A stretch of 64,000 bases of DNA, from positions 3,132 to 67,131 of the forward strand of contig JAUIAC010000001.1 of assembly GCA_030425545.1 (NCBI GenBank), given 5' to 3'. The position numbers and the translations under genes were made by a program. Under the pieces are notes generated by a model. That model was not told the origin of the DNA and did not search any database. It worked only from the letters and a program-made list of their open reading frames with translations. Of this stretch, positions 1 to 64,000 are shown piece after piece (positions within the stretch are counted from its first letter, which is position 1; every line of letters begins with the position of its first letter). The DNA comes from a bacterium. GTDB lineage: Bacteria; Myxococcota_A; UBA9042.

Positions 1-1011
1 GACTGGGTGTGGAACCCCTTCACCATCCAGGTGCTCGCGCCGCCGGTGACCACGGGTGGCCCACCCACGGGCCCCTCGCAGTTCATCGAGCAGAAGGGCA
101 GCGAGTACCAGCCCGCGGTCTGGGTCGACGCGGTGTTCAAGCTGCGCAAGGACCTCGAGGTGGTGCCCGGTGTGCGCGTCGACTTCTTCCGCAAGCTCGC
201 CAACGACCAGACCTTCACGCCGCGGCTCAACGTGCGCTGGCAGGCGAACCCGGATCTCACGCTCAAGGGCGCCACCGGCACCAACAGCCAGCAGCCGGCG
301 CCCAACTTCCTGGCGGCGGCGCCCTTTGGCAACAACGCCCTCACCGCGCAGCGCAGCTGGGAGAGCGCCGTCGGTTTCGAGTACAAGCTCACCGACTTCC
401 TCGACATCGACATGCAGGGTTTCTACAAGCGGCTCTGGGACATCCCGACCCCCACCGAGGGCCTCTTCCCAGCGGTCCCCTTCGCCAACTCTGGGACCGG
501 CACGATCACGGGCCTCGAGGTGCTGCTGCGCCACAAGCTGGCCAACAACTTCTTCGGCTGGATCAGCTACACCCTGCAGAACGCGCGGCGGGTCGACCGC
601 CCCGGCGCCAAGGAGAAGCCCTTCTCCTTCGACCAGACCCACATCCTGACGATCCTCGGCAGCTACAAGCTGCCCTACAACATGGAGCTCGGGCTGCGCT
701 GGCGCTATGTCACCGGCAACCCACAGACGGGCCTGGCGACGGCGGTCTGGGGCGAGCAGCTCGACAACTACACCCAGGTGCGCTCGACCTGCGAGAACTG
801 CGAGCGCCTGCCCGCCTTCCACCAGCTCGACATCCGCTTCGACAAGAAGTTCGTCTTCGATCGCTGGCTGCTCGGCGTCTACCTCGACCTGCAGAACGCC
901 TACAACCGGGGCAACCCCGAGGGCATCCAGTACAACTTCGACGCCACCCAGAGCCAGCCGCTCACCGGCCTGCCGATCATCCCCTCGTTTGGCATCCGCG
1001 CCGAGTTCTGA
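1..1011 (+). CDS. TonB-dependent outer-membrane receptor, C-terminal portion (5' end outside the window)
   Basis: The ORF is open from the window edge in frame 7..1011, with high GC3. The translation reads like beta-barrel strands with alternating aromatic/polar residues and ends in ...GIRAEF (terminal Phe), typical of OMP/TonB-dependent receptor C-termini. Confidence 0.55.
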   Translation, partial: DWVWNPFTIQVLAPPVTTGGPPTGPSQFIEQKGSEYQPAVWVDAVFKLRKDLEVVPGVRVDFFRKLANDQTFTPRLNVRWQANPDLTLKGATGTNSQQPAPNFLAAAPFGNNALTAQRSWESAVGFEYKLTDFLDIDMQGFYKRLWDIPTPTEGLFPAVPFANSGTGTITGLEVLLRHKLANNFFGWISYTLQNARRVDRPGAKEKPFSFDQTHILTILGSYKLPYNMELGLRWRYVTGNPQTGLATAVWGEQLDNYTQVRSTCENCERLPAFHQLDIRFDKKFVFDRWLLGVYLDLQNAYNRGNPEGIQYNFDATQSQPLTGLPIIPSFGIRAEF

Positions 1012-1180
1012 GCGACGGCCGCGGGCGCCGACCCGCCTCGCGTGGGCGCGCTCCCGTCACGACCCGCGGCAGACCACCCCGTCAGGCCTCGGTTTACCGG
1101 TCGCGCGCCCTGGTCTACCTTCCCGCCGCTCATCCGGCGCCGACCGGGATCGAGCGTCACCACCGACGCGGGGGGAAGGA

Positions 1181-1813
1181 ATGCCAGCGCAGGCCCGAGT
1201 CTTTGTCCTCGAGCAAGGCGCGCCCCACCCGCGGGACGTCGCCCTGCCGCCGGGTCGCCATGAGCTGCGCGACTGCGGCGTCGCGGTGGACTTCGACGGA
1301 GCGCGTGTGACCGTGTCCTGGCTGGGCTTCTTCCCCTCTGCGTTCCTGCTCCCCAGCCCGCGGCAGCTGCAGCGCGGACGGGGCTTGCCGGTCGAGCCGA
1401 GTGACCGCATCGCCTGGGCCGGCCGCGAGTGGAAGGTCCTGCCCCACGACCTGCCCGGGGACCAGGGCGCGCCGGCGCGGGGGACCTCGCTCAACGAGCG
1501 CGAGCAGGGCACGCCCGTGCAGGCCGTGCTGCTGCTGACGCGCGGCAAGGACCGCGGCAACTTCCTCCGCGTGCGCACGTCGCCGACCTCCCTGGCGCCC
1601 GGCGTCGAGGTGCGCGCCACCCTCGACGACGAGCACCCGGCCGATCGCCCGGCGCTGGTCCTGCACGTCTCCAAAGACCTGGCCCAGGGCGCCGTCCAGG
1701 TGGACGACACGCCCGTCCCCCCCGGCAGCGAGCTGCCCCTCACCGCTGAACAACGCCTCACCTTCGCCGGCGACGACGACGCCACCGGCAGCGCGGTCGT
1801 GGTCTGCGGCTGA
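1181..1813 (+). CDS. hypothetical protein (about 210 aa)
   Basis: ATG at 1181 is preceded by GGAAGGA. The frame is continuous to the TGA at 1811-1813 with high GC3. No recognisable motif. Confidence 0.4.
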   Translation: MPAQARVFVLEQGAPHPRDVALPPGRHELRDCGVAVDFDGARVTVSWLGFFPSAFLLPSPRQLQRGRGLPVEPSDRIAWAGREWKVLPHDLPGDQGAPARGTSLNEREQGTPVQAVLLLTRGKDRGNFLRVRTSPTSLAPGVEVRATLDDEHPADRPALVLHVSKDLAQGAVQVDDTPVPPGSELPLTAEQRLTFAGDDDATGSAVVVCG

Positions 1814-1876
1814 CCCGCGGCGCCCTCGCCGTGACGTCCCCTGGACCGCCCCCCAACCACGGAGCCCTACACCCTC

Positions 1877-2812
1877 ATGCTCGCCGCCCTCACGTGGGAC
1901 ATCGATCCCATCGCCATCGACCTCGGGTTCTGGCAGATCCGTTGGTACGGCATCTGCTTCGCCGCGACCATCTACACCGGCTTCGCCATCTGGCGAAACC
2001 AGGCGATGAAGTACGGCAAGGACCCCGAGTACGCCGAGCGCTTCCTCTGGTACGGGGTGCTCGGCGTGGTCTTCGGCTCGCGCCTCGGCCACTGCCTCTT
2101 CTACGAGCCCGAGCGCTACCTCGCGAACCCCATCGAGATCCTCTACTTCTGGAAGGGCGGCCTGGCCTCCCACGGGGCGACGCTGGGCCTCTTCTTCGTA
2201 ACCTGGCTCTTCGGCCGCAACAACAAGACCCCCTTCCTCAAGGTGGCGGACTTCCTGGCGCCCGCGGTGGCCTTCGCCGCAGGCGGCGTGCGCATCGGCA
2301 ACTTCTTCAACTCGGAGATCGTCGGCCGCGCCTGGGACGGCCCCTGGGCGGTCATCTTCACCCGCTACGACCGCATGATGGGGGTGCACCCGCCCATCGC
2401 CCGACACCCCACGGCGCTCTACGAGGTGGCCATGGGTCTGGTCACGTACGCGGTGCTGCGCACCCTGGAGAAGCGCGACGTCCGCTACGCCGGCTCAGGC
2501 CTGGCGCTGGGCGTCTTCCTCATCTTCTACTTCTCGTTTCGCTTCCTGGTGGAGTTCTTCAAGGAGTATCAGGTCGAGAAGTTCATCGAGAAGGCCGACC
2601 AGATCCGCAGCGGCGCCGAGGGCTTTCAGCTGACCATGGGCCAGTACCTGTCGATCTTGCCGGTGCTCGTGGGCGTGTTCTTCGTCGTCCGGGCGCTGCG
2701 CCAGCCCAAGGACGCGCAGGCCGCGCCCTCACCGTGGACGCCACAGCCGGCAACGGCCCCCGCGGCAGCGCCGGTGGCGGCCTCCAAGGGCAAGAAGAAG
2801 CGGAAGAAGTAG
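1877..2812 (+). CDS. lgt: prolipoprotein diacylglyceryl transferase Lgt
   Basis: 311 aa polytopic membrane protein. N-terminal ...IDLGFWQIRWYGICFA... matches the Lgt signature. It ends in a Lys-rich tail (KGKKKRKK). Confidence 0.88.
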   Translation: MLAALTWDIDPIAIDLGFWQIRWYGICFAATIYTGFAIWRNQAMKYGKDPEYAERFLWYGVLGVVFGSRLGHCLFYEPERYLANPIEILYFWKGGLASHGATLGLFFVTWLFGRNNKTPFLKVADFLAPAVAFAAGGVRIGNFFNSEIVGRAWDGPWAVIFTRYDRMMGVHPPIARHPTALYEVAMGLVTYAVLRTLEKRDVRYAGSGLALGVFLIFYFSFRFLVEFFKEYQVEKFIEKADQIRSGAEGFQLTMGQYLSILPVLVGVFFVVRALRQPKDAQAAPSPWTPQPATAPAAAPVAASKGKKKRKK

Positions 2813-2847
2813 CAGACGAAGAAGTAGCAGACGAAGAAGTAGCAGAC
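2803..2847. repeat. perfect 15-bp tandem repeat x3 (GAAGAAGTAGCAGAC) spanning the lgt stop codon
   Basis: Three identical consecutive 15-mers at 2803-2817, 2818-2832 and 2833-2847. The lgt TAG stop (2810-2812) lies inside unit 1. Confidence 0.9.
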
Positions 2848-2914
2848 ACAGTCGCGGAAGACGTCGCGGGAACTGCCGCACGAGACAGCGCGCGCCGCCC
2901 CAGGCCGCCGACGC

Positions 2915-4384
2915 TCAGCGCTCGGTGGCCTCGCCCTCGGTGACGTCGCCCTCGGCGGCCTCGCCCCGCTCTGCCGACGGCTCCGGCGCCGCGGTCGCGG
3001 GGCTCGTCTCCGCGCCCCCCAAGAAGAACGCCTTGGCCGCGGCCACCGTCCACGCCATGTCCTGCGCGCCCATGGTCTCGTGGGTGCTGTGCATGCCCCA
3101 CATCGGCGCGCCGATGTCCACGGTCCGGGCCGACAGCCGCGCCGCCGTGATCGGTCCGATGGTCGAACCGCAGCCCATGTCCTGCCGCACGATGAACGCC
3201 TGCACCGGCACGCCAGCGGCGTCGCAGATGGCGCGGAACACCGCCGCGGTCTCGCCGGTCGTGGCGTAGCGGTCGTTGGTGTTGGCCTTGATGACGATGC
3301 CCGCGTTGATCAGCGGGGCGTGCTGGCTGTCGTGCTTGTCCGTGTGGTTCGGATGCAGGGCGTGGGCCATGTCGCCGCTCACCACAAAGCTCCGCAGCAG
3401 GGCCTGCTCCGGGTCGCCGCCCTCGGTTGCCGGGTGGTTGCGCGCGAGGCGCAGCAGCACGTCCCGCAAGAAGCTCGACTGCGCGCCCGAGGCGGTCTGC
3501 GAGCCGGTCTCTTCGGCGTCGAAGAAGGCGCCCACCAGGGTCCGTCGTGGCGCCGGATCGGCCTCCACCGCCTCGGTCAGCCCGGTCAGCCCGGCGAAGA
3601 CCATGGCGAGGTCGTCGTGCCGCGGTCCAACGATGAACGAGCCGTCCACGCCGACCCGCTGCGGCCGGTGCCACGGCACCAGGTGCAGGTCGAAGCCGTC
3701 GATCTGGTCGAGCGGGATGCCGAGCTTCAGCGAGAGCGCCTTCATCGCGGCGTCCACGTCTTCCCCGGTCGAGAACACCGCGTTCAGCATGGTGTGCGGG
3801 TTGATGGCGCCCTCGTCGTTCTTCTTCCGGTCGAGGTGGATCGCCAGGTCGGGGATCACCGCCAGCGGCTCGTCGAGCCGCACCAGCGTTCGGGTCACCA
3901 CGGGCTGCCCGTCGACCGGGCTGAAGATCGGTCGCCCCCGCGGGTCGCGCGCCACCTGAAAGACGCTGCCCGCCAGCGCGAGCGGCCGGTCGAGCCAGCT
4001 GCGGCGGATGATGCCGCCATGATACTGGGTCGTGAGCTGCACCACGCCGGCGTCCGCCGAGAGCGGGTTGAGCCGGAGCCGCAGGTCCGGGCTGTCGGTG
4101 TGCGCGCCCCACACGCCGAAGCCGGTGGCCAGCGGCGAGCGCGAGCCCACCACGAAGGCGATCAGCGTCTTTCCGTCCGGATGCACCACGTAGGCCTTGT
4201 CGCCCTGGTTGACCCGCAGCGCCTCGGTGACCTCCACCCGCACAAAACCCTCCGAGCGGAGCCGGTTTTCGCACTCGACCACGGCGTGAAAGGGGGTCAC
4301 CGCGTCGCCGAGAAAACGAACGTAGTGGTCCGCCGCGTCGCGCGGCTGCTCGGGGATGTGGATGTCCTGCAAGGTGTCGCTCAT
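2915..4384 (-). CDS. M18 family aminopeptidase (aspartyl aminopeptidase-like)
   Basis: 489 aa. Motifs ...VVSGDMAHALHPN... and ...MWGMHSTHET... are typical of M18 (DNPEP/ApeA) metal-binding regions. Acidic C-terminal tail. Confidence 0.8.
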   Translation of the reverse strand: MSDTLQDIHIPEQPRDAADHYVRFLGDAVTPFHAVVECENRLRSEGFVRVEVTEALRVNQGDKAYVVHPDGKTLIAFVVGSRSPLATGFGVWGAHTDSPDLRLRLNPLSADAGVVQLTTQYHGGIIRRSWLDRPLALAGSVFQVARDPRGRPIFSPVDGQPVVTRTLVRLDEPLAVIPDLAIHLDRKKNDEGAINPHTMLNAVFSTGEDVDAAMKALSLKLGIPLDQIDGFDLHLVPWHRPQRVGVDGSFIVGPRHDDLAMVFAGLTGLTEAVEADPAPRRTLVGAFFDAEETGSQTASGAQSSFLRDVLLRLARNHPATEGGDPEQALLRSFVVSGDMAHALHPNHTDKHDSQHAPLINAGIVIKANTNDRYATTGETAAVFRAICDAAGVPVQAFIVRQDMGCGSTIGPITAARLSARTVDIGAPMWGMHSTHETMGAQDMAWTVAAAKAFFLGGAETSPATAAPEPSAERGEAAEGDVTEGEATER

Positions 4385-4466
4385 GTCCGCTCCCGACCGC
4401 GACGTGGCGGCCGTGTTGTGAGGGCCAGGTTCAGAAGGTCGGCGGGACCGCGGTCCGGTTCGCCGC

Positions 4467-6383
4467 TCAGCCGCCCAGGAAGCTCGAGATGACCTCGTAG
4501 AACTTCACGCCCACGCCCATCAGCGTCTCGCCGGCGATGAGCCCCGACGCGATGACGACCATGAACGCCGTGGCGTGCTTCGGGTTGAGCTTGGTGTAGA
4601 CCGCGCCGAGCACCGCGCCCACGAACATGTTGAAGCTGTAGAGGAAGGGCACCATCGGCGCCACGCCCATGCCGGCGACCGAGGGCAGGTACTTCTTCGT
4701 CTTGGCAGGAATCACGGCCTCGATGACGGCCATGACCGCCCCTGCGAGCCCCGCCCACTGCATCGCCGCGAGCTTGCTGTCCTCGATGTGGTCGAGGCCC
4801 TTGCTCAGCAGCTCCGCCACCTTGGCCCAGATCACCGCGGCCGGCGCGGGCCACTCGGCGCCGCCGAGGTCGTCGGGGTTCACCAGCAGCGCGAATGCCA
4901 AGGCCGCGAACACCGCGCCCACGAACACACCCGCCACCTGCGCCACCACCTGCTTCCGCGGGCTGGCACCGAGCTGGTAGCCCGTCTTCATGTCGGTCAG
5001 CAGATCGCCGACCTGGCTCGCGGCGCCGCCGGTCACGCTCGCCGCCATCAGGTTCGGCACGATCTGCCCCTTGAGCACGCCGCCGAACACCAGCTGCGTC
5101 ACCTTGCCCATGGCACCCACGGGGGTGATGTCGGTCTCGCCGGTCGAGCGGGCCGCCACAAAGGCCAGCGCGATGGCCAACACCACCGCGAGGGCGCCGT
5201 ACTGCGGCGGGATGTCGAAGTAGGCCGCCTGCAGCGCGACGCTCAGCCCGCCCACGACCACCAGGCCAATCCAGAACCACTTCATGGGCACCTCGACCTC
5301 GGCGAGCCCCTCAACGTGCTCCGCGTCGTCGCCGCCACCGAGGGTCTTCAGCAAGCCCTTGATCATCTTCGGCGCCTGGAGCAGCAGCCCGGTCAGCGAG
5401 TGCGCGACCATGATCGCCACGCCCGGCCACAGGGTCCAACCGGTGATGTCGCGGTAGCCGATGAACTCCGGCCCGCAGACCGCGCCCTCCGGCAGCTTGC
5501 CGCAGGTGATGTAGCCCGCCTCGAGCAGCACCTCAGGCGCCCAGATGAACGTCACCGCGGCGGCGACCAGCATCGAGATGGTCTCGCGCAGGCCCATGAT
5601 CGCGCCGGCGCCGAGCGTCCAGACCTCGAGCCCGAAGCTCACCGTCCACTTCTGCAGCGCCTTGCCGAAGATCGGCACCGTGCCCGGCAGCCAACCGAAG
5701 CCGTCCTTCACCAGCGCGATGAGCGCCGCGAAGCCGCCCGACACCATCAGCGCCTTGGCCTTCGACAGCCCCTCCGCGCCCGAGGCGTGCAGCGACTCCA
5801 GGGTCTCCGCACACGCGATGCCGCTGGGGAAGCGCAGCCGCTCCTGGTTGATCAGCTTGCGCTTGACCGGGATCGCCGCGACCACACCCACCAGACAGAC
5901 GCCGATGAGCCACGGGATCGCCGAGATGACGTCGAGCCGCACGCCCTGGCTGGTCATGTGGTAGAGCGCCGGGATCGCGCCGCTCTCCTTGGTGACCATG
6001 TAGAGCGCTGGGATGGCCGCCACGAGGCCCGCGCTGGTCATGTACGCCGCCGACGACGCCGCCGTCTGCATCGTGTTGTTCTCGAGCACGGTGAAGTGCT
6101 CGCTCTCCGGCAGGCCGCGGAGCTGCTGCCACGTGCTGAAGAAGGCGTAGGCCAGGATCGCCGCGGTGATCGACGCACCCAAGCCCCAGCCCGTCTTCAG
6201 CCCGACGTAGAGGTTCGAGAAGCTCATCACCCCGCCGATGATGCAGCCGGTGATCAGCGCCCGCGCCGTGAGCTGCGCGGTGGTGTCAGCGCGGTAGACG
6301 TGCTTGAGCCAGTAGCGATCGTGCTCGTGGGTGGGCGCGTGTTCTTCTGGGGGCGGTGGCAGGTCGACGACCGGGTCGCTCAT
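4467..6383 (-). CDS. OPT family oligopeptide transporter
   Basis: 638 aa polytopic membrane protein. The overall OPT-family architecture (two hydrophobic halves, conserved Gly/Pro-rich TM segments) was recognised by eye. Confidence 0.75.
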   Translation of the reverse strand: MSDPVVDLPPPPEEHAPTHEHDRYWLKHVYRADTTAQLTARALITGCIIGGVMSFSNLYVGLKTGWGLGASITAAILAYAFFSTWQQLRGLPESEHFTVLENNTMQTAASSAAYMTSAGLVAAIPALYMVTKESGAIPALYHMTSQGVRLDVISAIPWLIGVCLVGVVAAIPVKRKLINQERLRFPSGIACAETLESLHASGAEGLSKAKALMVSGGFAALIALVKDGFGWLPGTVPIFGKALQKWTVSFGLEVWTLGAGAIMGLRETISMLVAAAVTFIWAPEVLLEAGYITCGKLPEGAVCGPEFIGYRDITGWTLWPGVAIMVAHSLTGLLLQAPKMIKGLLKTLGGGDDAEHVEGLAEVEVPMKWFWIGLVVVGGLSVALQAAYFDIPPQYGALAVVLAIALAFVAARSTGETDITPVGAMGKVTQLVFGGVLKGQIVPNLMAASVTGGAASQVGDLLTDMKTGYQLGASPRKQVVAQVAGVFVGAVFAALAFALLVNPDDLGGAEWPAPAAVIWAKVAELLSKGLDHIEDSKLAAMQWAGLAGAVMAVIEAVIPAKTKKYLPSVAGMGVAPMVPFLYSFNMFVGAVLGAVYTKLNPKHATAFMVVIASGLIAGETLMGVGVKFYEVISSFLGG

Positions 6384-6542
6384 GGCGGCTCCTTAGGCGT
6401 GCGGGAGGAGCCGGGGTTCTAGCCCGCATCGGCGCGGATCGCCAGCGGCAGCGACACGACGCGGCGTGTGCCGATGCAAGGCCAACCCGCGCGCAGCGGC
6501 GATCGGAAGTCGGAGTCCGTGGGCGGCTCAGCCGCGCCGCGC

Positions 6543-9500
6543 TCAGCCCTTGGTTGCGCTGCCGTCGAGGCAGTAGCTGAGCTTGTCCATGGCGCCAGAG
6601 CCCTTCAGCGTCACGGTCAGCGACTTCACGCCCTGGGCGCTGCCGAGGCTGAGCGTGAACGCCGCGCCGTTGCCCTTGGCCGGGATCTGCACGGTGGACG
6701 TCTTGCCGTCGGTGTACGTGAGCACCACCGTGCCGCCGGTCTCTTCGATGTCGACGAAGCCGATGCTGTTGACCTTGCTGCCCTTGCTGAAGGTGAACGT
6801 GACCGCCCCGCCGCTGGCCTCGTCGTCCGGGTCGTCGACCAGGCCGTCCTTGGGCGCCGTGTCGTCGTCGTCCTCGGCGATGATGAGCACCTTGCCCCAG
6901 TCGGTCGTGGCCAGATCCGGGTCCCCGCCCGTGGGCTTGGCCGAGTCGAAGGTGATGGCCTTGTCCGGGTGGTTCGAGTTGGCGTTCTTGGCCGACACGG
7001 TGAGCCCCCAGCCGGCGAACTGGTCGGTGATGACCGTGCCCGCGGCGAGGGACTTGCCCTGGCTGTCCGCGTCGAAGTTCACGGTGCGGCAGAGGCCGCC
7101 GCAGTTCGGGATCTGGGTGAACTGGCAGCCGCTCTTGGCGTCGCACTTGTCCACCGTGCAGTCCTCGCCGTCGTCACACGTCTTGGTCTTGCCCGCCTGG
7201 CAGGTGCTGCCGCTGCACACATCGCTGACCGTGCAGGCGTTGCCGTCGGTGCACGCGACGCCGCTCATGGCCTTGTTCTCGCACTTGCTCGTGGACTTGT
7301 TGCAGCTGTCCGCGGTGCAGGCGTTGCCGTCGTTGCAGCTGCTGTCGCAGCCGCTGTCCGAGCCGCTGTCGCTGCTGTCGCTCCCGCCGCTGTCGCTGCC
7401 GTCGCTGCTGTCGCTGCCCCCGCTGTCGCTGCTGTCGCTGGCGTCCGAGCTGCTGGACCCGGAGCCCGACCCCGAGCCAGAGTCTGACTTGTCGCTGCCG
7501 GACTTGTCGCTGCCCGAGCCCGACTTGTCGCTGCCCGAGCCCGACTTGTCGCTGCCCGACTTGTCGCTGCCCGAGCCCGACTTGTCGCTGCCCGAGCCCG
7601 ACTTGTCGCTGCCCGAGCCCGACTTGTCGCTGCCCGAGCCCGACTTGTCGCTGCCCGAGCCCGACTTGTCGCTGCCCGACTTGTCGCTGCCCGAGCCCGA
7701 CTTCTCGCTGGTGCTGCTGCCCGAGCCCGAGTCGCTCTCGTCGTCCTCGCACTTGTTGGTGGCCAGCTTGGTGTGCTGGCAGCCGTACTTGGCGTCGCAG
7801 GTGTCCGCGGTGCAGGGGTTGCCGTCGTCGCAGTCCAGCGCCCCACCCTCGGTCTTGCAGCCGTAGTTCTTGGTGCCGCTGTTGTTGTAGTCGTCGCAGT
7901 CGTCCTTGAGGTTCAGCGCCTCGGTGCGGGCCTGGCCCTGCGGGTCGCTGCCGTAGCCGTGCTTGGTGAGCCAGGCGTCCGCGTCCTTGACCGACTCGGA
8001 GATGCCGTCGTCCTTGCTGCCCTTCAGCAGGTTCAGCTTGGTCGCACACAGCTGCGCGGCGAGGCTCTTGCTCGCGTCCTTGCTCGAGTGCGCCTTGATC
8101 AGCGCGATGGCCTGCGCCTTGGTGTAGGTCTTGGCGCCGAGCTTGATGCTCTCCACCGGCCAGTCGCTCGCGTGGTTCTTCCAGTAGCCGATGGTCTTGG
8201 GCGACGTGCACGAGGTCTTGCCGCCCTGCGCCTTGCACTCCCCGGCGGTGCAGACGTCCGAGCCGTTGCACACGTTGCCGTCGTCGCAGGTGCCGAGCTT
8301 GGCGGTGGTCACGCAGCCCTTGTCCTTGTCGCAGCTGTCCGTGGTGCAGAACTCGCCGTCGTCGCACTGGGTCGCGCCGCCCGCCTTGCACGTGCCCGAC
8401 TTGCACACGTCGCCCGTGGTGCACTTGTCGCCGTCTTCGCAGCTGGCGCCGCTGGCGGCCGCGTGCTTGCAGCCCTGGCTCTTGCTGCAGCTGTCGCTGG
8501 TGCAGGGGTTGTTGTCGTCGCAGCTCACCGCCTTGCCGCCACAGGTCCCCGCCGTGCAGGTGTCGGTGCCGCCCGCGCCGGTGCACGTGTCGCCGTCGTC
8601 GCAGCTGGTGCCGGTCAACGCCTTGTGGGTGCAGCCCGTCGCCTTGTCACAGCCGTCTGCTGTGCAGGGGTTGTCGTCGTCGCAGCTCACCGCCGCGCCG
8701 CCGCAGGTGCCCGCCGAGCAGGTGTCCTTGCCGCCCGCGCCGGTGCACGCGTCGCCGTCGTCGCAGCTGGTGCCGCTCAGCGCCTTGTGGGTGCAACCCT
8801 TGACCTTGTCGCAGCCGTCCGCCGTGCAGGGGTTGCCGTCGTCGCACCCCACGGCCTTGCCGCCGCAGGTGCCAGCCGAGCACACGTCGCTGCCGCCCGC
8901 CCCGGTGCACTTGTCGCCGTCGTCGCAGCTGGTGCCGCTCAGCGCCTTGTGCGTGCAGCCGGTCGCTTTGTCGCAGCCGTCCGCCGTGCAGGGGTTGCCG
9001 TCGTCACACCCCACGGCCTTGCCGCCGCAGGTGCCAGCCGAGCACACGTCGCTGCCGCCCGCCCCGGTGCACTTGTCGCCGTCGTCGCAGCTGGTGCCGC
9101 TCAGAGGCTTGTGCCCGCAGCCGGAGGCCTTGTCGCAGGTGTCGGCGGTGCACGAGTTGCCGTCGTCGCAGCTGTGCTTCTTGCCGGTGCAGCTGCCCTT
9201 GGCGCAGGTGTCACTCACGGTGCAGGCGTCGCCGTCGCTGCACTTGCCGCCCGACACCGGGGTGTTGACGCAGCCGCTCTTGGCGCTGCACGCGTCGGTG
9301 GTGCAGGCGTTGTCGTCGTCGCAGACCACAGCCGCGCCAGGCGTGCACGTCCCCGCCTTGCAGACGTCGCCTGCGTCGCCGCCGGTGCACTTGCTGCCGT
9401 CGTCGCAGGGCGTGCCGCTCAGCGCCTTGTGGGTGCAGCCGCTGGCCTTGTCGCAGCCGTCGCTGGTGCAGGGGTTGCCGTCGTCGCAGCTCACCGCCGC

Positions 9501-12500
9501 GCCGCTCTTGCAGGAGCCCTTGGCGCAGGTGTCGCCGCCGGCGCCGCCGGTGCACGCGTCGCCGTCGTCGCACGCGGTGCCGGTGAGCGCCTTGTGGGTG
9601 CAGCCCTTGGCCGGGTCGCAGCCGTCGCTGGTGCAGGGGTTGCCGTCGTCGCACTGGCTCGCGGCGCCACCCACGCAGGTCCCGGCCTTGCAGGCGTCGC
9701 CACCCTTGGCGCCGGTGCAGGCGTTGCCGTCGTCGCAGGGCTCGCCGGTGAGCGGGCTGCTGGCGCAGCCGGTGGCCTTGTCGCAGGTGTCGGCGGTGCA
9801 GGGCTTGCCGTCATCGCAGCTCACCTTCGCGCCCGCCACGCACACACCCTGGCTGCAGGTGTCGCCGGCGCTGCCGCCGGTGCACGCGTCGCCGTCGCTG
9901 CACTGGGTGCCCGTGAGGCCCTTGTGCACGCAGCCCGTGGCGGGGTCGCAGCTGTCGGCTGTGCAGGGCTCGCCGTCGTCGCAGCCCACGGCCGCGCCAG
10001 GCTTGCACTGCCCCTGGGCGCACGCGTCGCCCTGGGTGCAGGCGCTGCCGTCGTCGCATGCGGTGCCCTTCGCAGCGCTGTGGGTGCAGCCCTTGCTGGG
10101 ATCGCAGCCGTCGACGGTGCAGGGGTTGCCGTCGTCACACGACTTGGCGGCGCTGCCCTTGCAGGTGCCCGCGGCGCACGCGTCCGCCGTGGTGCAGGCG
10201 TCGCCGTCGGTGCAGGCCTTGCCGGTCAGGGCCGTGTGCTTGCAGCCCTGGGTCGCGTGGCACTGGTCCTGGGTGCAGACGTTGTTGTCGTCGCAGCCCT
10301 TCGGCGCGTGGCCCTTGCACACGCCGCTGCTGCAGGTGTCCTTGGTGGTGCACACGCTGCCGTCGTCACAGCTGGTGCCGCTCAGCGCCTTGTGCCAGCA
10401 GCCCTTGCTCGGGTGGCAGCCGTCTGCGGTGCAGGGCTTGCCGTCGTCGCAGCTCTTGGCCGCGCCCGCCGTGCAGGTGCCCGCCTTGCACACGTCGCCC
10501 TTGGTGGCGCCGGTGCAGACGTCGCCGTCGTCGCACTGGGCGCCGGTGAGCGGCTTGTGCCAGCAGCCCTCGCCCGGCGAGCAGCCGTCCTGCGTGCAGG
10601 GCTTGCCGTCGTCGCAGTCGGGTCCGCCAGCGCCCTTGCACTTGCCACTCTTGCAGGCGTCGCCGGTGGTGCAGGCGTTGCCGTCGTCGCAGGGCTGGCC
10701 GGTGAGGGCCTTGGTGACGCACCCCTTGGCCTGGTCGCAAGCGCCCGCGGTGCAGGGCGAGCCGTCGTCGCAGGCGAGCTTGCCCTTGCCCTTGCACGTG
10801 GCGCCGAGGCAGGTGTCCGTGGTGGTGCAGGCGTTGCCGTCGTCGCAGGGCGCCCCCGGCTTGCCGGTGTGGGTGCAGCCCTTGGCCGCGTCGCAGCTGT
10901 CGGTGGTGCAGGGGTTGCCGTCGTCACACGCCTTGGCGCCGCCGCCGGTGCACGTGCCCGCCTTGCACGCGTCGCTCGTGGTGCAGGCGTCGCCGTCGCT
11001 GCAGCTCTTGCCGGTCAGCGCCTTGTACTGGCAGCCCTTGCTGGCGGAGCAGCTGTCCGTGGTGCACGGGTTGCCGTCGTCGCAGCTCTTTTTGCCGCTC
11101 GGCTTGCAGGCACCCTGGGCACACGCGTCGCCCGTGGTGCAGGCGTCGCCGTCGGTGCACGGCTTGCCGCTCAGGTTCTGGTGCTGGCAGCCCTTGGTGG
11201 GGTCGCAGGTGTCCGCGGTGCAGGGCTTGCCGTCGCTGCAGCTCTTGGACGCGCCGCCGACGCACTTGCCGGCGACGCAGTGGTCTACCTTGCCGCCCGC
11301 GCCCGTGCAGGCGTCGCCGTCCGAGCACGCGGTGCCCGTGAGCGGCTTGTTCACACAGCCGGTCTGCTTGTCGCAGAGGTCCTGGGTACAGGGGTTGCCG
11401 TCGTCACAGCTGACCGCACCGGCGCCCTTGCAGGTGCCCGCCTTGCAGGCGTCCCCGCTGGTGCACGCGCTGCCGTCGTCGCAGGCCGGTCCGCTCACGG
11501 CGCTGTGCTTGCAGCCCTTGGCCGCGTCGCAGGTGTCGGCGCTGCATGGATTGCCGTCGTCGCAGACCTTGGCGGTGCCCTTGCAGGTCCCGGCGGTGCA
11601 GGTGTCCGCGGTGGTGCAGGCGTCGCCGTCGCTGCAGGTGCCACCGCTGAGGGCGGCGTGGGCGCAGCCACCCGAGGCGCTGCAGGTGTCGGTGGTGCAG
11701 GCGTTGTCGTCGTCGCAGCTGACCGCCTTGCCGACGCAGGAGCCCTTGGCGCAGGTGTCGTTGGCCGAGCAGGCGCTGCCGTCGTCACAGGCGCCGCCCG
11801 AGGTGGCGACGTGCTTGCAGGCGCCCGCCTTGCTGTCGCAGGTGTCTGCAGTGCAGGGGTTGCTGTCGTCGCACACCAGCGCCTTGCCGGCCTGGCAGCC
11901 CTTGGCGGTGCAGGTGTCGCAGCTGGTCAGGGGCGCGGCCTTGAGATCGACGTTGATGTCGCCGTGGGTCTCGATGGTCTTGCCACCGACGGTGTGCGTG
12001 ACGAAGAACCACGCGGCCGCCCCGAGGGCCTGCGACTTGTTGTTGGCCCCGGCGCCCACCTGGAAGGGGTAGACGCTCTTCTTCGGCATCTGCTTGAGGG
12101 TGATCTTGCCGTCGCCGCCAACCTCGCTCATGGCGCCCGACTCGAGGTCGAAGTAGTGCCAGCTGTCGGTGGCGCCCGCGGGCACCTTCCAGCCATCGTC
12201 GAGCTTCGGCCCGCCGGAGCCCTGGCCCGCCTTGCCCTGGCCACGGTAGTTGAAGGTCAGCGCAACGGTGTAGGGCTTGCCCAGCGGGGCACCCGCGCCG
12301 TCGACCTTGTAGACCTTGGCGGTGCCCGTGAGCGTGGCCTTGCCGGAGGTGAACCAGGTCAGGGTGGCGCCGGGGGCGAAGTGGAGTCGGGCGATGTGGC
12401 CCTTCACGCCGTCGTAGAGGCCGTTGATCCACATGCCGTTGCAGCCGTGGACGGCGGCCTCGGGGCAGTTCATGGCATCGCTGACGTCGTAGAGCGCGCG

Positions 12501-13574
12501 CACGCCCGCGGGGGCGGCGCAGCTCGTGCCAGTGCAGGCGTTGCCGTCGTCACACGTCGCGCCCGGAGCGCTGACATGTGCGCAGCCGGCGGCGCCCTTG
12601 CAGATGTCGGTCGTGCAGGGCTTGCCGTCGTCGCATGGCGCGCCTTCGTCGATGAGGCCGTCGCAGTCGTTGTCGATGCCGTCGCAGACCTCTGCGCCGG
12701 TGGACACGCAGGCGCCGCCGGAGCTGCCGCCGCCGGAGCTGCTGCCACCGGAGCTCGCGCCGCCGGAGCTGGAGCCGCCGCTCGAAGCGCCACCGGAGCT
12801 CGCGCCGCCGGAGCTGGAACCGCCGCTCGACGCGCCACCGGAGCTCGCGCCACCAGAGCTAGCGCCACCGGAGCTGGACCCGCCGCTTGAAGCGCCACCG
12901 GAGCTCGCGCCACCAGAGCTGGACCCGCCGCTCGAAGCGCCACCGGAGCTCGCGCCGCCGGAGCTCGCGCCGCCGCTCGACGCGCCACCGGAGCTGGCGC
13001 CGCCACCGGAGCTCGACCCGCCGCTCGACGCGCCACCGGAGCTCGCGCCACCGGAGCTGGAACCGCCGCTCGAGGAACCACCGGAACTGGCGCCGCCACT
13101 CGACCCGCCACCGGAGCTCGCGCCACCGGAGCTCGACCCGCCGCTCGACGCGCCACCGGAGCTCGCGCCGCCGTCCGCACCGCCACCAGAGCTCGCGCCA
13201 CCACTCGAAGCACCGCCGGAGCTCGCGCCACCGTCCGCACCGCCACCGGAGCTGGCTCCGCCGCTCGACGCGCCGCCGCTCGAAGCACCGCCGTCCGCAC
13301 CGCCGCTGGAAGCGCCACCTCCCCCGTTGCCGTCGCTCTGGTTCCACCCCCCCGCGCCGGCCTGGCCGTCCTCGTCGTTCCCTGCCGAGCCCTTGCCGCC
13401 CGTGCCCCCACCGCTCGACGCCGCGGCGTCCTCCTCGCTCAGGGCGCCGGGCCCGCCGTTTCCGGATGCGGTGGCGTTTGCGCTCGGGTCGGACAGGTCG
13501 TTGCCGCAGGCGCTGAGCAAGCTCAACGTTGCGACCAGCGATCCGATCCTGAGCATGCGGCTGAAACTGAACAT
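6543..13574 (-). CDS. giant (about 2340 aa) secreted lipoprotein with tandem myxobacterial-type Cys-rich repeats
   Basis: Probable start ATG at 13574 gives MFSFSRMLRIGSLVATLSLLSAC GNDL (signal peptide plus lipobox). A long (GGASS)n Gly/Ser linker follows, then an N-proximal non-repeat domain. There are roughly 40 tandem copies of an approximately 37-40 aa unit C-DDGNPCT-D-C-x4-GC-H-x5-G-x-C-DG-x-CT. A central non-repeat domain (TIGYWKNHASDW...) follows, then an acidic SGSDKSG tract of 21-bp nucleotide repeats and a C-terminal roughly 190 aa non-repeat domain. Confidence 0.8.
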   Translation of the reverse strand: MFSFSRMLRIGSLVATLSLLSACGNDLSDPSANATASGNGGPGALSEEDAAASSGGGTGGKGSAGNDEDGQAGAGGWNQSDGNGGGGASSGGADGGASSGGASSGGASSGGGADGGASSGGASSGGASSGGGADGGASSGGASSGGSSSGGASSGGGSSGGASSGGSSSGGSSSGGASSGGASSGGSSSGGGASSGGASSGGASSGGASSGGASSGGSSSGGASSGGASSGGSSSGGASSGGASSGGASSGGSSSGGASSGGASSGGSSSGGASSGGSSSGGGSSGGACVSTGAEVCDGIDNDCDGLIDEGAPCDDGKPCTTDICKGAAGCAHVSAPGATCDDGNACTGTSCAAPAGVRALYDVSDAMNCPEAAVHGCNGMWINGLYDGVKGHIARLHFAPGATLTWFTSGKATLTGTAKVYKVDGAGAPLGKPYTVALTFNYRGQGKAGQGSGGPKLDDGWKVPAGATDSWHYFDLESGAMSEVGGDGKITLKQMPKKSVYPFQVGAGANNKSQALGAAAWFFVTHTVGGKTIETHGDINVDLKAAPLTSCDTCTAKGCQAGKALVCDDSNPCTADTCDSKAGACKHVATSGGACDDGSACSANDTCAKGSCVGKAVSCDDDNACTTDTCSASGGCAHAALSGGTCSDGDACTTADTCTAGTCKGTAKVCDDGNPCSADTCDAAKGCKHSAVSGPACDDGSACTSGDACKAGTCKGAGAVSCDDGNPCTQDLCDKQTGCVNKPLTGTACSDGDACTGAGGKVDHCVAGKCVGGASKSCSDGKPCTADTCDPTKGCQHQNLSGKPCTDGDACTTGDACAQGACKPSGKKSCDDGNPCTTDSCSASKGCQYKALTGKSCSDGDACTTSDACKAGTCTGGGAKACDDGNPCTTDSCDAAKGCTHTGKPGAPCDDGNACTTTDTCLGATCKGKGKLACDDGSPCTAGACDQAKGCVTKALTGQPCDDGNACTTGDACKSGKCKGAGGPDCDDGKPCTQDGCSPGEGCWHKPLTGAQCDDGDVCTGATKGDVCKAGTCTAGAAKSCDDGKPCTADGCHPSKGCWHKALSGTSCDDGSVCTTKDTCSSGVCKGHAPKGCDDNNVCTQDQCHATQGCKHTALTGKACTDGDACTTADACAAGTCKGSAAKSCDDGNPCTVDGCDPSKGCTHSAAKGTACDDGSACTQGDACAQGQCKPGAAVGCDDGEPCTADSCDPATGCVHKGLTGTQCSDGDACTGGSAGDTCSQGVCVAGAKVSCDDGKPCTADTCDKATGCASSPLTGEPCDDGNACTGAKGGDACKAGTCVGGAASQCDDGNPCTSDGCDPAKGCTHKALTGTACDDGDACTGGAGGDTCAKGSCKSGAAVSCDDGNPCTSDGCDKASGCTHKALSGTPCDDGSKCTGGDAGDVCKAGTCTPGAAVVCDDDNACTTDACSAKSGCVNTPVSGGKCSDGDACTVSDTCAKGSCTGKKHSCDDGNSCTADTCDKASGCGHKPLSGTSCDDGDKCTGAGGSDVCSAGTCGGKAVGCDDGNPCTADGCDKATGCTHKALSGTSCDDGDKCTGAGGSDVCSAGTCGGKAVGCDDGNPCTADGCDKVKGCTHKALSGTSCDDGDACTGAGGKDTCSAGTCGGAAVSCDDDNPCTADGCDKATGCTHKALTGTSCDDGDTCTGAGGTDTCTAGTCGGKAVSCDDNNPCTSDSCSKSQGCKHAAASGASCEDGDKCTTGDVCKSGTCKAGGATQCDDGEFCTTDSCDKDKGCVTTAKLGTCDDGNVCNGSDVCTAGECKAQGGKTSCTSPKTIGYWKNHASDWPVESIKLGAKTYTKAQAIALIKAHSSKDASKSLAAQLCATKLNLLKGSKDDGISESVKDADAWLTKHGYGSDPQGQARTEALNLKDDCDDYNNSGTKNYGCKTEGGALDCDDGNPCTADTCDAKYGCQHTKLATNKCEDDESDSGSGSSTSEKSGSGSDKSGSDKSGSGSDKSGSGSDKSGSGSDKSGSGSDKSGSGSDKSGSDKSGSGSDKSGSGSDKSGSDKSDSGSGSGSGSSSSDASDSSDSGGSDSSDGSDSGGSDSSDSGSDSGCDSSCNDGNACTADSCNKSTSKCENKAMSGVACTDGNACTVSDVCSGSTCQAGKTKTCDDGEDCTVDKCDAKSGCQFTQIPNCGGLCRTVNFDADSQGKSLAAGTVITDQFAGWGLTVSAKNANSNHPDKAITFDSAKPTGGDPDLATTDWGKVLIIAEDDDDTAPKDGLVDDPDDEASGGAVTFTFSKGSKVNSIGFVDIEETGGTVVLTYTDGKTSTVQIPAKGNGAAFTLSLGSAQGVKSLTVTLKGSGAMDKLSYCLDGSATKG
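7470..7740. repeat. about 12 tandem copies of a 21-bp unit (GACTTGTCGCTGCCCGAGCCC) encoding (DKSGSGS)n inside the giant gene
   Basis: Near-identical 21-mers are directly visible on the + strand between about 7487 and 7720. Confidence 0.85.
12690..13330. repeat. 15/18-bp nucleotide-level tandem repeats encoding the (GGASS/GGSSS)n linker of the giant lipoprotein
   Basis: Reiterated CCGCCGGAGCTCGCGCCA-type units over about 640 bp, translating to GGASSGGASSGGSSS... Confidence 0.8.
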
Positions 13575-14213
13575 GGTGCCCCCCCTGGGGATTCGACCTC
13601 CGGACGGACCGGTGGCATGAGCGATGAATAGAGCATGCCAAATCTCGCAAGCAACGTAAAAGCCGAATATCAAACGACTTTGAGTTTCTCAGGGGCTCGG
13701 AGACCCCGGCGCACAAGATCCACAGAATCCGACTGAATTCCAATCTGTTACGCCGAAATTTCGCTGCACAACCATCGCCCACGCTCGGCGCCCCGAGAGC
13801 GCACGCTCTTCACACAGCGGCGACTGTTCATCTGGGCAAGGGTCCAACGAGAGCCCCTGGAATGTGCGGGGTTTGCGGCCGCCGCTGGGACACCTTTCGG
13901 TGTCTTGTCGGCCCGGGTGATTGCAAAGCCCACGAAATGAGGGCTGTCTGAACGAAACTCGTCATTTGTCTAGTAGACGCACGACCAGCTCTGTGATTGG
14001 AAGGCCGGTATTATCCCCAAGTGTGGGGTAGCCGTCAACAACTATCATGACGAGTTGACCGATAGCGCGACGCGACAGCCCTGATTCGGGGACTTCGAGC
14101 TCCACGCTCCAGATCTGAGCGCACGATCATGCGCTCACACATCTTCATATTCAGCCGTTTCGCTTTCCATCTAGTGCCTTATGACTCCGCAGAGCTTCAG
14201 CCCCCGCGCGGCG
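13575..14213. promoter_or_regulatory. 640-bp intergenic island of markedly lower GC between the two giant genes (presumed promoter/leader of the 6543..13574 gene)
   Basis: The stretch 13620-14160 is visibly AT-richer than the roughly 70% GC surroundings. It contains the near-DnaA-box-like TTATCCCCA and a short hairpin CCCCAagtgTGGGG. No convincing ORF. Confidence 0.4.
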
Positions 14214-17200
14214 TCACTTCACCCACACCTCAACCGCGCCGATGGGCCACGCGTACCAGATGGTGCTCGCCATGCCGGTCGACTGAACCGAGAGCGCCAC
14301 AGACGGCCCCGTGTGCGCCACCTGATAGTCGGCCAGCAACGCGTGCATGTTGCCGAGCGCCGGCGAGCAGGTGCCCGCCGCCTTGGGGTTGCTCGAGCCG
14401 GTGACCACCGGCAGGCCACCGAGGCCGCCGTTGAACATCAGCGTCCCGTTGAGGTGGATCTTCGCCGACGCCCAGTTCTTGTAGGTGCTGTTGGGTGTGG
14501 TGATGTGATAGCGAAAGCGCACGCGCACCGCGGTGTGCGCCTGCGGAACGTCCAGCGCGCCGTTGAGCGTGACGGTCTTGGTGCCGCTGCCGTACTTGAG
14601 GCTGATCGCAGGCGGGTTCCACATCTTGGCCTGGCCGAGACCGCCGCTGCAGCTCATCACACTGCCGGGTCCCCACGAGTTCGTCGCGCGCGTGACGCCG
14701 TTGGTGTACAGCCGCTTGAAGCCGCCCGCCTTCATGTCGCACCACTCGCGCTTCGGGTTCTTGCCGTCCTTGTCTTCGTCGAGCCAGGTCCACCCGACAA
14801 AGGTGTCGAGCTTGCCGCCGGCGGCGTCCTTGGCGGCGACGCACGACGACGCAGGCGACAGCGAGGTGCAGCCGACATAGGCCTTGCCGCCCACCTTGCA
14901 GGCGCCGCCGCCACAGATGCCGGGGCCGAGGGGGACGCAGACCTCGCCGTCCTTGCACACGGCGCCGTCGGCCAGCGCGGTGAACACGCAGCCTTTGACC
15001 TTGTTGCAGGTGTCGAGTGTGCACGGCTGGTGGTCGTTGCACGTGACCGACTTGTGCTTGCACCCCGCCGACTTGTCGCAGGTGTCGACCGTACAGGCGC
15101 TCTTGTCGTCGCAGTCCACCTTGGTGTGCTTGCAGCTGCTGTCAGCCTCGCAGGTGTCCGTGGTGCAGGCGCTGCCGTCGTTGCAGACGGGCTTGAGCGG
15201 GAAGGTGCAGCCTGCCTTCTCGCCGCCGCCCGCGGTGACGTTGCACAGGTTGTGGGTGCAGCTCCGTTTGTCGTCGCACACCACGGGCGCGTGGGTGCAG
15301 CCCTTGACCTTGTCGCAGGCGTCTGTGGTGCAGGCGTTGCCGTCGTCGCACGATCGCGCCGTGTGGGTGCAGCCGGCGCCCGGGGCGCAGCTGTCGGTGG
15401 TGCACGCGTTCTTGTCGTCGCAGTCGGAGGGGTCCACGCCCTTGCACAGCCCGGCCGCGGTGCAGGGGGCGAGCCCCCACGGCCCGGTGCGCGCGACGGT
15501 CGTCTTGCGCTTGCCGTCCTGCGCGATGGCCCAACCGCCGATGAGGACCCCGTCGTCGCCGGCGCCCAGCGCCCAGGTCGACGCGACGTTGCCCGCGTCG
15601 AGGTCGCGGGAGAGCAGCGGCTGCCCGCCGGGCTGCGTGAGGAAGAGGCGCACCTTGTGGTTGACGCCAGCCCCCCACTTCGCGACGAAGGCGAGCCCGT
15701 CTTGGGGGCCGGTGGCGGCGAGCACCGTGGCGCCGGCGTTGAGCTCGGCGGTGGTGACCACAGACTGCAAGGCGCCTGATTTTCCGGCGAAGCCGACCAC
15801 CACGAGGCGTCGCTTGGCCGTGGTCGACGTGGTCCAGCCCGCGGCGCGCACGTCGTTGCCCGAGTCGACCCGCGCGGCGCGCAGGGTGATGCCCGTGAGG
15901 CCGGGCGGCGACACGACCCACTGGGCGGTCCCGTCGGGCGCGAGCAGCGTCGCGAAGCCACGGCCCCCGCCGCTGCCTACGGCGACCCACCGGCCGTCCG
16001 ACGCGGCGGCCATGCGCGAGGGCCACGCGGCCGCGCCGCCCACGGCCGGAAAGTCCTTGCTGGCCACCACGGCGTAGCTGGTGTTGCGGCGGAAGAAGCG
16101 ATAGCGAATGGCGTAGCCCAACGAGCCGTCAGCGGCCTCGGCGATGGCCTGAATCCCGCCCTCGGTGCTGCCCACCTTCTGCTTCCAGTTCAGGGTCGAG
16201 AGCGCTGTGCCGTTGACGTCGGTGCGCACGATGAAGCTGGAGCGGCCGTAGCCGTTGGCCGAGGTCTGCTGCTGGTAGCCGGCCCAGATCTCGCCGTTCT
16301 TCCGCTCGAGCAGCCACTTGTTGGTGCCCTTGAACGAGTGCGGGTCGGGAGAGGTCAGCTTGCGCTGCCACACCAGGCTGCCGGTGTGGTCGAGACGACG
16401 CACCGTCGCCAGCGAGCCGTTGTAGGGGTACTTGGCGTACTGCGACGCCTGCTGGTGGCCAAAGACCACGGAGCCTCCGTCACTGGTGCCGCGGATGGCC
16501 CCGACGCCGGCGTGGACGCGCCACGCCTCGGTGCCCGTCTCCCACGGGTAGAGCCGAGACCAGAGCTCGCCGTTGGGGTCGGCCTTGCACTTGCCCGCCG
16601 CACACACGCCCTGCACCGCGCAGCCGTCTTTCGGGTCGCACACCAGGCCCTCGAGGGTGGTGTGCAGACACTTGCCCGACTTGGGATCGCAGCGGTCGAG
16701 GGTGCAGGGGTCGCTGTCGTCGCAGCCCGCAGCCGCGATGGTGGCGCAGGCCCCGGCCGACTCGCAGGTCTGCTGACCCCAGGGCGACATGCGGCTGACA
16801 AACGCCCGCTGCAGCGCGGCCGTGCGCGTGCCAGCGAGCAGCAGCCCGCCGTCCATGGCGTGAACGCCGCGGAGCACGACGCTGGGCTTGCTGCCAGCGC
16901 CGGCGCCGTCGATCTGGGTGAAGTTCTGCTGCCACACCGGGTTGCCGATCGGATCGGTGAGCATCGCCCACGCGTCGAGCCCCCCGCTGCCGTCGGGCGC
17001 GCTGCCCGACACCATCAGCTGACCCGAACCGTGCAGGTACATGCCGTGGATCGCCGCCGCGCCGGGCGAGACCCGCTGCCACAACACCTTGCCCTGCAGG
17101 TCGGTCCGCAGCAGCCAGTAGTGCGTGCCAGACCCGTCGGTCGTGTGTCCGGCCGCGGTCAGCCGCGCGCTGGGCTGAGCGACGACCGCTCGGAGCCGCG

Positions 17201-20200
17201 CGTCGGTGCTGGCCTTGTTCGGCGCCAGGTTCTTGCGCCAGAGCACGGCGCCGGTCGCGCCCACACGGGCCAGCAGCCCGCGGCGCACGTCGCCGGCCAT
17301 CTTGCCGCTCTGCCCCGCGACGACGGTCTGGTTGGCGCCGGTGTGGTCCACCGCGTCGGCGACGTCGCCGGCGAGGCCAGGCAGCAGCTTGGCAGCCGAG
17401 AGGTGCCCAGAGGACGACAGCCGCATCCACGGCACGCGCGTCACGCCCTGGTCCACCGCGCTGCCGACGACCACCGCCCCCTTGTCCGGCATCAGCGCCG
17501 ACGCGCGGCCCTCGACACCGCTCCACTTGCCGTGCTCGCGCAGGGCCACGCTCTTGCCCGCCTTGTCGAGGCGTACGAAGAGCACCGCAGGCTTCCCCGC
17601 CACCGTGGTGGTCCCCGTCGCCAGGGTCCCCCCAGCGTCGAGCGGATGCACGGTCCACACCCGCACCGCGTCCGAGGGCGTCGTCGCCTTGTGGCTGAAC
17701 GACCACAGCGGCTTGCCCGACTTCCCCAGGGCCTGAACCCACGCGTAGGCCGCGCTGACCGCGCCCTGGTTGAGCACGTGGCGCGCGCCGCCGACCACCG
17801 CGCTCCCCCCGCTGCCGTCGGCCGCGTTCAGCTCGTAGGCCTCGCCCGTCTTGCCCTGGCTCCAGGTCCAGAGCCGCTTGTCCTTGCCCGGCTGGCAGCT
17901 GCCGTCCTTGCACAGGCTACCGATCGTGCAGCTGGCGCCGTCGTCACACGGGGCACCGTCCACGTCCCCCACGACCAGGCACTTGTACGCCGTCTGCCCT
18001 TCGGACTTGCACACAGCCTTCTCGCAGTGCTTGGTCACGATGGTGCACTTGATCGTCGAGCCCACCTTGCACACGCCCTTGCTGCACGTGTCGTTGACGG
18101 TGCAGCCGTCGTTGTCGGCGTTGCAGGCGGTGCCGTCTCCGAGCACGGTCGCAAAGTCGCACTGCCCGGTCTTCGGGTGGCACTTGTCCACGGTGCAGGA
18201 GTTGCCGTCGGCGCAGTTCTGCTGCTTGTGCACACAGCCGAGCTTCTTGTCGCAGAGGTCGATGGTGCAGGCGTCATTGTCGGCGCAGTCCGCCTTCACC
18301 GGGCCCACGCACGCGCCGCTGTCGCAGCTGTCCTGAGCGGTGCACGGGTTGTCGTCGTCGCAGGCCTTGCCCTTGGTCACGGGCTGCAGGCCGCACTTGC
18401 CCGACTTGGCGTTGCAGGCGTTGACGAGGCACTGGGTGTTGGCCGTCTGCGGGCAGTGCACCTTCGAGCTCGGGTTGGGCTTGCAGGCGTACTTGCCCGG
18501 CACGCTCTTGTCGCAATAGGGCACGCCGTTGCACAGGTCGCCGTCGTCTTGCGCGAGGCAGTCGCTGTCGCTCTGGCAGGTGCAGGTGAAGGTGCCACCG
18601 ACGCACTTGCCGTTGCCGCAGGTGTCGTTCGCGGTGCACTTGTCCCCGTCGTCGCACAAGGTCTTGTCCGCGAGCTTGGCCAGGTAGCAGGCCCCGACCT
18701 TCTTGTCGCAGGTGTTCTTGATGCAGGCGCTGTCGCCCGCCGTCGGGCACACCACCACCGACGCCGGGTTCGGCTTGCACACGTGCTTGCCTGGGGTCGA
18801 GGTGTCGCAGTAGGGCACGCCGTTGCACTTGTCGCCGTCGTCTTTGCTCAGGCAGTCGCTGTCGCTCTGGCACTCGCACACGTTCGTGCCGCTGCACTCG
18901 CCGCCCTTGCAGACGTCGCTGCTGGTGCACGCGTCGCCGTCGTCACACCCGGTCTGCGTCGCGAGCTCGGCCAGGAAACACGCGCCCGTCTTGGGGTCGC
19001 AGGTGTTCTTGATGCAGGCGCTGTCGTCGCCCTTGGGACACACCACCACCGACGCCGGGTTGGGCTTGCACACGGGAAGCGCGCCCGACGTGTCGCAGTA
19101 GGGGACGCCGTTGCACTTGTTGCCGTCGACGTCGACGCAGTCCGAGTCGGTCTTGCACGCGCAGGTGTAGGTCCCCGAGACGCAAGATCCGGCAGCGCAG
19201 AAGTCGCTCTTGGTGCACACGCTCTTGTCGTCACAGGCGGCGCCCTCGTAGGTCGCCGTGTCCATCTTGCACTGACCGGTGGCCTTGACGCAGACGTTCT
19301 TGCGGCACGCGTTGTCGCCCGCTGACGGGCAGGTGACCACGGTGGCCGGGTTCAGCTCGCACTTGCCGAGCAGCTTGTTGCAGAAGAGCGTGCCGTTGCA
19401 CTGGTCGCCGTCCTCTTCGCCCGCGCAGTCCTTGTCCGACTTGCAGTAGCAGGTGTAGGTGCCCGCGGCGCACTTGCCGCCCTTGCAGAGATCCCCCTTG
19501 GTGCAGGGGTCGCCGTCGTCGCACGGGGTCAGCGACTTGTCGGTGACCGGCACCAGGGTGCACGCCGCCTCCTTGGGGACCTGCTTGCCCGCCTTGGTCT
19601 CGTACAGCGTCTTGCAGGTGTTCTGCGCGCAGGCGGTGTCATTGGTGTCTGGGCACACCTTCACCGTGGCGGGGTTGACCTGGCACAGGCCGTTGACCTT
19701 GTTGCAGAAGAGCGTGCCGTTGCAGAGGTCGCCGTCGCCGTTCTTGGCCTCGCACTCCGCGTCCGACTTGCACACGCAGGTGTTGGTGCCGGGGACGCAC
19801 TTGCCGATGAAGCAGGCGTCGCCCGTGGTGCACTTGTCGCCGTCGTCACAGGCCGTGCCACCGGCGGTGGGCACCAGCTCGCACTGGCCGGTCTTGGGCT
19901 GGCAGGCCGCCTTGGCGCAGGCCGTGTCGTTGCCGTCGGGACAGCTGACCACGGTGGCCGGGTTGACCTTGCACTTGGGCGCGACCTTGCCGTCGCCGCC
20001 CTTGTGCTGGGTGTCGCAGTAGAGCGTGCCGTTGCAGAGGTTGTCGTCGTCCACCAGCGCGCAGTCCGCGTCGCTCGCACAGGTGCACACGTTGACCTTG
20101 GCCTCGCACACGCCGCCCTTGCAGGCCTCGTTCTTGGTGCAGGCGTCACCGTCGTCGCAGGGGGTGGCGTCGGGCTGAGTCTGAGTCGCGCAGCTGCCCG

Positions 20201-20762
20201 TCTTGGGGTTGCAGGTCTCGCTGGCGCAGGGGCCACCCTCGCCCTTGCAGGTGACCACGGTCGCCGGGTTGACGCGGCACGACCACGGGAACTGATCCTT
20301 GTCGCAGAAGAGGGTGCCATTGCAGAGGTTGCCGTCCTCCTTGGCGGTGCAGTCGGCGCTGGTGACACAGCCGCAGAAGCTGAGCGATCCAGGCGTGCAG
20401 ACCCCCGCCTGGCAGGTGGCGGAGACCGTGCACGGGTCGCCGTCGTCGCACAGGGTGCCCTTGGGGCGCGGCGTGGTCTCGCACGTGCCCGTGGCCGCGA
20501 CGCAGCGCTCGTAGGTGCACGGCGTGTCCTTGCTCGGGTCACAGTCGCAGCTGGCCACGTCGAGCTTCGCGCTGCTGTCGGTCCCCCCTCCCGTGTCGAG
20601 CGGAGCGCCCGTGTCGAGGGCCGCGCCGGTGTCGGTGGCGCCGACGACGTCTCCGAGCGCGGCGTCCGCCCCGCCGGTCGGCGCCTCGTCTTCACATCCG
20701 GGCTGGGTCGCCAACATCACCAACAGCCCCCAAAACGGGGCCAACTGCCGTACGCGAGTCAT
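14214..20762 (-). CDS. giant (about 2180 aa) secreted (lipo)protein with two classes of Cys-rich repeats and two Trp-rich non-repeat domains
   Basis: Probable start ATG at 20762 gives MTRVRQLAPFWGLLVMLATQPGC... (signal peptide). There are about 9 copies of an approximately 80 aa unit (...C-x-SD-DC-x5-DGNLCNGTLYCD...C-x-NPATVV-CP...). Two approximately 400 aa W/G-rich non-repeat regions look beta-propeller-like. C-terminal CDDxNxCTxDxC repeats are of the same class as the neighbouring giant gene. A roughly 230 aa non-repeat domain sits at the C-terminus. Confidence 0.8.
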   Translation of the reverse strand: MTRVRQLAPFWGLLVMLATQPGCEDEAPTGGADAALGDVVGATDTGAALDTGAPLDTGGGTDSSAKLDVASCDCDPSKDTPCTYERCVAATGTCETTPRPKGTLCDDGDPCTVSATCQAGVCTPGSLSFCGCVTSADCTAKEDGNLCNGTLFCDKDQFPWSCRVNPATVVTCKGEGGPCASETCNPKTGSCATQTQPDATPCDDGDACTKNEACKGGVCEAKVNVCTCASDADCALVDDDNLCNGTLYCDTQHKGGDGKVAPKCKVNPATVVSCPDGNDTACAKAACQPKTGQCELVPTAGGTACDDGDKCTTGDACFIGKCVPGTNTCVCKSDAECEAKNGDGDLCNGTLFCNKVNGLCQVNPATVKVCPDTNDTACAQNTCKTLYETKAGKQVPKEAACTLVPVTDKSLTPCDDGDPCTKGDLCKGGKCAAGTYTCYCKSDKDCAGEEDGDQCNGTLFCNKLLGKCELNPATVVTCPSAGDNACRKNVCVKATGQCKMDTATYEGAACDDKSVCTKSDFCAAGSCVSGTYTCACKTDSDCVDVDGNKCNGVPYCDTSGALPVCKPNPASVVVCPKGDDSACIKNTCDPKTGACFLAELATQTGCDDGDACTSSDVCKGGECSGTNVCECQSDSDCLSKDDGDKCNGVPYCDTSTPGKHVCKPNPASVVVCPTAGDSACIKNTCDKKVGACYLAKLADKTLCDDGDKCTANDTCGNGKCVGGTFTCTCQSDSDCLAQDDGDLCNGVPYCDKSVPGKYACKPNPSSKVHCPQTANTQCLVNACNAKSGKCGLQPVTKGKACDDDNPCTAQDSCDSGACVGPVKADCADNDACTIDLCDKKLGCVHKQQNCADGNSCTVDKCHPKTGQCDFATVLGDGTACNADNDGCTVNDTCSKGVCKVGSTIKCTIVTKHCEKAVCKSEGQTAYKCLVVGDVDGAPCDDGASCTIGSLCKDGSCQPGKDKRLWTWSQGKTGEAYELNAADGSGGSAVVGGARHVLNQGAVSAAYAWVQALGKSGKPLWSFSHKATTPSDAVRVWTVHPLDAGGTLATGTTTVAGKPAVLFVRLDKAGKSVALREHGKWSGVEGRASALMPDKGAVVVGSAVDQGVTRVPWMRLSSSGHLSAAKLLPGLAGDVADAVDHTGANQTVVAGQSGKMAGDVRRGLLARVGATGAVLWRKNLAPNKASTDARLRAVVAQPSARLTAAGHTTDGSGTHYWLLRTDLQGKVLWQRVSPGAAAIHGMYLHGSGQLMVSGSAPDGSGGLDAWAMLTDPIGNPVWQQNFTQIDGAGAGSKPSVVLRGVHAMDGGLLLAGTRTAALQRAFVSRMSPWGQQTCESAGACATIAAAGCDDSDPCTLDRCDPKSGKCLHTTLEGLVCDPKDGCAVQGVCAAGKCKADPNGELWSRLYPWETGTEAWRVHAGVGAIRGTSDGGSVVFGHQQASQYAKYPYNGSLATVRRLDHTGSLVWQRKLTSPDPHSFKGTNKWLLERKNGEIWAGYQQQTSANGYGRSSFIVRTDVNGTALSTLNWKQKVGSTEGGIQAIAEAADGSLGYAIRYRFFRRNTSYAVVASKDFPAVGGAAAWPSRMAAASDGRWVAVGSGGGRGFATLLAPDGTAQWVVSPPGLTGITLRAARVDSGNDVRAAGWTTSTTAKRRLVVVGFAGKSGALQSVVTTAELNAGATVLAATGPQDGLAFVAKWGAGVNHKVRLFLTQPGGQPLLSRDLDAGNVASTWALGAGDDGVLIGGWAIAQDGKRKTTVARTGPWGLAPCTAAGLCKGVDPSDCDDKNACTTDSCAPGAGCTHTARSCDDGNACTTDACDKVKGCTHAPVVCDDKRSCTHNLCNVTAGGGEKAGCTFPLKPVCNDGSACTTDTCEADSSCKHTKVDCDDKSACTVDTCDKSAGCKHKSVTCNDHQPCTLDTCNKVKGCVFTALADGAVCKDGEVCVPLGPGICGGGACKVGGKAYVGCTSLSPASSCVAAKDAAGGKLDTFVGWTWLDEDKDGKNPKREWCDMKAGGFKRLYTNGVTRATNSWGPGSVMSCSGGLGQAKMWNPPAISLKYGSGTKTVTLNGALDVPQAHTAVRVRFRYHITTPNSTYKNWASAKIHLNGTLMFNGGLGGLPVVTGSSNPKAAGTCSPALGNMHALLADYQVAHTGPSVALSVQSTGMASTIWYAWPIGAVEVWVK

Positions 20763-20931
20763 CGGGTTCTCCAGCGCGAGTGAGGGGTGCCAAACGGTAC
20801 AACATCCTGGCGCGCCGCGAACGATCTGAAGCGCAGCGAGGCCCATTCCACCCGCCGAACAAACTCTCCCCACGACCCCGCCCGGTGGGTTAGGCTGCGG
20901 CGCAGCCCAGCTCGATCCAGGAGACACACGC

Positions 20932-22749
20932 ATGCCATCGACCATCGTTCGACTCCGTGACGCCCTCCGCTCTCGCCCCCGTCATCTACCGATCCTCGTC
21001 GCGTCGCTCGTCGTGCTGGCGACCGCTGGCGCCTGCGGCACGGACGCCGACAGCGGCAGCGGAGCCGACGCGGCCACGGAGAGCGACGCCGCGACGGCCG
21101 GCGCCGACACCGTGATCGCGGGAGAGGACGCGACCTCAAAAGGCGAGGGCACGCCGACCTGGCACGCGACCATCGCGCCGATCATCCAGAGCCGCTGCAG
21201 TTCCTGCCACGTCGAGGGCGGCATCGCCCCCTTCCGCCTCGACCGGGCCGAAGACTGGGAGATCATGGGCAAGCCCGCGGTGTCGGCGATGGAGTCCGGC
21301 CGCATGCCGCCGTGGCCCGCAGACCCGACCTGCGGCTCGTTCGCGCATCGCGGCGACATGCCCAAGGCCGAGATTGCGCAGGTCTCGGCCTGGGTCAACG
21401 GAGGTCGGCCCCTCGGTGATCCGAAGGACGCGCCCAAGCCCAAGGCGACCGCGCCGGTGACCTTCAAGCCCACACACTCGCTGCCCATGCCGGTCGCCTT
21501 CACGCCACCCAAAGACAACCTGGACACGTACCGGTGCTTTCTGCTCGACCTCGACACGTCGAAGGACCGCTTCATCAAGGCGACGCAGGTGGTCCCGGGG
21601 AGCGGCAAGCTGGTGCACCACGTGCTCGTGTACGCCCTGGAGGGAGACCACGTGACCAAGGCCGAGAAGGCCGACAAGGCGGAAGCCGGGCCGGGCTACA
21701 CCTGCTTCGGTGGACCGCTGCCAAACGAGAAGGAGAGCAGCCTGCTCGGGTTCACCACCGGCTTCCCGAACCAGCTCGCCGCGTGGGTGCCCGGGCTGCA
21801 GCCGTCGATCTTGGGCGACGACTACGCCATTCGGGTGAAGAAGGGCAGCCGGGTCGTCATGCAGGTGCACTACAACGTCCCGGCGGGGCAGACCGAAGCC
21901 GACCAGACCAAGCTCGAGCTGGTCGTGACCGACACGCCGCCCAAGCGGGTGCTGATCACGCGGCCGCTGGTGATCCGAGACCTCAACATCCCCGCTGGCG
22001 ACAAGGCCGCGTCGCACAGCGCGACCTACCGCTACTACGGGGACAGCGAGGTGCGCATCCACTCCATGACCGCCCACATGCACCTGCTCGGCTCACGCTT
22101 CGAGTCCGAGGTGCGGCGCAAAGACGGGACCACGGAGTGCGCCCTGCGGATCCCGGAGTGGGACTTCGCCTGGCAGCAGGCCTACCGCCGACCGCACGAC
22201 GATCCGATCGTGTTGAAAGACGGCGACGGCATGATGCTGCGGTGTGTCTACGACAACTCCGTCGCCAACCAGCCGCGGGTGAACGGCAAGCAGGTGACAC
22301 CCAAGAACGTGACCTGGGGCGACGGCACGCTGGACGAGATGTGCCTGCTCTACCTGACCATGAGCGAGCCCTACGAGGTGGGTCTGGCGGCCGACGCGCC
22401 CGCGTGTCAGGGCATCAGCGCGTGTCAGCCTGCGTGCGATCCCAAGAGCCCGACCACCTGCATCTACGACTGCGACAAGACCGAGCCCGTGTGTGGCACG
22501 TGCGCCATTGGTCAGCTGATCTCGTGCGCCGGGCTGGGCTGCGCGGCGTCGATGCTGGGCGCGCAGGACTGCCTGACCAACTGCCTGATCGGCTCGCTGA
22601 TGCTCGACGCCAACCCCGCGTCGTGCTTGACCACGCAGTGCAAGAGCAAGTGGGAGAAGGTGCAGGCCTGCCTCGACCCCAAGATCGCCAAGGGCGACTG
22701 CGACAAGCACCTCAAGACCTGTGGCGTGGCTTTTGGCGCGGGAAAGTAG
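20932..22749 (+). CDS. lipoprotein with N-terminal Planctomycete-type cytochrome c (PSCyt1-like, CxxCH) domain fused to a copper type II ascorbate-dependent monooxygenase-like (PHM/DBH-like) domain and a Cys-rich C-terminal tail
   Basis: Signal peptide with ...LVVLATAGAC G. The segment IAPIIQSRCSSCHVEGGIAPFRLD carries a CxxCH heme motif in a PSCyt1-like context. Cu-site-like motifs are present: VHHVLVY (HH), AHMHLLG (HxH) and GTLDEMCLLY (DEMC Met ligand). The C-terminal approximately 120 aa has about 16 Cys. Confidence 0.65.
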   Translation: MPSTIVRLRDALRSRPRHLPILVASLVVLATAGACGTDADSGSGADAATESDAATAGADTVIAGEDATSKGEGTPTWHATIAPIIQSRCSSCHVEGGIAPFRLDRAEDWEIMGKPAVSAMESGRMPPWPADPTCGSFAHRGDMPKAEIAQVSAWVNGGRPLGDPKDAPKPKATAPVTFKPTHSLPMPVAFTPPKDNLDTYRCFLLDLDTSKDRFIKATQVVPGSGKLVHHVLVYALEGDHVTKAEKADKAEAGPGYTCFGGPLPNEKESSLLGFTTGFPNQLAAWVPGLQPSILGDDYAIRVKKGSRVVMQVHYNVPAGQTEADQTKLELVVTDTPPKRVLITRPLVIRDLNIPAGDKAASHSATYRYYGDSEVRIHSMTAHMHLLGSRFESEVRRKDGTTECALRIPEWDFAWQQAYRRPHDDPIVLKDGDGMMLRCVYDNSVANQPRVNGKQVTPKNVTWGDGTLDEMCLLYLTMSEPYEVGLAADAPACQGISACQPACDPKSPTTCIYDCDKTEPVCGTCAIGQLISCAGLGCAASMLGAQDCLTNCLIGSLMLDANPASCLTTQCKSKWEKVQACLDPKIAKGDCDKHLKTCGVAFGAGK

Positions 22750-22773
22750 GCCCTGCACCAGGATCCGCCACGC

Positions 22774-24636
22774 TTGAACCTGTCGACGGCGCTCGGCGCC
22801 GCGGCGTCCGTGACGCTGGTGTTGGCGGCGTTCGCCCTGTGGGGCCCGGACCCGCACGCGGTCGCGGACGCCGCCCTGGCCCGGGCAACCGCCAAGGTCG
22901 CGCAGCCCGTGCAAGACCCGGACGGGGTGTGTCCGGTGACCGCAGCGGCGCACACAGGCGGGACCGGCGGGACGCTGGTGTGTCGGCGCGACGCTGCGGC
23001 CGGTCGGCTGACGCTCGTCGCGGCGCGCGCGCCGCAGGCCGGCATGGCCGGTCGCCTCGACGCTGCGCGGGGAGGCGGGGACACGATCTCCACGCCGGCG
23101 CACAGCGTGCCGCTGCCGGGCCCGTCTTCGCTGGTCGGCCCGCTGGCGGCGGTCGCCCTCGTGCTGGCCCTCCGACGCGCGGCCTTGGGCCTCTTCCTCG
23201 CCGTCATCGCGGGCGCCATCGCCGCCATGGGACCTGTGGCCGGGCTCCGCGCCGCCGCGGTCGACGTGTTCTGGCCGACGCTGACGAACACCGACAACCT
23301 GCTGATCCTGGCCTTCACGGCGACGATGCTCGGCATGGTGCACGTGGCCATGGCCGCGGGCGGCTTCACCGACCTCGCGCGCCGCGTCGCTGCCGGCGCG
23401 GGGGCCCATGCCGAGGGCGCGCGCCGACGGACGCGCATGGCCACGTGGCTGCTGGGCCTGGTGGTCTTCTTCGACGACTACGCCAACTCCCTGGTGGTGG
23501 GTAGCAGCCTGCGGCCACTGGCGGACCGCACCGGCGTGAGCCGGGCCAAGCTCGCCTACCTGGTCGACGCGACCTCGGCGGCCGTCGCCGGCGTGGCCAT
23601 CGTCTCCACCTGGGTGGGTTTCGAGGTCGGCCTGCTCCAAGACCAGATCGCCAGGTTCGACGGCATCGCCACGGCGGGATACGGCGTCTTCATGGCCGCC
23701 CTGCCCTACCGGTTCTACTGCGTGCTCACCATCGTCTTCGCCGGCCTCATCGCCTGGACAGGCCGCGACTTCGGGCCCATGGCCAAGGCCGAGGCGCAGG
23801 CGCGCGCCGCGACCCCGACCGCCGACGCCGCGCCGGGTCGCGCGCACTGGGGCGACGCGCTGCTGCCCGTGTTGGTGGTGGTCGCCACGGTCGTCGGCGC
23901 AGACCTGGCGCTCGGCTGGAGCGCAGGGGGCGGGCTGCTGACGCGCTTCATCGCAGGCGCCGAGTCCGCCGGGCTGAAGGTGCTCGCCGCCGCCGGCGCG
24001 GCCGGGTCACTGGCCGCTGTGGTGGGCGCCGTGGCGCGTCGGCTGCTCTCCCCCGCGCAGGCGCTCTCGGCCTGGGCCGCTGGCGTCCGCGCCATGGCGC
24101 CTGTGTTGGCGATCCTGGTGTCCGCCATGGCGATGCGCGTCGTGTGCGAGCTCGCGGGGACCCCAGGCTACCTCGCCGCGCTGCTCGGCGGCGTCCACGA
24201 CGCGTGGGTCCCCGTGCTGAGCTTCTTCGTCGCGGCGGTCGTCGCGTCCATGACCGGCTCGAGCTGGGCGACCATGGGCATCTTGCTGCCCATCGTCGTG
24301 CCCCTGGCCGCTCGCGCCCCGGGTCCCGAGGGCATCTGGCTGCTGGCGGCGACGGCGGCGGTGCTCGACGGCGCGATCTTTGGTGACCACTGCTCGCCGA
24401 TCAGCGACACGACGGTGATGAGCTCGGCCGCGTCGGGCTGTCCCCACGACCAGCACGTGCTCACGCAGCTGCCCTACGCCCTGACCGTGATGGTGGCGGC
24501 CGCGGGCTTCGGCTACCTCGGGAGCGCCTGGCTCGAGATCCAGCCCTGGTGGGTCCTGCCACCCGCCGCGCTGGCGCTGGCGCTCTTCCTTCGCCTGGTG
24601 GGGACGCGCGCGCCGAGCCCGACGACCGGGAGCTGA
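22774..24636 (+). CDS. NhaC-family Na+/H+ antiporter-like membrane protein
   Basis: 620 aa with a TTG start in the track. The polytopic region ...FFDDYANSLVVGSSLRPLADRTGVSRAKLAYLVDATSAAVAG... resembles the Na_H_antiporter (NhaC/MleN) C-terminal domain. The start may be downstream of 22774. Confidence 0.55.
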   Translation: MNLSTALGAAASVTLVLAAFALWGPDPHAVADAALARATAKVAQPVQDPDGVCPVTAAAHTGGTGGTLVCRRDAAAGRLTLVAARAPQAGMAGRLDAARGGGDTISTPAHSVPLPGPSSLVGPLAAVALVLALRRAALGLFLAVIAGAIAAMGPVAGLRAAAVDVFWPTLTNTDNLLILAFTATMLGMVHVAMAAGGFTDLARRVAAGAGAHAEGARRRTRMATWLLGLVVFFDDYANSLVVGSSLRPLADRTGVSRAKLAYLVDATSAAVAGVAIVSTWVGFEVGLLQDQIARFDGIATAGYGVFMAALPYRFYCVLTIVFAGLIAWTGRDFGPMAKAEAQARAATPTADAAPGRAHWGDALLPVLVVVATVVGADLALGWSAGGGLLTRFIAGAESAGLKVLAAAGAAGSLAAVVGAVARRLLSPAQALSAWAAGVRAMAPVLAILVSAMAMRVVCELAGTPGYLAALLGGVHDAWVPVLSFFVAAVVASMTGSSWATMGILLPIVVPLAARAPGPEGIWLLAATAAVLDGAIFGDHCSPISDTTVMSSAASGCPHDQHVLTQLPYALTVMVAAAGFGYLGSAWLEIQPWWVLPPAALALALFLRLVGTRAPSPTTGS

Positions 24637-24710
24637 CCCCCGTCACGCGTCGCGGCCCTCACGTCGCGGCCCTCACGTCGCGGCCCACGCGTCGCAGTCC
24701 GCGCGTCGGA

Positions 24711-25556
24711 CTACCTGGTCGGCGCCGGCCGCGGCGGGGCAGCCGGCGGGGTCGGCTTGGTGCGGACGGGGGGCGCCGCGTTGGCGGGCGCGGCCTTCTT
24801 GGGCTGGAAGCGAGCTGGGATGGTGCCGCCCTGCTCGGGGTTGTAGCGCTTGTGGAACGCGCTGTAGCGGCCCTTGGTCTTCTTCAGCTGGCGTCGCAGC
24901 CCCTGCAGCGTGTGCAGCGGGATCTTGCGCGACGCCGCCTTGACCAACCAGGCCGGTAGCCAGCCGCCCGGGTCGCTGTAGACCTGATAGGTCGTCCGAA
25001 TCTGCCCTGGCTTGAGCAGCTCGAACTTGAAGAAGCCGCGCATCTTGGTCATGCGCACGACGCCGCTCTTCGGCGGGACATGCCCGCGCACGGCGCGAAA
25101 GGGGCTGCGGACGATCTTGCGCACCGGGTCCACGGTCACCGAGCCCTTGAACACCATGTCGCGGTCGCTCACGGGCCAGGGAGAGTCCAGTCGGTGGTAC
25201 ATGAGCCGGTCGAACTCGTTGTACTTCTTGATGATGCGCATGACCTTGCAGCTCGCCTGCCACTCGCAGTGACGGGGCGCGTCGTCGAGGATGGCGAGCA
25301 GGTCGAAGATGCCGCAGTTCAGTACGGTCACGCCGCGAAACTCCGGAAAGTCCTGACCCGGGATGTCACGAGCGGAGACACGGACCCCGTCCTCGGTGAA
25401 CACGTGGCGCCACGCCGGACGGGGCGCGGCCTGGGCAGAGGTGGCCACAAGGGAGAGCAGGGACAGCCACAGGAGTCCCCGCCGGCAGGCTGCGCCGCTC
25501 GGGAGCAGCGGGCTCCGGGCCTCCACCTGGCGTGGAGCGAAGGTTCGACGGCACAT
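24711..25556 (-). CDS. secreted START/SRPBCC (lipid-binding) domain protein with Pro-rich C-terminal tail
   Basis: The N-terminal signal peptide (...LLSLVATSAQA) is followed by ...FDRLMYHRLDSPWPVSDRDMVFKGSVTVD...WLVKAASRK..., which looks like a START-domain beta-grip. Assignment by eye only. Confidence 0.5.
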   Translation of the reverse strand: MCRRTFAPRQVEARSPLLPSGAACRRGLLWLSLLSLVATSAQAAPRPAWRHVFTEDGVRVSARDIPGQDFPEFRGVTVLNCGIFDLLAILDDAPRHCEWQASCKVMRIIKKYNEFDRLMYHRLDSPWPVSDRDMVFKGSVTVDPVRKIVRSPFRAVRGHVPPKSGVVRMTKMRGFFKFELLKPGQIRTTYQVYSDPGGWLPAWLVKAASRKIPLHTLQGLRRQLKKTKGRYSAFHKRYNPEQGGTIPARFQPKKAAPANAAPPVRTKPTPPAAPPRPAPTR

Positions 25557-25752
25557 GGCGAGCTCCTGGGTGCGCGGGTCGAGCGACGCTGTAGCACATC
25601 CACGGCGGGGGATGCGGTGGGTGGCGGAGAATCACGACCTCGCCGGCGCGCTTTCAGTTGGCGGACACACGCTGCTATGCTGCCGCGTCCCGACTCCCCC
25701 ACAACGCCGCGGCCCCCCTCCACCGAACCCGGCGAGAGCAACGCAGACCTAC

Positions 25753-28700
25753 ATGGCTCGACGTCCCCCACGCTCCTCCAGTCCCAGCGGCGTTCACCCG
25801 CCCGCCGTCCCAGGGTCCGCGGCCCCGGGCGGCCCCGCCGGGGGCGCCACCGCGCCGGCCGGGTCGGACGACGCCGTCCTGGAAGACCGACGCGAGCAGT
25901 ACCGACGCGCCAGCGGGTCGTTCCGCTCACGCGACTTCCGCAAGCCGCAGCTCGCCGCGGGGCTCGACGACCCGATGGCCGACCAGGACCGCCGCCGGTC
26001 GTCGGCGCAGCGGCCTGCCGTGCTCCTGGATCCCACAGAGCTCTACGAGGCGTCGCGGAGCGGCGTCGTCACAGGAGGCGCCGCCAGCGCCGGGGGCGCG
26101 GCCCGCGCGCCGACCGCAGCGCCGCCGCCGCGGGTCGTGCAGGGCGGCTCCCAGCCCGCTCGGCGCGCTGGCGCGCAGGGCCCAAGCGGCCGTGGTCGTG
26201 CGGGCGCCGCCCGCGACGGCGCCGACGCTCCGGCAGCTCCCAGCGCCGAAGGGGCTCAGCACGACGGCGGCGCGGCGCGGCGCGACGCAAGCGCCCGCGG
26301 TCTGCGTCCGGCGGGGCCGGTGCCGTGGGCGGCCCTCGCCCTCATCGCCGCACTGGCGCTCGGCGCGACCCTACTGCTGCCGCTGGTGGCCGAGGGGCCG
26401 ATGCTGTGGAAGCTCCTCGGCGAGCCGACGCTGGCGCCGTGGCCGCTAGGCGGGCGGATCACCGCCGGGGTCGTGGTCCTGGCCCTCGTCGCGCTCGTCG
26501 TCAGCGCGAGCCAGGGCGCCCTGCGCGCCGGGCTGGGCGAGTCCGCCCTGCCCAACGCCGCGCTGATGGGGTCCGGCCTGCTGGCGGCGGGCCACCTCGT
26601 GTTCCGAGCGGCCGCCGCTCCAGGGGGCCTCAACGCGCCGCTGGCCCCGCTCCGAGGGGACCTGGGCGGCGTGCCCGACGCGGTCTGGCTCGGTCTCGCA
26701 GCCGGTGGCCTCCTGGCGGTGACCGAGCGGCAGTCGCAGCGCATGGCGCGCACGGTCGCGCTCATCGGCGGGCTCGGCCTCGCGCTGGCGTGGTGGACGC
26801 CGCTGGGGTTCGCCGGGCAGTCCTTCGTACCGCTGCTCACGGCGCTCTCCGGTACCGCGGCGCCGGCCGAGGGCGCCCTCCAGCTGGCGGCGTGGGTCGA
26901 CGCGCCGGGCGCCGTGATCCTCGGATCCTTTACGCCCCTGCTCGTGTTGGTCCCACTCCTGTGGCCGCGGGCCCTGCCGCCGCTCGTCATGCGTGGCCTC
27001 GCCGCGGCATGTGTCGCGGTGGTCCCCGCTGTGGCGGCGCTGTCCTCAGGCGACGGCACGCTGGTCGTGGCCGGCGGCGCGCTCGCGACCGGCGCCACCG
27101 CGCTGCTGGTCGCCGCCTCGGTCGGGCTCACCCTCGACCGGCTCACGACACGCTGGGACGACGAAGCGCTGATGACGCTGGAGATCCTCGCGGTGGTGCT
27201 GGTGGTGGGCGTCTGGACCATCGCCAAGATCAACGGCATGCGCTACTCGGCCACCGACGAGGGCGTGTACTTCTACGCCGCCAAGGCGTGGGCCTCGGGG
27301 CTGTGGCCTTATCACGACTTCTTCTTCAGCCATCCTCCGCTCCACATCCTGATCCCGGCCGTGTTCTTCGCGATCTTCGGCTTCTCCGTCACCGTGGCGA
27401 AGTCGATCTCGGTGGCCGCGGCGGGCATCGCTGGGCTCTTCATCTGGCGAACGGGACGGCGCTGGTTCGACCCGCTCACCGGCGTGGTCGCCATGACCCT
27501 CTTCCTCTTCGCCGGCGAGGTGATGAAGTCCAGCACCAACCTCACCGGGATCAACCTCACGACCATGTGGGCCTGCGCTGGGCTCTGGGCCGCGCTGCGT
27601 CGCAAGAGCTTCCTGGCGGGCGCGCTGCTCGGCGCCGCCGCCTGCACCGGCTTCTACAGCGTCGGCTACTTCCTCACGCTGACCGTGCTCGCCCTGCTCG
27701 CGCCCGACCTCGACCCGGACAAGAACCGGCCGATGGTCGACCGCGTGTTGGGGCAACCAGGGGTCCAGCTCCTGCTCGGGTTCGCGGTGGTGTTCGGCGC
27801 GGTGAACCTGGTCTTCTTCCTGCTCGCCGGCGAGGACTACCTCACCGGGGTCTACCGCTACCACTTCCTCAAGCGGGCCAAGCTGGCCGGCTTCACCCCG
27901 CTCGACGAGGGGCTGCACGCCCTGCCGCAGAACCTGGCGCTCATGCTCGGTGGCCGGGACTTTCGGGTGTCGCTCTACTACCACGGCGCCCACTACGTGC
28001 TGGCCTTCCTCGCGCCGCTCTCGCTGGTGGCCACCGTCGCCATTCGCCGGCACGCGCAGAAGGCCACGCCGCACCTGTTTCACGCCCCCAAGGGGCTCCC
28101 GCCCCACCTGGCCGACAAGGGCCGCTGGGCGATGCTGTGGGACCCACGGCTCTGGTGGACGCACCCGAAGTCCGGAGGGGCCCTCGCCCTCGTGACCGTG
28201 CTGCTGTGGGCGATGCTGACGGAGTTCGCTCAGTTCAAGGAGCGCTACGACTTCTACTACACGCTGGTGTTGCCGCTGCTGAGCCTGCTCGCAGCGGCGT
28301 GGCTCCACGGTCTGGTGCGGCTGGGCCGCTGGGCCGCTGGGTGCGGCGCCCGGTGGCGTCGGCCTGCCGAGGGACCCGAGGCCCGCGGGCTCTTCCAGCC
28401 CGCGCCCAAGGCCGCGGCGCCCATCTTTGCGGCGGCGCTGGCGCTGACCCTGCTGTGGGTGCCGGTGAACATCTGGGCGAACGCCACGGCGTGGCCGAGC
28501 GAGGTCACGCCGCGGGGAAGCTCCAAGGGTCGGGGCGAGGTGTTGAAGTTCGACTGGATCGACGCGCCCGGCCCGAGCTTCGTCAGCGAGACCACGCGCG
28601 CCCTGCTCTGGAAGGGGCACCGCGTGCGCGGCAGCCTGGAGTCGGGGCTCCACCACTACCTGTGGAGCAAGAAGCGCTGGTTCTCCACCGCCGAGCCCAT

Positions 28701-29112
28701 CGCCGCGTACATCCGGGAGCACAGCAAGTCTGAGGAGACCGTCACCGGCTCCAGCACGCACGCCCCCATGGTGGCGCTGCTGGCCAAGCGACGCATGGCC
28801 GGCGACCACGTGGACACCAACTCGAAGACCTTCAAGACCGGCGTGGTGTCGCGCAAGGCGTTCTGGACCAAGGCGTGCAAGGACAACGTGCGCTTCATCG
28901 TCGCTGGGCCGCGCTCCTACTTCTCCCCCGCGTCCATGCCGCGCCGGCCGACGGTGGTGCGCCACTTCCGGCTGGTGAAGGAGTTCCGTGACCCTGCGCT
29001 GAAGCACTGGCGCTCGGTGACCTTGCAGCTGTGGGAGCGCAAGCACAGCCCCGACAAGCACCGCTGCACCTACGAGGGTCCGCAGCGCGGGGTGCGGGTG
29101 CGGCGCAAGTGA
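25753..29112 (+). CDS. GT-C fold glycosyltransferase, family 39/83-like (PMT/ArnT-like), with long Pro/Arg/Ala-rich N-terminal extension
   Basis: The first in-frame ATG after the upstream gene is at 25753. Polytopic membrane region with ...YSATDEGVYFYAAKAWASGLWPYHDFFFSHPPLH... (DE motif in the first extracytoplasmic loop, typical of GT39/GT83). The large C-terminal soluble domain is W-rich. The true start could be further downstream (the N-terminal 180 aa are low complexity). Confidence 0.55.
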   Translation: MARRPPRSSSPSGVHPPAVPGSAAPGGPAGGATAPAGSDDAVLEDRREQYRRASGSFRSRDFRKPQLAAGLDDPMADQDRRRSSAQRPAVLLDPTELYEASRSGVVTGGAASAGGAARAPTAAPPPRVVQGGSQPARRAGAQGPSGRGRAGAARDGADAPAAPSAEGAQHDGGAARRDASARGLRPAGPVPWAALALIAALALGATLLLPLVAEGPMLWKLLGEPTLAPWPLGGRITAGVVVLALVALVVSASQGALRAGLGESALPNAALMGSGLLAAGHLVFRAAAAPGGLNAPLAPLRGDLGGVPDAVWLGLAAGGLLAVTERQSQRMARTVALIGGLGLALAWWTPLGFAGQSFVPLLTALSGTAAPAEGALQLAAWVDAPGAVILGSFTPLLVLVPLLWPRALPPLVMRGLAAACVAVVPAVAALSSGDGTLVVAGGALATGATALLVAASVGLTLDRLTTRWDDEALMTLEILAVVLVVGVWTIAKINGMRYSATDEGVYFYAAKAWASGLWPYHDFFFSHPPLHILIPAVFFAIFGFSVTVAKSISVAAAGIAGLFIWRTGRRWFDPLTGVVAMTLFLFAGEVMKSSTNLTGINLTTMWACAGLWAALRRKSFLAGALLGAAACTGFYSVGYFLTLTVLALLAPDLDPDKNRPMVDRVLGQPGVQLLLGFAVVFGAVNLVFFLLAGEDYLTGVYRYHFLKRAKLAGFTPLDEGLHALPQNLALMLGGRDFRVSLYYHGAHYVLAFLAPLSLVATVAIRRHAQKATPHLFHAPKGLPPHLADKGRWAMLWDPRLWWTHPKSGGALALVTVLLWAMLTEFAQFKERYDFYYTLVLPLLSLLAAAWLHGLVRLGRWAAGCGARWRRPAEGPEARGLFQPAPKAAAPIFAAALALTLLWVPVNIWANATAWPSEVTPRGSSKGRGEVLKFDWIDAPGPSFVSETTRALLWKGHRVRGSLESGLHHYLWSKKRWFSTAEPIAAYIREHSKSEETVTGSSTHAPMVALLAKRRMAGDHVDTNSKTFKTGVVSRKAFWTKACKDNVRFIVAGPRSYFSPASMPRRPTVVRHFRLVKEFRDPALKHWRSVTLQLWERKHSPDKHRCTYEGPQRGVRVRRK

Positions 29113-29648
29113 ACGAGCGGGCGGAGCTCGAGCGGCAGGCCCGGGTGACGGTGGCCGCCATCGAGGAGGCCGCGGACGGGCGGCGTTGGGCGCTGGCCGG
29201 CGCGCTGGCGCTCCACGCCTACGAGGTCGGTGGACCGGTCACCGAGGTCACCGTGGTCGCGCTGGAGCCCCTGGCGCCGCCGCTGCCGCCGGGCGCCACG
29301 ACGGACGACACCGACTGCCTGTGGACCCCGGACGGCGGCCTGCCGGTGCGGTGGACGACCCGCGACAACCACTACGCCACGCTGTGGTGGCGGAGCCTGC
29401 AGGACGTCGCGGGGGAGCCGCCGGTGGTGGGCGCGCTGGCGCTCCTGGCGCTGCTGCTGGTCCGGCGCGACCAGGCCGAAGGCGTCATCGGGCTGCTGGC
29501 GGAAGGCGTGGTGGACGCAGACGAGGCGCGCGCCTTCGTGCTCGAGCACCTGGGGCCCTTCGCGCTGGACACGCTCAACGACCTGCTCCTGCACGCGGAG
29601 TGGGAGCTGATGAAGCGGCGTCACACGCGCGGCGGCGACGTGCACTGA
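29109..29648 (+). CDS. hypothetical protein (about 180 aa), translationally coupled to the upstream glycosyltransferase (GTGA overlap)
   Basis: The GTG at 29109 overlaps the TGA of the preceding gene. The frame is continuous with high GC3 to the TGA at 29646-29648. Confidence 0.4.
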   Translation: MNERAELERQARVTVAAIEEAADGRRWALAGALALHAYEVGGPVTEVTVVALEPLAPPLPPGATTDDTDCLWTPDGGLPVRWTTRDNHYATLWWRSLQDVAGEPPVVGALALLALLLVRRDQAEGVIGLLAEGVVDADEARAFVLEHLGPFALDTLNDLLLHAEWELMKRRHTRGGDVH

Positions 29649-29700
29649 GGGAGCTGGCCGGACAGGGCCTCCCTGGCCCCCCGGGGCAGCCCGCCCGTGC

Positions 29701-31317
29701 CTACTCGCAGGTAGCGATGAACACCGGCTGCGTGCGGTCTTTCTTGCACTCGTCGCCGTCGCACTTCAGCGCGACGCCGTTGAGGGCCTCGAGCAGGGCG
29801 GCGTAGGGCAGGTTGGCGTCGACCGCGACCACGATGGACGTGCTCTGGTTGTCCGCCCACTTCTCCAGCCGATCGCCTTCCCCATGGGGCGCGGCGCTCT
29901 GCACGCTGCGCAAGGTGCCGTCGGACGAGAGCTTGCCCGTGTGGACCTGCTTGCCATCGTGATAGACGGCCGGCGTGAAGCCCTTGGCCTGCAGCGCGTC
30001 GCGGCCGACCACCGCGACGGCCTTGCAGGACTTGGTCTTGCCGCCGGGCGCCTTCAGCTTGAAGGGGATGCGCTTGTCCAGGGCCAGCAGCGTCACGGTG
30101 AAGCCCGAGCGACGGTTGCTGTGATCCGCGCGGCGGCGCCCCACGAGGATCACCGTCGGCCACTCCTTGGCGTGCTCCCCGACGATGGTCGCCTCGAGCA
30201 ACGACAGGCCATAGCTCACCGGCACGTCACCCTCAGGGACCAGCAGGATGTTGCTCTGGTTGAAGTTCGACACGGTCGACGCACGGGTGTCCTCCACCAG
30301 CTGGCTGATGCGCTTGGTCAGGGCCTCGTCGGTCTTGGTGAAGTCCGGCGTCCACGGGTTGGCGGCGTCGTTGAGCTTGCGCAGCGCGATGCCCATGAGC
30401 GAGATGCCCTTCTTGGTGACGAAGAGCGCCGCGTTGCCGTTGACCGGCGCGGCCACGGTCGAGCGAATCGGAGGCAGCTTGGGGAACTCCTCCCACTTGG
30501 GCACCGCCTTGATGCGGGCCTGATACCAGGCGATGAGCTGGTCGTTGAAGGCGTTGTAGCTGCTGCTCGGGTACTTCTTCTTGAAGGCCTCGATCATGTC
30601 GATGACCTTCTTGTAGTAGGGGATCATCACCTGCGTGGGCCGCAGCTCCATCGGGATGTCTTTGCAGTAGTCGTTCATCTTCGTGCGGCACATGACGTTG
30701 ATCTCCTCGCGGAAGAGCGAGGTCTTCGGCTCGTAGCCGAAGGCCAACTTCAAGTACGTGAAGAAGTAGGTCACGCGGTCGTCGTCCGCCCCGCGCCCCT
30801 CGCCGAAGAGGTCATGGCGGCGGGCCGACTCAGCCACATGAAAGAAGATCTTGTCGAAGGCCAGATCCTCCTCCCACTTGGTGTCCTTGCTCGCGGCGGC
30901 GGCGAGGCTCAGGTCGCGCCAGTAGTCCTTCGGCGGCATCTTGGCGTTGAAGTAGAACTTCTTCTGCCCCTCGAGCCAGGTGGCGAGGTCGTCGGCCGTG
31001 CCAGCGATCTTGGTGCCGCGTGCGATGACGCCGACCTTCTTGAACTCGGAGCGCGACACGGTGCCGGCCACCTTGCTCATCCACTCCAGGTAGGGGTGGC
31101 CACCGTCCGAGCCTGGCTTGCCGTCCTTGGGCGCGGTGCTGGTCAGGCGCTTGCGACGCTCGAGCATGATCTGCTCCAGCTTGGCCGTGCCCTTCTCCGC
31201 CCGGACCACCTTCTTCTTCTTCTTCGGGCCACAGGCGCTCAGGGGCAGCAGCGTCGCGACGAGCAACAGGGGCAGCAGGCGCGCGGCGCGTGCGACAGAC
31301 GGGTGGTTCTGGGTCAT
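29701..31317 (-). CDS. lipoprotein of unknown function (538 aa), possible ExbD/TolR-like C-terminal fold
   Basis: MTQNHPSVARAARLLPLLLVATLLPLSAC GPKKKKK: signal peptide plus lipobox. Lys-rich mature N-terminus. C-terminal segments ...IVVAVDANLPYAALLEALNGVAL... loosely resemble the ExbD periplasmic domain (weak). Confidence 0.55.
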   Translation of the reverse strand: MTQNHPSVARAARLLPLLLVATLLPLSACGPKKKKKVVRAEKGTAKLEQIMLERRKRLTSTAPKDGKPGSDGGHPYLEWMSKVAGTVSRSEFKKVGVIARGTKIAGTADDLATWLEGQKKFYFNAKMPPKDYWRDLSLAAAASKDTKWEEDLAFDKIFFHVAESARRHDLFGEGRGADDDRVTYFFTYLKLAFGYEPKTSLFREEINVMCRTKMNDYCKDIPMELRPTQVMIPYYKKVIDMIEAFKKKYPSSSYNAFNDQLIAWYQARIKAVPKWEEFPKLPPIRSTVAAPVNGNAALFVTKKGISLMGIALRKLNDAANPWTPDFTKTDEALTKRISQLVEDTRASTVSNFNQSNILLVPEGDVPVSYGLSLLEATIVGEHAKEWPTVILVGRRRADHSNRRSGFTVTLLALDKRIPFKLKAPGGKTKSCKAVAVVGRDALQAKGFTPAVYHDGKQVHTGKLSSDGTLRSVQSAAPHGEGDRLEKWADNQSTSIVVAVDANLPYAALLEALNGVALKCDGDECKKDRTQPVFIATCE

Positions 31318-31386
31318 GGGGAGGCTCCAATGCGGTTGCGGCGCGAAGCTATCGTGGCTCGCTGCCGGATGCCAGCGGGCCCGTCG

Positions 31387-32592
31387 TCAGGGCAGCCCAG
31401 GGGCCTTCGCGGGCTGCAGGCCGAGCGCCGCGCGCAGCACCGACAGGTTCTTGCGCGGCGGCGCGCACGAGGGGCACGCAGCTGCCGCACGCTCGAAGGC
31501 CTTGGCGGCCCCGTCGAGGTCACCGTCGCGCGCGGCGAGGATGCCGGCGCAGAAGCTGAGCGCCCAGCTCTCGGCGCCGAGCAGGGTCTGGGCCCCGCGG
31601 AGCACCGCGCGGGCGAGCTCCAGATCACCCGCGTCGAGCGCCGCCGCCGCCTGCACCTCGACCGCGAGCAGCTGCTTGGTGTCCCGGCGCAGCGCGCGCG
31701 ACGCCCGCGCGAACGCGCGTCGCGACTTGCCCTGCCGCCACTGCGCCCAGGCGCGCAACGCCAACGCGCGGGGATCGCTGCGGCGCAGCACCAGCCGCTC
31801 CACACGCGCGGGCTCGTCGAGGGCGAAGGCGACCTCGGCGCTGAGCGCGCGCACCGCAGCGCTGCCCTTGCCGCTCGCCATGGCCAGCATGTGCCTGGCC
31901 TTGCGGGCCTCGCCGAGCCCGAGGTACGTGCTCGCGAGCACCAGCGCGTAGCGCTCTGGCCCCCGCTGGCAGGACCGCGTCAGCGCGTCGGCCGCCGTCT
32001 TGGCCTCGGCAAAGTGCTTCGCCGCGGCGTGGGCCCGCAGCCGGAGCCCGAGCCACGCCAGCCGCGTCGGGCCGCACGCAGCCGCCCGGCGGACCTGTCT
32101 GCGCCGCGCCGCCGCCGACGCAGGGCCTGCCGCTCCGCCGATCTGGCCCGACTCGGCGGCCAGCTCCGCGCGCTTGCGGTCGGCCTTGGCCACGGCGACC
32201 TCGTTCACCGCCGAGAGGCGCTTGAGGGCGCCCGCGGAGTCCTCGCCGAAGAGCGCCCAGCCAGCGGCGAAGAGCTGCACTTCAACCGCCTCGGGGTGGT
32301 CCTTGAGCAGCTCCTTGAGGCGCGTGTCGACCGCCTTGCGCTGGTCGGGCTGCCGGGCCAACAGGCGGAGCCGGTCCAGCTCCGCGCCGAGCAGCCGGCC
32401 GTCCCGCGCGTAGGCCTTGGCGTAGAACTTCGCCGCGCCGCTGAGGTCCCCACGCGCCTCGCGCTGCCAGCCGCTGTGCCAGTGGCGCACCGCCTTCGAC
32501 GTGGTGCATCCCCCCAACGCGGCGGCGCACAAAAGCGCGACGACCGCCCCCCTGAGGAGGCGGCCGCCGCGACGTTGCTTAGGGCGCCCCAT
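31387..32592 (-). CDS. TPR-repeat lipoprotein, start 2 nt downstream of the atpC stop
   Basis: ...AVVALLCAAALGGC TTSK gives the lipobox. Ala/Leu/Arg-rich helical repeats of TPR-like periodicity. CxxC near the C-terminus (CPSCAPP). Confidence 0.55.
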   Translation of the reverse strand: MGRPKQRRGGRLLRGAVVALLCAAALGGCTTSKAVRHWHSGWQREARGDLSGAAKFYAKAYARDGRLLGAELDRLRLLARQPDQRKAVDTRLKELLKDHPEAVEVQLFAAGWALFGEDSAGALKRLSAVNEVAVAKADRKRAELAAESGQIGGAAGPASAAARRRQVRRAAACGPTRLAWLGLRLRAHAAAKHFAEAKTAADALTRSCQRGPERYALVLASTYLGLGEARKARHMLAMASGKGSAAVRALSAEVAFALDEPARVERLVLRRSDPRALALRAWAQWRQGKSRRAFARASRALRRDTKQLLAVEVQAAAALDAGDLELARAVLRGAQTLLGAESWALSFCAGILAARDGDLDGAAKAFERAAAACPSCAPPRKNLSVLRAALGLQPAKAPGLP

Positions 32593-32594
32593 GC

Positions 32595-33008
32595 TCAGCT
32601 GGCGCCTGCCACCGCGAGGCGGGCCTCGGCCAGGGCCACCACGTGGCGCTTGACCTTCCAGGCCTCGGAGCCCACGGCTTCCTTGCTCTCGTCGAGCGCC
32701 TTGCGCCCGGCGTCGAGGGCCTTGCGCGCCGCGTCCACGTCGATGTCAGCAGGCGTCTCCGCCAGCTCGGTGACGATGATGACCTGGGCACCCTGCTGGC
32801 TGACCTGCAGGTAGCCCTCGTCGAGCAAGAACACCGTCGGGTCGCTGTTGGTCGACGAGAGCACCGCGCACGGTCCCGTGCCCAGCGCGGTCATCATGTC
32901 CCGGTGGCCCGGCAGGATCCCGACCTCACCGGCGACCGTCGACGCGCGAATCGACGCCGCCTCGCCGCTGAACTTCTCCCCCTGGGGGGTCACGATCTCG
33001 ACCTGCAT
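32595..33008 (-). CDS. atpC: F0F1 ATP synthase subunit epsilon
   Basis: 137 aa. MQVEIVTPQGEKFSGEAASIRASTVAGEVGILPGHRDMMTAL... is a canonical epsilon N-terminal beta-sandwich. AAGGAG RBS upstream. Confidence 0.9.
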   Translation of the reverse strand: MQVEIVTPQGEKFSGEAASIRASTVAGEVGILPGHRDMMTALGTGPCAVLSSTNSDPTVFLLDEGYLQVSQQGAQVIIVTELAETPADIDVDAARKALDAGRKALDESKEAVGSEAWKVKRHVVALAEARLAVAGAS

Positions 33009-33088
33009 GGTCTGCTCCTTCGGGCGACATCAAGGGTTCGGCGAACCCGCGTGGCTTGGCCAGGCGCGGGCGACCGAAGCAGAGATGG

Positions 33089-35459
<2,371 letters not shown>

Positions 35460-35534
35460 TCATCGCTCCCGGGAGCGTGCCGGCCACCGAGGCGGCCAGC
35501 GTGGGTCAGAAGGGCGCTCGTCGCGCGTCGTGGC

Positions 35535-37103
35535 TCAGGCCTGGAACAGGTTCTTGAACTCGTTGAGCGCGCCCACCAGCTTCTGGCGGAGCGGATCGGA
35601 CTCCTTCTTCAGCGCCGACTTCTTCACGCCGACCTCGATCTCCGCGAGAAGCTCGGCCTTCTGGCTCTCGAGCCAGGCGAAGAGCTCGGTCTCGTAGCGG
35701 CCGAGCACCTCGGGGGTGAGGTGGTCGAGGAAGCCCTCTTTCGCCGTAGCGGCGAAGATCAGGATGACCTGACGCGACACGTGCAGCGGCGAGTACTGGC
35801 CCTGCTTCAGCAGGTCCACCAGCCGCGCGCCGCGCTGCAGCTGACGCTGCGTTGCCGGGTCGAGGTCCGAGGCGAACTGCGAGAAGGCCTCCAGCTCGCG
35901 GTAGGCAGCCAGCGACAGACGCAGCGGTCCGGCGACGCCCTTCATCGCCTTCACCTGCGCGGCGCCACCGACACGAGACACCGAGAGACCCACGTTGATG
36001 GCGGGGCGCACACCCTTGTTGAAGAGATCGCTCTCCAAGTAGATCTGGCCGTCGGTGATGGAGATGACGTTGGTGGGCACGTAGGCCGACACGTCGCCTT
36101 CCTGCGTCTCGATGATGGGCAGCGCGGTGAGCGAGCCGCCACCGAGATCGTCCGACAGCTTCGAGGCCCGCTCGAGCAGGCGGCTGTGGAGGTAGAAGAC
36201 GTCACCGGGGTAGGCCTCACGACCCGGAGGGCGGCGAAGCAGCAGCGACATCTGGCGGTAGGCGACGGCCTGCTTGGAGAGGTCGTCGTAGACGATGAGC
36301 GCGTGGCCGCCGTTGTCGCGGAAGTGCTCCGCCATGGCGCAGCCCGAGTAGGGCGCGATGAACTGCAGCGGCGCGAGCTCCGAGGCCGAGGCCGCGATGA
36401 CCGTGGTGTAGGCCATGGCGCCGTGCTGCTCGAGCTTGCCGACCACCTGGGCGACCGTGGACGCCTTCTGGCCGATGGCGACGTAGAAGCAGTAGACCGC
36501 GTCCTTGCCGTCGCCCTCGTGGGTGCTCTTCTGGTTGATGATGGTGTCGATGGCCACCGCGGTCTTGCCGGTCTGGCGGTCGCCGATGATGAGCTCGCGC
36601 TGGCCGCGGCCGATCGGGACCATGGAGTCGATGGACTTCAGGCCGGTCTGCAGCGGCTCGTGCACCGACTTTCGGGCGATGATGCCGGGGGCCTTCACCT
36701 CGACGCGGCGGTAGGAGATCTCGTCGCCGGCCTCAGGGGTCAGGGGCCCCTTGCCGTCGATGGGCTCACCGAGGGCGTTGACGACGCGGCCGAGCAGCGC
36801 GCGACCCGCGGGGACCTCGACGATCTTGCCGGAGCGCTTGACCAGGTGGCCTTCGCGGATGCTGTTGGCGTCGCCGAGCAGCGCCACACCGACGTTGTCC
36901 TGCTCGAGGTTGAGCACCATGCCCTTGACGTCGTTCGGGAACTCGAGGAGCTCGCCAGCGACGGCGTTCTCGAGGCCGTGGACGCGGGCGATGCCGTCGC
37001 CGACCGTCAGCACGCGGCCGGTCTCCTGCACGTCGAGCTTCGCGTCGTAGTTGGCGACCTGCTCGCGAATAATCCGGCTGACCTCAGCGACTCCGATGTC
37101 CAT
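35535..37103 (-). CDS. atpA: F0F1 ATP synthase subunit alpha
   Basis: The start at [15 protein letters not shown] (ATG 37103, AGGAG RBS) sits inside a longer ORF. Walker [10 protein letters not shown] and other alpha-subunit hallmarks are present. Confidence 0.95.
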
Positions 37104-37235
37104 GTCGACTCTCCTTGAGGACCTCGCTCTGGGCGAGGGGTGCGGGCTCGGCTTGCTCGGCAAGCGGCCCCGGGGTGCGTTGTGCGGGACAGGGCCCCGC
37201 GGCTCGCCTGGTATGAACCGGGCGAGCGAAGGGGT

Positions 37236-37787
37236 TCAGGCCACGTGGCTCGAGAGGAGCTGCTCCCGCAGCCGGTCGAGGTGGTTCTTGACCGACGCGT
37301 CGTACACGACGTTGCCGACCTTGATGACCAGCCCGCCCATGAGGGCGCTGTCTTGCGTCGCCTCGAGCTGCACGTCCTTGCCGAGCTGCTTGGCGAGCGC
37401 GGCCTGGATGCGGCCCTGGGCGGCGGCGTCGAGGGCCACCGCGCTGGTGACCTCAGCGGTGACGCGACCCGAGCGAGCGTCGAGCATCTCGCTGAACGTG
37501 GCGTGGATCTCGAGGGCGACGTCAAAGCGCCCCTTCTCGAGCAGCAGCCGCGCGAGGTTGTTGATGTTGCCGGTGATGCCGAGCTTGCCGAGCATGTCGT
37601 CGAGCAGCGTCGCGCGGGTGCCCATGGCGACCGTGGGGTTGCTGAGCATGTCGACCACGGTGGGCACGTCCCGCAGGACGGTGGCCAGCTTGTCGAAGTC
37701 GGCCCGCAGGGCCACCGCGCCGCCGGTCTCGTCGGCGAGCTCCAACATGGCCTGTGCGTAGCGCTTGCTGACAGGTGAGCGACTCAT
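37236..37787 (-). CDS. atpH: F0F1 ATP synthase subunit delta (OSCP)
   Basis: The start at MSRSPVSKRYAQAMLELA (ATG 37787) overlaps the atpF stop. This is the typical delta/OSCP N-terminus (RYAxAL). Confidence 0.8.
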   Translation of the reverse strand: MSRSPVSKRYAQAMLELADETGGAVALRADFDKLATVLRDVPTVVDMLSNPTVAMGTRATLLDDMLGKLGITGNINNLARLLLEKGRFDVALEIHATFSEMLDARSGRVTAEVTSAVALDAAAQGRIQAALAKQLGKDVQLEATQDSALMGGLVIKVGNVVYDASVKNHLDRLREQLLSSHVA

Positions 37788-38404
37788 GCCTGCACCTCCA
37801 CGGTGGCGGCGCCGGTCTCGAGCTCCGCGATGACGCGGTCGACCAGCCCCTGCTGACGCTGGGCGTCGAGCTTGGCCGCGATCTGGGTCGTGGCGAGGTT
37901 GAGCGCGACGTCCACGGCGTGGGCCGCCAGCTCCTCGCGCACCTTCTTGCCTTCCTGCGCGACGCGCGCGGCCTCTTCGGCGCTGATGCGGTCGGCGGTG
38001 GCCTTGGCCTCTTCGAGGATGCGCTTGCACTCGACCTCGGTCCCGACGCGGACCTCAGCGATGACCTCGGCGAGCTCCTCCTCGAGGCGCTCGAGGCGCG
38101 CCTTGTACTCGTCGTAGCGCGCCTGGGCGTCGGCGCGGAGGCGCGTGGCCTCCTCGATCTCCTCGACGACGGTCTTGTAGCGACCGTCGAGGGCCGCCGC
38201 GATGGGCTTGCGACCGAAGTAGATGAGGATGCCGAGGAAGACGGCGAAGTCGATCAGGTAGTAGCCGTGGATGGTGAAGGTGAAGCCCCCCCCACTCGCC
38301 AGCGCGACGCTCGGCACCAGCGAGGCGCCGACCGTCATGACGCCCACGCGCGCGAGGCGCGAGGCGTCGCGTCGAAGGTTCTGAAACAGTGAAGACATGC
38401 GCAT
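37784..38404 (-). CDS. atpF: F0F1 ATP synthase subunit b
   Basis: Single N-terminal TM segment (...HGYYLIDFAVFLGILIYFG...) followed by a long charged coiled-coil. Position between b' and delta. Confidence 0.8.
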   Translation of the reverse strand: MRMSSLFQNLRRDASRLARVGVMTVGASLVPSVALASGGGFTFTIHGYYLIDFAVFLGILIYFGRKPIAAALDGRYKTVVEEIEEATRLRADAQARYDEYKARLERLEEELAEVIAEVRVGTEVECKRILEEAKATADRISAEEAARVAQEGKKVREELAAHAVDVALNLATTQIAAKLDAQRQQGLVDRVIAELETGAATVEVQA

Positions 38405-38895
38405 CAGCCCTGGCCCTCCACGATCTTGTCGGTGATGAGCGCGGCGATCTGCTCGGCCTCCGCCTCGATGGCCGTGCGCGCCTTGTCCGCCTCGACCCGG
38501 AGGGCCGAGATGCCGGCGTCGATGCGCGCGTTGGTCTCCGTGCGCACCTGCGAGACGAGGGTCGAGGCCTCCTTCTGCGCGGCGTTGCGGGCGGTGGCAC
38601 GCTCGGCGAGGGCGCGCTGCTTCTCCTGCGACATGGCCTTCTCATACACGGCGACCTGCTCGTCGGCCTCCTTGAGCATGCGCTTGGCCTCGGCGCGAGC
38701 GCCCTCTGTGCGGGCGTCACGCTGCTCAAAGCGAGCGAGCAGGGGCTCGAACACGAGCTTGGGCAGCACCAGGATGAGGGCGAGGAAGAACGCGAACTGG
38801 ACGATGGCCGTCGCGTCCACGTCAACCAGCCCAGCGGCGGCGACGGGGAGCTCCCAGGCGCGGTCCTGCAGGGCGGTGGAAAGCGTAGCGAACAT
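38404..38895 (-). CDS. F0F1 ATP synthase subunit b' (second b-type subunit)
   Basis: 163 aa with one TM segment (...IVQFAFFLALILVLPKLVFEPL...) plus a charged coiled-coil. Its stop overlaps the atpF start. Confidence 0.75.
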   Translation of the reverse strand: MFATLSTALQDRAWELPVAAAGLVDVDATAIVQFAFFLALILVLPKLVFEPLLARFEQRDARTEGARAEAKRMLKEADEQVAVYEKAMSQEKQRALAERATARNAAQKEASTLVSQVRTETNARIDAGISALRVEADKARTAIEAEAEQIAALITDKIVEGQG

Positions 38896-39127
38896 GAGCA
38901 GCTGGCCTCCGTAGTGCGGGGCCTGTCGCAGAAGCGCGCAGGCGGCTCGCAGGCACCGTTTGGGGTGGACCCCCGGTGCGGCGCGCGCGGCTTACCACTT
39001 CGAGCCCAGCCGGTCAACGCGCGGCGCCCCTCGGAGCGCGCCCTGCGGAGCCGACGCTCAGGGCGGATTGACGCTCCCATGGGGGTTCGCCACACTTCCG
39101 GCTCCCAACGTCGCTAGGAGTCCCGTC

Positions 39128-39865
39128 ATGGCCCGTTTTCCCCGCATCTTGTCTTGTGTTGTCGCAGTCTTCGCCCTCGCCCTCGTGGGGTGCGGATCCA
39201 GCGAAGGCCAGGGGGGTAGCGGCGCTGGGATCAGCTGTGGCGTGGGCGAGACGGTGGCGCTCGACAGCCAGGGCAACAAGTTCTGCCAGAAGGCCGGCGC
39301 AGACGGCACGATCTCGGGCACCGACACGGGCGGCACCGGCGGCGCAGACACCGGAGGCACCGGCGGCGCAGACACCGGAGGCACCGGCGGCGGCACGGAC
39401 GGCGGAGCGGGCAGCGACGGCGGCGCCAAGGACGCGGGGCCGAGCGACCCCTGGTGGACCTGCCCGCCGGTCAAGGGCACGGGCCTCGACCACGGCAAGA
39501 AGTGCACGAAGCACGAGGAGTGCCTGTACGGCTACTGCATGAAGGGCGGGCACCTGACGGGCTACGACGACTCGATCTCCTACTGCACCAAGAACAACGG
39601 CTGCACCGGCGGCGACGCCGCGACCTGCGCTTACGACGACAACAGCCCCTCGGGCGTGACTTACAAGTCTGCGTTTGAGAAGAGCAAGTCGGGCGGCAAC
39701 ACGAAGCGCACCTCGGACCAGCCGGTCAAGGTGTGCGCCCGCGCGTGCAAGTCCGACAGCGAGTGCAAGCAGTGGAACGCGGACCTGCCGGACTGCATCA
39801 AGAACTCGACCAAGTACGTGTCGATCGGCACGCAGGGCGTGTGCGGCAAGAACCCGCTCAAGTAG
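39128..39865 (+). CDS. small secreted Cys-rich lipoprotein with (GTDTGGTGGAD)n linker
   Basis: ATG 39128 with AGGAG RBS. MARFPRILSCVVAVFALALVGC GSSEG gives the lipobox. Gly/Thr/Asp repeat linker, then an approximately 150 aa module with about 14 Cys. Confidence 0.6.
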   Translation: MARFPRILSCVVAVFALALVGCGSSEGQGGSGAGISCGVGETVALDSQGNKFCQKAGADGTISGTDTGGTGGADTGGTGGADTGGTGGGTDGGAGSDGGAKDAGPSDPWWTCPPVKGTGLDHGKKCTKHEECLYGYCMKGGHLTGYDDSISYCTKNNGCTGGDAATCAYDDNSPSGVTYKSAFEKSKSGGNTKRTSDQPVKVCARACKSDSECKQWNADLPDCIKNSTKYVSIGTQGVCGKNPLK

Positions 39866-39999
39866 GCCTCGAGTCGGCGCAGCGCGGCCCCTCGGGCGGC
39901 CCCTCGCACGACACCTCGCACGACACCTCGCACGACCGTCAGCTCCGCCGACAAGCCCGACCCGCGCCCGGCAATGGGGCGCCTCGGGTCGGCTGCGCC

Positions 40000-40419
40000 C
40001 TACCCTTCCGCGGTAAACCCGAGGAGCCGATCGACGGTCGCCTGGTCTGCAGGCGGGAAGTCGAAGTGGGTGAGCTGAGCTGGCGGCACCCAGCGGTAGT
40101 CGTTGACGTAGCGACACTCGGGCTGACCCTCGGTGATCGTGCACGCCCAAGCCACCAGACGCAGCCGGTACTGGTCGTAGACCCGCTCGACGGCCAGCCG
40201 CGGCTCGTCGCACGAGATGCGCACGCCGAGGGTCGCCAGCAGGCAGCGGTTCAGCGCGTCTTGCTCGCTCTCGCCGCTGCGCACGCGGCCTCCGGGGAAC
40301 TCCCACAGCAGGGGCATCACGGCGTGGGCGTTGCGCTGCGCGATGAGGTAGCGGCCGTGGCTGTCCACGATCTCGGCCGCGACCACGGTCACGAGCGGAA
40401 GGTCCTGCGGTGACGACAT
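40000..40419 (-). CDS. NUDIX hydrolase (MutT-like) with degenerate Nudix box
   Basis: 139 aa. ...WEFPGGRVRSGESEQDALNRCLLATLGV... matches the Nudix box GX5EX7REUXEEXGU only partially (RE->RC, EE->AT). Confidence 0.6.
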   Translation of the reverse strand: MSSPQDLPLVTVVAAEIVDSHGRYLIAQRNAHAVMPLLWEFPGGRVRSGESEQDALNRCLLATLGVRISCDEPRLAVERVYDQYRLRLVAWACTITEGQPECRYVNDYRWVPPAQLTHFDFPPADQATVDRLLGFTAEG

Positions 40420-40504
40420 GCCCTACTCCAAGCCGACGGAGGCGCGGGGGCGAAGGCCGGCGCCTTGGGCCGCTCGCGCCCCGCTCGGGCGCCGAGGCGA
40501 TTCG

Positions 40505-40601
40505 TGGCGGAAGTGCAGGGGAATCGAACCCCCCTGAGACGCTCGTCACGCCTCACACCGGTTTTGAAGACCGGGGAACTCACCAGAGCCCAAGCACCTC
40601 C
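40505..40601 (-). tRNA. selC: tRNA-Sec (selenocysteine, anticodon UCA)
   Basis: Reverse complement of 40505-40601. 8-bp acceptor stem GGAGGUGC/GCACUUCC, 6-bp D-stem, anticodon loop CU-UCA-AA, long variable arm (about 22 nt), T-arm GGGGG-UUCGAUU-CCCCU, discriminator G and encoded CCA. The 8/5 acceptor/T architecture and UCA anticodon are diagnostic of bacterial tRNA-Sec. Total 97 nt. Confidence 0.85.
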
Positions 40602-40724
40602 AGGGACCGCGAGCTTGCCTGCGGTGGGGAAGGGGAAGCAACCGAAAGCGACACGTGGGCGCGATCCAGGGCACCAACGCGCCTCAGGGCGGCGCTCTGG
40701 AGCGGTCGGGCTTGCCCCGCTGGA

Positions 40725-41519
40725 CTACTCCGGAGCGTCGCCACGGAAGCGCGCCGTCATCAGCGCGACGCAGATGCAGGTCACCATCACGGAAGCGCCG
40801 GCGTTGAGCCACACGTCCAGGGCGTCGGCGCTGAACAGGGCGACGTCGGTGTCGGCGCCCATGACCACCCCAGCGGTGGGCCCGGGAGAGAGCAGGCCGA
40901 TGCGCGAGGACAGACCCCCGAGGCCGAGATCGACCAGCACCAGCCAAGCGAGCCCGAGCGCTGCCGCCGGTCGCGCCACGGCGGCCAGGAGCATGAAGAG
41001 CGCCGTGTAACCGGCCGCCGCGAGGACGATGGCCACGAGCAAAAAGGGCAGGTGACCCCAGGGGATCGGCAGCGCGAAGCCCAGCGCCGCGAGCTGAACG
41101 GCAGCCACCAGGGCGACGCCATAGGCGGCGACCACGCAGCTCGTGGCGACGAAGCGTCCGAGCGGCAAAGCGGTGGCGGCGCGCGGGCGGAGCAGGAAGG
41201 CCGAGAGCGCGCCGTGGTCGGCGTCGGCGCGGAGCGCGCGGGTGCCGAAGCCGAGGGCGATGAGGCCGATGGCGCGCACCCCCAACGAGCCGACGAAGGC
41301 CAAGAGCGCGCGCGGCTCCCCAGCGGAGGCCCGGGCGACGCCGACCGCTGCGGCGGCGACGAGGGCCACCAGCAACAGCCCAGGCCAGAGCTGCTTGAGG
41401 CGCAGCGTGCGCCGCAGGTGGAGCTCAGCGTGCAACCACAGCGCGGCGCCGACGCTGGGCGGATCGGGGAGCGCCTGGGGCGGCATCGGGTCTGCGCGGT
41501 GGTTGGGCAGGACGCTCAT
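40725..41519 (-). CDS. ABC-2 type transporter permease (6 predicted TM segments)
   Basis: 264 aa hydrophobic protein. Its start overlaps the stop of the upstream ATPase gene (ATGA). Confidence 0.5.
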   Translation of the reverse strand: MSVLPNHRADPMPPQALPDPPSVGAALWLHAELHLRRTLRLKQLWPGLLLVALVAAAAVGVARASAGEPRALLAFVGSLGVRAIGLIALGFGTRALRADADHGALSAFLLRPRAATALPLGRFVATSCVVAAYGVALVAAVQLAALGFALPIPWGHLPFLLVAIVLAAAGYTALFMLLAAVARPAAALGLAWLVLVDLGLGGLSSRIGLLSPGPTAGVVMGADTDVALFSADALDVWLNAGASVMVTCICVALMTARFRGDAPE

Positions 41520-42442
41520 CGCATCTCCTCCCCAAGCGCGGCGAAGAGGCTGACCAGGTCGTCCCCCTCGGTCTCGATCTCGGTCACGCGCGCCCCCGAC
41601 GCGAGGATGGCGGGCGGCAGCGCCGCGTAGATCCCACCCAAGCCGTCGGCCTGGGCGATGAGCGCGCCGGGCTCAAAGCGCAGCACGCGCACGCCCGCGC
41701 GCTCCAGCAGCGCCCGCGCCAGCCCGTTGGGATCCGACGTGTGCAGCCGAACGGCGGTGCCGCGGGTCTGCAGCAAGGCACGAATCTCGGCCTGGCTGCC
41801 AGCGGCCACGACGCGCCCGCGGTAGAGCAGCACCAGCCGCTCCGAGACCGCCTCCACCTCTTCGAGGATGTGGCTGCTCATGACCACACACGCGCCGCGG
41901 TCCGCCGCCTCGCGCATCAGCCCCGCGATCTCGAGCCGCCACACCGGGTCGAGCGCGTTGAGCGGCTCGTCGAGCAAGACCAGGTCCGCGGGCAACGCGA
42001 GCGCCTGCGCCAGCTTCACCCGCTGACGCTGCCCGCGAGACAGGGTCGCGATGGGCGCGTCGACCTTCTCCGCCAGTCCGAGCCGACGCAGCACCACGTC
42101 GGCGCGACCCTCGGCGTCATCGAGGCCGAGCCCCGCGCACCGAAGCAACATGGCGAGGAACTGCGCCGGCGTGTCCTCGACCGGCAGCTGGTCGCCGTCC
42201 GACGACATGGCGATGCGATTGGCGAGGTCCGGGTGGCGTCGCTCGAGCCCTCCTTTCCACCGGACCGAGCCGCTGGTCGGCCGAATCAACCCGGCCGCGA
42301 GACGCAGAAAGGTGGTCTTGCCAGCGCCGTTGGGGCCGAGCAGCCCGACGAGGCCCGGCTGGAGCCGCAGCGTCACGTCGAGCAGCGCCACCCTGGCGCC
42401 AAAGCGGCGCGTGCAGCGCTCGAGCTGGAGGACGTCGTTCAT
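41516..42442 (-). CDS. ABC transporter ATP-binding protein
   Basis: The start at MNDVLQLERCTRRFG (ATG 42442) sits inside a longer ORF. Walker A GPNGAGKTT, signature LSRGQRQRV, Walker B LVLLDEP. Confidence 0.85.
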   Translation of the reverse strand: MNDVLQLERCTRRFGARVALLDVTLRLQPGLVGLLGPNGAGKTTFLRLAAGLIRPTSGSVRWKGGLERRHPDLANRIAMSSDGDQLPVEDTPAQFLAMLLRCAGLGLDDAEGRADVVLRRLGLAEKVDAPIATLSRGQRQRVKLAQALALPADLVLLDEPLNALDPVWRLEIAGLMREAADRGACVVMSSHILEEVEAVSERLVLLYRGRVVAAGSQAEIRALLQTRGTAVRLHTSDPNGLARALLERAGVRVLRFEPGALIAQADGLGGIYAALPPAILASGARVTEIETEGDDLVSLFAALGEEMR

Positions 42443-43359
42443 GAGCGCCCCCTGCCCAGCGGTGGGTCCTTCATGAAGCGGTCGAGCAGCAGCCAGCTCA
42501 CCAGCGCCAGGAGCGCCCAGAGCCCGAGGCCGGCCGCCGCGTCGAGCAAGACAAAGTCGGGCGTCGAGGCGGTGTCGACCCAACGCGTCAGCAGCGTCCA
42601 CGCCGCGCTGAGGCCGTGGTGCAGGTCCACAGACCGGGCGTAGCTGTTGCGCCCCCAGATCAGCTGCCCCACCCAGCTCATGCCCACGCTGCCCAGCACC
42701 AGCACGCCGTAGTACAGCGGCACCCGCCCGGGGCTCCTCGCCAGCACGCTGCCCGCGAGCCCGACCACCGTGCTCAGCAGCGCCGCGACCAGAGACGCCA
42801 CGGTCACGGCGGCGAAGACCACCGGCCAGAAGAGCCAGGACGCCGCGAGCGGCCCTGCGCCGCCCGGCTGGAGGCCCAGGCCGACCAGGAGCACCAGCGC
42901 CAAGCCGAGCAGCGGCAGGCCGACGCCGGCGGAGGCCAGGAGCGTGCCCGCGATGACGCGGCCAAAGAGGTAGTGGCGCCTGCGCACGGGACGCGAGAAG
43001 TAGAGCAGGAGGGCGCCGAAGCGCAGATCACGCGCCAGGGTCGGCGCGACGAGCCCAGCCTGCAGCAGCAGCGCCCACGCCGCGTTGATGCCGAAGACGA
43101 GGCCCAGGGTCTGCAAGGCAAAGGCGGCCTCCTCTGCGGCCGGAACGGCGAAGGCGGTGATCTGAAAGCGCGCCACGGCGTAGACCGTCACCCCAAGCGC
43201 CGGTAGGGCGAAGGCCAACCACAAGAGCGTGCGCAGCAGCCCGCGACGCAGGTCGCGCGCGAACACGGAGACCAGCCCGCCCAGGCGCTGCGCCTCGGAC
43301 ACGGTCCCGCCGTGCCACGCCGAGAACCCCGCCGGTCGGACGAAGGGCGACTCGCTCAT
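42439..43359 (-). CDS. ABC-2 type transporter permease
   Basis: The start at MSESPFVRPAGF (ATG 43359) sits inside a longer ORF. Multi-TM protein. ATGA overlap with the upstream ATPase gene. Confidence 0.5.
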   Translation of the reverse strand: MSESPFVRPAGFSAWHGGTVSEAQRLGGLVSVFARDLRRGLLRTLLWLAFALPALGVTVYAVARFQITAFAVPAAEEAAFALQTLGLVFGINAAWALLLQAGLVAPTLARDLRFGALLLYFSRPVRRRHYLFGRVIAGTLLASAGVGLPLLGLALVLLVGLGLQPGGAGPLAASWLFWPVVFAAVTVASLVAALLSTVVGLAGSVLARSPGRVPLYYGVLVLGSVGMSWVGQLIWGRNSYARSVDLHHGLSAAWTLLTRWVDTASTPDFVLLDAAAGLGLWALLALVSWLLLDRFMKDPPLGRGRS

Positions 43360-44346
43360 GCCCCCCCCGCCTTGCGTGTAGGATCGTCCAGGCGCAGGTG
43401 ACGGACAAAGGCCTCGGCCATGCCTTCCTGCTCCAAGCGAAAGTTGCGGATGCCCGCGCCGGCGTCGGCCGCGGCCCGCCACAGGGGTGTGGGGTCGCCT
43501 TCCGTCAGCTGGATGCGGATTCGGTCGCCGTCAATGTCGACGGGCACCTGCGCCGCCCGCAGCGCCGCCGCCACAGCAGCCACGTCGCCCACCAGGTCCA
43601 CAACATGGTGGGCGCCGGTCGCCGCGGGTGGCACACCCGGCACGCCGCTGGGCCGGACCGCACGATGGCCGGACCCGGCGCGAAAGCGCGACATGGGGCC
43701 GACGAAGCCGGTCTGCCCCCGCGAGAGCAGCACGACGTGGTCGCACACCTCCTCGACATCGCCCAGCACATGGGTGGAGAGCAGCACGGAGGTGCCCGCG
43801 CGTCCGACCTCGGCGATGAGCGCGAGCATCTCGGCGCGTCCCGGGGGGTCGAGGCCAGCGGTGGGCTCGTCGAGGAAGACCAGCCGCGGCCCGTGCGCGA
43901 GGGCCATGGCGAGGCGCAGCCGCTGTCGCATGCCCAGGGAGAAGCCAGACGCGGCCCGGTAGCGGGCCTCGCTCAAGCCCACCAGATCCAGCATCTCGTG
44001 CGCCCGCGCGAACGCGTCGGTGTGGTTGAGCCCGCACAGCCGGGCCGCGTGCACGACCTGCTCGATGCCGTTGAGCCCGGGAAAGAGGCTGTCGTCCTCT
44101 GGCATGAAGCCGATCTCGGCGCGGGCCTCCATGGCCGACTCGGGCATGGGCCACCCGAGCACCTCGACGGTCCCCGTGTCGGCGTTGTCGAGCCCGAGCA
44201 GGAGGCGGAAGAGCGTCGACTTGCCGGCACCGTTGGGTCCGAGGAGGCCGACGACGCCCGCTGGGATGGCGACGGTGATGCCCCGAAGCGCGGTCGACTC
44301 GGCGAAGGCCTTGTGCACGCCGTCGAGCACCGCCACCGGCGGCGCA
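43356..44346 (-). CDS. ABC transporter ATP-binding protein (probable GTG start)
   Basis: Walker A GPNGAGKST, signature FSLGMRQRL, Walker B LVFLDEP. A GTG at 44346 is preceded by GAGGG. The 1183 aa ORF in the track is an upstream over-extension. Confidence 0.75.
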
Positions 44347-44828
44347 CCCTCATGGCGAAGGTGCGAAGCGGCGTCCGGGGGCAAGGCTGAGGCGGGAGGC
44401 GACACGGGGCTCCAAGTGCGCGGCTCCAACGTCGCGGGGACGTGCAGCAGGCCAGGGTTTGAGCGGCCGGCAGCATGACACGCGGCGCGCGTGCAAGAAA
44501 AGCGGACCGTGTCCTGCGCCTGGCGATCACGTGCGGCGCCGCGCTGCGGGCTGGTGGCGACGAGTCTGAGGGCCGACACGCGGACTCGACAACCCGGCGC
44601 AGGCGGGGGTGGATCGCGCCCCTGGCGTCGCGTGGGTTGTTCGAACCGCCGGTAGCGGTCCCGACGCCCCGAATTCTGCTGAGATCGCAGGCCTGCAGGA
44701 TGCAGGCGGGCCATTGACACCGGCTGGCGTTCGGCGTTACCCCTACGCGGCAACTGGCCCCCCCACTCGTGAACCGGGCCGCGCGCGCTGCGCGTCGCTG
44801 CGACACAATCATTCAGGAGAACAACAAC

Positions 44829-45161
44829 ATGAAGGTCTCGCACCTGATCACCGCTGGCGCACTCGTCCTCGGCGGCCTCACCCTCACCGGCTGCGGTGGC
44901 AAGAAGAAGGCAGCCGCTGCCCCGGCGCCCACGCCCGCGGCAGCACCGGCCTACCCGAGCTGCAGCACGGACGCGCACTGCGCGTCGCACGGCCAGGTCT
45001 GCGTCGGCGGCTCCTGCGTGCAGTGCCGTGACCACGGCCAGTGCGCCTCGATGGGCCCGTGCGGTCGCTGCGAGGCGAACAAGTGCACCAAGGTCGCCGG
45101 CTGCTGCGCCACCGACGCCGACTGCAACGGCGGTCGCTGCCGCGGCGGCAAGTGCCGCTAA
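44829..45161 (+). CDS. small Cys-rich lipoprotein (110 aa)
   Basis: ATG 44829 with AGGAGA RBS. MKVSHLITAGALVLGGLTLTGC GGKKK gives the lipobox. Cys-rich module CSTDAHCASHGQVCVGGSCVQCRDHGQC... Confidence 0.6.
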   Translation: MKVSHLITAGALVLGGLTLTGCGGKKKAAAAPAPTPAAAPAYPSCSTDAHCASHGQVCVGGSCVQCRDHGQCASMGPCGRCEANKCTKVAGCCATDADCNGGRCRGGKCR

Positions 45162-45428
45162 TCGCTCGGTGAAGGTGTCCGCACGGACGCCGACGTGGGC
45201 GCTGGCCGTCCACACACTGACCGCGTGACTGATGCCACGCCGGCGCGACCCCGCCACCCTGGGGTCCCGTCGGCGTGGCTGTCGCGTACCTAGCCCGCTG
45301 CGCTGTCGGCCGACAGGTGCAGCCCGCTTGAGACCAAGCGCCCGGCCATCGGGCGTTGGCGAGGCCCCGCCCTCGCCGCCACGGAGCCCAGCATGACCTC
45401 CCCCCTTGCCAGCCGAGAGCGCCGGTTC

Positions 45429-46190
45429 ATGTCCATTGCGCGGTCCGCGCTCGTGGCGGCCACGCTGCTGCTCGGTGCCTGTGGCCCCACGTACCCGAAC
45501 TGCGACGGCGACAGCCACTGCAAGGACAAGGGCGAGTACTGCTTGGAGAAGAAGTGCGTCCAGTGCCGGCTGACGTCGCACTGCGCCAACGCGAGCACCG
45601 ACGCGTGTGTCGCCTGCGAGAAAGGGCAGTGCGTCCGCAAAGCGGGCTGCTGCACCAACAACCTCGACTGCCCCAGCGGCAAGAAGTGCAGCGCCAACGC
45701 CTGCGTGAACCAGTGCGCGAGCGACGCCGACTGTGTCGGCGGCAAGACCTGCAACGAGCAGGGCGCCTGCGTCAGCCCCGACGCGGCCGGCTGCAGCTCC
45801 GACGGAGACTGCGGTGGCTCGCTGAAGTGCAAAGAGGGCAAGTGCGTCAACAAGGACGGGGCCTGCGAGCTCATCCCGGTGAACTTCGCCTTCAACCGCG
45901 CCAACCTGAGCCGCTCGGCCCAGAGCTCGATCTCGTCGAACGCGCGTTGCCTCAAGGAGCGCAAGGTGACGAGCGTGACGGTGGAAGGACACTGCGACGA
46001 GCGCGGCACCGACGCCTACAACCTGGAGCTCGGCAACCGCCGCGCCCGCGCCGTGAAGCGCTACCTCCAGCGCGTGGCGCGCAAGCTGAAGATCCGCACC
46101 GTGTCGTACGGCAAGGCCCGTCCGGAGTGCAACGACTCGTCCGAGAGCTGCTGGTCGCGCAACCGCCGCGCTGAGTTCGTGGCGCGTTGA
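45429..46190 (+). CDS. OmpA/Pal-like peptidoglycan-associated lipoprotein with an N-terminal Cys-rich module
   Basis: MSIARSALVAATLLLGAC GPTY gives the lipobox (an alternative ATG lies at 45393). About 130 aa Cys-rich region paralogous to the preceding small lipoprotein. C-terminal OmpA domain ...VNFAFNRANLS...GHCDERGTDAYNLELGNRRARAVKRYL...SYGKARP...NRRAEFV. Confidence 0.8.
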   Translation: MSIARSALVAATLLLGACGPTYPNCDGDSHCKDKGEYCLEKKCVQCRLTSHCANASTDACVACEKGQCVRKAGCCTNNLDCPSGKKCSANACVNQCASDADCVGGKTCNEQGACVSPDAAGCSSDGDCGGSLKCKEGKCVNKDGACELIPVNFAFNRANLSRSAQSSISSNARCLKERKVTSVTVEGHCDERGTDAYNLELGNRRARAVKRYLQRVARKLKIRTVSYGKARPECNDSSESCWSRNRRAEFVAR

Positions 46191-47734
46191 GCCAGGTCGT
46201 GCCACGCGCGGCGCTGCTGCGCGCCATCGTCGTGACAGTCGGCGTCCTGACAGCTGGGTGCGCCACCAACAGTCGCGTCGCGCGGCTCGAGGCGCGCATC
46301 GTGCAGCTCGAGAAGGATCGGGCCGCGCTGAAGCTCGCCTACGCCCGCGATCAGAAGCGCATGACGCGGCTCCGCGACGAGATCGAGAGCAGCTCGAGCT
46401 TCCTCCGTCGCAACGGCGCGCAGATGACCTCGCGCCTCGACGACCTCGAAGACGCCGGCCGGCGGCAGAAGGGGGCCAACGAGGTCCTCGCCCACCGGCT
46501 GTCCACTGTGAGCCGCCAGAGCAAGGCCGACCACGCCGCGCTGCAGGTGACCGGCCGCAAGCTGGACCAGCTGGTGGCGGACCTGCGAGACCGGGCGGGG
46601 ATCTCAATTCTGGCGCTGCCGCGCGACCTGCCTGAGCACGCAGACGACTGGGTGAAGCTGGCCGAAGACCGGTTCGGGTGGGGCGAGGTGCGCGTCGCTG
46701 ACGCCATCGCGAAGGAGTGCCGCAAGCGTTTTCAGGGGACGAAGCAGGCCGGTCGCTGCGGGCTGATCCAGGGGCGCATCGCCTACGAGGAGCACCGCTT
46801 CGGCGACGCCGTGAAGACCTTTCGCGCGGTGCACGACGAGCTCGACGGCAAGCGCCTTCCCGAGGTCGCGACGGCGTTGATGGGGATCGCGTCGACCTTC
46901 GAGGCACAGGGCAAGTGCAAGCAGGCCCGCGACGTCCTCGGCTACGTGAAGCAGCTGATGAAGAAGGGCGCGCAGGCGAGCGCTGCGCAGGCTGCGCTCA
47001 AGTCACAGGGTACGCGCTGCAAGGCCGGGACCGTGCGGCTGCCGGCGCGCACGTCGGGGAAGCTGAAGGCGGCTGCAGCGGCGAAGAAGGCCGCTGAGGA
47101 GCAGGCCCGCCGGGACGCCGAAGCCAAGGCCCAGGCGGAGGCAGAGGCCAAGCGCAAGGCCGAAGAAGAGGCCATTCGCAAGGCACGCGCCGCGCGGGAC
47201 GCCAAGGCCAAGGCAGAGGCAGAGGCAGAGGCGAAGGAGGCCGCCGAGCGCAAGGCAAAGGAGGACGCGGCCCGCGCGGCCAAGGATGCCGCTGCCAAGG
47301 ACGCCACTGCCAAGGACGCCACTGCCAAGGACGCCACTGCCAAGGACGCCACTGCCAAGGACGCCACTGCCAAGGACGCCACTGCCAAGGACGCCGGCAA
47401 GCCGGGCGCCACCGACGCGTCGGCCGCGCCTGCCAGCAAGGCGCCGGCGAAGGCCAGCGACGACGGCGCGGCCAAGCCAGCGAGCGACGGGGCCGACAGC
47501 ACGAAGGCGGCGAGCGATGCCAAGGCGGGGGCCGACGCCAAGGCGGAGGCAGACGCCCCGGCTGGGGCGGAGACCAAAGGGGGCGCCAAGGCCGACGCAA
47601 CGCCGGCCAAGGGCGGCCAGCCGGACGCCAAGGGGGCCGCCAAGCCCGCGCCGAAGGCCAAGGCCGCGCCGGCCGCCAAGTCCGCGCCGCCAGCGGCCAA
47701 GTCAGCCCCCAAGGCCGCCGACAAGGCGGGCTGA
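46187..47734 (+). CDS. CpoB/YbgF-like coiled-coil plus TPR lipoprotein with Ala/Lys/Glu/Asp-rich repetitive C-terminal half
   Basis: TTG 46187 overlaps the upstream stop. ...VVTVGVLTAGC ATN gives the lipobox. N-terminal coiled coil (RLEARIVQLEKDRAALK...), central TPR-like helices, then an approximately 220 aa low-complexity tail including (KDATA)6. Its position directly after a Pal-like gene mirrors tol-pal-cpoB. Confidence 0.5.
   Translation: MSQVVPRAALLRAIVVTVGVLTAGCATNSRVARLEARIVQLEKDRAALKLAYARDQKRMTRLRDEIESSSSFLRRNGAQMTSRLDDLEDAGRRQKGANEVLAHRLSTVSRQSKADHAALQVTGRKLDQLVADLRDRAGISILALPRDLPEHADDWVKLAEDRFGWGEVRVADAIAKECRKRFQGTKQAGRCGLIQGRIAYEEHRFGDAVKTFRAVHDELDGKRLPEVATALMGIASTFEAQGKCKQARDVLGYVKQLMKKGAQASAAQAALKSQGTRCKAGTVRLPARTSGKLKAAAAAKKAAEEQARRDAEAKAQAEAEAKRKAEEEAIRKARAARDAKAKAEAEAEAKEAAERKAKEDAARAAKDAAAKDATAKDATAKDATAKDATAKDATAKDATAKDAGKPGATDASAAPASKAPAKASDDGAAKPASDGADSTKAASDAKAGADAKAEADAPAGAETKGGAKADATPAKGGQPDAKGAAKPAPKAKAAPAAKSAPPAAKSAPKAADKAG
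47290..47395. repeat. 6-7 tandem copies of 15-bp unit GCCAAGGACGCCACT (encodes KDATA repeats)
   Basis: Direct repeats visible on the + strand from 47290 to 47395 inside the CpoB-like gene. Confidence 0.85.
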
Positions 47735-47735
47735 C

Positions 47736-49658
47736 ATGCCCGAGCCTGTCTCCTATCCAGGGCGCTGGAACGTGCTCGTGGTCGGCGGCGGTCATGCGGG
47801 CTGCGAGGCGGCCCTCGCTGCGGCGCGCCTGGGCTGCGACGTGCTCCTGGTCACCCAGAGCGTCGACCGAATCGGGTGGATGAGCTGCAACCCCGCGGTC
47901 GGCGGCGTAGGCAAGTCGCACCTGGTCGCGGAGATCGACGCCCTCGGTGGAGAGATGGCGCGCAACACCGACCGCGCGGGCGTCCACTACAAGTGGCTCA
48001 ACCGCTCACGTGGACCGGCGGTCCAGGCGCTGCGGGTCCAGTGCGACAAGCTCGCCTATGCGACCGCCATGCGGGGCGTGGTCGAGTCGCAGCCGCGGCT
48101 CCAGGTCAAGCAGGGGACGGTGGCTCGGCTGTGGCTCGAGGACGGCCGGGTGGTCGGGGTCGTCACGTCGCACGGAGTCGCGTTCGCCGCGGACACCGTG
48201 GTGCTCACCGCCGGGACCTTCCTCGCCGCGGTCTGTCACACGGGCGACGCGCAGGAGGCGGGGGGCCGCGCGGGCGAGGGCGCGGCCAACGACCTGGGCG
48301 CGCAGCTCCGTGAGGTCGGCGTGCGCACGCGCCGCCACAAGACCGGCACGTGTCCGCGGCTCGACGGACGCACCGTCGACTGGGACCAGCTCCGCGTCGA
48401 CCCCGGTGAGCGCGATCCGGCGCCCCTGTCCCGCTACGGCGGCGCCCCGCAGCTCCGGCAGATGGACTGCCACGCGGCGCGCACCAACGCCAAGACCCAC
48501 GCCCTGATCGCGGCGGCCATGCACCGCTCGCCCATGGCCGCGGGTCAGATCACTGGCCGTCCTCCGCGCTACTGCCCGAGCATCGAAGACAAGGTCAAGC
48601 GCTTCCCCCAGCGCGACACGCACACCCTCTTCCTCGAGCGGGAGGGGTGGAGCACCGGGGAGGTGTACCTGTCCGGGCTGTCGACCTCGCTCCCGCCGGA
48701 GGTGCAGGTGGACGTGGTGCGGTCCATCGACGGCTTGGGGCGCGCCGAGCTGGTGCGCTTTGGCTACGCGGTGGAGTACGACACGATCGACCCGACACAG
48801 CTCAACCGTTCCTTGGGCTTGCCGCAGCTGCCAGGCCTCTTTTTCGCCGGCCAGGTCAACGGCACGAGCGGCTATGAAGAGGCGGCGGCGCAGGGCCTGG
48901 TCGCTGGCCTCGCCGCCGTCGCCTGGGCGCGGGACACCGCGGCCCCCGAGTGGCCGCGCCACGAGAGCTACATCGGCGTGCTGGTGGACGACCTGGTGAC
49001 GCGGGGCGGCGACGAGCCCTACCGCATGTTCACGAGCCGCGCCGAACATCGCCTGCGGCTGCGCGTGGGCAACGCCGACCTGCGCTTGACCCCCACCGGC
49101 CGAGCGCTGGGGCTGGTGTCCGACGCCGACTTCGCGCGCTTTGAGCGGCGACGCGCGCAGCTGCGGCAGGGCGCGACGGCCTTGGCGGCAGCCCAGCTGA
49201 CACCGACCGCGCAGACCCGCGCGCTTGTCGAGGCGACCGGTACTGGGACGATCCGGGGCCCAATGACGGTGGCCGAGCTGCTGCGTCGTCCGCACCTCGA
49301 CTGGCGCGGCGCGCGCGAGCTGCTGCCGGTGGCCGTGCGCGAGCTGCCGGACGACGTCGTCGACGAGCTGGTGACGGGCCTGCGCTACGCCGGCTACGAG
49401 CAGCGGGCCGACGAGCGCGCGGCGCGATCCGCGAGAGCCGAGCATGTCCGGCTGGCGCCCGACCTCGACTATGCGGAGGTGGGCGGGCTCTCCACGGAGG
49501 CCGTCGAGAAGCTGAGCCAGGTGCGACCCGAGACCTTGGGCCAGGCGGGCCGGATCCCAGGGCTGACCGCGGGCGCGATGGACGCGCTGCTCATCTATCT
49601 GGAGGGGCGCCGGCGCTCACGGCAGACGACGACGCCGCGGGGCGCGTCGAACACCTAG
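47736..49658 (+). CDS. mnmG: tRNA uridine-5-carboxymethylaminomethyl modification enzyme MnmG (GidA)
   Basis: The start at MPEPVSYPGRWNVLVVGGGHAGCEAALAAARLG (FAD-binding GGGHAG) sits inside a longer ORF. Conserved MnmG blocks follow (...CNPAVGGVGKSHL..., ...PRYCPSIEDKV...). About 640 aa. Confidence 0.9.
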   Translation: MPEPVSYPGRWNVLVVGGGHAGCEAALAAARLGCDVLLVTQSVDRIGWMSCNPAVGGVGKSHLVAEIDALGGEMARNTDRAGVHYKWLNRSRGPAVQALRVQCDKLAYATAMRGVVESQPRLQVKQGTVARLWLEDGRVVGVVTSHGVAFAADTVVLTAGTFLAAVCHTGDAQEAGGRAGEGAANDLGAQLREVGVRTRRHKTGTCPRLDGRTVDWDQLRVDPGERDPAPLSRYGGAPQLRQMDCHAARTNAKTHALIAAAMHRSPMAAGQITGRPPRYCPSIEDKVKRFPQRDTHTLFLEREGWSTGEVYLSGLSTSLPPEVQVDVVRSIDGLGRAELVRFGYAVEYDTIDPTQLNRSLGLPQLPGLFFAGQVNGTSGYEEAAAQGLVAGLAAVAWARDTAAPEWPRHESYIGVLVDDLVTRGGDEPYRMFTSRAEHRLRLRVGNADLRLTPTGRALGLVSDADFARFERRRAQLRQGATALAAAQLTPTAQTRALVEATGTGTIRGPMTVAELLRRPHLDWRGARELLPVAVRELPDDVVDELVTGLRYAGYEQRADERAARSARAEHVRLAPDLDYAEVGGLSTEAVEKLSQVRPETLGQAGRIPGLTAGAMDALLIYLEGRRRSRQTTTPRGASNT

Positions 49659-49692
49659 CAGCGTCCCGTCGCTCGCCGTCGCTCGCTGTTGT

Positions 49693-51141
49693 CTACCGAC
49701 CGCGACGGCGACCACGACGGCCCCTGCGGCGCTTCTTCTTCGGCGGCGGGGCGGCGGCCTTCTTCAGCAGGTCGGCGTACTTGTCTTCCAACGCCTGGGA
49801 CGCGAAACGGGTCGAGAGCGCGAGGCTGTAGCGCTCCTTGCAGAGCTTGGTGTCCCCAGCCTTGCAGGCGGTGTCGCCGTCGAGCTCCAACACCCCCGCG
49901 ATGGCCTTCAACGCGGCGTCGGCGTCCGCCCGATAGACGGACTCCTTGGGGATCAGCTGGTGCTGTCGAATCGCCTCGCCGTAGGTCTTGGCGGCGAAGG
50001 CGGCCTCGGCTTTGACGAAGCGCGCGCCCGCCTTCTTCTCCGCCGTGATCCGGTTGAGGGCCTTCGTCGGCTTGCTCTCGGTGGGATCGAGTCGACGCGC
50101 CTCTTTGTAGGCTCGCTCCGCCTTGTCCCACTGCCGACCGTTCATGGCCTCGCGCCCCTTCTCCAGCAGCTCGTCGTACTCCTTGAGGCGCTTGGCGCGC
50201 TTGGCCTCGAGCGCCGCGGCCTTGGCCTTCATGTCTGCCGCGCCCTCGCCCTCGTCGCGCTGGGCCTCGCTGGCCGAGATGGCAGGCGAGATCCACCTGT
50301 CGTAGGCGAAGCCGACGATGACGACGAGCCCCGTGATCGCCAGCACAATGACAGCCACGGCGGCGACCTGGGGCAGCATCGAGGAGCGCTCGGGTGGCTG
50401 TTGCTGCTCGTAGTAGTCGGGAAAGGCGTCCCCATAGGAGCTGATGGGCGCGGCCGGCCGGAACCCGGAGGCGCTCGCCGCATGCGGCGACGGTGCGGGC
50501 TCCTGCCACGGCTCAGGCACGGGCGCCTCGGTCTCTCCCTCCACCTGAAAGACAAAGCCCACCGTGCCAAAGCGCACCCGGTCGCCGTGGCGCAGGTCCT
50601 GCACGTCGATGCGGCGCTCGTTGACGTAGGTGCCGTTGGAGCTCCGCAGGTCCTCGACCACCACGCGGCCGTCGTCGTCCTGGGTGATCTTGGTGTGGAT
50701 ACGCGACACGGAGGGGTCGTTGATGACCAGCGTACAGTCTTTGCCGCGGCCGATCAGCGTCGTCGCCCGGTTCAGCTCGAAGGCCTCCGCGCCCCCGTGG
50801 ACGGGCACCAGGTGGGCGTAGGTGCTCGATCCCATCGGCCGCGCAAAGGCAGCGCCCTCGATGTGCAGGTAGAAGTCGCCGATGCGCACCTGTGCGCTGC
50901 GCGGCAGCTCGGTGACGTTGTAGATCCGCTTGCCGTTGAGCCAGATGCCATTGGCGGCGTTGAGATCCTCGATGTAGCAGCGCCCCTCGACGGTGAAGAG
51001 GCGGGCGTGCCGGCGAGAGACGTTGTCCGCCGCGAGGACGATGTCGCAGGACTGGCTGCGGCCGATGACGAACTCACCATCTTCAAACGAGTACTCGTCG
51101 ACGATCGCGCCGTACTTGTCCTCGATGATGAGCGTGAACAT
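49693..51141 (-). CDS. membrane-anchored protein with two N-terminal FHA domains and a C-terminal TPR-like domain
   Basis: Start MFTLIIEDKYG (ATG 51141). FHA 1 ...FVIGRSQSCDIVLAADNVSRRHARL...EDLNAANGIWLNG.... FHA 2 ...TLIGRGKDCTLVINDPSVSRIHTKI...DLRSSNGTYVNERRI.... One TM segment (AAVAVIVLAITGLVVIVGFAY). C-terminal helical domain and polybasic tail KKKRRRGRRGRRRGR. Confidence 0.75.
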   Translation of the reverse strand: MFTLIIEDKYGAIVDEYSFEDGEFVIGRSQSCDIVLAADNVSRRHARLFTVEGRCYIEDLNAANGIWLNGKRIYNVTELPRSAQVRIGDFYLHIEGAAFARPMGSSTYAHLVPVHGGAEAFELNRATTLIGRGKDCTLVINDPSVSRIHTKITQDDDGRVVVEDLRSSNGTYVNERRIDVQDLRHGDRVRFGTVGFVFQVEGETEAPVPEPWQEPAPSPHAASASGFRPAAPISSYGDAFPDYYEQQQPPERSSMLPQVAAVAVIVLAITGLVVIVGFAYDRWISPAISASEAQRDEGEGAADMKAKAAALEAKRAKRLKEYDELLEKGREAMNGRQWDKAERAYKEARRLDPTESKPTKALNRITAEKKAGARFVKAEAAFAAKTYGEAIRQHQLIPKESVYRADADAALKAIAGVLELDGDTACKAGDTKLCKERYSLALSTRFASQALEDKYADLLKKAAAPPPKKKRRRGRRGRRRGR

Positions 51142-51148
51142 GGGCTTC

Positions 51149-53218
51149 CTAGGCCTTGAGGTCGACCGCACGTAGGTCAGCGCCCTCGAGCGTCACCTCC
51201 ACGATGCGATCCAGGACTGCGCCGCCGTCCACGATGGAGAAGACACCGAGCACGTCGAGGGCCGCGACGGTGCGGGAGGCCGCGACCGCCATGGGCACAC
51301 CAGCGTAGCGGACCGCGTGCGCGTTGAGCGCGCGCTGCATGGCCTCCTCAGCGCTGCGGGCGTGGAGGAAGCCGAGCCAGGGCGCGATGCCGTCGCAGGC
51401 GTGGTCGATGAGACCGATGAGCTGCGCCGCGCCGCACTCCCCCAAGAGGATCCGGTCCGGCCGCAGCATGCGGGCCACGTGCAGCGCCTCGTCGCCCACC
51501 GCCGTGTCGAGGCGGATCACCTGCGGCTGCGACAGGTGCAGCCGCACACCTTGCTCCGTGACGACGATGCGCTCGGTGTCGGGGACCTCGCGCGCCAGCG
51601 CGTTGAGCACGGTGCGGCGGCCCGACCCCGCGGCGCCGACCAGCGCGATGCTCCGGCCCGCGAGCATGAGGTCTCGGAGCTGACCCGCGGCGTCCTCTGT
51701 GACCACGCCACGCCCCACCAGGTCGTCGAGCGAGGGCGCGTCACCCCGGGGCTTTCGAATCAACACCACCGGGCCGTTGGGGCACAGCGGGGGCCACGCC
51801 ACCCGCACCGTGGTGCCGTCCGCCAGGGTTCCGTCGACCCAGTGTCCAGCGCTGTCCGGCGCGCCGCTGGCTCGCACCAGGCGCTCCGCCGCCGACGAGA
51901 GCGCGGCCTGCCCGCTGAACCGGACCTCCGTCTCCTGGCGCTCGCTGTCCCGGTGGACCCAGATCTGCTCAGGGCCGTTGACCTCGATGGTCTCGACCGC
52001 GGCGTCGTCGAGCAGCGTCTCGAGCGGGCCGAGCCCGACCAGCTCGTAGATCAGATCGCGCTTGAGCCGGTCGAGGTCGAGCGTGTCCGGCAGGGAGGCG
52101 TGCTGACCGTCGACAAAGGCCACGACGCGCGCCTCCATCTCTGCCCACTCGGAGTCGCTCAGCTGTGCAGCGTCCCCGGTGAACGACCCGGCCAGCTCTT
52201 CACTGGCCTGCGTGTGGAGCAGGGCGAGCGCGTCGTAGTGCCCGCTAGGAGGGACAAAGGCGTCGCCCTCGGCGGTGCTCATCACCGGCATCGGGGCGGC
52301 GACGTCTGGCATGGACAGGTCGAGAGACAGATCCGGCGCCTGAACGCCCGAGACCGCGGCAGCGGCGGCGTCGAGGGCCGCGCCGAGCCCGTCGACCGGT
52401 CCAGTCATGCGATCGTCCACCGCCTCCATGGCCGCGACAGGGTCTGCCGCGACGACCGCCGCGTCGCCCACCATCGGAGCGGCCGCCTCACGGCGGGCCG
52501 CGATCTCGGCCATGGCGTCGCTCGCGGCGTCACCGAGCTGCGACAGGGTCGACTCGTCGAGCGCGTCCAAGGCCTCAAGCGGGGCGTCGGCCTCGCCGTC
52601 CAGGCCTGGACCGCCCTGGTCGGCCACAGGGGCGGCGAAGGGGTCGTCCGCACCGAAGGCGCCGCTGGCGAGGGCGTCGTCTGCGCTAGCGGCGTCGAAG
52701 GCCTCCGCGGCGAAGGCGTCGTCTCCAAAGGCGTCGTCGCCGAACGCGTCGGCGGAGAATTCGTCGGCGCCGAAGCCCGACGCGTCGAAGTCCGCGCCAC
52801 CGTCGGCCGACTGCGCCGGCTGGCTTGACGAGGAGACCGCGCGGCCACTCTCAGACGTCGCTGCGTCGAGGCCCAGGTCGTCGCCCAGCGGCGCCGCGTC
52901 GTCTGCTGCAGTGCCGTCGTTGGGCTGACCCAGGTCGAAGAACTGCATCACAAAGTCGCCCAGATAGGCCTTGTCTTCCGACCCCACCTCGACCGGCGTC
53001 GTGATGCGATGCCCGTTGACGTAGGTGCCGTTGGTGCTGCCGAGATCTTCGACCACGAACCGGGGGCCGTGCACGCGCACCAGGGCGTGACGCTTCGAGA
53101 TGTTCTGCTTGGGCAAGATGACGTCGTTGCCCTTGACCCGACCGATCATGATCTCGGGCTTGTCGAAGTGGAAGGTGTACACCTGCCCACTCTTCTCACG
53201 GATGGTGACGCTGAACAT
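51149..53218 (-). CDS. FHA domain protein fused to a CpaF/TadA (VirB11-like) secretion-ATPase fold with degenerate catalytic motifs
   Basis: N-terminal FHA (...IMIGRVKGNDVILPKQNISKRHALV...DLGSTNGTYVNGHRI...). Long acidic linker (about 200 aa, D/A/E-rich). C-terminal approximately 330 aa aligns by eye to CpaF. The Walker A position reads GAAGSGRRT instead of GSGKTT. The Walker B/Glu position reads IVVTEQGVRL instead of IEDAAEL. The conserved RMRPDRIIVGE block is retained (MLRPDRILLGE). Confidence 0.7.
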   Translation of the reverse strand: MFSVTIREKSGQVYTFHFDKPEIMIGRVKGNDVILPKQNISKRHALVRVHGPRFVVEDLGSTNGTYVNGHRITTPVEVGSEDKAYLGDFVMQFFDLGQPNDGTAADDAAPLGDDLGLDAATSESGRAVSSSSQPAQSADGGADFDASGFGADEFSADAFGDDAFGDDAFAAEAFDAASADDALASGAFGADDPFAAPVADQGGPGLDGEADAPLEALDALDESTLSQLGDAASDAMAEIAARREAAAPMVGDAAVVAADPVAAMEAVDDRMTGPVDGLGAALDAAAAAVSGVQAPDLSLDLSMPDVAAPMPVMSTAEGDAFVPPSGHYDALALLHTQASEELAGSFTGDAAQLSDSEWAEMEARVVAFVDGQHASLPDTLDLDRLKRDLIYELVGLGPLETLLDDAAVETIEVNGPEQIWVHRDSERQETEVRFSGQAALSSAAERLVRASGAPDSAGHWVDGTLADGTTVRVAWPPLCPNGPVVLIRKPRGDAPSLDDLVGRGVVTEDAAGQLRDLMLAGRSIALVGAAGSGRRTVLNALAREVPDTERIVVTEQGVRLHLSQPQVIRLDTAVGDEALHVARMLRPDRILLGECGAAQLIGLIDHACDGIAPWLGFLHARSAEEAMQRALNAHAVRYAGVPMAVAASRTVAALDVLGVFSIVDGGAVLDRIVEVTLEGADLRAVDLKA

Positions 53219-53274
53219 CCAACCTCCGGAGCCGCAGGACGGATCGCCGGACTAGAGCTGTCATCGACAGCGCG

Positions 53275-53315
53275 GCTGAAAAAAGGCCGTCGCCGCCCCC
53301 GATTTCGGGTCTGGA
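53275..53315 (-). terminator. possible intrinsic terminator downstream of thiE (imperfect GC hairpin followed by a U-run on the minus strand)
   Basis: + strand A6 (53269-53274) followed by GGCCGTCGCCGCCCCCGATTTCGGGTCTGGAGCGGCGCC. On the minus strand this is a hairpin (CCCGA/TCGGG core plus outer GC arms) then UUUUUU. Imperfect stem. Confidence 0.25.
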
Positions 53316-53463
53316 GCGGCGCCTATGGTCGGCAAGGGCAATCGTGCCGTCAAGGCGCAGTCCCCTGCCCTGGTCGGCGGTCGTCCCGGGTGCAACCGGG
53401 CGGTGAGAGCCACATTGGCGCGGCGTGGGACAGCCGGGGTGGCCGACCCGGCGCCGGGGGCGC

Positions 53464-54081
53464 TCAGCGGGGCGCGCGCCGCAGCCATCGCGCGACCGAC
53501 TCGGCGCCACGCAGCGCGGCGACGCCAGCAGCGCCCTCGGCCAACGCGAGGGGCGCCGTGCGCGCGTCGACCCCTCCGAGCGCGACGACGCGACCTGGAA
53601 ACCGGCGCGTGAGCGTACCGAGCCCCGCCAGCGTGTAGGGCGTCGCCCCGGGCTTGCTCAGGGTCGGCCACACGGGCGACACCACAGCGAGGTCGGCCCC
53701 GCCAGCCAGCGCTGCGGCGACGGCGGCCTGCGAGTGGCACGCCCGGAGGACGCGAGCCCCGGCCGGGGCAAACTGGTCCGCCGGTTCCGCGCGCTCGGGC
53801 AACCACAGCCACGCCAGGCGGCGATCGCGCGCCACGCTGCACACCTGCGCTGCAGTCGCGCCCCGCTCTCGCCCGCCGACGTTCAGCCCGACCACGGGTC
53901 CCCCGGGGACCTCGGCGAGGGCACACAGCTCCGCCAGCGGCCCGCGCCAGTCCGTGGCGTGCGCGTGCGGCATCCGCAGCACCAAGGCCACGTCGCCACC
54001 GCAGCCGAGGTCCGCGATCCGCGCGGCGCTGGCGAGCGAGGGCCCGCTGCCGTCGCACAAGGCAAAGAGCCGCGGTGTCAC
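53464..54081 (-). CDS. thiE: thiamine-phosphate synthase
   Basis: 205 aa. The GTG start overlaps the thiG stop. C-terminal ...[44 protein letters not shown]... matches the ThiE phosphate-binding region. Confidence 0.75.
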
Positions 54082-54890
54082 GCGATCAAGCCGTCGAGGG
54101 GCGACGACGCGGTGGCGTAGAGCTTTCGCGGCATCCGCCCCGCGCGAAAGGCGAGCCGTCCGGCAGACGTCGCCAGCCGCATCGCGCGGGCCATCGCCAC
54201 CGGATCGTCTGCTGCCGCGATGGCGCTGTTCATCAGCACCGCGGCACAGCCAAGCTCCAGCGCCACGGCGGCGTCAGACGCGGTGCCGATGCCAGCGTCG
54301 ACCACCACCGGGACCGCGACCTCCTCAAGGATCAGCCGCAGGTTGTGTGGATTGCGCACGCCGAGCCCGCTGCCGATGGGCGCGGCCAGCGGCATCACCG
54401 CGGCGACGCCAGCGTCTTCGAGCCGCCGACACACGACCACGTCGTCGCCGCAGTAGGCCATGACCACGAAGCCCTCCTCGGCGAGCATCGCCGCGGCACG
54501 CACGGTCTCCTCGTTGTCGGGGTAGAGCGTCTTCGCGCAGCCGATCACCTCGAGCTTCAGCAGATCGCCCATGCCCGCCTCGCGAGCCAGGCGCGCCGTG
54601 CGCACGGCGTCCTCGGCGGTGTAGCACCCCGCCGTGTTGGGCAGGAGCGTGTGGCGGTCGAGGTCGATGGCGTCGAGCACGCTGGGCCCCTGCCCGCTGA
54701 GATCGACCCGCCGCAGCGCCACCGTGACCAGCTCTGCCCCGCTCTCGGCGATGGCGCGGCGGGCCTGCGCGATGTCGGCGTAGCGCCCCGTGCCCACGAG
54801 CAGGCGCGAGCGAAAGGTGTGCGGTCCGACCTGCCAGGTGTCGTCGTCGTCGACGCGGGTCGCTGCCATGACGTCGAGTTCTGCGGGCAT
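54078..54890 (-). CDS. thiG: thiazole synthase
   Basis: Start [10 protein letters not shown] (ATG 54890, GGAG RBS). ...[32 protein letters not shown]... and ...[61 protein letters not shown]... are canonical ThiG. Confidence 0.9.
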
Positions 54891-55075
54891 GGAGGGCTCC
54901 TGGTCTCGCGGGCCCCAGGACAGGGCGCCGCGAGGGACGGTGGCGTGATTCGCGGGCGGCGGCAAGCCAGGGGGCCGACGGGGCCCTACCTGGCTTGGTT
55001 GCGAGCCGCGCCGGGCGCCCCTTATGCTCGCGCGCCCGCGCCGCCGGTCGGTCGGTCACCCAGGAGGAGCCCCCC

Positions 55076-56278
55076 ATGCCCGTGGTCGCGTCCCCAGAGC
55101 CTCAGCCCCCGGCGGGCTCGACGTCGACGACGCTGTCGGGGCTGAGGGTGGCGCTGGTCCACGACTGGCTGGTGACCCTACGCGGCGGAGAGCGTGTGCT
55201 CGACGCGTTCTGTGAGCTCTTTCCCGACGCGGCCGTGCACACCCTGGTCCGGCGTCCTGGCGTGGCCACGCCGCGCATCGAGGCCATGCGCCACGTCAGC
55301 AGCTTTGTCGACCGCGTCCCTGGCGCACGACAGCGCCACCGCTGGCTCCTGCCGCTGTACCCCTCGGCGGTGGAGCGCCTGCCGGTCGGCGACTGCGACC
55401 TGATCCTGTCGTCGAGCCACTGCGTCGCCAAGGCTGTGATTCCGGGGCCTGGGGCCGTGCACGTGTGCTACAGCCACACGCCGGTGCGTTATGCCTGGGA
55501 CCGCACAGACGACTACATCGACGGCACCAACGCCGCGGTGCGGCTGGCGCGCCCCGCCCTGAGCGCGGCGGCCACCTGGCTGCGCGGCTACGACCTGGAC
55601 ACCGTCGGTCGGGTGGACCACTTCGTCGCCAACAGCCACAACACGGCCGGCAAGATCCGCGCGTTCTACGGGCGCGAGGCGGCGGTTGTCGCGCCGCCAG
55701 TGGAGACCGAGCGCTTCGCGGCTCTGGAGCGCACCCACGGCGGCTACGACCTCGTGCTCTCCGGCCTGGTCCCCTACAAGCGCGTCGACCTCGCCGTGCA
55801 GGCCTACGCTCACCTGCCCGACCGACGCCTGGTGGTGGTCGGAGACGGACCGGAGTTCGAGCGCATCAGCCGGCTGGCGCCCCCCAACGTGGAGCTCCGA
55901 GGCCGCGTGCCGGAGTCGGAGCTCGCCGACTGGTACCGCGGGGCCGAGCTGCTGGTCTTCGCCGGTGAAGAGGACTTCGGCATCGTGCCGCTCGAAGCGC
56001 AGGCCTGCGGCGTGCCGGTCGTCGCCTTCGGCCGCGGCGGGGCCCTGGAGAGCGTGGTCGAGGGGGAGACCGGGGTCTTCTTCCACGAGCTGACCCCGCA
56101 GGCCCTCGCCGACGCGGTGCGGGCCCTGGTGGCCGCCGAGATCTCCGAGTCCGCCTGCCGCGCCAACGCGGCGCGCTTTCGTCGCGAGGTGTTCCTCGAC
56201 CGCATGCGCGTTGAGCTGAGCCGCGCCATCGAGGCCCACTCCGGGTTGGCGCGCCGGCGGCGGCTGGCGCAGCTGTGA
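55076..56278 (+). CDS. glycosyltransferase family 4 (GT-B, group 1)
   Basis: ATG 55076 with AGGAGG RBS. ...LRVALVHDWLVTLRGGERVL... N-terminal domain, then the C-terminal ...EDFGIVPLEAQACGVPVVAFGRGGALESVVEGETGVFF... EX7E-type motif. Confidence 0.8.
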   Translation: MPVVASPEPQPPAGSTSTTLSGLRVALVHDWLVTLRGGERVLDAFCELFPDAAVHTLVRRPGVATPRIEAMRHVSSFVDRVPGARQRHRWLLPLYPSAVERLPVGDCDLILSSSHCVAKAVIPGPGAVHVCYSHTPVRYAWDRTDDYIDGTNAAVRLARPALSAAATWLRGYDLDTVGRVDHFVANSHNTAGKIRAFYGREAAVVAPPVETERFAALERTHGGYDLVLSGLVPYKRVDLAVQAYAHLPDRRLVVVGDGPEFERISRLAPPNVELRGRVPESELADWYRGAELLVFAGEEDFGIVPLEAQACGVPVVAFGRGGALESVVEGETGVFFHELTPQALADAVRALVAAEISESACRANAARFRREVFLDRMRVELSRAIEAHSGLARRRRLAQL

Positions 56279-56333
56279 ACGCCAGGCGAGCGCCCGCAGC
56301 GCCGATGGTGATCCCGTCCGCACAGGCCCAGCC

Positions 56334-57632
56334 GTGAGCGGCGGGGGACGCTGGGCGCTCTCCGGGCGCATCCGCCGGAACATCGCGTGGAAGCTCGCGG
56401 GCACGGCGGCCGAGAAGAGCCTGCGCCTCGGCCTGGTGGTCACGGCCGCCCGCCTGCTGGGCCCCGAGGCCTGGGGTCGCTACACCTACGCCCTCACGCT
56501 GGCGCTCCTCTTCGTGCAGCTCACCGACCTTGGGCTCTCGCTCTTCCTCTCGCGTGAGGTGGCGCGCGCGGGGCGGGTCGACCGCGACTTTGTCGGTCAG
56601 GTGCTGGCGCTGAAGCTCGTGCTGGCGGCCGGCTACCTGGTCCTGCTGACCGGCCTCGCGCTGGGCCACCTGGACGAGCCGGTGATCGCCGCCGCGCTCG
56701 CGCTGAGCGCCGTGATCGCCCTGGGCCAGACCGCGCTGGAGGCAGCGCTGCACGTCTTCCGTGGCGTCCAGGACCTCAAGCTCGAGGCGCGCGCCGGGAC
56801 CGTGATGGCCGCGATTCAGGTCACGCTGGGCGGGCTCACGCTCGCGGTCGTGTGGGCGCTCGAGCTGTCCACCGATCAGGCGACCCTGGCCTACGTCGCG
56901 GCGCTCGCCGTCGCTGGCATCCTGGGCGCTGGCTACAGCTGGTCCATGGTTCGACCCATCGTCGTGCCGCGGGTTCGGCTGACGCGCGCCATGGTCCAGC
57001 GCTTCCGCGTCGAGGTGCTGCCGTTGGGCATCGCGATCGTCGCGAGCCTCATCTACTACAAGATCGACGTGCCGATGATCCGCGCCCTCCATGGCGACCT
57101 CGAGACCGGGTACTACACCGCGGGCTACAAGCTGCTGGAGGTCCTCGCGATCGTGCCGAGCGTGCTGATGGCCGCGACCTTCCCGGCCCTCAGCGAGACC
57201 GTGGACCGCGACCCGGCGCGTGCGCGCGCGCTGCACGGAGCGACCCTGCGGTGGCTGCTTCTGGCTGGGGGTGCCGCGGCGCTGGTGATCACGGTCGGCG
57301 CACCCTGGATCATCGCGCTGCTCTACGGCGATCGCTTCGACGGTGCGGTCGCGATCCTGCCGGCCCTGGCGCCGAGCGTCGTGCTCATGTTCGTCAACTA
57401 CCTCCAGACCCACATGTTGGTGGCGCTGGGGCTGGTGCGTCAGCAGATGCTCGTCTCGCTCGGCCTCGTGGCGGTCAACGTGGGGCTCAACGCCGTGTGG
57501 ATCCCGCTCTGGGGTGGCCGGGGCGCCGCGTACGCCACCGCGGTCACCGAGCTCGCGCTGCTCGTGGCGATCACCCCCATGGTCAGCCGCGCGCTGAAGC
57601 AGCGCAGCGCGTCGCTGCAAGGGGGCGTCTGA
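56334..57632 (+). CDS. polysaccharide/O-unit flippase (Wzx, MOP/PST family)
   Basis: GTG 56334. 432 aa with about 12 TM segments and the typical PST-family N-terminus (...NIAWKLAGTAAEKSLRLGLVVTAARLLGPEAWGRYTYALTL...). Confidence 0.65.
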   Translation: MSGGGRWALSGRIRRNIAWKLAGTAAEKSLRLGLVVTAARLLGPEAWGRYTYALTLALLFVQLTDLGLSLFLSREVARAGRVDRDFVGQVLALKLVLAAGYLVLLTGLALGHLDEPVIAAALALSAVIALGQTALEAALHVFRGVQDLKLEARAGTVMAAIQVTLGGLTLAVVWALELSTDQATLAYVAALAVAGILGAGYSWSMVRPIVVPRVRLTRAMVQRFRVEVLPLGIAIVASLIYYKIDVPMIRALHGDLETGYYTAGYKLLEVLAIVPSVLMAATFPALSETVDRDPARARALHGATLRWLLLAGGAAALVITVGAPWIIALLYGDRFDGAVAILPALAPSVVLMFVNYLQTHMLVALGLVRQQMLVSLGLVAVNVGLNAVWIPLWGGRGAAYATAVTELALLVAITPMVSRALKQRSASLQGGV

Positions 57633-59344
57633 TGCTGTCGCGCTGGCCACCTGCGCTGGCGAGGTCGAAGCAGTCCGCGCTCTCAGCCGCGGCCTGGTCC
57701 GTCGCCGCCGTGACCGCGCTCGGCCCGCTGGAGCTGCGCCACGCCATGGTCCCGCTCTTTGGGCTGCAGGTCTCGTCGGTGGAGGTGCTGGCCGGTGTCG
57801 CCCTGCTCTGCAACGGCTGGGCGGCGTTCACCCTACGCCGCGATCCGCTGGTCCGCCGCGGCGTACGTCGCCCGATCGCGCTCGCGCTGGTGCTGTGGGC
57901 CCTCGTCCACGTGGCGAGCGCGCTGTGGTCGGACGCGCCCGCGTACAGCCTCAAGTTCGGTCTGCGCGTGGTCGGCGGGATCGGTCTGGCCGTGAGCTGC
58001 GCCACCTTCGGCGCCCTTCGCCGCTACCGTCGCACCGTGGCCGTTGGCGTGATGAGCGGGCTGCTGCTGGTGACGCTGATCGCCGGGGTCGAGCGCGCGC
58101 TGGGCCAGGCGAGCGAGCCCTTCTTGCAGTGGTTTCGCGACGAGCCGACGTGGATGCTGGGCGAACCTCGCCTGTCGACTGTGTTTTATCACGCCAACAC
58201 GCTCGCGGCCTTCCTCGAGCTCACCTTCCCCTTTGTCCTGGTGGCGGCGTGCCTGCCCGTGGTCTCGCGCCGCCAACGGGTCGCCATGGCTCTGTGGGCC
58301 TTCGCGTGCGCGGCCATGCTCAGCCTGACCTACTCGCGGGCGGGCTTGCTCGCCGGGGTGCTCGCGAGCCTGTGCCTCGGCTGGTCTGCCCGCCGCGTGC
58401 TCGACCGCGGGCGCTTGGCGCGGGCGGCCTTCGCCTTCGCGGCGCTCCTGTCGGTCGCCTACCTGGGCAACCCCGACATGCGCGCGCGGCTCGGCTTCGG
58501 CAAGCGGGAGTACCGTGTGGACTATGCCTTCGACGGGCCGTGTGAGGGCGGACGGGCGGCGACGGTGCAGGTCCCGGTCACCGTCACCAATGAGGGCGAG
58601 TGGCCGCTGTCGGACCGACACGCGCCAGGCGAGCTCGGGTGGCTGATCTGGCCGCGCGAGGGCAAGCCCGATCCCCGCGCGTTCTCGTATCGCAAGCTGC
58701 CGGTGCTCGACAGAGGCGCGACCTTTCAGACCACGCTGGACGTGCACTTGCCTGACATCGCAGGCCCTTGGGAGCTCGTCTTGGACATCCGGCGCAAGGG
58801 GGTCATCTGGCTGAGCGCGACCGGCACGGAGGTCGGCCGCGCGACGTGCGTCGTCACGCCCGGGGCGGACGACCCGAAGGGGACCCCGCACACGCTGTCG
58901 CGCGCCGCGATTCAGCTACAGACCCGGCCTCTCGAGCTGGCACGCAAGCACTATTGGCAGGCCGCGCTCCGCCTCTTCGAAGCGCGACCCTGGCTCGGTC
59001 ACGGCGCCGACCGCTTTCGCTATCAATACCGGGGCTGGGTGCCCGACAAGGCCTGGGACGGCAGGGCGCGTGCCCACTCACTCGTCCTCGAGACCGCCGC
59101 AGACCTCGGGCTGCTCGGCCTCCTCGCCCTCGGCTTGCTCCTCGGCACGCTCGCGCCCATCTTCGTCACGCGACTCCTCGCGGGAGCGCCGCAGAGCCCC
59201 ATCGCGCTGGCGGCCACGGTGGCCTGCCTGGGCTTTGGCCTCCACAGCATGGTCGACTATTTCCTGGCCTACACACAGATCCTGCTGGTCGCCTGGCCCG
59301 TCCTCGGGCTGGCCGCAGCGCAGGCTCCGGAGAGCACGTCATGA
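57632..59344 (+). CDS. O-antigen ligase/polymerase family (Wzy_C) membrane protein with an inserted approximately 130 aa soluble domain
   Basis: The ATG 57632 overlaps the flippase stop. Multi-TM. The Wzy_C-like block ...[24 protein letters not shown]... is followed by a hydrophilic insert (...[28 protein letters not shown]...[23 protein letters not shown]...) and then ...[19 protein letters not shown].... Confidence 0.65.
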
Positions 59345-59550
59345 GCACGGCGAACCTGGTCCTCAACGGCGAGCCTCACGAGATCCCAGAGGGGACCACC
59401 GTCGCCGGCCTGCTCGCGTCGCTGGACATCGACGTGTCGCGTGTCGCCGTGGAGCGCAACCGCGTGGTGATTCGGCGCAAGGACCACGGGTCCGAGGTGC
59501 TCGCCGAGGGTGACGAGGTGGAGATCGTCACCTTCGTCGGCGGCGGCTGA
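59341..59550 (+). CDS. thiS: ThiS-like sulfur carrier protein (ubiquitin-fold, C-terminal GG)
   Basis: 69 aa, [69 protein letters not shown]. The ThiS pattern and terminal Gly-Gly are present. The ATG overlaps the TGA of the ligase gene (ATGA). Confidence 0.8.
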
Positions 59551-59601
59551 GCCCGAGAAGCGGTGGGCGTGGCCGCAAGAACGGAGAAAAGGCGCAGTCT
59601 G

Positions 59602-60186
59602 CTAGCGCCCCCAAGGCCACAAGATGCGCAGCCAGAGCGGCCTCGGCGGTCGCTTGGCCACGTCGTAGGCGGCCACGTCGGCGACATGGAGCGCCGTGTC
59701 GCTCTGGAGCACGGCCTGGGCCAGCCCGTCGAGCGGCCGCCCGAGGGAGATGGGCAGGACCGCCAGCTGAGGCGCGCGCACGCCCTTGTGGGTCCGCAGC
59801 GTGGTGTCGACCGCCGCCTTCACCTCCGCTGCCAGCGCGCTGAGCAGCGCCTCCGGGTCCACACCGCGGCGTAGGAACACGACGAGGACCTCGCTGGGCT
59901 CCTGCCCGGGAAAGGCGATCACCGGGACGCAAGCGAAGGCGATCTCATGGCGGGCCTGGACCACGTCCCTGAGCGCGAGCTCCACCGGCTCCGGCAAGGG
60001 GCGCTGCGGCGCTCCAACCTGAATCTCACTGCCCGCACCGATGGTGTTCTGCTGTCCCAAGGTCTCTCCTGTCCAAGCGCCGGGGTGAAGCGCCGTCGGC
60101 CCGCCCCTGAAGCGGCCGCCCCCGAACTGGCCGTCCAGCGGCGCACGACGAGCCCGAGCGAACGCACGCTGGCACGCGCTGTGCAC
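59602..60186 (-). CDS. hypothetical protein (start uncertain, probably downstream of 60186)
   Basis: High-GC3 frame. The C-terminal approximately 130 aa (...VIAFPGQEPSEVLVVFLRRGVDPEALLSALAAEVKAAVDT...) look protein-like. No motif recognised. Confidence 0.3.
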   Translation of the reverse strand: MHSACQRAFARARRAPLDGQFGGGRFRGGPTALHPGAWTGETLGQQNTIGAGSEIQVGAPQRPLPEPVELALRDVVQARHEIAFACVPVIAFPGQEPSEVLVVFLRRGVDPEALLSALAAEVKAAVDTTLRTHKGVRAPQLAVLPISLGRPLDGLAQAVLQSDTALHVADVAAYDVAKRPPRPLWLRILWPWGR

Positions 60187-60523
60187 CTCATCAGGCCCGG
60201 GCGGACCGTACAGGACCGCGTCTTTTCTCGCGAGAGTTCAAGGGTTCTCGCATGTTCACTGACCCACCATGCATCGCAGGGCACCCGCGCAGCATCCACC
60301 CGGTGTGGAGTAGCGACTGTCCAACCCGGGGGCGCTTTTCTTGCTCGCCCGAGGTCAGATGCTAGATCCGTTTGTGATCCTCGGCGCTTGCGACCGGGGT
60401 CACGAGACCCTCGGGCGGAGGCCTCGGGTGGAGCACGCGTGCTCCAACTCGCGCCTGCTCGCCGCGGGACCTCCAGCGCCAGCTGCGCACGAGAGCGGCG
60501 GGACAGTCAGAAGGAGAGAGCGA

Positions 60524-61843
60524 ATGCAGAGGCCGCTGCGCGTCGTCGACGTCAACAACTTCTTCTCCGCCACCGGCGGCGGCGTGCGCCGCTACCACCT
60601 GGAGAAGCTGCAGGCCCTCAGCGAAGATCCGAACCTCGAGTACCACGTCGTCGTTCCCAGCGACCGGACCGAGGTCGAGCGCTACGGCCGCGCGACGATC
60701 CACCACCTGCCTGCGACCAACGCCCTCGGCTCCGGCTACCGCTTCCTGGTCAACCCACTCCGTCTGCGGCGCCTGCTCAAGCGGATTCAGCCCGACGTCG
60801 TCGAGGTCGGGAGCCCCTACGTGCTGCCGGACATCGTGCGCTTCGCCGCGCGTGGGCTGGACTGTGCCATCGTCGGCTTCTGGCACGCCCACTACCCGGT
60901 CGCCTACGCCCATCGTCCGCTGTCGCGGCGCTCGCCCAAGCTGGCGAAGGCCGCAGAGCGCATGGCGTGGTGGTGGGCCCGTCGCACCTACGGGCGCTTT
61001 GACACGACGCTCGCAGCGGCAGACTGCGTGCGCTCGACCCTCGAGGCTGAGGGCGTCCCCGGCGTGAGCTACACGCCCCTGGGCGTGGACCTGGCGCTCT
61101 TCACCCCGACCCGCCGCGACACCGCGCTGCGGCGCACCTGGGGCGCCGGCGACCGCGACGTGGTCATGGCCTTTCCGCACCGACTCTGCGAGGAGAAGAA
61201 CCTCAGCGCGATGGTCGACGCCTACGAGATCGTCCGCGAAGCCCGCGGCGAGCGCGTGCTCCTGGTGGTCGCGGGACGCGGCCCCGACGAGGCGTTGGTG
61301 CAGGATCTGGCCGCCCGCTACCCAGGGGACGTGCACTACCTCGGGTACCTGCCGCGTCGCGAAGACATGGCGCGGCTGCTGGCCTCGGTCGACATCGTCG
61401 CGGCCCTGTCGCCGACGGAGACCTTCGGGCTGTCGGCCGCAGAGGCCATGGCTGCAGGCAACGCGTTGATCGGCAGCGAGGAGCTGTCCGTCGGCGAGAT
61501 GCTGCGGGAGTCCCGCGCCGGTGTGCCGGTGGCCGACGGCGACCCCCGAGCCATCGCCGAGGCGTGGTTGGAGCTCCTACAGCCGGGCCGGGCGCGGCTG
61601 CTCGGCGCGCGGGCGCACACCTTCGCGAACCGACACTTCTCCTGGGCGCGGACCTTCGAGCGGATCGTCGGTGTCTACGAGGCCACCACGCACCGTTCGC
61701 AGGCGGACGAGGTCGCGCCCGTGGCTGCCACGAGCGGCGGCTGGGGCGCCGGCGTCGCGCGGCTGCTCGCTGACGACGAGCAGAAAGGCGCGCGGCCGGA
61801 GCGTCGCACACGCAAAATTGGCGGCGGCAGGCGGTCGGCCTGA
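60524..61843 (+). CDS. glycosyltransferase family 4 (GT-B)
   Basis: ATG 60524 with AGGAGA RBS. ...LRVVDVNNFFSATGGGVRRY... N-terminal domain and C-terminal ...ETFGLSAAEAMAAGNALIGSEELSVGEML... GT4 motif. Confidence 0.8.
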   Translation: MQRPLRVVDVNNFFSATGGGVRRYHLEKLQALSEDPNLEYHVVVPSDRTEVERYGRATIHHLPATNALGSGYRFLVNPLRLRRLLKRIQPDVVEVGSPYVLPDIVRFAARGLDCAIVGFWHAHYPVAYAHRPLSRRSPKLAKAAERMAWWWARRTYGRFDTTLAAADCVRSTLEAEGVPGVSYTPLGVDLALFTPTRRDTALRRTWGAGDRDVVMAFPHRLCEEKNLSAMVDAYEIVREARGERVLLVVAGRGPDEALVQDLAARYPGDVHYLGYLPRREDMARLLASVDIVAALSPTETFGLSAAEAMAAGNALIGSEELSVGEMLRESRAGVPVADGDPRAIAEAWLELLQPGRARLLGARAHTFANRHFSWARTFERIVGVYEATTHRSQADEVAPVAATSGGWGAGVARLLADDEQKGARPERRTRKIGGGRRSA

Positions 61844-61970
61844 TGATGTCGGGAGTTGCGCGCGGCTGAAGACCGGTGTAGACCGGCGCGCTCGCAACGA
61901 CAGGAAGTCCCCAGCCTCTTGGGCGCGGACACAGAACAAGAGTGGACGAACTCGTCCCGATTAGGAGTGA

Positions 61971-62576
61971 ATGATGAAGAAGGCCAGCATCAAGCTGATC
62001 GCCCTGATGACCATCGCGATGATGGCCGTGGCATGTAGCAGCGACGAAGGCAACACCGGCAACACGGCGACCGACAGCGGCGCGTCGAGCGCCGACTCCA
62101 CAGGCGGCGGCTCGGACGCCACCACCGGCTCGGACGCCACCACCGGCTCCGACGCCACCACCGGCTCCGACGCGGGCGGCACCACGGACGCGGGCGGCGC
62201 GACGACCTCGTTCGGCAAGGGCTGCACCGCTGCCGACGACCAGGCCTTCAACAAGATGCTCTCGGACGACAGCAAGAAGGGCAGCGAGTTCACCGGCGTG
62301 GTGAAGGACTGCACGCTGACCAAGGGCTGCATGGCCAAGAGCGGCGACAAGGCGCAGCAGGACTGCATCCGTGACTGCATCCTCGACGCGCAGATCGCCA
62401 AGGACGGCAAGCTCAGCAGCGACTGCGGCGCATGCTACGGCACCTACAAGGGCTGGTGCGGCGCCAAGAAGTGCATCTCCAAGTGCGCGGTCGACGCCGG
62501 CAGCCAGGGCTGCCAGGACTGCCTCAAGGACAACTGCGACGGCGACTTCGCGCTGTGCCTCGCTGGCGACAAGTAG
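61971..62576 (+). CDS. small secreted Cys-rich lipoprotein with (TTGSDA)n linker
   Basis: AGGAG RBS. MMKKASIKLIALMTIAMMAVAC SSDEG gives the lipobox. Repeat linker TGSDATTGSDATTGSDA, then an approximately 120 aa module with about 16 Cys. Confidence 0.65.
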   Translation: MMKKASIKLIALMTIAMMAVACSSDEGNTGNTATDSGASSADSTGGGSDATTGSDATTGSDATTGSDAGGTTDAGGATTSFGKGCTAADDQAFNKMLSDDSKKGSEFTGVVKDCTLTKGCMAKSGDKAQQDCIRDCILDAQIAKDGKLSSDCGACYGTYKGWCGAKKCISKCAVDAGSQGCQDCLKDNCDGDFALCLAGDK

Positions 62577-62941
62577 CCCGCGCGAGCTGACGCCACGACG
62601 ACAGCTCGACAAGCAAGCGCGGCCGCCCCGGCGGACGTGAGACGGACGGGGAGGGTGCAGCGATGCGCCCTCCCCGCTCCGCTTTTTGGCCGAACCTGCC
62701 TACGGTTCCCCGTGATCACGAGCGCAGCACCAGCGTAATTTCAGGGAGTTTTGACGGACTCCGGCAGCGCGATGCAGCCAAGAAAAAGGCGTGTTGCAAG
62801 GTGTTGACACCCACATTCGGCTCACGCATTCTTCGCGTCCGCTCCAGGGGGCTGTGCGCCGCCGGAGCTCGTTCGACTGCCGCCGATGCAGGTGGCGAGA
62901 GGACGACACGCCCGTCATCGACGACGCGTCATCACACAAGC

Positions 62942-63014
62942 GCCCAGATAGCTCAGTCGGTAGAGCAGGGGATTGAAAATCCCCGTGTCGGCGGTTCGAT
63001 TCCGTCTCTGGGCA
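62942..63014 (+). tRNA. tRNA-Phe (anticodon GAA)
   Basis: GCCCAGA acceptor pairs with TCTGGGC. D-arm GCTCAGTCGGTAGAGC. Anticodon stem GGGGA/TCCCC with loop TT-GAA-AA. T-loop GGTTCGATTCC. Discriminator A. 73 nt, CCA not fully encoded. Confidence 0.9.
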
Positions 63015-63049
63015 CCTCCCAGCCTCGCGCTGGGTGGTTCGACATCAAA

Positions 63050-63125
<76 letters not shown>

Positions 63126-63386
63126 CCCTGTTTCGGCCACGCGTCGTCAGACGCAACGCCACCGCGGTGTCTGTCGGGTGTGCCCGCAGCCACCGACGCC
63201 TGCGCCGCCGTGCTCAAGCACACGTAGGCGGTCGACAGCCCTCCGCGCAGCGGACGCGCTCCAAGAGCGCACACAACAGGCCGACGCCCCTCGAAGAGGC
63301 CATTCGTACGAAGTTGCGAGTGGCCTTTTCTCGTTTGACCCGGCATCGGTCGCCAGTCGAGCGCTCGCCCAGCGCACGGAGTACCC

Positions 63387-64000
63387 ATGAGTCAGGTCCA
63401 GATCACCGCCAGCCTCCAAGACCTCGCGGCGGTCGAGCACCTGGTCGTCGTCGCGCGCAGCGCTGACCTGGCCAAGGGCTGGGCGACCGAGGGCCTCTCT
63501 GACCCCGTCCGTTCCTGGACCACACGCCTCGCGGAAGACGCGCGCCCCGGTCGGACAGGCGGCTCGGCGACGAGCTTGCTCCCCGACGGCGCCGGCCCGG
63601 GCAGGCTGAGCGTCATCGCGCTCGACGACACGGTCACCCACCACGTCAGTGACACCCGCTGCGAAGAGATCTGGTACCAGCTGAGGGGCATCGCCAGCAG
63701 CGCCAAGGGGCAGCTCGGCGTGCTGGTGGCGCTGGCCGACGCCGACCACGCGTTCGGCGCCACGCTCGGTGTCGCCCGCTCCTTCCCGCTCTACAACCGC
63801 AAGTCGAAGCCGTCGAAGCTCACCGGCGTCACGCTCGGCCTCCGCCACAGCGGCGGCCTGGTGCAGGACGTCGAGGCGCTCAAGGCCGCCGCGGACGCGA
63901 TCCAGCTGACGCAGCGCGTGGTCGACATGCCGCCCGCCGAGCTCGACACGGAGACCTTCGAGCAGGAGGCGCGGGACGCGGTCGCGTCCCTGGCCCACGT
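63387..64000 (+). CDS. probable M17 leucyl-aminopeptidase-family protein, N-terminal part (continues beyond window)
   Basis: ATG 63387. The frame is uninterrupted and high-GC3 to the window end. ...[22 protein letters not shown]... resembles the PepA linker preceding the catalytic domain (weak). Confidence 0.4.

Follow-up and report, generated by a model that had tools for sequence, protein, structure and literature searches.

Two adjacent giant cysteine-rich, lipoprotein-type genes that look like uncharacterised stalked adhesin or matrix proteins

Gene organization

The window, the whole stretch of 64,000 nucleotides that was analysed, contains two adjacent intact genes on the minus strand, here called P1 and P2, whose start positions were chosen by the signal peptides and by ortholog alignment (Table 1). 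GC3 is 0.945 in P1 and 0.941 in P2, and the matches to Dicty_CTDC in Pfam, with E = 4.9e-138 and 8.5e-24 respectively, back the minus strand. A sequence-only reading of this DNA had proposed two co-oriented giant ORFs separated by an AT-rich island, with a copper monooxygenase/cytochrome c gene transcribed divergently from them, and all three are confirmed with the lengths, GC values and domains given in Table 1. The spacer holds a sigma-70-like promoter-like site on the minus strand, and neither a terminator-like site nor an Rfam match was found in it. No dedicated surface-export system was found among the neighbouring genes. Genes for polysaccharide synthesis are present elsewhere within the window.

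Table 1. Coordinates of the genes and of the segments of their products
Feature	Position	Strand	Description or basis
Gene P1	6543..13574	-	2343 aa, Cys-rich, lipoprotein-type; intact ORF
P1 signal peptide, lipobox LSAC (Cys23)	13506..13574	-	MFSFSRMLRIGSLVATLSLLSAC then GNDL
P1 24-288, GGASS-type Gly/Ser/Ala low-complexity tether	12711..13505	-	composition
P1 289-352, MopE-like CDGIDNDCDG motif and two CTDC units	12519..12710	-	PF11617, PF00526
P1 353-552, N-proximal globular domain	11919..12518	-	homologue search
P1 553-1790, CTDC array, 22-23 tandem units	8205..11918	-	unit alignment, TRF, PF00526
P1 1791-1900, TIGYWKNH domain	7875..8204	-	36 homologues
P1 1901-1943, lone CTDC unit	7746..7874	-	top-scoring Pfam stretch, residues 1914-1936
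P1 1944-2075, SGSDK-type Ser/Gly/Asp/Lys linker	7350..7745	-	composition
P1 2076-2159, three CTDC-like units	7098..7349	-	motif scan
P1 2160-2343, C-terminal CBM/lectin-like beta-sandwich	6546..7097	-	structure prediction
Intergenic spacer	13575..14213	.	639 bp, GC 0.58-0.63 vs ~0.70 elsewhere
Sigma-70-like promoter-like site	14038-14010	-	
Gene P2	14214..20762	-	2182 aa, Cys-rich, lipoprotein-type; intact ORF
P2 signal peptide, lipobox QPGC (Cys23)	20694..20762	-	MTRVRQLAPFWGLLVMLATQPGC
P2 71-800, seven tandem 14-Cys units	18363..20552	-	unit alignment, TRF period 291 nt
P2 801-960, family-conserved CTDC block	17883..18362	-	>60% covered in 119/120 homologues
P2 961-1335, beta-propeller 1	16758..17882	-	AF2, Foldseek; ~7 blades
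P2 1336-1398, inter-propeller CTDC linker	16569..16757	-	sequence and homologue coverage
P2 1399-1765, beta-propeller 2	15468..16568	-	AF2; ~7 blades
P2 1766-1960, CTDC block, ~7 units	14883..15467	-	Pfam, motif scan
P2 1961-2182, C-terminal beta-rich domain	14217..14882	-	AF2 pLDDT 60-90
Divergent neighbour	20932-22749		Cu2_monooxygen N and C domains, CSSCH motif

N-termini and sorting residues

Both N-termini are of the lipoprotein type, as had been claimed, with signal peptides that end in Cys23 of the lipobox. The QPGC box of P2 is atypical; its Cys23 is invariant in the orthologues, where the boxes are FAGC, ALAC and LPGC, and a strict regular expression finds a lipobox-like pattern in at least 77 of 116 members of the P2 family. 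P1 contains 225 Cys and P2 173, leaving the even numbers of 224 and 172 without the lipobox Cys, as expected if all of them are disulfide-bonded outside the cytoplasm. In M. xanthus, Lys at +2 is the inner-membrane retention residue, some lipoproteins are exported to the ECM, and the ECM lipoproteins favour Ala at +7 (PMC3222651). P1 has Gly at +2 and Asp at +7, P2 has Glu and Thr, and by analogy with these sorting rules, which come from a distant relative, the non-Ala +7 argues for membrane retention and not release.

Repeat classes

Each unit of the P1 array is 51-56 aa long, contains 8 Cys and consists of two CTDC-like halves of about 26 aa, and the DNA of the array has a TRF period of 162/324 nt; PF00526 (Dicty_CTDC) matches P1 with 448.7 bits in 25 stretches. 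The stalk unit of P2 has 95-108 aa and 14 Cys in the pattern CDDGDxCT...DGxLCNGTLxC...NPATVVxCP...PKTGxC, and no Pfam or NCBIfam model exists for this 97-aa repeat. These values replace the six-Cys unit of about 38 aa and the second P2 repeat class of about 80 aa of the sequence-only reading, which thus holds for the genes and the domains, but not for the repeat details. Nor could its assignment to a TIGR02232-type repeat largely restricted to myxobacteria be upheld: neither protein has an NCBIfam match even at E <= 10, in a search where a canonical TIGR02232 sequence scored 144 bits as positive control, and Pfam assigns both to PF00526, the repeat family that in Dictyostelium marks secreted matrix proteins (PMC4931340).

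Domains of P1

The tether following the P1 lipobox has a TRF period of 15/30/75 nt over 12711-13304 and the distal linker one of 21/57 nt over 7486-7710, and the MopE-like motif at about residues 293-310 scores 24.9 bits with PF11617, under the cut-off of 27. Neither the two linkers nor this motif had been noticed in the sequence-only reading. A search of 1.84 billion proteins with the N-proximal domain, which has no Pfam model and no PDB relative, gave homologues in 294 cluster representatives at E <= 1e-3, and in these the domain is found alone, in several copies, or together with MopE, a T9SS tail, CBM2 or adhesive domains. The TIGYWKNH domain, for which no matching Pfam model was found, is C-terminal in SdrD-B-like proteins in most of its homologues, with GYWKN..W and D.YNN as invariants. 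These two domains are mobile extracellular modules. The C-terminal domain is confidently predicted as a beta-sandwich with numerous conserved acidic residues and conserved motifs of its own, FDSxNPTGGDxDL and DDPDDE. It resembles the galactose-binding-like fold of CBM61, CBM22, CBM4, CBM6, CBM32 and F-type lectin, with which DUF4465/BtuJ is also grouped, but no sequence-level relationship to CBMs or lectins was detected by profile against PDB or by Pfam. The three non-repeat domains had been placed correctly, and they are independent, the first two standing alone in unrelated architectures and the third having its own fold.

Domains of P2 and the P2 family

The Trp/Gly-rich domains of P2, earlier called propeller-like, are indeed two beta-propellers according to AF2 and Foldseek. 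Propeller 1 is modelled at a pLDDT of about 90 with some 26 strands in the modelled part, and matches the CylK propeller (Foldseek, E = 9e-15); propeller 2 has a pLDDT of 70-90 and about 29 strands, and the two show no significant sequence similarity to each other. Homologues of propeller 2 were found in orthologues only, namely P0002, P0003, P0200 and P0201, and partially in P0004 (locus L001, residues 3-171). The C-terminal domain is restricted to five orthologues among the homologues searched, has no match in Pfam or by sequence in PDB, and its fold is not assignable from the model. Folds are demonstrated for four domains in the two proteins.

A protein identical to P2 (P0001) is present in NCBI-derived data, and the orthologues P0002-4 align with P2 along more than 90% of its length at 40-43% identity, with every Cys conserved; all Cys, that of the lipobox included, are invariant across orthologues of 40-47% identity, and those from other assemblies are colinear with P2 in architecture. 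The P2 family is demonstrably large: its protein clusters number over 2639 and its genomic loci over 523, of which the best 79 are spread over 19 MAGs with up to at least 11 in one MAG. The 14-Cys stalk is found in 120 of the 120 top homologues and at all of these 79 loci, and the heads form 253 segments in 72 clusters, including RCC1, FGE-sulfatase/C-type-lectin-like, beta-helix and fibrinogen-like types, the commonest being that of propeller 1 (126 segments). The family is expanded in uncultured Myxococcota-type genomes, with a constant stalk and swapped heads.

P1 and P2 align solely via the Cys-rich repeats, and the identity of 27-42% comes from the Cys and CDDGxxCT; no globular domain is common to them, and the 97-aa repeat is absent from P1. 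The contexts of three P2 orthologues (L001, L080 and L081) contain no P1-like gene and have no neighbours in common, demonstrating a lack of synteny. An operon, or the ancient duplication suggested by the sequence-only reading, is therefore unsupported; of that interpretation the lipoprotein-type giants and the independent domains remain, and TIGR02232 and the duplication do not. A functional pairing of P1 and P2 likewise finds no support, in view of these three loci and the promoter-like site in the spacer.

Comparison with known systems

Giant RTX adhesins, for example the Aeromonas salmonicida RTX protein (PDB 9q5u), use the T1SS for secretion and combine RTX motifs with Ig-like repeats that are stiffened by Ca2+. 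Such Pfam domains were not found in P1 or P2, where stiffening would instead be by disulfides and anchoring by lipid. The propellers of P2 are paired like the two tandem propellers in the periplasmic domain of BT4663 (Foldseek), but they show 10-16% identity to BT4663 and CylK, lack kinase or catalytic partner domains and, unlike these, sit on a Cys-rich stalk. Dictyostelium EcmA, EcmB and PsiA have the tandem Cys-rich PF00526 repeat of about 24 aa in common with P1 and P2, both of which score far above the Pfam cut-off, and the Dictyostelium CTDC proteins are likewise secreted or extracellular, large, and members of variable families (PMC4931340). They are, however, eukaryotic, without lipobox and with partner domains such as PA14, whereas the partners here are beta-propellers, a CBM-like sandwich, the 97-aa composite repeat and Gly/Ser tethers. 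TraA of M. xanthus also combines a recognition head, cysteine-rich repeats and a terminal sorting signal as anchor (PMC13184517), but its variable domain is N-terminal and its MYXO-CTERM tag C-terminal, whereas P1 and P2 are arranged the other way round, with an N-terminal lipobox, distal C-terminal heads and no MYXO-CTERM match, belong to another repeat family and are far longer.

Proposed function

P1 and P2 resemble adhesins or matrix proteins of an uncharacterised kind, and from the features above we infer lipidation, surface location and ligand binding; that both are surface or matrix proteins, anchored by an N-terminal lipid and carrying ligand-binding heads on a stalk, is, in our judgement, somewhat probable. 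The genes would be transcribed independently, giving giant extracytoplasmic proteins of a stalked binding type that should be exported by Sec, acylated at Cys23 by the Lgt/Lsp pathway and tethered N-terminally to a membrane, for which the outer membrane or cell surface is the likeliest candidate, or else handed over to the matrix. Beyond the anchor, a flexible spacer, which is a Gly/Ser stretch of 265 aa in P1 and measures about 47 aa in P2, would lead into an extended rod. Its small modules, about 50 CTDC half-units in P1 and seven 97-aa units plus CTDC blocks in P2, would be locked by disulfides, and the rod might keep the globular ligand-binding heads distant from the anchor. The presumptive heads are in P1 the N-proximal and TIGYWKNH domains and the distal, probably Ca2+-binding sandwich, and in P2 the two 7-bladed propellers and the C-terminal domain; their ligands may be glycans or other polymers on the surface of the matrix, of particles or of other cells, which would make the proteins adhesins or organisers of the matrix. 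In favour of this count the intact ORFs, the coding-type GC3, the invariant Cys including that of the lipobox across orthologues, +2 residues other than Lys, PF00526 membership, the two confident P2 propellers, the constant stalk with variable heads, and the T9SS, CBM2, putative adhesive and MopE partners of the N-proximal domain, which are in secreted proteins. The atypical QPGC box, the reliance on sorting rules from the distantly related M. xanthus, the +7 residues Asp and Thr, the two P1 domains without a model, the unassigned fold of the P2 C-terminal domain and an enzyme as top propeller match count against it.

That the genes are pseudogenes, or artefacts arising when repetitive GC-rich DNA is assembled, is hardly credible: a short-read MAG could mis-collapse 162-nt tandem repeats such as these, which reach 91% identity and include exact copies 80 nt or longer, and long antisense ORFs indicate that GC-rich DNA readily yields spurious ORFs, but stops and frameshifts are absent over 7.0 kb in P1 and 6.5 kb in P2, which demonstrates gene integrity, the Pfam signal is very strong, the AF2 folds are confident, and in other assemblies the orthologues are colinear with invariant Cys. 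The CylK match, which tops those of the P2 model, would fit P2 being an anchored enzyme with at least one catalytic propeller, by analogy with this Friedel-Crafts alkylase or with further propeller enzymes, and a stalk that merely positions it, and FGE-sulfatase-type or beta-helix domains occur in some family members. This is quite improbable, since the match has 16% identity and is confined to the propeller, not covering the N-terminal domain that CylK presumably carries beside it, non-enzymatic propellers match equally well (the BT4663 sensor, AIP1 and the lectin CV39L; Foldseek), and P2 matches no Pfam enzyme family.

In the classical E. coli model, outer-membrane lipoproteins delivered by Lol face the periplasm. 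The Lol route is also mentioned for lipoproteins in PMC3222651, and P1 and P2, without an adjoining dedicated surface-export system, could be lipoproteins that point into the periplasm from either the outer or the inner membrane and are hidden from the surface; this appears improbable, as a rigid disulfide rod of more than 1200 residues with heads should fit the periplasm poorly, and the homologous modules (CTDC, CBM-like, N-proximal with T9SS/CBM2) all come from extracellular contexts. TraA, a Myxococcota surface protein with a variable domain and cysteine-rich repeats (PMC13184517), together with the many paralogues with variable heads in the P2 family, might point to polymorphic self/kin-recognition receptors whose heads bind the identical head on a neighbour cell. 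Such a role is very improbable given that no MYXO-CTERM tag or PA14-like variable domain was found with NCBIfam and Pfam, and that whole domains are swapped between paralogues in place of single-domain allelic polymorphism; the heads compared, those of orthologues, are only 27-55% identical. Rather unlikely, finally, is that P1 and P2 are released ECM or sheath components like EcmA/EcmB, cross-linked into a polysaccharide matrix, and not cell-anchored adhesins, for which speak the common PF00526 repeat, the export of lipoproteins to the ECM in M. xanthus (PMC3222651), the CBM-like head of P1 that could bind exopolysaccharide, and the polysaccharide synthesis genes of the window; against it, no cross-linking or polymerisation domain was found, +7 is in neither protein the Ala that is the M. 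xanthus ECM signal, and the N-terminal lipobox is kept across the family.

Gene calls and coding strand

The two giant genes lie on the minus strand in the same orientation, and the full open reading frames extend over window positions 6543..13673 and 14214..20945. The starts were placed at the first methionine that is followed by a signal peptide, giving P1 (gene 1) of 2343 aa at 6543..13574 and P2 of 2182 aa at 14214..20762, and for P2 this methionine is also in register with that of the aligned orthologues; the gene coordinates proposed in the sequence-only reading agree with these bounds. The GC3 values of 0.945 (P1) and 0.941 (P2) are of the coding type. The plus strand opposite gene 1 carries long ORFs as well (window 7773-12890 and 8188-12072, up to 1705 aa, GC3 0.96), and these are possible false picks for a naive gene caller. 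They were rejected as genes and are regarded as artefacts of the GC-rich repeats, because their translations are rich in Pro, Ser and Leu and have no family support. The overwhelming Pfam signal and the orthologues support the minus strand as the coding strand. No further CTDC-type ORF (Pfam PF00526, Dicty_CTDC repeat) was found in the 64-kb window besides P1 and P2. The exact P1 sequence is absent from the protein collection searched, and P2 is identical to database protein P0001, encoded on an NCBI-derived contig of 94.7 kb.

Predicted features of P1 and P2 in the order of the residues, with window positions where reported
Protein	Feature	Residues	Window (strand)	Remark
P1	Signal peptide, lipobox LSAC	1-23		
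P1	GGASS-type low-complexity tether	24-288		
P1	MopE-like motif and two CTDC units	289-352		Motif 24.9 bits, below cut-off
P1	N-proximal domain	353-552		
P1	CTDC array	553-1790		
P1	TIGYWKNH domain	1791-1900	7875-8204 (-)	
P1	One CTDC unit	1901-1943		
P1	SGSDK-type linker	1944-2075		
P1	Three CTDC-like units	2076-2159		
P1	C-terminal domain	2160-2343		
P2	Signal peptide ending QPGC	1-23		
P2	Spacer	24-70		
P2	Seven 97-aa units	71-800		
P2	CTDC block	801-960		
P2	Domain 1, beta-propeller	961-1335		
P2	CTDC linker	1336-1398		
P2	Domain 2, beta-propeller	1399-1765		
P2	CTDC block	1766-1960		
P2	C-terminal domain	1961-2182		

Identity of the repeats

The cysteine-rich repeats had been assigned to a myxobacterial class of the TIGR02232 type, a model of a 38-position cysteine-rich acidic repeat with a cut-off of 20.8 bits. 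No NCBIfam match was found with the whole proteins, nor with the excised repeats at E <= 10, and in the latter search a canonical myxo_disulf_rpt control sequence (CGxGxxExGEECDDGN) scored 144 bits against TIGR02232. The repeats match instead the Pfam model PF00526, with 448.7 bits in 25 stretches of P1 and 83.5 bits in 7 stretches of P2, both exceeding the gathering threshold of 27 bits and in multiple tandem copies. The actual units differ from those of the earlier class. Those of the P1 array (22-23 in tandem, DNA period 162/324 nt) are 51-56 aa long with 8 Cys each, and consist of an A half, CDDGNPCTxDxCDxxxGCxH, and a B half, CxDGxACTxxDxCxxGxC. The P2 stalk is built of 7 tandem units of 95-108 aa with 14 Cys each (DNA period 291 nt) and the consensus CDDGDxCT..C..GxC..CxC..DxDC..DGxLCNGTLxC..C..NPATVVxCP..C..C.PKTGxC, and P2 has three CTDC blocks besides. 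No Pfam or NCBIfam model matched this 97-aa unit, and a profile search against PDB gave no significant relative, the best being a fibrillin cbEGF domain at E = 0.014.

There are 225 Cys in P1 and 173 in P2, both even numbers once the lipobox Cys is subtracted, in keeping with all of them being paired in disulfides outside the cytoplasm. The P1 units show 81-91% DNA identity and contain exact repeats 80 nt or more in length, and the copy number may be uncertain if the assembly is from short reads. Units 18-21 (window 8523-9170, minus strand), with the same 81-91% DNA identity and near-identical as protein, are the latest duplicates, and the copy number here is therefore the likeliest site of assembly collapse or strain variation.

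Signal peptides and anchoring

Lipoproteins were recognized by a positive n-region, a hydrophobic h-region and a terminal lipobox [LVI][ASTVI][GAS]C. The P1 signal peptide, MFSFSRMLRIGSLVATLSLLSAC, ends in the box L-S-A-C and fits this pattern. The box of P2, Q-P-G-C, is non-canonical at positions -3 and -2, with an invariant Cys23; the orthologues have FAGC, ALAC and LPGC, and in the alignment of P0001 with the orthologues P0002-P0004 every Cys is invariant, Cys23 included. Most members of the P2 family begin with a signal peptide whose end resembles a lipobox, xxxC with G, S or D as the next residue. In Myxococcus xanthus lipoproteins a Lys at +2 marks the inner membrane and an Ala at +7 the extracellular matrix (PMC3222651). 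The residues after the Cys are Gly at +2 and Asp at +7 in P1, and Glu at +2 and Thr at +7 in P2, and by the rules of this distant relative both proteins would be sorted to the outer membrane. Neither NCBIfam nor Pfam detected a MYXO-CTERM tag (Cys motif, TM helix, basic tail) or a PA14-like variable domain in P1 or P2, and a hydrophobic tail is missing at both C-termini, ...SYCLDGSATKG and ...GAVEVWVK. RTX nonapeptide repeats, Ig-like extenders and a C-terminal T1SS signal gave no Pfam match at E <= 0.01 for the whole proteins and E <= 10 for the excised domains.

Modules of P1

The two long linkers, GGASS and SGSDK, were absent from the first account of the gene. The putative MopE-type Cu-binding motif (PF11617) at about residues 293-310 scores 24.9 bits (E = 2.4e-5) against a cut-off of 27 bits, and in four relatives (P0131, P0142, P0204 and P0207) it scores above the cut-off. 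The three globular domains are without a Pfam model and without a sequence relative in PDB; profile searches with the N-proximal, TIGYWKNH and C-terminal domains gave nothing significant among PDB sequences, and those with TIGYWKNH matched only through the SdrD-B part of its carrier proteins. The view that the non-repeat domains are independent is upheld, since each recurs as a mobile module in other architectures. A search of 1.84 billion proteins gave 294 cluster representatives with the N-proximal domain at E <= 1e-3, of which 78 reach E <= 1e-10. Proteins of about 230 aa have a single copy and giant proteins up to 4 or more, and among the domains combined with it are MopE motifs, a T9SS sorting tail, CBM2 together with a putative adhesive domain, CTDC arrays, and the C-terminal domain of the P1 type. 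In the TIGYWKNH domain, of about 110 aa, the motifs GYWKN..W and D.YNN are invariant; it forms the C-terminal part of secreted SdrD-B-like proteins of about 285 aa (P0157-P0199), the named carriers being from Anaerolineae, Armatimonadota, Thermoanaerobaculia and other phyla.

The P1-type C-terminal domain was seen in a total of 45 proteins, one of them named Planctomycetota; in the typical case a protein of about 500 aa has two copies in tandem. Its AlphaFold2 model (46-sequence alignment, pLDDT 90.9, pTM 0.87) is an all-beta sandwich, a jelly-roll of the CBM / galactose-binding-like type, for which Foldseek finds solved CBM structures. The matches are CBM32, CBM6, CBM29, CBM4, F-type fucose lectins and discoidin II at E of about 1e-4, and the top structural match is a module of a giant RTX adhesin. 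The likeness to CBMs and lectins is at the level of fold only, with 6-18% identity, and by sequence the domain matches neither a Pfam CBM nor a PDB chain. Many acidic residues are invariant in the family (FDSxNPTGGDxDL, DDPDDE) and are likely to form a putative Ca2+ or ligand site.

No full-length orthologue of P1 was found in the homologue searches, and partial module sets are present in P0122, P0121, P0142, P0131, P0205 and P0235. A metagenome scan with P1 residues 1785-2343 mainly matched the low-complexity linker. P0131 (809 aa, ENA) is a "mini-P1" without the CTDC array, and carries in order MopE motifs, an N-proximal domain, DUF7467, the acidic CBM-like domain and a second N-proximal domain, an arrangement suggestive of joint action of the N-proximal and CBM-like domains.

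The heads of P2 and the P2 family

Residues 983-2182 of P2 were modelled by AlphaFold2 from 15 sequences with a mean pLDDT of 78.5 (about 90 in domain 1, 70-90 in domain 2 and 60-90 in the C-terminal domain). Domains 1 and 2, earlier described as propeller-like, are all-beta with about 26-29 strands each, corresponding to about 7 four-stranded blades, and both the models and Foldseek bear out a beta-propeller fold. The propeller of CylK is matched at E = 9e-15 with a TM of 0.45 on the target, and other matches are the tandem-propeller sensor domains BT4663 and BT4673, AIP1, Sec12 and the lectin CV39L. The two propellers have no detectable sequence similarity to each other. The C-terminal domain is beta-rich and seen only in orthologues, with no Pfam match and nothing significant in the PDB profile search. 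A fibrinogen/COLFI-like assignment of this domain, from a CDMxxGG motif, was rejected as neither the Pfam nor the PDB profile searches backed it.

Colinear orthologues of P2 (P0002-P0004) show 40-43% identity over 91-97% of its length, and P0200 and P0201 are partial orthologues. At the locus of the latter (L081), P0201 (10001-14680) lacks the N-terminal stalk and is preceded on the same strand by an ORF of 609 aa (8134-9963) with no Pfam match; a frameshift or an assembly error may have divided a single gene here. The P2 family comprises more than 2639 protein clusters at E <= 1e-5, a lower bound from 8000 candidates scored, and among the matches listed the 97-aa-repeat stalk is present in 120 of 120, followed by a CTDC block in 119. 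Nearly all are unnamed or "hypothetical protein", and a few are named cysteine-rich repeat protein, RCC1 family protein or C-type lectin domain-containing protein. The 253 globular segments of at least 120 aa located C-terminal to the stalk form 72 clusters, the largest (n=126) being of the propeller-1 type, and precomputed Pfam data add RCC1, FGE-sulfatase, beta-helix, DUF5122 and COLFI/fibrinogen heads. A homologue search with the concatenated P2 heads found 3 proteins only.

A scan of one genome per GTDB species, the representatives not including the window's own genome, gave at least 523 P2-related loci. The best 79 are from 19 MAGs, with up to 11 in one (HK-STAS-MYXO-50), and these MAGs are titled Myxococcales, Myxococcota or Deltaproteobacteria and come from lakes, groundwater and activated sludge. 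Several loci (L002, L005, L008-L011 and others) belong to MAGs (binchicken_*, SRP319275_co3_164) titled "uncultured Enterobacteriaceae" or "Enterobacterales", yet with many high-GC giant genes of Myxococcota type, and these titles look like placeholders or wrong taxonomy.

Possible function

P1 and P2 are of a known kind, giant repetitive extracellular proteins with binding heads, and the most economical reading of both is that of a stalked binding protein. The protein would be exported by Sec and lipidated at Cys23 by Lgt/Lsp, the anchor would be followed by a flexible Gly/Ser tether and a rod stiffened by disulfides, and the ligand-binding heads would be placed at the distal end. In Dictyostelium the CTDC repeat family marks secreted matrix proteins (PMC4931340), and TraA of Myxococcus also combines a head, cysteine-rich repeats and a terminal anchor, but with the opposite polarity (PMC13184517). 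By the M. xanthus sorting rules, the Dictyostelium repeats, the TraA analogy and the structural match to an RTX adhesin, we favour a role as adhesin or matrix organiser, as suggested by fold and domain context. That P1 and P2 are instead released as matrix components is unlikely, and a periplasmic location is quite improbable; less probable again, in turn, are an anchored enzyme in the case of P2 and a kin receptor.

The full-text literature searched gave no description of an N-terminally lipid-anchored CTDC/97-aa disulfide stalk with shuffled heads, massive paralogy in uncultured Myxococcota and several unmodelled domains. A wider and rather doubtful possibility is that the P2-type proteins constitute an undescribed and hugely expanded repertoire of surface receptors in uncultured Myxococcota of freshwater, groundwater and sludge, with 10 or more paralogues per genome, in which a constant lipid-anchored 97-aa-repeat/CTDC stalk, its module common with matrix proteins of Dictyostelia, would carry shuffled heads that recognize prey, particles or matrix polymers. 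The common stalk module would then point to inter-kingdom transfer or convergence of an extracellular matrix building block between the two classic lineages of aggregative multicellularity. If the stalked-protein reading holds, this would be a very large and wholly uncharacterised class of bacterial surface proteins, with thousands of clusters that are nearly all unnamed or hypothetical, in which the extender consists of disulfide-locked Dictyostelium-type repeats rather than Ig-like or RTX repeats and a lipid anchor takes the place of T1SS retention. Five modules have no Pfam or NCBIfam model, namely the 97-aa 14-Cys repeat, the N-proximal, TIGYWKNH and acidic CBM-like domains, and the P2 C-terminal domain. 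As family models they would improve the annotation of Myxococcota MAGs and guide research on the attachment of uncultured myxobacteria to prey, to particles or to their own matrix.

Genomic neighbourhood and relation of the two genes

The neighbours of P1 and P2 are ordinary chromosomal genes, and no dedicated secretion system was found adjoining them. Downstream of P1 are genes for a TonB-dependent receptor, Lgt, an M18 aminopeptidase and an OPT transporter, and upstream of P2 those for a divergent Cu2-monooxygenase/CxxCH protein, a Na+/H+ antiporter, a START protein and a 1251-aa PMT_2-type glycosyltransferase. The first of the latter, 20932-22749 (+), is the divergent copper monooxygenase/cytochrome c-type gene expected from the sequence-only reading, with N and C Cu2_monooxygen domains; the protein is lipoprotein-like (...LATAGAC), with a CSSCH haem-binding motif at residue 89 and a Cys-rich tail. 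The glycosyltransferase, 25357-29112 (+), has PMT_2 and PIG-M-type mannosyltransferase domains and is located 4.6 kb from the P2 start; that it might O-glycosylate Ser-rich linkers such as those of P1 is pure speculation. Farther away in the window are genes for F1Fo ATP synthase, OmpA, FHA/T2SSE ATPase proteins, ThiG, GT4 glycosyltransferases and a flippase. The two adjacent FHA-domain proteins (49693-53251, minus strand), one of which is fused to a T2SSE-type secretion ATPase, are as far as can be seen unrelated to P1 and P2.

The proposal that the pair arose by an ancient duplication is not sustained, as P1 and P2 align by BLASTP in the Cys-rich regions only (best HSPs 27-42% identity), with no globular domain or linker in common, and the defining 97-aa repeat of the P2 family is missing from P1. 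The 639-bp spacer between them (GC 0.58-0.63) has on the minus strand a sigma-70-like site, TTGACG-17-GATAAT, at 14038-14010, and neither a terminator-like site nor an Rfam match was found in it. At three flanked P2-orthologue loci (L001, L080 and L081) there is neither a P1-like gene nor any of the window's neighbours. From the alignment limited to the Cys-rich regions, the lack of conserved pairing and the spacer site, we conclude that P1 and P2 are probably separate transcription units whose adjacency would be incidental, and not a diverged tandem duplicate. Two of the orthologue loci have other Cys-rich or adhesin-like neighbours, one with DUF4215 and Fibrinogen_C (L080, 7523-9877) and one with MopE and Kelch (L081, 4461-7991), indicating that surface-protein genes may tend to cluster while the pairing of P1 with P2 is not conserved.

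Follow-up and report, generated by a model that had tools for sequence, protein, structure and literature searches.

A predicted bacterial lipoprotein family that joins a cytochrome c domain to a PHM/DBH-type two-copper core and is probably fed by its own haem

PHM and DBH matter in medicine, and the electron route to and across their two widely separated coppers is still debated. Their copper hydroxylase core is otherwise familiar from animal enzymes that process hormones. The gene at 20932..22749 of the window (the whole 64,000-nucleotide stretch of bacterial DNA analysed here) raises the question of whether bacteria possess a PHM-like enzyme with its own built-in electron donor. A sequence-only reading of this DNA had described the product as a lipoprotein in which a c-type cytochrome module is fused to a PHM/DBH-type two-copper core. 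The lipobox, the register of the copper ligands and the CxxCH motif all support that description, and the architecture of cytochrome c plus two-copper core is well supported. How such a protein would obtain electrons, and what it would do with them, is argued below from its domains, its relatives and its neighbours.

Domain architecture of the 605-residue protein

The gene for the cytochrome c / PHM-like copper monooxygenase was delimited from the ORF list and from homologs. Its 605-aa ORF has an ATG start and spans exactly 20932..22749 on the + strand, stop included. A ribosome-binding site, AGGAGA (20919..20924, +), can be read from the sequence 8 nt 5' of the ATG; the surrounding sequence yielded neither a sigma-70-like promoter nor a terminator. 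A database protein (P0001) is 100% identical to the product, and a database search returned more than 1,500 homologs, while no NCBIfam model matches the protein. The ORF and the motifs of the earlier reading were all confirmed in place: CSSCH at 21196-21210, HH at 21616-21621, HMH at 22075-22083 and DEMC at 22333-22344.

The N-terminus (20932..21036, +) consists of a basic n-region and a hydrophobic stretch followed by LATAGA-C35-G, a pattern that predicts a signal peptide and a lipobox with C35 as the lipidated Cys. C35 was invariant in 42/42 relatives, and position -1 was A or G. This pattern points to a bacterial lipoprotein, with both cleavage and lipidation predicted. Between C35 and the first folded domain lies a low-complexity tether (aa 36-71; 21037..21144, +) rich in D, A, T, G and S, which differs in length and sequence among relatives and is predicted to be disordered, with AlphaFold (AF2) pLDDT values below 50 across residues 14-71.

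The copper core is made up of two beta-sandwiches. The CuH domain, of the PHM N-terminal type (aa 181-335; 21472..21936, +), was assigned from PF01082, profile alignment and Foldseek, and the CuM domain, of the PHM C-terminal type (aa 336-480; 21937..22371, +), from PF03712, register with PHM and residue invariance. Cu2_monoox_C (PF03712) matched with E=9e-8 and 32.1 bits, over its cutoff of 23, and Cu2_monooxygen (PF01082) with E=2e-5 and 25.2 bits, under its cutoff of 30; like the family-profile match to PHM given below, both lie far beyond chance. The ligand register and the fold uphold the PHM/DBH-like core proposed earlier, that of the copper type II ascorbate-dependent monooxygenases (PHM/DBH/TBM). 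Among relatives the C-terminal half was matched in 42/42 and the N-terminal half in 33/42 at E<=0.1. A single-sequence phmmer search against the PDB gave no match and a family profile was needed, with which PHM was recovered at E=7e-12 and, less strongly, DBH at E=1e-3.

In the profile-to-PDB alignment, all six copper ligands correspond residue for residue with those of rat PHM, so that the His/Met sites proposed from the motifs are in step with both CuH and CuM. H229/H230 (21616-21621, +) and H313 (21868-21870, +) are in register with PHM H107/H108/H172, and H382/H384 (22075-22083, +) and M470 (22339-22341, +) with PHM H242/H244/M314. The ligands were invariant in 205-207 sequences and essentially invariant (137-139/139 for CuH) in independent 50%-identity representatives. 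Q311 (PHM Q170) was invariant in the first of these sets and present in 133/139 of the second, E469 (PHM E313) was invariant in a 42-sequence alignment, and C438-C471 corresponds to the C293-C315 disulfide of PHM. An AF2 model, built without cofactors (pLDDT 85.6, pTM 0.81), gave a fold whose top 31 Foldseek matches in the PDB were all PHM or DBH (E 2e-16 to 2e-12), with TM scores on the target of 0.62-0.71 for PHM and E=6e-15 for DBH.

The N-terminal module (aa 72-160; 21145..21411, +) was assigned from Pfam, a PDB profile, residue invariance and the AF2 model, which has three helices here (77-88, 106-122 and 145-156). Its sequence identifies it as a predicted monohaem class I cytochrome c. 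It carries the CxxCH motif (C89, C92, H93; 21196-21210, +), a candidate axial Met125 in MPPW (21304-21306, +) and a further cysteine, C134 (21331-21333, +). One set of sequences kept C89, C92, H93 and M125 without exception (205/205), and a second set kept them in at least 130/131; the CxxCH motif, whose loss would have undone the fusion proposed earlier, did not vary among more than 330 relatives. Of 3,866 strong clusters the best 150 were inspected, and all full-length matches among them include this domain. The best Pfam family is Cytochrome_CBB3, which matched 28/28 isolated domains at E<=10 (best E=4.4e-7), followed by PccH (19/28) and Cytochrom_C PF00034 (15/28). The cytochrome score of the window protein itself is 13.9-19 bits, under the curated cutoff of 27. 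A profile of the domain matched the monohaem cytochrome c 4rlr in the PDB (E=8e-4).

The module had been labelled PSCyt1-like, and this label did not hold. PSCyt1 (PF07635) was rejected, since it matched neither the full-length protein nor its cytochrome domain taken alone and its partner domains (PSD1, PSCyt2, DUF1549/DUF1553) are missing from the window protein; against the 28/28 for Cytochrome_CBB3, only 2/28 isolated domains matched it, weakly (best E=0.0097). What the two have in common is a clan-level theme, a short helix followed by CxxCH. The closer likeness is to 4RLR (Pfam PccH) and the CcoP-type class I cytochrome domains of cbb3 oxidases (PF13442), which also have an N-terminal helix before CxxCH and share with the window domain the local pattern T-[YW]-x-x-D-[IV]-x-P-I-x-x-x-x-C-x-x-C-H and a distal Met in MPxx. 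Those proteins differ in being stand-alone cytochromes or oxidase subunits, and the similarity is limited (profile E=8e-4).

C134 has a counterpart in the CuM domain, C403 (22138-22140, +). Across 339/339 relatives the two cysteines were never mixed: both were present in 312 and both absent in 27, with about three independent joint gains or losses on the tree. Because C134 and C403 always occur together, an interdomain disulfide from the cytochrome domain to the CuM domain is implied.

The protein ends in an all-helical orphan domain of about 120 residues (aa 484-605; 22381..22746, +) which contains 16 cysteines, probably forming eight disulfides. It is present in about 70% of family members, and no known relative of it was found. 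The earlier reading was silent on this domain, on the C134/C403 pair, on H313 (in QVHYN) and on M125.

Breadth of the family and known systems

A built-in haem donor had been thought unusual, a view that the size of the family does not support. The architecture is very common: clustering at 50% identity gives at least 3,866 clusters, and the species number at least 588, most of them Myxococcota. Cultured members include Sorangium cellulosum So ce56, Paraliomyxa miuraensis and Meiothermus hypogaeus. The remark that bacterial PHM-like proteins are essentially uncharacterised agrees with our literature search (most subscription journals lay outside its coverage), which found no paper on bacterial members or on a bacterial cytochrome-fused PHM-like enzyme. 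The family appears never to have been studied. A 2020 review describes PHM and DBM as cuproproteins of eukaryotes only (PMC7435645).

The closest characterised structures are those of rat PHMcc (PDB 1PHM, 1OPM, 1SDW), with which the window protein shares the two beta-sandwiches, the CuH His3 site, the CuM His-x-His plus Met site, a disulfide equivalent to C293-C315 and residues equivalent to Q170, E313 and Y318. It differs from PHMcc in several respects. Identity is only about 20%, the R240 and N316 anchors are gone, no PAL partner domain is attached, and the core is embedded in a predicted bacterial lipoprotein, where a cytochrome c precedes it and a Cys-rich helical domain follows it. Its reductant is presumably haem, not ascorbate.

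The fold of the catalytic core and the ligand sets are likewise shared with human DBH (PDB 4ZEL), tyramine beta-monooxygenase and MOXD1, and DBH also has extra N-terminal and C-terminal domains around its core. The N-terminal domain of DBH, however, is a DOMON beta-sandwich and not a cytochrome c, and the C-terminal domains are unrelated. The DOMON domain expected of the DBH/MOXD family (EC 1.14.17.1-like) gave no Pfam match to the window protein at E<=1, and the corresponding region consists of helices and contains CxxCH.

Among other copper enzymes, some receive electrons from a tethered cytochrome c domain. Cytochrome-tethered copper nitrite reductases, such as the three-domain enzyme of Ralstonia pickettii, have a fused class I cytochrome c as a built-in periplasmic donor. 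These reductases differ from the window protein in being cupredoxin trimers with type 1 and type 2 copper and in their reductase chemistry.

Electron supply, chemistry and substrate

We favour, with moderate confidence, the reading that the protein is an extracytoplasmic, haem-fed two-copper monooxygenase whose substrate is not a glycine-extended peptide. It would have four parts: a flexible tether, a cytochrome c with His93 and Met125 as axial ligands, a non-coupled two-copper core and a disulfide-stapled helical C-terminal domain. The C134-C403 disulfide would hold the cytochrome domain against the CuM-domain sandwich, so that electrons would enter through a built-in haem in a fixed position. 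Given haem and copper loading, periplasmic respiratory carriers would supply the electrons, taking the place of the ascorbate of the animal enzymes, and the haem would pass them to the copper sites one at a time. CuM would then activate O2, leading to hydroxylation of a C-H bond in the substrate. Ascorbate is not known to serve bacteria as a periplasmic reductant, and the enzyme is probably fed by its own haem instead.

The nature of the substrate was approached through the pocket residues of PHM. At the position of PHM R240 the window protein has T (T/A/S/G in the family) and at that of N316 it has L (L/M/I in the family), while Y474, the equivalent of Y318, is retained. Of the carboxylate and backbone anchors of PHM proper (EC 1.14.17.3), only Y318 is therefore kept. 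A peptidyl-glycine substrate was rejected for want of R240 and N316, and the replacement of these anchors suggests that the substrate differs from that of PHM. Since the pocket is unlike that of PHM, the hydroxylase chemistry proposed here is an extrapolation from the metal sites only.

The same missing anchors would suit an enzyme that hydroxylates no organic substrate, and simply uses respiratory electrons as a sink or detoxifying oxidoreductase for O2, H2O2, superoxide, nitrite or NO. Such an activity would fit the loci of relatives, where conserved neighbours of three kinds (partners, substrate-related genes and copper chaperones) were all missing and the monooxygenase gene usually stands alone. 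A His3 copper site with a tethered cytochrome c also resembles the logic of the cytochrome-fused copper nitrite reductases. We nevertheless consider an electron sink unlikely. The complete CuM His2Met site and the Q170, E313 and Y318 equivalents are kept as in true monooxygenases, the two-sandwich PHM fold retains its interdomain cleft, and the extra C-terminal domain, being conserved, suggests that a specific partner is recognised. Furthermore, in characterised PHM the reduction of O2 is tightly coupled to hydroxylation of the substrate (PMC9064607).

The position of the disulfide counts against the haem-fed monooxygenase, as it would tether the cytochrome to the CuM domain and not to CuH, the classical point of electron entry. 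The Pfam scores of the N-domain and the cytochrome under their cutoffs, the altered pocket and the lack of conserved partner genes also count against it. The disulfide would suit a cytochrome domain that acts as a sensor or structural module while a small molecule or a separate protein reduces the coppers, and the closest solved relative, 4rlr, is itself an atypical monohaem cytochrome. Against such a role, CxxCH and the Met are absolutely conserved alongside the copper ligands over hundreds of sequences, and the domain is never missing from the full-length matches among the best 150 representatives. Class I cytochromes with His/Met hexacoordination are, moreover, typically electron carriers. 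A non-donor cytochrome seems to us somewhat less probable than an electron sink.

Returning to the haem-fed monooxygenase, a broader proposal can be made more tentatively, as a possibility to be taken seriously. The family may be a widespread, ascorbate-independent class of PHM-type enzyme in which a disulfide-locked cytochrome c wires the copper pair to the respiratory chain, and which acts on a new, non-peptidylglycine substrate with the orphan 16-Cys domain aiding recognition. If the family, in which every catalytic residue is conserved, is indeed catalytic, the origin and range of PHM/DBH chemistry extend into bacteria, and Myxococcota of soil and sea would carry out an extracytoplasmic hydroxylation. 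A built-in haem donor in a fixed geometry would be spectroscopically convenient. Because the donor geometry would be fixed and the protein is bacterial, it could provide a tractable model for the long-range CuH-to-CuM electron transfer of PHM and DBH. PHM-like biocatalysts that work without ascorbate might also be derived from it.

Gene neighbourhood

Upstream, the gene is divergent from one for a giant secreted Dicty_CTDC Cys-repeat protein (14214..20762, -; PF00526, E=8.5e-24). The divergent intergenic region of about 170 bp reported earlier is right (169 bp) if the giant gene begins at the ATG at 20762, a start that gives a signal peptide and a GGAGA ribosome-binding site. The alternative, mechanical ORF start at 20945 would overlap the monooxygenase gene.

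From this arrangement a functional link to the giant gene had been suggested, such as oxidative modification of a secreted substrate. The comparison of loci does not support such a link. In a relative with 64-68% identity the flanking synteny (LGT, M18, the monooxygenase, NhaC, START and the rest) is intact but the giant gene is missing; a YaaD-family gene stands there in place of about 16 kb of the window, which carry an OPT transporter and two giants. The juxtaposition with the giant Cys-repeat gene therefore reflects an insertion specific to this lineage. Cys-repeat giants do adjoin family members, often on both sides, in three further lineages that are divergent (L004/5, L010 and L036, 36-47% identical to the query). 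Overall, such neighbours occur at about 5-8% of 83 loci and at none of the members from cultured organisms. That the enzyme post-translationally oxidises these giant Cys-repeat proteins is, to us, as improbable as a non-donor cytochrome: the divergent genes 169 bp apart, the export of both products and the three further lineages speak for it, while the syntenic relative without giants and the rarity of such neighbours speak against it.

No neighbour was conserved family-wide when the loci of relatives were compared, and the largest flanking clusters were generic kinase and regulator families. A secreted protein recurs beside eight family loci; nothing homologous to it is encoded in the window, and Pfam gave it no match. 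NhaC and START were considered as family partners and set aside, being syntenic in the closest relative only.

Downstream, an NhaC-type Na+/H+ antiporter-family membrane protein is encoded at 22774..24636 (+; PF03553, E=7.5e-43), about 25 nt past the monooxygenase stop. The adjacency of the two genes recurs at L001/L002 only. Because the gap is this short and contains no terminator-like site, the monooxygenase and NhaC genes are probably co-transcribed.

The copper core and its ligands

The monooxygenase ORF (20932–22749, + strand, in the ORF list) encodes 605 aa from an ATG start, with a ribosome-binding site, AGGAGA, 8 nt 5′ of the ATG, in a window of ~70% G+C. In a database homolog search, its closest named relatives were Myxococcales and Myxococcota MAGs. 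The motif strings cited by the sequence-only reading were all found, at the following + strand positions: CSSCH (21196–21210), HH (21616–21621), HMH (22075–22083) and DEMC (22333–22344).

Pfam matched this protein to PF03712 (E = 9e−8), whose cutoff of 23 was exceeded at 32.1 bits, and to PF01082 (E = 2e−5), whose cutoff of 30 was not reached at 25.2 bits. In an alignment of 42 diverse relatives, the C-terminal half of the copper type II monooxygenase was detected in all 42 and the N-terminal half in 33. A PDB search with the single sequence gave no match, and a profile of the 42-sequence alignment matched rat PHM (E = 7e−12) and human DBH (E = 1e−3). In the profile alignment, H229/H230 (VHHVLVY) and H313 (MQVHYN) correspond to the CuH ligands H107/H108 (VHHMLLF) and H172 (LQVHYG) of rat PHM, and H382/H384 (HMHLLG) and M470 (DEMC) to the CuM ligands H242/H244 (HTHHLG) and M314 (DEMC), so that all six ligands are in the PHM register and the refuting case set by the sequence-only reading, ligands out of register, does not hold. 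PHM residue numbers were verified by counting along the chain of 1opm and adding 44 to the chain index. An AlphaFold2 model built from the 42-sequence alignment (pLDDT 85.6, pTM 0.81) was compared with the PDB using Foldseek, and the best 31 matches were all PHM or DBH (E = 2e−16 to 2e−12). The protein is a member of the PHM/DBH superfamily.

Conservation was measured in 209 family sequences (126 database proteins and the ORFs of 83 genomic loci) aligned to the family HMM. The six copper ligands, Q311 (PHM Q170) and the four haem ligands C89, C92, H93 and M125 were invariant, and the CxxCH motif is therefore not lost in any of these sequences. E469 (PHM E313) was invariant in the 42-sequence alignment. 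The invariance of the haem and copper ligands was essentially repeated in a second, independent set of 139 representatives taken from an exhaustive HMM search.

The substrate residues are different. PHM anchors its substrate with R240 and N316, whereas the family has T/A/S/G and L/M/I at these positions and retains only the Y318 anchor, as Y474; identity as a peptidyl-glycine hydroxylase was rejected on these replacements. A DBH-type enzyme was also rejected, because the DOMON domain of DBH is absent from the protein according to Pfam.

The haem module, the Cys pair and a proposed electron supply

The Cys of the lipobox, which follows the signal peptide, is invariant in 42/42 relatives; it is followed by a disordered tether and then by three folded modules. 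Together with the ligand register, the fold and the invariant haem ligands, this supports the proposed lipoprotein fusing a cytochrome c to a PHM-like core. Residues 72–160, which carry the CxxCH, form three helices in the AlphaFold2 model, and the invariant Met of this module sits in an MPPW motif. The only cytochrome match in a Pfam scan of the whole protein was Cytochrome_CBB3 (E = 0.07). When the isolated haem domains of 28 relatives were scanned, Cytochrome_CBB3 was matched in 28/28 (best E = 4e−7), PccH in 19, Cytochrom_C in 15 and Haem_bd in 12; PSCyt1, the label originally given to the module, was matched in only two (best E = 0.0097) and was dropped. The best solved relative found with a haem-domain profile was the monohaem cytochrome c 4rlr (E = 8e−4). 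The module is a class I monohaem cytochrome c.

C134 lies nine residues past the haem Met and C403 lies within the CuM-domain sandwich. The two Cys occurred together in 312 sequences and were jointly missing from 27, and no sequence had only one of them; about three independent joint changes were mapped on a neighbour-joining tree. This covariation is good evidence for a predicted interdomain disulfide that would pin the cytochrome to the catalytic core.

The third module (residues 484–605) is all-helical with 16 Cys, 15 of them at positions invariant or at least 90% conserved, and modelled alone it reached a pLDDT of 91.2. Neither Pfam nor a sequence search of the PDB gave a match to it. Its location and CX3C/CX9C-like spacings suggest disulfide-stapled helical hairpins. 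It is present in ~70% of members, with about five gains or losses; short forms lacking it occur in cultured Sorangium cellulosum So ce56, Paraliomyxa miuraensis and Meiothermus hypogaeus. The family ORF of L078 (7938–9476; a locus from a MAG labelled Chitinophaga pinensis) is a short form without the C134/C403 pair, and has a C-terminal extension of ~100 aa absent from the other short forms shown. The database proteins P0213 (1251 aa), P0228 (1064 aa) and P0225/P0229/P0247 (~835 aa) are larger members, each with CxxCH twice and with matches over two to four stretches; they are extended or tandem forms of this haem–copper module.

Animal PHM and DBH are supplied by ascorbate, which is regenerated via cytochrome b561. 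In the bacterial protein, the cytochrome c maturation machinery would load the haem, which would take electrons from periplasmic carriers and hand them to the copper sites, replacing ascorbate as reductant; O2 would then be activated at CuM and a C–H bond of a substrate hydroxylated. Both the electron-transfer role and substrate hydroxylation are plausible. Entry of electrons through CuH is not certain, because it is to the CuM domain that the predicted disulfide would attach the cytochrome.

Distribution of the family

An exhaustive profile search gave 22,279 family clusters (50% identity) at E ≤ 1e−3, with 11,870 at E ≤ 1e−10 and 3,866 at E ≤ 1e−30. A relative was encoded by 588 species-representative genomes among 600 pattern matches listed, and thus by at least 588 in total. 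With these numbers, the architecture can no longer be called unusual. Relatives among the matches listed were mostly from Myxococcota, with others from Deinococcota (Meiothermus), Methylomirabilota, Acidobacteriota, Planctomycetota and further phyla. Database entries carry generic names such as 'hypothetical protein', 'monooxygenase' or 'mono/diheme cytochrome c family protein'. A 2020 review (PMC7435645) listed PHM and DBM in its tables as cuproproteins of eukaryotes only. In line with the view that bacterial PHM-like proteins are uncharacterised, no study of a bacterial cytochrome-fused PHM-like protein was found in full-text searches of a literature collection with few subscription journals. 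The haem–PHM family is well defined, occurs extremely widely and is apparently uncharacterised: the kind of enzyme is known, and this form of it is new.

Genomic neighbourhood

The giant Cys-repeat gene upstream is divergent. Its mechanical ATG is at 20945; starting instead from the one at 20762 yields a protein with a proper signal peptide and comes with a separate GGAGA site, and the intergenic region is therefore 169 bp, close to the 170 bp first estimated. The two giants are tandem genes for secreted proteins that consist of Cys-rich Dicty_CTDC repeats (6543–13673, − strand, 2376 aa, 22 Pfam repeat matches; 14214–20762, − strand, ~2182 aa, seven matches). With an OPT oligopeptide transporter (4467–6383, − strand) they make up ~16 kb inserted relative to the syntenic locus L001 (64–68% identical), whose order is LGT, M18 peptidase, YaaD, monooxygenase, NhaC, START. 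Since YaaD, not a giant, occupies that position in the relative, the divergent pairing is, on gene order, a lineage-specific juxtaposition. Family members of three further divergent lineages (L004/5, L010 and L036) likewise have giant Cys-repeat genes next to them, frequently on either side; a comparison of this recurrence with chance would rest on genome-wide counts. The functional link to the giant proposed earlier is unlikely. L004 and L005, two contigs of the same MAG, each contain the family gene and a 2555-aa Cys-repeat neighbour in identical copies, reflecting a large duplication or assembly redundancy.

An NhaC-type antiporter gene starts ~25 nt past the monooxygenase stop and, because no terminator was seen in this gap, the two are probably co-transcribed. 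The adjacency is kept only in the closest relative, where the START-domain gene and the remainder of the block are kept as well. When ORFs lying within 5 kb at 84 loci were clustered all against all, no family-wide conserved neighbour emerged, and the top clusters were generic kinase and regulator families. In eight loci a family member adjoins a ~400-aa secreted protein, encoded directly 3′ (L011, L012, L014, L015, L017, L018) or upstream (L032, L072). Pfam gave no match to it, and the window encodes no homolog; the Gly/Cys-rich tail at its C-terminus runs into a hydrophobic segment and then basic residues, an arrangement resembling a myxobacterial sorting signal.

Elsewhere in the window, 25363–29112 (+ strand) encodes a membrane protein of 1249 aa that contains a PMT_2 domain (dolichyl-phosphate-mannose-type glycosyltransferase); in the close relative its counterpart (62% identity) is likewise syntenic with the block of monooxygenase, NhaC and START genes. 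ORFs 38055–39095 and 39014–40549, without Pfam matches, flank a tRNA-Sec gene (40505–40601, − strand; anticodon TCA; Rfam RF01852, 76.9 bits), the presence of which implies that the host organism would synthesize selenoproteins.

Follow-up and report, generated by a model that had tools for sequence, protein, structure and literature searches.

What does the 97-nt segment at positions 40505-40601 of this 64-kb stretch of DNA (referred to in full as the window) encode, is its product in use in the host cell, and does it mark a place at which mobile DNA has been inserted? The evidence given below leads us to conclude with high confidence that in this segment an uncultured member of the Myxococcota carries a functional bacterial selC gene of canonical type, which encodes tRNA-Sec with the anticodon UCA, that the gene probably has its own promoter, and that it is not an occupied integration site. 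The identification draws on gene finding by ARAGORN, on the Rfam family RF01852, on a thermodynamic fold, on pair counts over orthologous tRNAs and on likeness to the selC gene of Escherichia coli K-12.

Identity and anatomy of the tRNA gene

One of the three tRNA genes that ARAGORN finds in the window is a tRNA-SeC with the anticodon tca, located at 40505-40601 on the minus strand. A first-pass annotation of this DNA had claimed a tRNA-Sec gene (selC, anticodon UCA) with no strand assigned and had proposed ARAGORN as one means of checking it; the program returns both the claimed isotype and the same boundaries. A covariance-model scan with all of Rfam agrees, with RF01852 (tRNA-Sec) matching at 40601-40509 over its full length (model positions 1-91 of 91) at 76.9 bits and E = 4.8e-14. 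The gathering score of this family is 47, so that the selC match stands 30 bits above it, and with such a score and E-value the match is far beyond chance. Four further bases of the gene, at 40508-40505 on the minus strand, fall outside the Rfam match and read GCCA, and both the G discriminator and the CCA end of the tRNA are thus templated.

The structure was derived from the thermodynamic (minimum free energy, MFE) fold together with pair counting over five orthologous tRNAs, and is numbered here from the 5′ end (position 1 = window 40601). Both approaches give an acceptor stem (1-8/86-93) of 8 bp, one of them a G.U pair, and, after a linker of 2 nt, a D stem (11-16/21-26) of 6 bp that is capped by the 4-nt loop UGGU. 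The anticodon stem (28-32/40-44) has 5 bp, with C27.U45 unpaired, and presents the UCA anticodon (35-37) in a 7-nt loop (33-39, CU-UCA-AA). The long variable arm (47-54/60-67) consists of 8 bp and a 5-nt loop, and a single base separates it from the T stem (69-73/81-85), which has 5 bp and the loop UUCGAUU. Directly 3′ of the acceptor stem is the discriminator base G94 (equivalent to G73; window 40508), followed by the templated CCA at window 40507-40505. The MFE structure places the T arm one register off, and it is the five-sequence pair count that backs the canonical register.

The acceptor branch accordingly comprises 13 bp, 8 in the acceptor stem and 5 in the T stem, which is the bacterial form. 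A 13-bp acceptor branch, arranged as either 8/5 or 9/4, is what defines a tRNA-Sec (PMC5389517); the consensus line of RF01852 is drawn as 9/4, while the window sequence itself pairs as 8/5. The 8-bp acceptor stem, 5-bp T stem, long variable arm, UCA anticodon and G discriminator, all of which had been read by eye from the letters in the first-pass annotation, are borne out by folding and by the pair counts over the five orthologues.

Orthologous loci and selection on the tRNA

The NUDIX protein encoded next to the tRNA was scanned against 185,579 species-representative genomes. Eight loci were recovered, all of them in metagenome-assembled genomes (MAGs) of uncultured Myxococcales or Myxococcota, with a top identity of 74%, and the window thus derives from an uncultured myxobacterial lineage that this collection does not include. 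Four of these (L002, L003, L004 and L005, with NUDIX identities to the window of 74, 71, 60 and 49%, respectively) each carry a tRNA-Sec gene just upstream of the NUDIX gene and on the same strand, as detected by ARAGORN and scored by Rfam at 76-80 bits. The other four (L006-L009), with NUDIX identities of 38-42%, have neither a tRNA-Sec nearby nor atp or OmpA neighbours; they were rejected as orthologous loci, and being different loci they have no bearing on the loss of selC.

The tRNA-Sec genes of the four related MAGs, JAGSHB01, CALENB01, PBTG01 and CALGHC01, are 91-99% identical to that of the window, with 1 to 9 of the 97 positions differing among the five tRNAs, and the UCA anticodon is invariant (5/5). 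The intergenic flanks of the five loci, unlike the tRNA, are essentially unalignable. When the 8/5 structure is applied to all five sequences, every pair cell holds a standard pair (160/160, or 32 pairs in each of five tRNAs). Three pairs have undergone compensatory double changes, namely 6:88 (UA to CG) in the acceptor stem, 47:67 (UA to CG) in the variable arm and 72:82 (GC to AU) in the T stem; all three occur in a single sequence, that of L005, and so represent few independent events. At four further pairs only one side has changed, exchanging G-C or A-U for G-U or the reverse, and pairing is kept. When, as a control, the 3′ partners are shifted by 1 to 3 columns, pairing falls to 41-59% and all of the double changes disappear. 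Because stem pairing is kept and the tRNA remains 91-99% identical despite unalignable flanks, tRNA-Sec is, as judged from sequence comparison, under strong purifying selection, and selection of this strength argues that the tRNA is in use in its host.

The only change private to the window copy is at position 9 (window 40593), in the linker that joins the acceptor stem to the D stem, where a U replaces the G that is found in all four related MAGs and in E. coli.

Gene neighbourhood, expression and the question of an island

Real genes in the neighbourhood were picked by their third-position GC content, the window having about 70% GC, and were then named with Pfam and NCBIfam. A spacer of 85 nt (40420-40504, minus strand) separates the 3′ end of the tRNA from the start codon of a gene for a MutT-like NUDIX hydrolase of 139 aa (40000-40419, minus strand; PF14815, 5.5e-19; PF00293, 1.2e-09), which NCBIfam MutT/Nudix models also match, with scores under their equivalog cut-offs. 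The NUDIX gene is followed by a small conserved ORF with no family match (39661-39999, minus strand) and then by an F1Fo ATP synthase cluster, whose families identify the subunits b, delta, alpha, gamma, beta and epsilon (32595-38991, minus strand). After the atp cluster come two conserved genes of unassigned function (31390-32592 and 29704-31317, minus strand). Another small conserved ORF without a family match occupies 39061-39531, and no a or c subunit of ATP synthase is recognisable by Pfam or NCBIfam among the ORFs tested at 38991-40000. An exact look-up of the NUDIX protein gave no record, and the only record of a protein identical to the AtpG of the window is a 2-kb Logan contig of run ERR3428545. 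The sample behind that run therefore contains this organism or a very near relative.

Directly 5′ of selC lies a four-gene cluster for an ABC-2-type transporter (40725-44339, minus strand; PF00005, PF12679). It is composed of an ATPase gene (43359-44339), a gene for a 347-aa protein of unassigned family (42442-43482), a further ATPase gene (41519-42601) and an ABC-2 permease gene (40728-41519), all on the minus strand, and NCBIfam recognises a DrrA-like ATPase among its products. Pfam therefore upholds the earlier placement of the tRNA between a NUDIX gene and an ABC operon, identifying a MutT-like NUDIX on one side and an ABC-2 permease and ATPase on the other, all on the minus strand. Beyond the ABC cluster, an OmpA-family gene, a gene for a coiled-coil protein and the gene for MnmG are encoded on the plus strand.

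According to tblastn of the neighbouring proteins, the gene order of the window is also that of L002 and L003, which have the ABC cluster at 3211-6876 and 5995-9717, respectively. The cluster is missing from the two more distant genomes: in L004 (3541-4151) and L005 no ABC cluster lies between OmpA and tRNA-Sec, these two being immediate neighbours there. On the 3′ side all five genomes agree, with NUDIX within about 100 nt of tRNA-Sec and the atp operon thereafter. In this clade of uncultured Myxococcales, selC is inherited vertically at a fixed chromosomal spot, between a divergent OmpA cluster on one side and, on the other, the series that runs from selC through NUDIX to the atp operon.

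A patchy segment beside this particular gene nonetheless raises the question of whether mobile DNA occupies, or once occupied, an integration site at selC, with the ABC operon as cargo left from a genomic island that has since degraded. In enterobacteria, selC is known as a hotspot for such islands, and the ABC cluster, present in the window and two of its relatives and absent from the other two, is distributed as such cargo might be. Integrases that target tRNA genes, however, insert at the 3′ end of the tRNA, whereas the variable segment here lies on the 5′ side and the 3′ neighbour is kept in 5/5 genomes. No integrase or recombinase was detected by Pfam and NCBIfam among the flanking ORFs, which cover about 10 kb on each side. 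Likewise, probes of 19 and 30 nt from the 3′ end of the tRNA, with up to three mismatches allowed, match nothing in the 64 kb other than tRNA-Sec, the ABC cluster is not framed by any meaningful repeats, whether direct or inverted, and the GC content of the cluster (0.72-0.73) equals that of its surroundings, without a shift at the edges. The first-pass annotation had argued against an island from the lack of an adjacent integrase, and its argument gains from the flanks free of recombinase genes, the lack of a 3′-end duplicate and the constant 3′ neighbour. With att-like repeats, bracketing repeats and an integrase all absent, an island at selC was rejected, and we consider this origin of the locus highly improbable.

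The likely promoter site of selC is the intergenic region upstream of it (40602-40727, minus strand). In this region, TTGCTT (40641-40636) resembles a -35 element, and CAAGCT (40617-40612), which ends 10 nt short of the 5′ end of the tRNA, weakly resembles a -10 element. In the four related MAGs, a TTGAC(G/C) box recurs some 35-45 nt upstream of tRNA-Sec, at about columns 175-185 of the five-locus alignment, where the rest of the flank is unalignable; the site of the window that aligns with it is TTGCTT. On the strength of this alignment, the box may be the -35 element of a tRNA-Sec promoter, and selC is predicted to have its own promoter within the upstream spacer of approximately 125 nt. A scan of 39900-41000 found no consensus sigma-70 promoter and, with the tRNA-NUDIX spacer included, 0 intrinsic terminator sites; the spacer folds no better than shuffled sequence (z = -0.08).

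A different reading of the same arrangement would make selC, NUDIX, the small ORF and the atp genes a single transcription unit, or would tie the clade-specific ABC-2 exporter, inserted just 5′ of selC, to selenium handling. The head-to-tail order of the genes in five genomes and the lack of a detected terminator after the tRNA would support a single unit, and if it existed, the supply of tRNA-Sec would be coupled to the expression of a MutT-like hydrolase and of ATP synthase. The whole 20-kb region is syntenic, however, and simple inheritance of gene order therefore explains the succession of selC, NUDIX and atp. We accordingly regard either version of this reading as very improbable and retain that of a vertically inherited selC which is probably transcribed from its own promoter.

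Several other features of the window were observed in passing. One giant ORF, encoding about 2,255 aa (14217-20981, minus strand), contains at least seven Dicty_CTDC (Dictyostelium-type Cys-rich) repeats. It is adjoined by a gene (20830-22746, plus strand) whose product matches the two domains that make up copper type II ascorbate-dependent monooxygenases of the PHM/DBH type, enzymes that are best known from animals. A START-domain protein, which has a lipid-binding fold, is encoded at 24714-25631 (minus strand; weak Pfam match, 1.8e-06), and the stop-to-stop frame of a PMT_2-type glycosyltransferase-like ORF of 1,251 aa (25357-29109, plus strand) extends over part of its gene. Two adjacent genes at 49696-53251 (minus strand) encode FHA-domain proteins, one of which has two such domains, while the second is a fusion with a T2SSE-type secretion ATPase; this arrangement is kept in L005. 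Further along, genes for tRNA-Phe(GAA) (62942-63016, plus strand; Rfam tRNA, 70.9 bits) and tRNA-Ala(CGC) (63050-63125, plus strand; Rfam tRNA, 63.8 bits) lie 34 nt apart.

Selenocysteine decoding and comparison with known systems

If the tRNA functions by the established pathway, it would be charged with serine by SerRS, which would recognise it via the long variable arm and G73. SelA would then make Sec-tRNA-Sec, with selenophosphate supplied by SelD, and SelB, reading the 13-bp 8/5 branch, would deliver Sec-tRNA-Sec to a UGA codon followed by a SECIS hairpin. Among those ORFs of the 64-kb window that were scanned with Pfam and NCBIfam, the Pfam scan having covered part of all ORFs in the window, none encodes SelA, SelB, SelD or formate dehydrogenase. 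The window was also scanned for genes with an in-frame TGA, a coding-type GC3 signal being required on both sides of the codon. At the two stringencies used, 4 candidates and 1 candidate came up, each of which was a gene end or an antisense frame. The search for split ORFs with in-frame TGA codons that the first-pass annotation had suggested therefore turned up no credible case when run on the window. One TGA, at 31387-31389 (minus strand), lies between the same-frame ORFs 31390-32592 and 29704-31317 and was rejected as a recoding site, the L002 orthologues of these ORFs being in different frames.

A window with neither Sec machinery nor a selenoprotein gene among the ORFs scanned is what would be seen around a relic, that is, an orphan selC whose tRNA is idle or decaying after the loss of selA, selB and selD, and bacteria commonly lose the Sec trait (PMC1794560). 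A decaying gene would not, however, be expected to remain 91-99% identical across five genomes in which the NUDIX identity is 49-74% and the flanks cannot be aligned, nor to keep its pair at each stem substitution, a pattern expected only under continuing selection. In addition, the surveyed cultured Myxococcales that have the Sec trait all have selenoproteins (PMC5029168). The pattern of conservation thus makes a relic unlikely, and with the other evidence taken into account we give this explanation a very small probability. The remaining alternative is a look-alike, either an allo-tRNA or a tRNA-Cys(UCA) of the selC* type, that would read UGA as Cys or Ser. These tRNAs share with the tRNA of the window the long variable arm, the long D stem with its tetraloop, an extended acceptor stem and in some cases the UCA anticodon, they are found in the former Deltaproteobacteria, and they turn up as false positives in searches for tRNA-Sec (Mukai et al., 2017, NAR; PMC5389517). 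What separates them is the acceptor branch, which in those classes has 12 bp (8/4 or 9/3), together with U73 in selC* (PMC5389517). The window tRNA, in contrast, has a 13-bp 8/5 branch, with its pairs supported in five sequences, and a G discriminator (G73), so that it is not a member of the allo-tRNA/selC* group; the downstream gene, moreover, encodes a NUDIX protein and not selB* or cysS*. An allo-tRNA or selC* identity was rejected on branch length and discriminator base, and we hold it to be extremely unlikely.

The first-pass annotation had inferred that selA, selB, selD and at least one UGA-recoded selenoprotein gene exist elsewhere in the genome, and this gains indirect support from the strong purifying selection on the tRNA and from published surveys in which cultured Myxococcales appear as Sec-decoding. 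In a survey of >5,200 genomes by Peng et al. (PMC5029168), the selenoprotein counts listed (supplement 3) are 10-12 for Anaeromyxobacter, 6 for Plesiocystis pacifica, 3 each for Haliangium ochraceum and Corallococcus coralloides, 2-3 for Myxococcus species, and 1 each for Stigmatella aurantiaca and Cystobacter fuscus. For Anaeromyxobacter dehalogenans, 11 selenoproteins including FdhA and SelD have been reported (Zhang et al., PMC1794560, Table 3). The Sec trait is thus well documented at the level of the lineage, in cultured Myxococcales. The selC gene flags the uncultured, marine or environmental Myxococcota lineage from which the window derives as very probably Sec-decoding. For this reason, gene callers should be prepared for UGA-interrupted genes in the rest of the genome, for example fdhA, selD and genes for peroxiredoxin-like and thioredoxin-like proteins, and should not truncate them. 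The value of this selC lies mainly in such annotation; given its textbook 8/5 form and a Sec trait that is already known in cultured Myxococcales, it adds nothing new to selenocysteine biology.

The experimentally characterised selC of E. coli K-12 (b3658, RefSeq) has, helix for helix, the same architecture as the tRNA-Sec of the window. Both have an 8-bp acceptor stem, a 2-nt linker, a 6-bp D stem with a 4-nt loop, UCA in a 7-nt anticodon loop, an 8-bp variable arm, a 5-bp T stem with a 7-nt loop, a G discriminator and an encoded CCA. The likeness extends to individual pairs, since in both tRNAs the acceptor stem is closed by C-G and the T stem begins with G.U. The two nevertheless differ in several details. 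The window tRNA is 97 nt long rather than 95 because its variable-arm loop has 5 nt and not 4, its anticodon stem has 5 pairs and the C27.U45 mismatch where that of E. coli can form a sixth pair, and position 9 is U in the window and G in E. coli. The sequences of the stems are largely different, and so is the genomic context, which consists of the NUDIX gene and the atp operon in the window and of yicJ and setC in E. coli. Despite these differences in sequence and setting, the selC of the window is an already-known kind of gene, in the textbook bacterial 8/5 form.

Follow-up and report, generated by a model that had tools for sequence, protein, structure and literature searches.

Organisation of the locus

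Three consecutive lipoprotein genes, here called g1, g2 and g3, occupy positions 44829-47734 on the + strand of the window, the 64-kb stretch of DNA that was analysed. Such an arrangement had been proposed in an initial annotation of the sequence, and all three ORFs are indeed found on the + strand, have a high GC3 and each encode a lipobox. The first gene, g1 (44829..45161, + strand), encodes a 110 aa lipoprotein and has an AGGAG sequence located 9 nt 5′ of its ATG. The second, g2 (45393..46190, + strand), encodes a 265 aa homologue of the peptidoglycan-associated lipoprotein Pal. The start of g2 had previously been placed at 45429, which would yield a 253 aa protein and is possible, but the ATG at 45393 is the more likely one, since it is preceded by a ribosome-binding site (GGAG-N7-ATG), is aligned with the start of the corresponding gene in the relative L082 and agrees with the public gene call P0001; the mature protein is identical from either start. 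The third gene, g3 (46187..47734, + strand), encodes a 515 aa lipoprotein and begins either with a TTG, in which case it overlaps the g2 stop codon by 4 nt, or with a GTG at 46199, which would leave a gap of 8 nt.

The intergenic region between g1 and g2 (45162..45392, + strand) contains very stable GC-rich hairpins (RNA fold z = -4.55 versus shuffled sequences), which may represent a T-less terminator or an attenuator, and g1 may therefore be transcribed separately from g2. The region has no match in Rfam, and a scan of it for a consensus terminator or promoter was likewise negative, as is expected for a genome of 70% GC. In comparison with L082, the region is conserved only at the Shine-Dalgarno sequence and the ATG. 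At the other end of the locus, the ATG of mnmG (gidA; 47736..49658, + strand) lies 1 nt past the g3 stop codon, so that mnmG is probably co-transcribed with g3, and the gene order pal-cpoB-mnmG is kept in L082 and in another relative, L083.

The Pal homologue

The lipobox of g2 is LLLGAC, with the lipid-carrying Cys30 (45480-45482) invariant in 94 homologues. The mature protein contains 27 cysteines after the lipid-carrying one, an odd number, and 23 cysteines are found within residues 37-158. An OmpA-like peptidoglycan-binding domain (45864..46187, + strand; Pfam PF00691, E = 5e-17) contains the motifs GHCDERGT..YN..LG.RRA and NRRAEF. The conserved Asp and Arg of the OmpA-like domain motif function in peptidoglycan/DAP binding, and the corresponding D190 and R205 of g2 are both invariant in the 94-sequence family alignment. 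The domain is 41% identical to residues 71-172 of E. coli Pal (E = 1e-23), and the top Foldseek matches of g2, which is predicted by AF2 with a mean pLDDT of 92.6, are Pal and OprF structures (TMt 0.76-0.83). The best NCBIfam model for g2 is TIGR02802 Pal_lipo, with a score of 108.5 bits that lies 33 bits ahead of the next model and below the equivalog cut-off of 125.35, and the same model is the best one for 94 out of 94 family members (best E 1.5e-39). The analysis thus identifies g2, from its sequence, as a Pal orthologue and a predicted lipid-anchored OmpA-like peptidoglycan binder. The PF00691 and Pal_lipo matches, together with the g1-like repeats described below, bear out the earlier description of a Pal-like OmpA lipoprotein with an N-terminal Cys module.

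The cysteine-rich repeats of g2 and g1

The lipid anchor and the OmpA-like domain of g2 are separated by a stalk that comprises mature residues 31-157 (45483..45863, + strand) and consists of a P-x-Y-P-x-C motif and five Cys repeats (45498-45563, 45564-45647, 45648-45713, 45714-45791 and 45792-45863, + strand) with the spacing C-x5-C-x5/6-C-x4-C. In the AF2 prediction each repeat forms a short helix and a β-hairpin, with a pLDDT of 88-97 over most of the repeats and 81 in the lowest block, and no solved structure was found to resemble the repeat. The Cys columns of the stalk are either fully conserved among the 94 family sequences or occupied in 90% of them or more. An Anaeromyxobacteraceae Pal (L078) has the same cysteines in its OmpA domain and a Pro/Ala linker in place of the repeats, and the comparison indicates that in the clade of g2 the usual flexible linker of Pal has been replaced by five tandem 4-Cys repeats.

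The g1 protein has a lipobox LTLTGC with the lipid-carrying Cys22 at 44892-44894. An Ala/Pro/Lys linker separates it from the P-x-Y-P-x-C motif (44946-44963) and from three repeats of four cysteines each (44958-45023, 45024-45101 and 45102-45158, + strand). The AF2 pLDDT is about 80 over residues 41-50 and 88-92 for all residues from 51 on. With 14 more cysteines beyond Cys22, g1 is the Cys-rich lipoprotein that had been described. The similarity of g1 to the N-terminus of g2 is far above chance (pairwise BLASTP, E = 8e-16) and collinear, the first three repeats of g2 being paralogous to g1, and the alignment thus supports the relatedness of the two Cys modules suggested by the initial annotation. 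All 14 Cys columns of the shared module are invariant among 48 sequences, and a g1-family profile search of 1.84 billion representatives recovers the Pal proteins with a Cys stalk (Cys-Pal) with E down to 1.5e-16.

At the level of the family the module is of a known kind. Among the 94 Cys-Pal members, 61 match TIGR04201 at E<0.01 (best 6.5e-14) and 55 match DUF7107 (PF23416; best 4.5e-10), so that, judged by these profiles, the stalk belongs to the myxobacterial TIGR04201/DUF7107 repeat type; the g2 of the window itself does not reach the cut-off of either model, with 15.8 bits (E = 0.012) against TIGR04201 (cut-off 25 bits) and 16.1 bits against DUF7107 (cut-off 24.6 bits). The initially described "Cys-knot" is accordingly real as a Cys-rich repeat but is not a new module. 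A literature search found no paper on a Cys-rich Pal or on DUF7107.

A rigid stalk role has been proposed for the TIGR04201-type repeat in the stalk of M. xanthus TraA (Pathak et al. 2012, PMC3325183), and it is on this ground that a rigid-spacer role appears plausible for the stalk of Pal. Under the oxidising conditions of the periplasm, about 11 disulfides could form among the 22 cysteines of the stalk, and a linker bonded in such a manner would be stiffened into a rod and would keep the OmpA domain and the outer membrane a fixed distance apart. It is also conceivable, if rather unlikely, that the repeats are no passive rigid spacer but a module that binds a protein, a glycan or a metal, and that g1 and Pal thereby recognise the same partner or one another. 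Such a function would agree with the preservation of the P-x-Y-P-x-C motif together with the first three repeats as one discrete unit that recurs in proteins of the free, fused and tandem-double types, with the conservation of non-Cys positions such as D28, E36 and Y22 in the family alignment, and with a weak similarity of the module to the eukaryotic ligand-binding Cys modules Dickkopf_N, EB and DPY. However, no partner was identified, there is no structural match to any solved binding domain, the spacing of the cysteines is typical of structural disulfide repeats, and in TraA the same repeat type has been proposed to be a stalk (PMC3325183), all of which speaks against a binding module.

The CpoB-like protein

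The lipobox of g3 is VLTAGC, with the lipid-carrying Cys25 at 46259-46261. It is followed on the + strand by a predicted coiled coil (~46271-46570), an invariant motif LxADLRDRAGIxILALPxxLP (46571-46636), a predicted TPR-like domain (~46637-47041) and a 230 aa low-complexity Ala/Lys/Asp tail (47042..47731), in which Ala makes up 40% and Lys 17% of the residues and the net charge is +10. When the g3 family is compared with the CpoB-like neighbours of Cys-Pal combined with E. coli CpoB, hhalign gives 99.8% (E = 1e-27) over 249 columns in an end-to-end alignment; with E. coli CpoB as the only partner, the value is 91%. Among the CpoB/YbgF structures 2xdj and 6g5s of the PDB, the TPR domain of the latter is matched with E = 0.03. 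Members of the g3 family match TIGR02795 (~1e-6) and TPR models as well as TolA_bind_tri, PF16331, the model for the N-terminal TolA-binding trimerisation coiled coil, matches 19 of the 27 members (best 6.7e-5), and in distant relatives the CpoB-like neighbour downstream matches TIGR02795 at 1e-17 to 1e-18. The g3 of the window alone remains below the cut-offs, with E = 0.0055 for TPR_12, E = 0.0069 for TPR_21 and E = 0.0035 for PF16331 (17.8 bits versus a cut-off of 30.1), and has no TIGR02795 match. The previous assignment as a CpoB-like coiled-coil/TPR protein therefore holds with regard to the position after pal and to the family alignment, while the coiled-coil and TPR matches of the window protein taken by itself are sub-threshold (E 0.003-0.007). 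The family comparison thus identifies g3 as a probable lipoprotein form of CpoB, divergent in sequence, in which a predicted coiled coil is combined with a TPR-like domain.

Most homologues, with lengths of 289-448 aa, either lack the tail of g3 or have a different one, and a Pfam search found no domain in it. Within the tail, a 15-bp tandem array encoding (AKDAT)n (47279..47395, + strand) confirms the KDATA repeat that had been noticed as 15 bp x6-7, with TRF giving a period of 15, 7.8 copies and 98% matches, six copies being perfect. In L082 the array is replaced by ADKA[AT] x10.9 and KKPGA x12.3, which is a between-species difference, and the Ala/Lys-rich tail with its array may be a fast-evolving extension of variable length. 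A counterpart of the TolA domain II was considered for the tail and rejected (E = 0.34 against E. coli TolA, no Pfam match).

Distribution and relation to the Tol system

The pal-cpoB pair, with overlaps or gaps of <90 bp, is present in the relatives L082, L083, L084, L085 and L003, and a Cys-Pal followed by CpoB recurs across diverse uncultured Myxococcota; a scan of genome contigs gave at least three full-length Cys-Pal loci among the matches listed. The architecture is thus not specific to one lineage, contrary to what had been suggested, and only the adjacency of the free-standing module to pal is limited to close relatives. The Cys-stalk Pal is a widespread form, not described before, of a well-known outer-membrane tethering system.

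None of tolQ, tolR, tolA and tolB is found in the window, and no tol genes occur in the 20-kb neighbourhoods of L082-L085 and L003, so that a link to a Tol motor is putative. Split (distal) pal-cpoB loci and a lipoprotein CpoB have already been published (PMC12204202). The missing tol genes, the score of g2 under the Pal_lipo cut-off and the sub-threshold CpoB-domain matches of the window g3 would also fit an independent OmpA-family peptidoglycan anchor similar to YiaD, PA1041, LptF or YfiB, with g3 unrelated to Tol and the true pal located elsewhere with tolQRAB. This is quite improbable, however, as Pal_lipo is 33 bits above the next model for g2 and the top model throughout the 94-member family, the conserved downstream neighbour is CpoB-like, with the TIGR02795 matches in the distant relatives, and distal pal-cpoB clusters are documented (PMC12204202). 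The assignment of the locus as pal-cpoB is accordingly preferred.

The free-standing module

The analysis shows g1 to be an older paralogue that consists of a lipid anchor, a linker and the first three repeats and lacks a peptidoglycan-binding domain. Every Cys is invariant in a 10-member alignment of its close family, in which the homologues are 56-81% identical, and free-standing modules with a lipobox and a linker form at least 24 clusters, some of them far from pal; by these two signs g1 appears to be maintained. It is about 41% identical to the neighbouring g2 module versus 90% to other free modules. In a neighbour-joining tree of 70-residue segments the free family is not resolved as monophyletic, the close subfamily alone forming a clearly distinct group. 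A functionless remnant of a partial pal duplication, as the resemblance of g1 to the three N-terminal repeats of Pal and its position just upstream of pal might suggest, is very improbable given its own Shine-Dalgarno sequence, lipobox and distinctive linker, the invariant cysteines, the many free-standing relatives and its greater identity to other free modules. A free module adjoins pal in close relatives only, and in distant relatives (contigs of ~1.1-1.4 kb) it is not followed by pal, thus a functional link between g1 and Pal is suggested rather than established.

Discussion

The locus, from an uncultured member of Myxococcota, most likely encodes, with moderate confidence, that half of a split Tol-Pal system which belongs to the outer membrane; pal-cpoB is followed by mnmG, and Pal would carry a disulfide-stiffened spacer. 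In such a system g1 would be a stalk-only outer-membrane lipoprotein, and it would either have a binding partner in common with the stalk of Pal or be a competitor of that stalk. A bolder and somewhat doubtful extension of the model would make Pal a molecular ruler in a large uncultured Myxococcota clade, where the five-repeat disulfide-locked rod sets the distance between the outer membrane and the peptidoglycan, g1 and the variable-tail CpoB tune it or compete with it, and the periplasm acquires a lineage-specific geometry.

Pal is a textbook envelope tether, the linker of which is usually regarded as a passive disordered leash. A widespread natural Pal variant with a stalk predicted to be folded and Cys-locked would provide a handle on whether the stiffness and length of the linker matter for outer-membrane tethering, and on how the width of the periplasm is set in bacteria that probably have no Lpp; the stalk-only paralogue g1 offers a second handle on both questions. 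The TraA-type Cys repeat, which is found in receptors at the cell surface, would also be present in a housekeeping protein of the periplasm, and the repeat is confidently predicted (pLDDT >90), yet without any resembling solved structure. In practice the impact is modest. The components are from known families and the organisms are uncultured.

Compared to E. coli Pal (PDB 1oap and 2hqs), g2 likewise has a lipobox, an OmpA domain with the GH.DERGT..YN..LG.RRA and NRR motifs, and cpoB as the following gene. In contrast, five 4-Cys repeats make up a stalk of 127 residues where Pal has a flexible linker of ~40 residues, the OmpA domain of g2 has five extra cysteines, and the gene does not adjoin tolB. 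With the TIGR04201 repeats of the TraA stalk and with DUF7107, the stalk shares Cys repeats of ~22 residues in secreted myxobacterial proteins, whereas the repeats of Cys-Pal lie between the lipid anchor and the OmpA domain and would be periplasmic, and those of TraA are located under a PA14 head at the cell surface. Similarly to CpoB/YbgF, g3 is encoded directly downstream of pal and combines a predicted N-terminal coiled coil with a predicted C-terminal TPR-like domain, its alignment with CpoB being collinear over ~230-250 columns; unlike E. coli CpoB it is lipid-anchored, as are most non-proteobacterial CpoB proteins (PMC12204202). The g3 family further differs from CpoB/YbgF in the invariant ADLRDRAGI.ILALP motif and four conserved cysteines, and g3 itself in the 230-aa low-complexity tail with its pentapeptide array. 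Finally, Lpp, or Braun's lipoprotein, is a trimeric coiled coil that is covalently linked to peptidoglycan and sets the distance between the outer membrane and the peptidoglycan in enterobacteria. It has no relationship to Cys-Pal in sequence or fold, and the likeness would be one of functional analogy only, as that of a stiff outer-membrane lipoprotein possibly setting the same distance.

Organization of the locus

The window comes from an uncultured member of Myxococcota, and the identical g2 product is recorded in one NCBI/Logan assembly (P0001). In the window, which has a GC content of about 70%, genes were mapped by sifting ORFs on third-position GC, with a clean result. The plus strand carries, in order, g1 (44829-45161), encoding a free-standing 110-aa Cys-repeat lipoprotein, g2, encoding a 265-aa Pal homologue with a Cys-repeat stalk (Cys-Pal), g3, encoding a 515-aa CpoB/YbgF-like lipoprotein, and mnmG, and the three consecutive lipoprotein genes reported in the initial annotation are confirmed. 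Beyond mnmG, two FHA-domain genes lie on the minus strand (49693-53218), a double-FHA protein and then an FHA-T2SSE ATPase, a pair also kept beside mnmG in the close relative L082. Divergent from g1 is a four-gene ABC transporter (40725-44339, minus strand) of two ATPases and two permeases, one permease without a Pfam match and the other with a sub-threshold ABC-2 match only; the same arrangement adjoins g1 in L082 and in L001, a contig with an identical locus. The window also contains lgt (1877-2812, plus strand; PF01790, E = 4.6e-61), encoding prolipoprotein diacylglyceryl transferase, and the lipoprotein maturation pathway needed by the three proteins is thus present. No Pfam match at E ≤ 1e-4 was obtained for the large high-GC3 ORFs at 6583-7866 (plus strand, 427 aa) and 8191-12072 (plus strand, 1293 aa), nor for the high-GC3 ORF at 29701-31317 (minus strand, 538 aa).

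An AGGAG sequence is located 9 nt 5′ of the g1 ATG. The g2 start originally placed at 45429 is possible, but the ATG at 45393 is favoured, as it has a better Shine-Dalgarno sequence (GGAG-N7-ATG), lines up with the start of the L082 orthologue and is used in the public gene call P0001; g2 thus spans 45393-46190, and the mature protein is identical from either start. Two starts are possible for g3, a TTG at 46187 that gives a 4-nt overlap with the g2 stop and a GTG at 46199. The mnmG ATG follows one base past the g3 stop, and co-transcription of pal, cpoB and mnmG is suggested by this tight spacing. The 231-bp gap between g1 and g2 (45162-45392, plus strand) is predicted to form very stable hairpins (-135 kcal/mol, z = -4.55 against shuffles), including a long GC-rich hairpin near 45234-45280; the region may be a T-less terminator. 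The gap has no match in Rfam and its sequence is not conserved in L082; given these stable but unconserved hairpins, g1 may form a separate transcription unit.

The cysteine modules of g1 and g2

The signal peptide of the g1 protein closes with LTLTGC and is followed by the linker GGKKKAAAAPAPTPAAAPA and the motif P-A-Y-P-S-C. Its 14 cysteines (C-x5-C-x6-C-x4-C-x2-C-x5-C-x5-C-x2-C-x4-C-x5-CC-x5-C-x4-C-x4-C) make up three repeats of ~20-26 residues each. In g2, the lipid Cys is followed by G-P-T-Y-P-N-C, five repeats (residues 36-157) and the OmpA-like domain. The proposed paralogy between the g1 module and the g2 N-terminus is borne out by BLASTP (E = 8e-16, 36% identity) in an alignment that runs from the lipobox through the P-x-Y-P-x-C motif and across repeats 1-3, and none of the 14 module cysteines, nor the Y-P of the motif, varies among 48 aligned sequences (ten free-standing and 38 Cys-Pal proteins). 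Identity of the g1 module reaches 90% with other free modules, against about 41% with that of g2 and at best 54% with any Pal module, which makes g1 an old paralogue that has been maintained, not a recent duplicate.

Searched against 1.84 billion representatives, the free-standing family profile retrieved only 103 proteins at E ≤ 0.001. They fall into classes by length. The shortest (~100-135 aa) in many cases have a lipobox and a linker of Lys, Ala and Pro, the Cys-Pal class measures ~250-280 aa, a few proteins of 220-230 aa are tandem-double modules, and two members are giants, at 1140 and 1332 aa. The lipoproteins P0170, P0176 and P0207 (220-230 aa) carry the three-repeat unit twice in tandem, and the very long P0190 (1140 aa) and P0239 (1332 aa, 12 matched stretches) contain many module copies. 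In the close relatives L082 and L083, pal is preceded by a free module, unlike pal in the distant L084, L085 and L003; two distant free modules on short contigs are followed by unrelated genes.

The initial interpretation was largely right, and the module is, at the level of its family, a repeat of the known TIGR04201 type. The g2 protein alone stays below the cut-offs of TIGR04201 Myxo_Cys_RPT (15.8 bits, cut-off 25) and Pfam DUF7107 (16.1 bits, cut-off 24.6), and the match is clearer at the level of its 94-member family, where TIGR04201 is matched by 61 members (best E = 6.5e-14), DUF7107 by 55 (4.5e-10), Dumpy DPY by 16 (1.3e-05), Dickkopf_N by 15 (7.5e-11) and the EB module by five (1.3e-06). 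A second, giant Cys-repeat protein is encoded in the window at 14214-20945 (minus strand), a 2243-aa ORF with five Dicty_CTDC repeats (PF00526, E = 1.2e-23); Dicty_CTDC is of eukaryotic type, and a comparison between it and TIGR04201 was drawn by Pathak et al. (PMC3325183).

Assignment of g2 and g3

Several results point to g2 being a Pal. First, its OmpA-like domain (PF00691, E = 5e-17) is 41% identical to residues 71-172 of E. coli Pal (E = 1e-23), and its best structural matches are the peptidoglycan-binding domains of Pal and OprF (TMt 0.76-0.83). Next, all 94 homologues keep D and R in the GH.DERGT..YN..LG.RRA motif. Finally, TIGR02802 Pal_lipo is the top NCBIfam model for every family member; g2 itself scores 108.5 bits, short of the 125.35 cut-off, with the next model 33 bits lower. 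That the repeat stalk has taken the place of an ordinary linker within one orthologous lineage is most clearly indicated by L078, an Anaeromyxobacteraceae Pal-like protein, which shares with g2 unusual OmpA-domain cysteines, including GHCDE, but has a Pro/Ala-rich linker in place of the Cys repeats. The architecture is widespread, since at least 120 clusters (90% identity) match g2 over 92% or more of its length, with identities of 38-100%, under database labels reading merely 'OmpA family protein' or 'peptidoglycan-associated lipoprotein'.

The g3 protein has the lipobox VLTAGC and on its own gives weak matches to TolA_bind_tri (E = 0.0035), TPR_12 (0.0055) and TPR_21 (0.0069). An alignment of 27 family members reveals a conserved lipobox, a ~100-residue coiled coil and a helical domain with conserved cysteines, followed by tails of widely variable length. 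With E. coli CpoB the family profile gives a collinear alignment of 227 columns at 91% probability, and among solved structures it weakly matches the TPR domain of CpoB (6g5s, E = 0.03) and the coiled coil of YbgF (2xdj, E = 0.27). The proteins directly downstream of Cys-Pal in L003, L084 and L085 match TIGR02795 tol_pal_ybgF at 1e-17 to 1e-18, and a profile of these three with E. coli CpoB gives 99.8% (E = 1e-27, 249 columns) when compared with that of the g3 family. As the combined profile is mostly of Myxococcota sequences, the independent figure is the 91% against E. coli CpoB alone. TolA_bind_tri is matched by 19 and TPR_21 by 21 of the 27 members, and on this basis g3 is assigned as a divergent CpoB in lipoprotein form, as had been proposed from its position. 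The g3 family also has an invariant motif, L.ADLRDRAGI.ILALP..LP (46571-46636, plus strand), located after the coiled coil and ahead of the TPR-like domain; nothing in E. coli CpoB corresponds to it, the hhalign alignment showing a gap or low-confidence region at that point.

The tail of g3 (residues 286-515; 40% Ala, 17% Lys, net charge +10) has no Pfam domain and no significant similarity to TolA. The KDATA tandem array noticed earlier is real (47279-47395, 15-bp unit, 7.8 copies, 98% identity). About half of the 30 homologues found are shorter than 320 aa and thus lack the long tail, the 78% identical L082 protein carries ADKA[AT] x10.9 and KKPGA x12.3 in place of KDATA, and others have AAEKA- or DKxxD-type pentapeptide runs, so the tail evidently changes quickly between species. 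The short-read Logan contig L001 stops inside the array (window ~47321 by coordinate arithmetic), an expected assembly break at a tandem repeat, and copy numbers from any short-read assembly should thus be taken cautiously.

Proposed function and relation to known systems

The locus encodes a lipoprotein Pal orthologue and a lipoprotein CpoB homologue with tight pal-cpoB-mnmG spacing, in which a predicted folded Cys-repeat segment stands in for the Pal linker, and a conserved stalk-only paralogue exists. The 22 stalk cysteines would be oxidised in the periplasm to about 11 disulfides over the five repeats, and C158 probably pairs with C186 of the OmpA domain. The stalk would thereby become a stiff spacer that fixes how far the peptidoglycan-binding domain lies from the outer membrane, and g1 would show the same first three repeats on that membrane without a wall anchor, either binding the partner of the Pal stalk or serving as a non-tethering competitor. 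DsbA-like genes adjoin the Cys-Pal locus in L083 and L003 and may bear on how the 27-Cys Pal becomes oxidised, which is compatible with an oxidised stalk, if weakly so. Those of L083 (2770-7189, minus strand) encode large multi-DsbA/thioredoxin-domain proteins and that of L003 (6277-7170, plus strand) a protein with a CPHC motif, each just upstream of the locus.

The main rival explanation is that g2 is a Tol-independent anchor. Neither the window nor the sequence flanking five related loci contains tolQ, tolR, tolA or tolB; distal pal-cpoB clusters are reported in a 2025 survey, according to which most non-proteobacteria have CpoB as a lipoprotein of the outer membrane (PMC12204202), a picture that g3 as a lipoprotein CpoB fits.

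The Cys-repeat Pal locus is a set of known parts, Pal, CpoB and the TIGR04201-type repeat, in a combination that is widespread in metagenomes and for which a literature search found no description. The TIGR04201 model itself takes its definition from M. xanthus TraA, whose tandem Cys-rich repeats were proposed by the authors of the model to form a disulfide-bonded, rigid stalk (PMC3325183).
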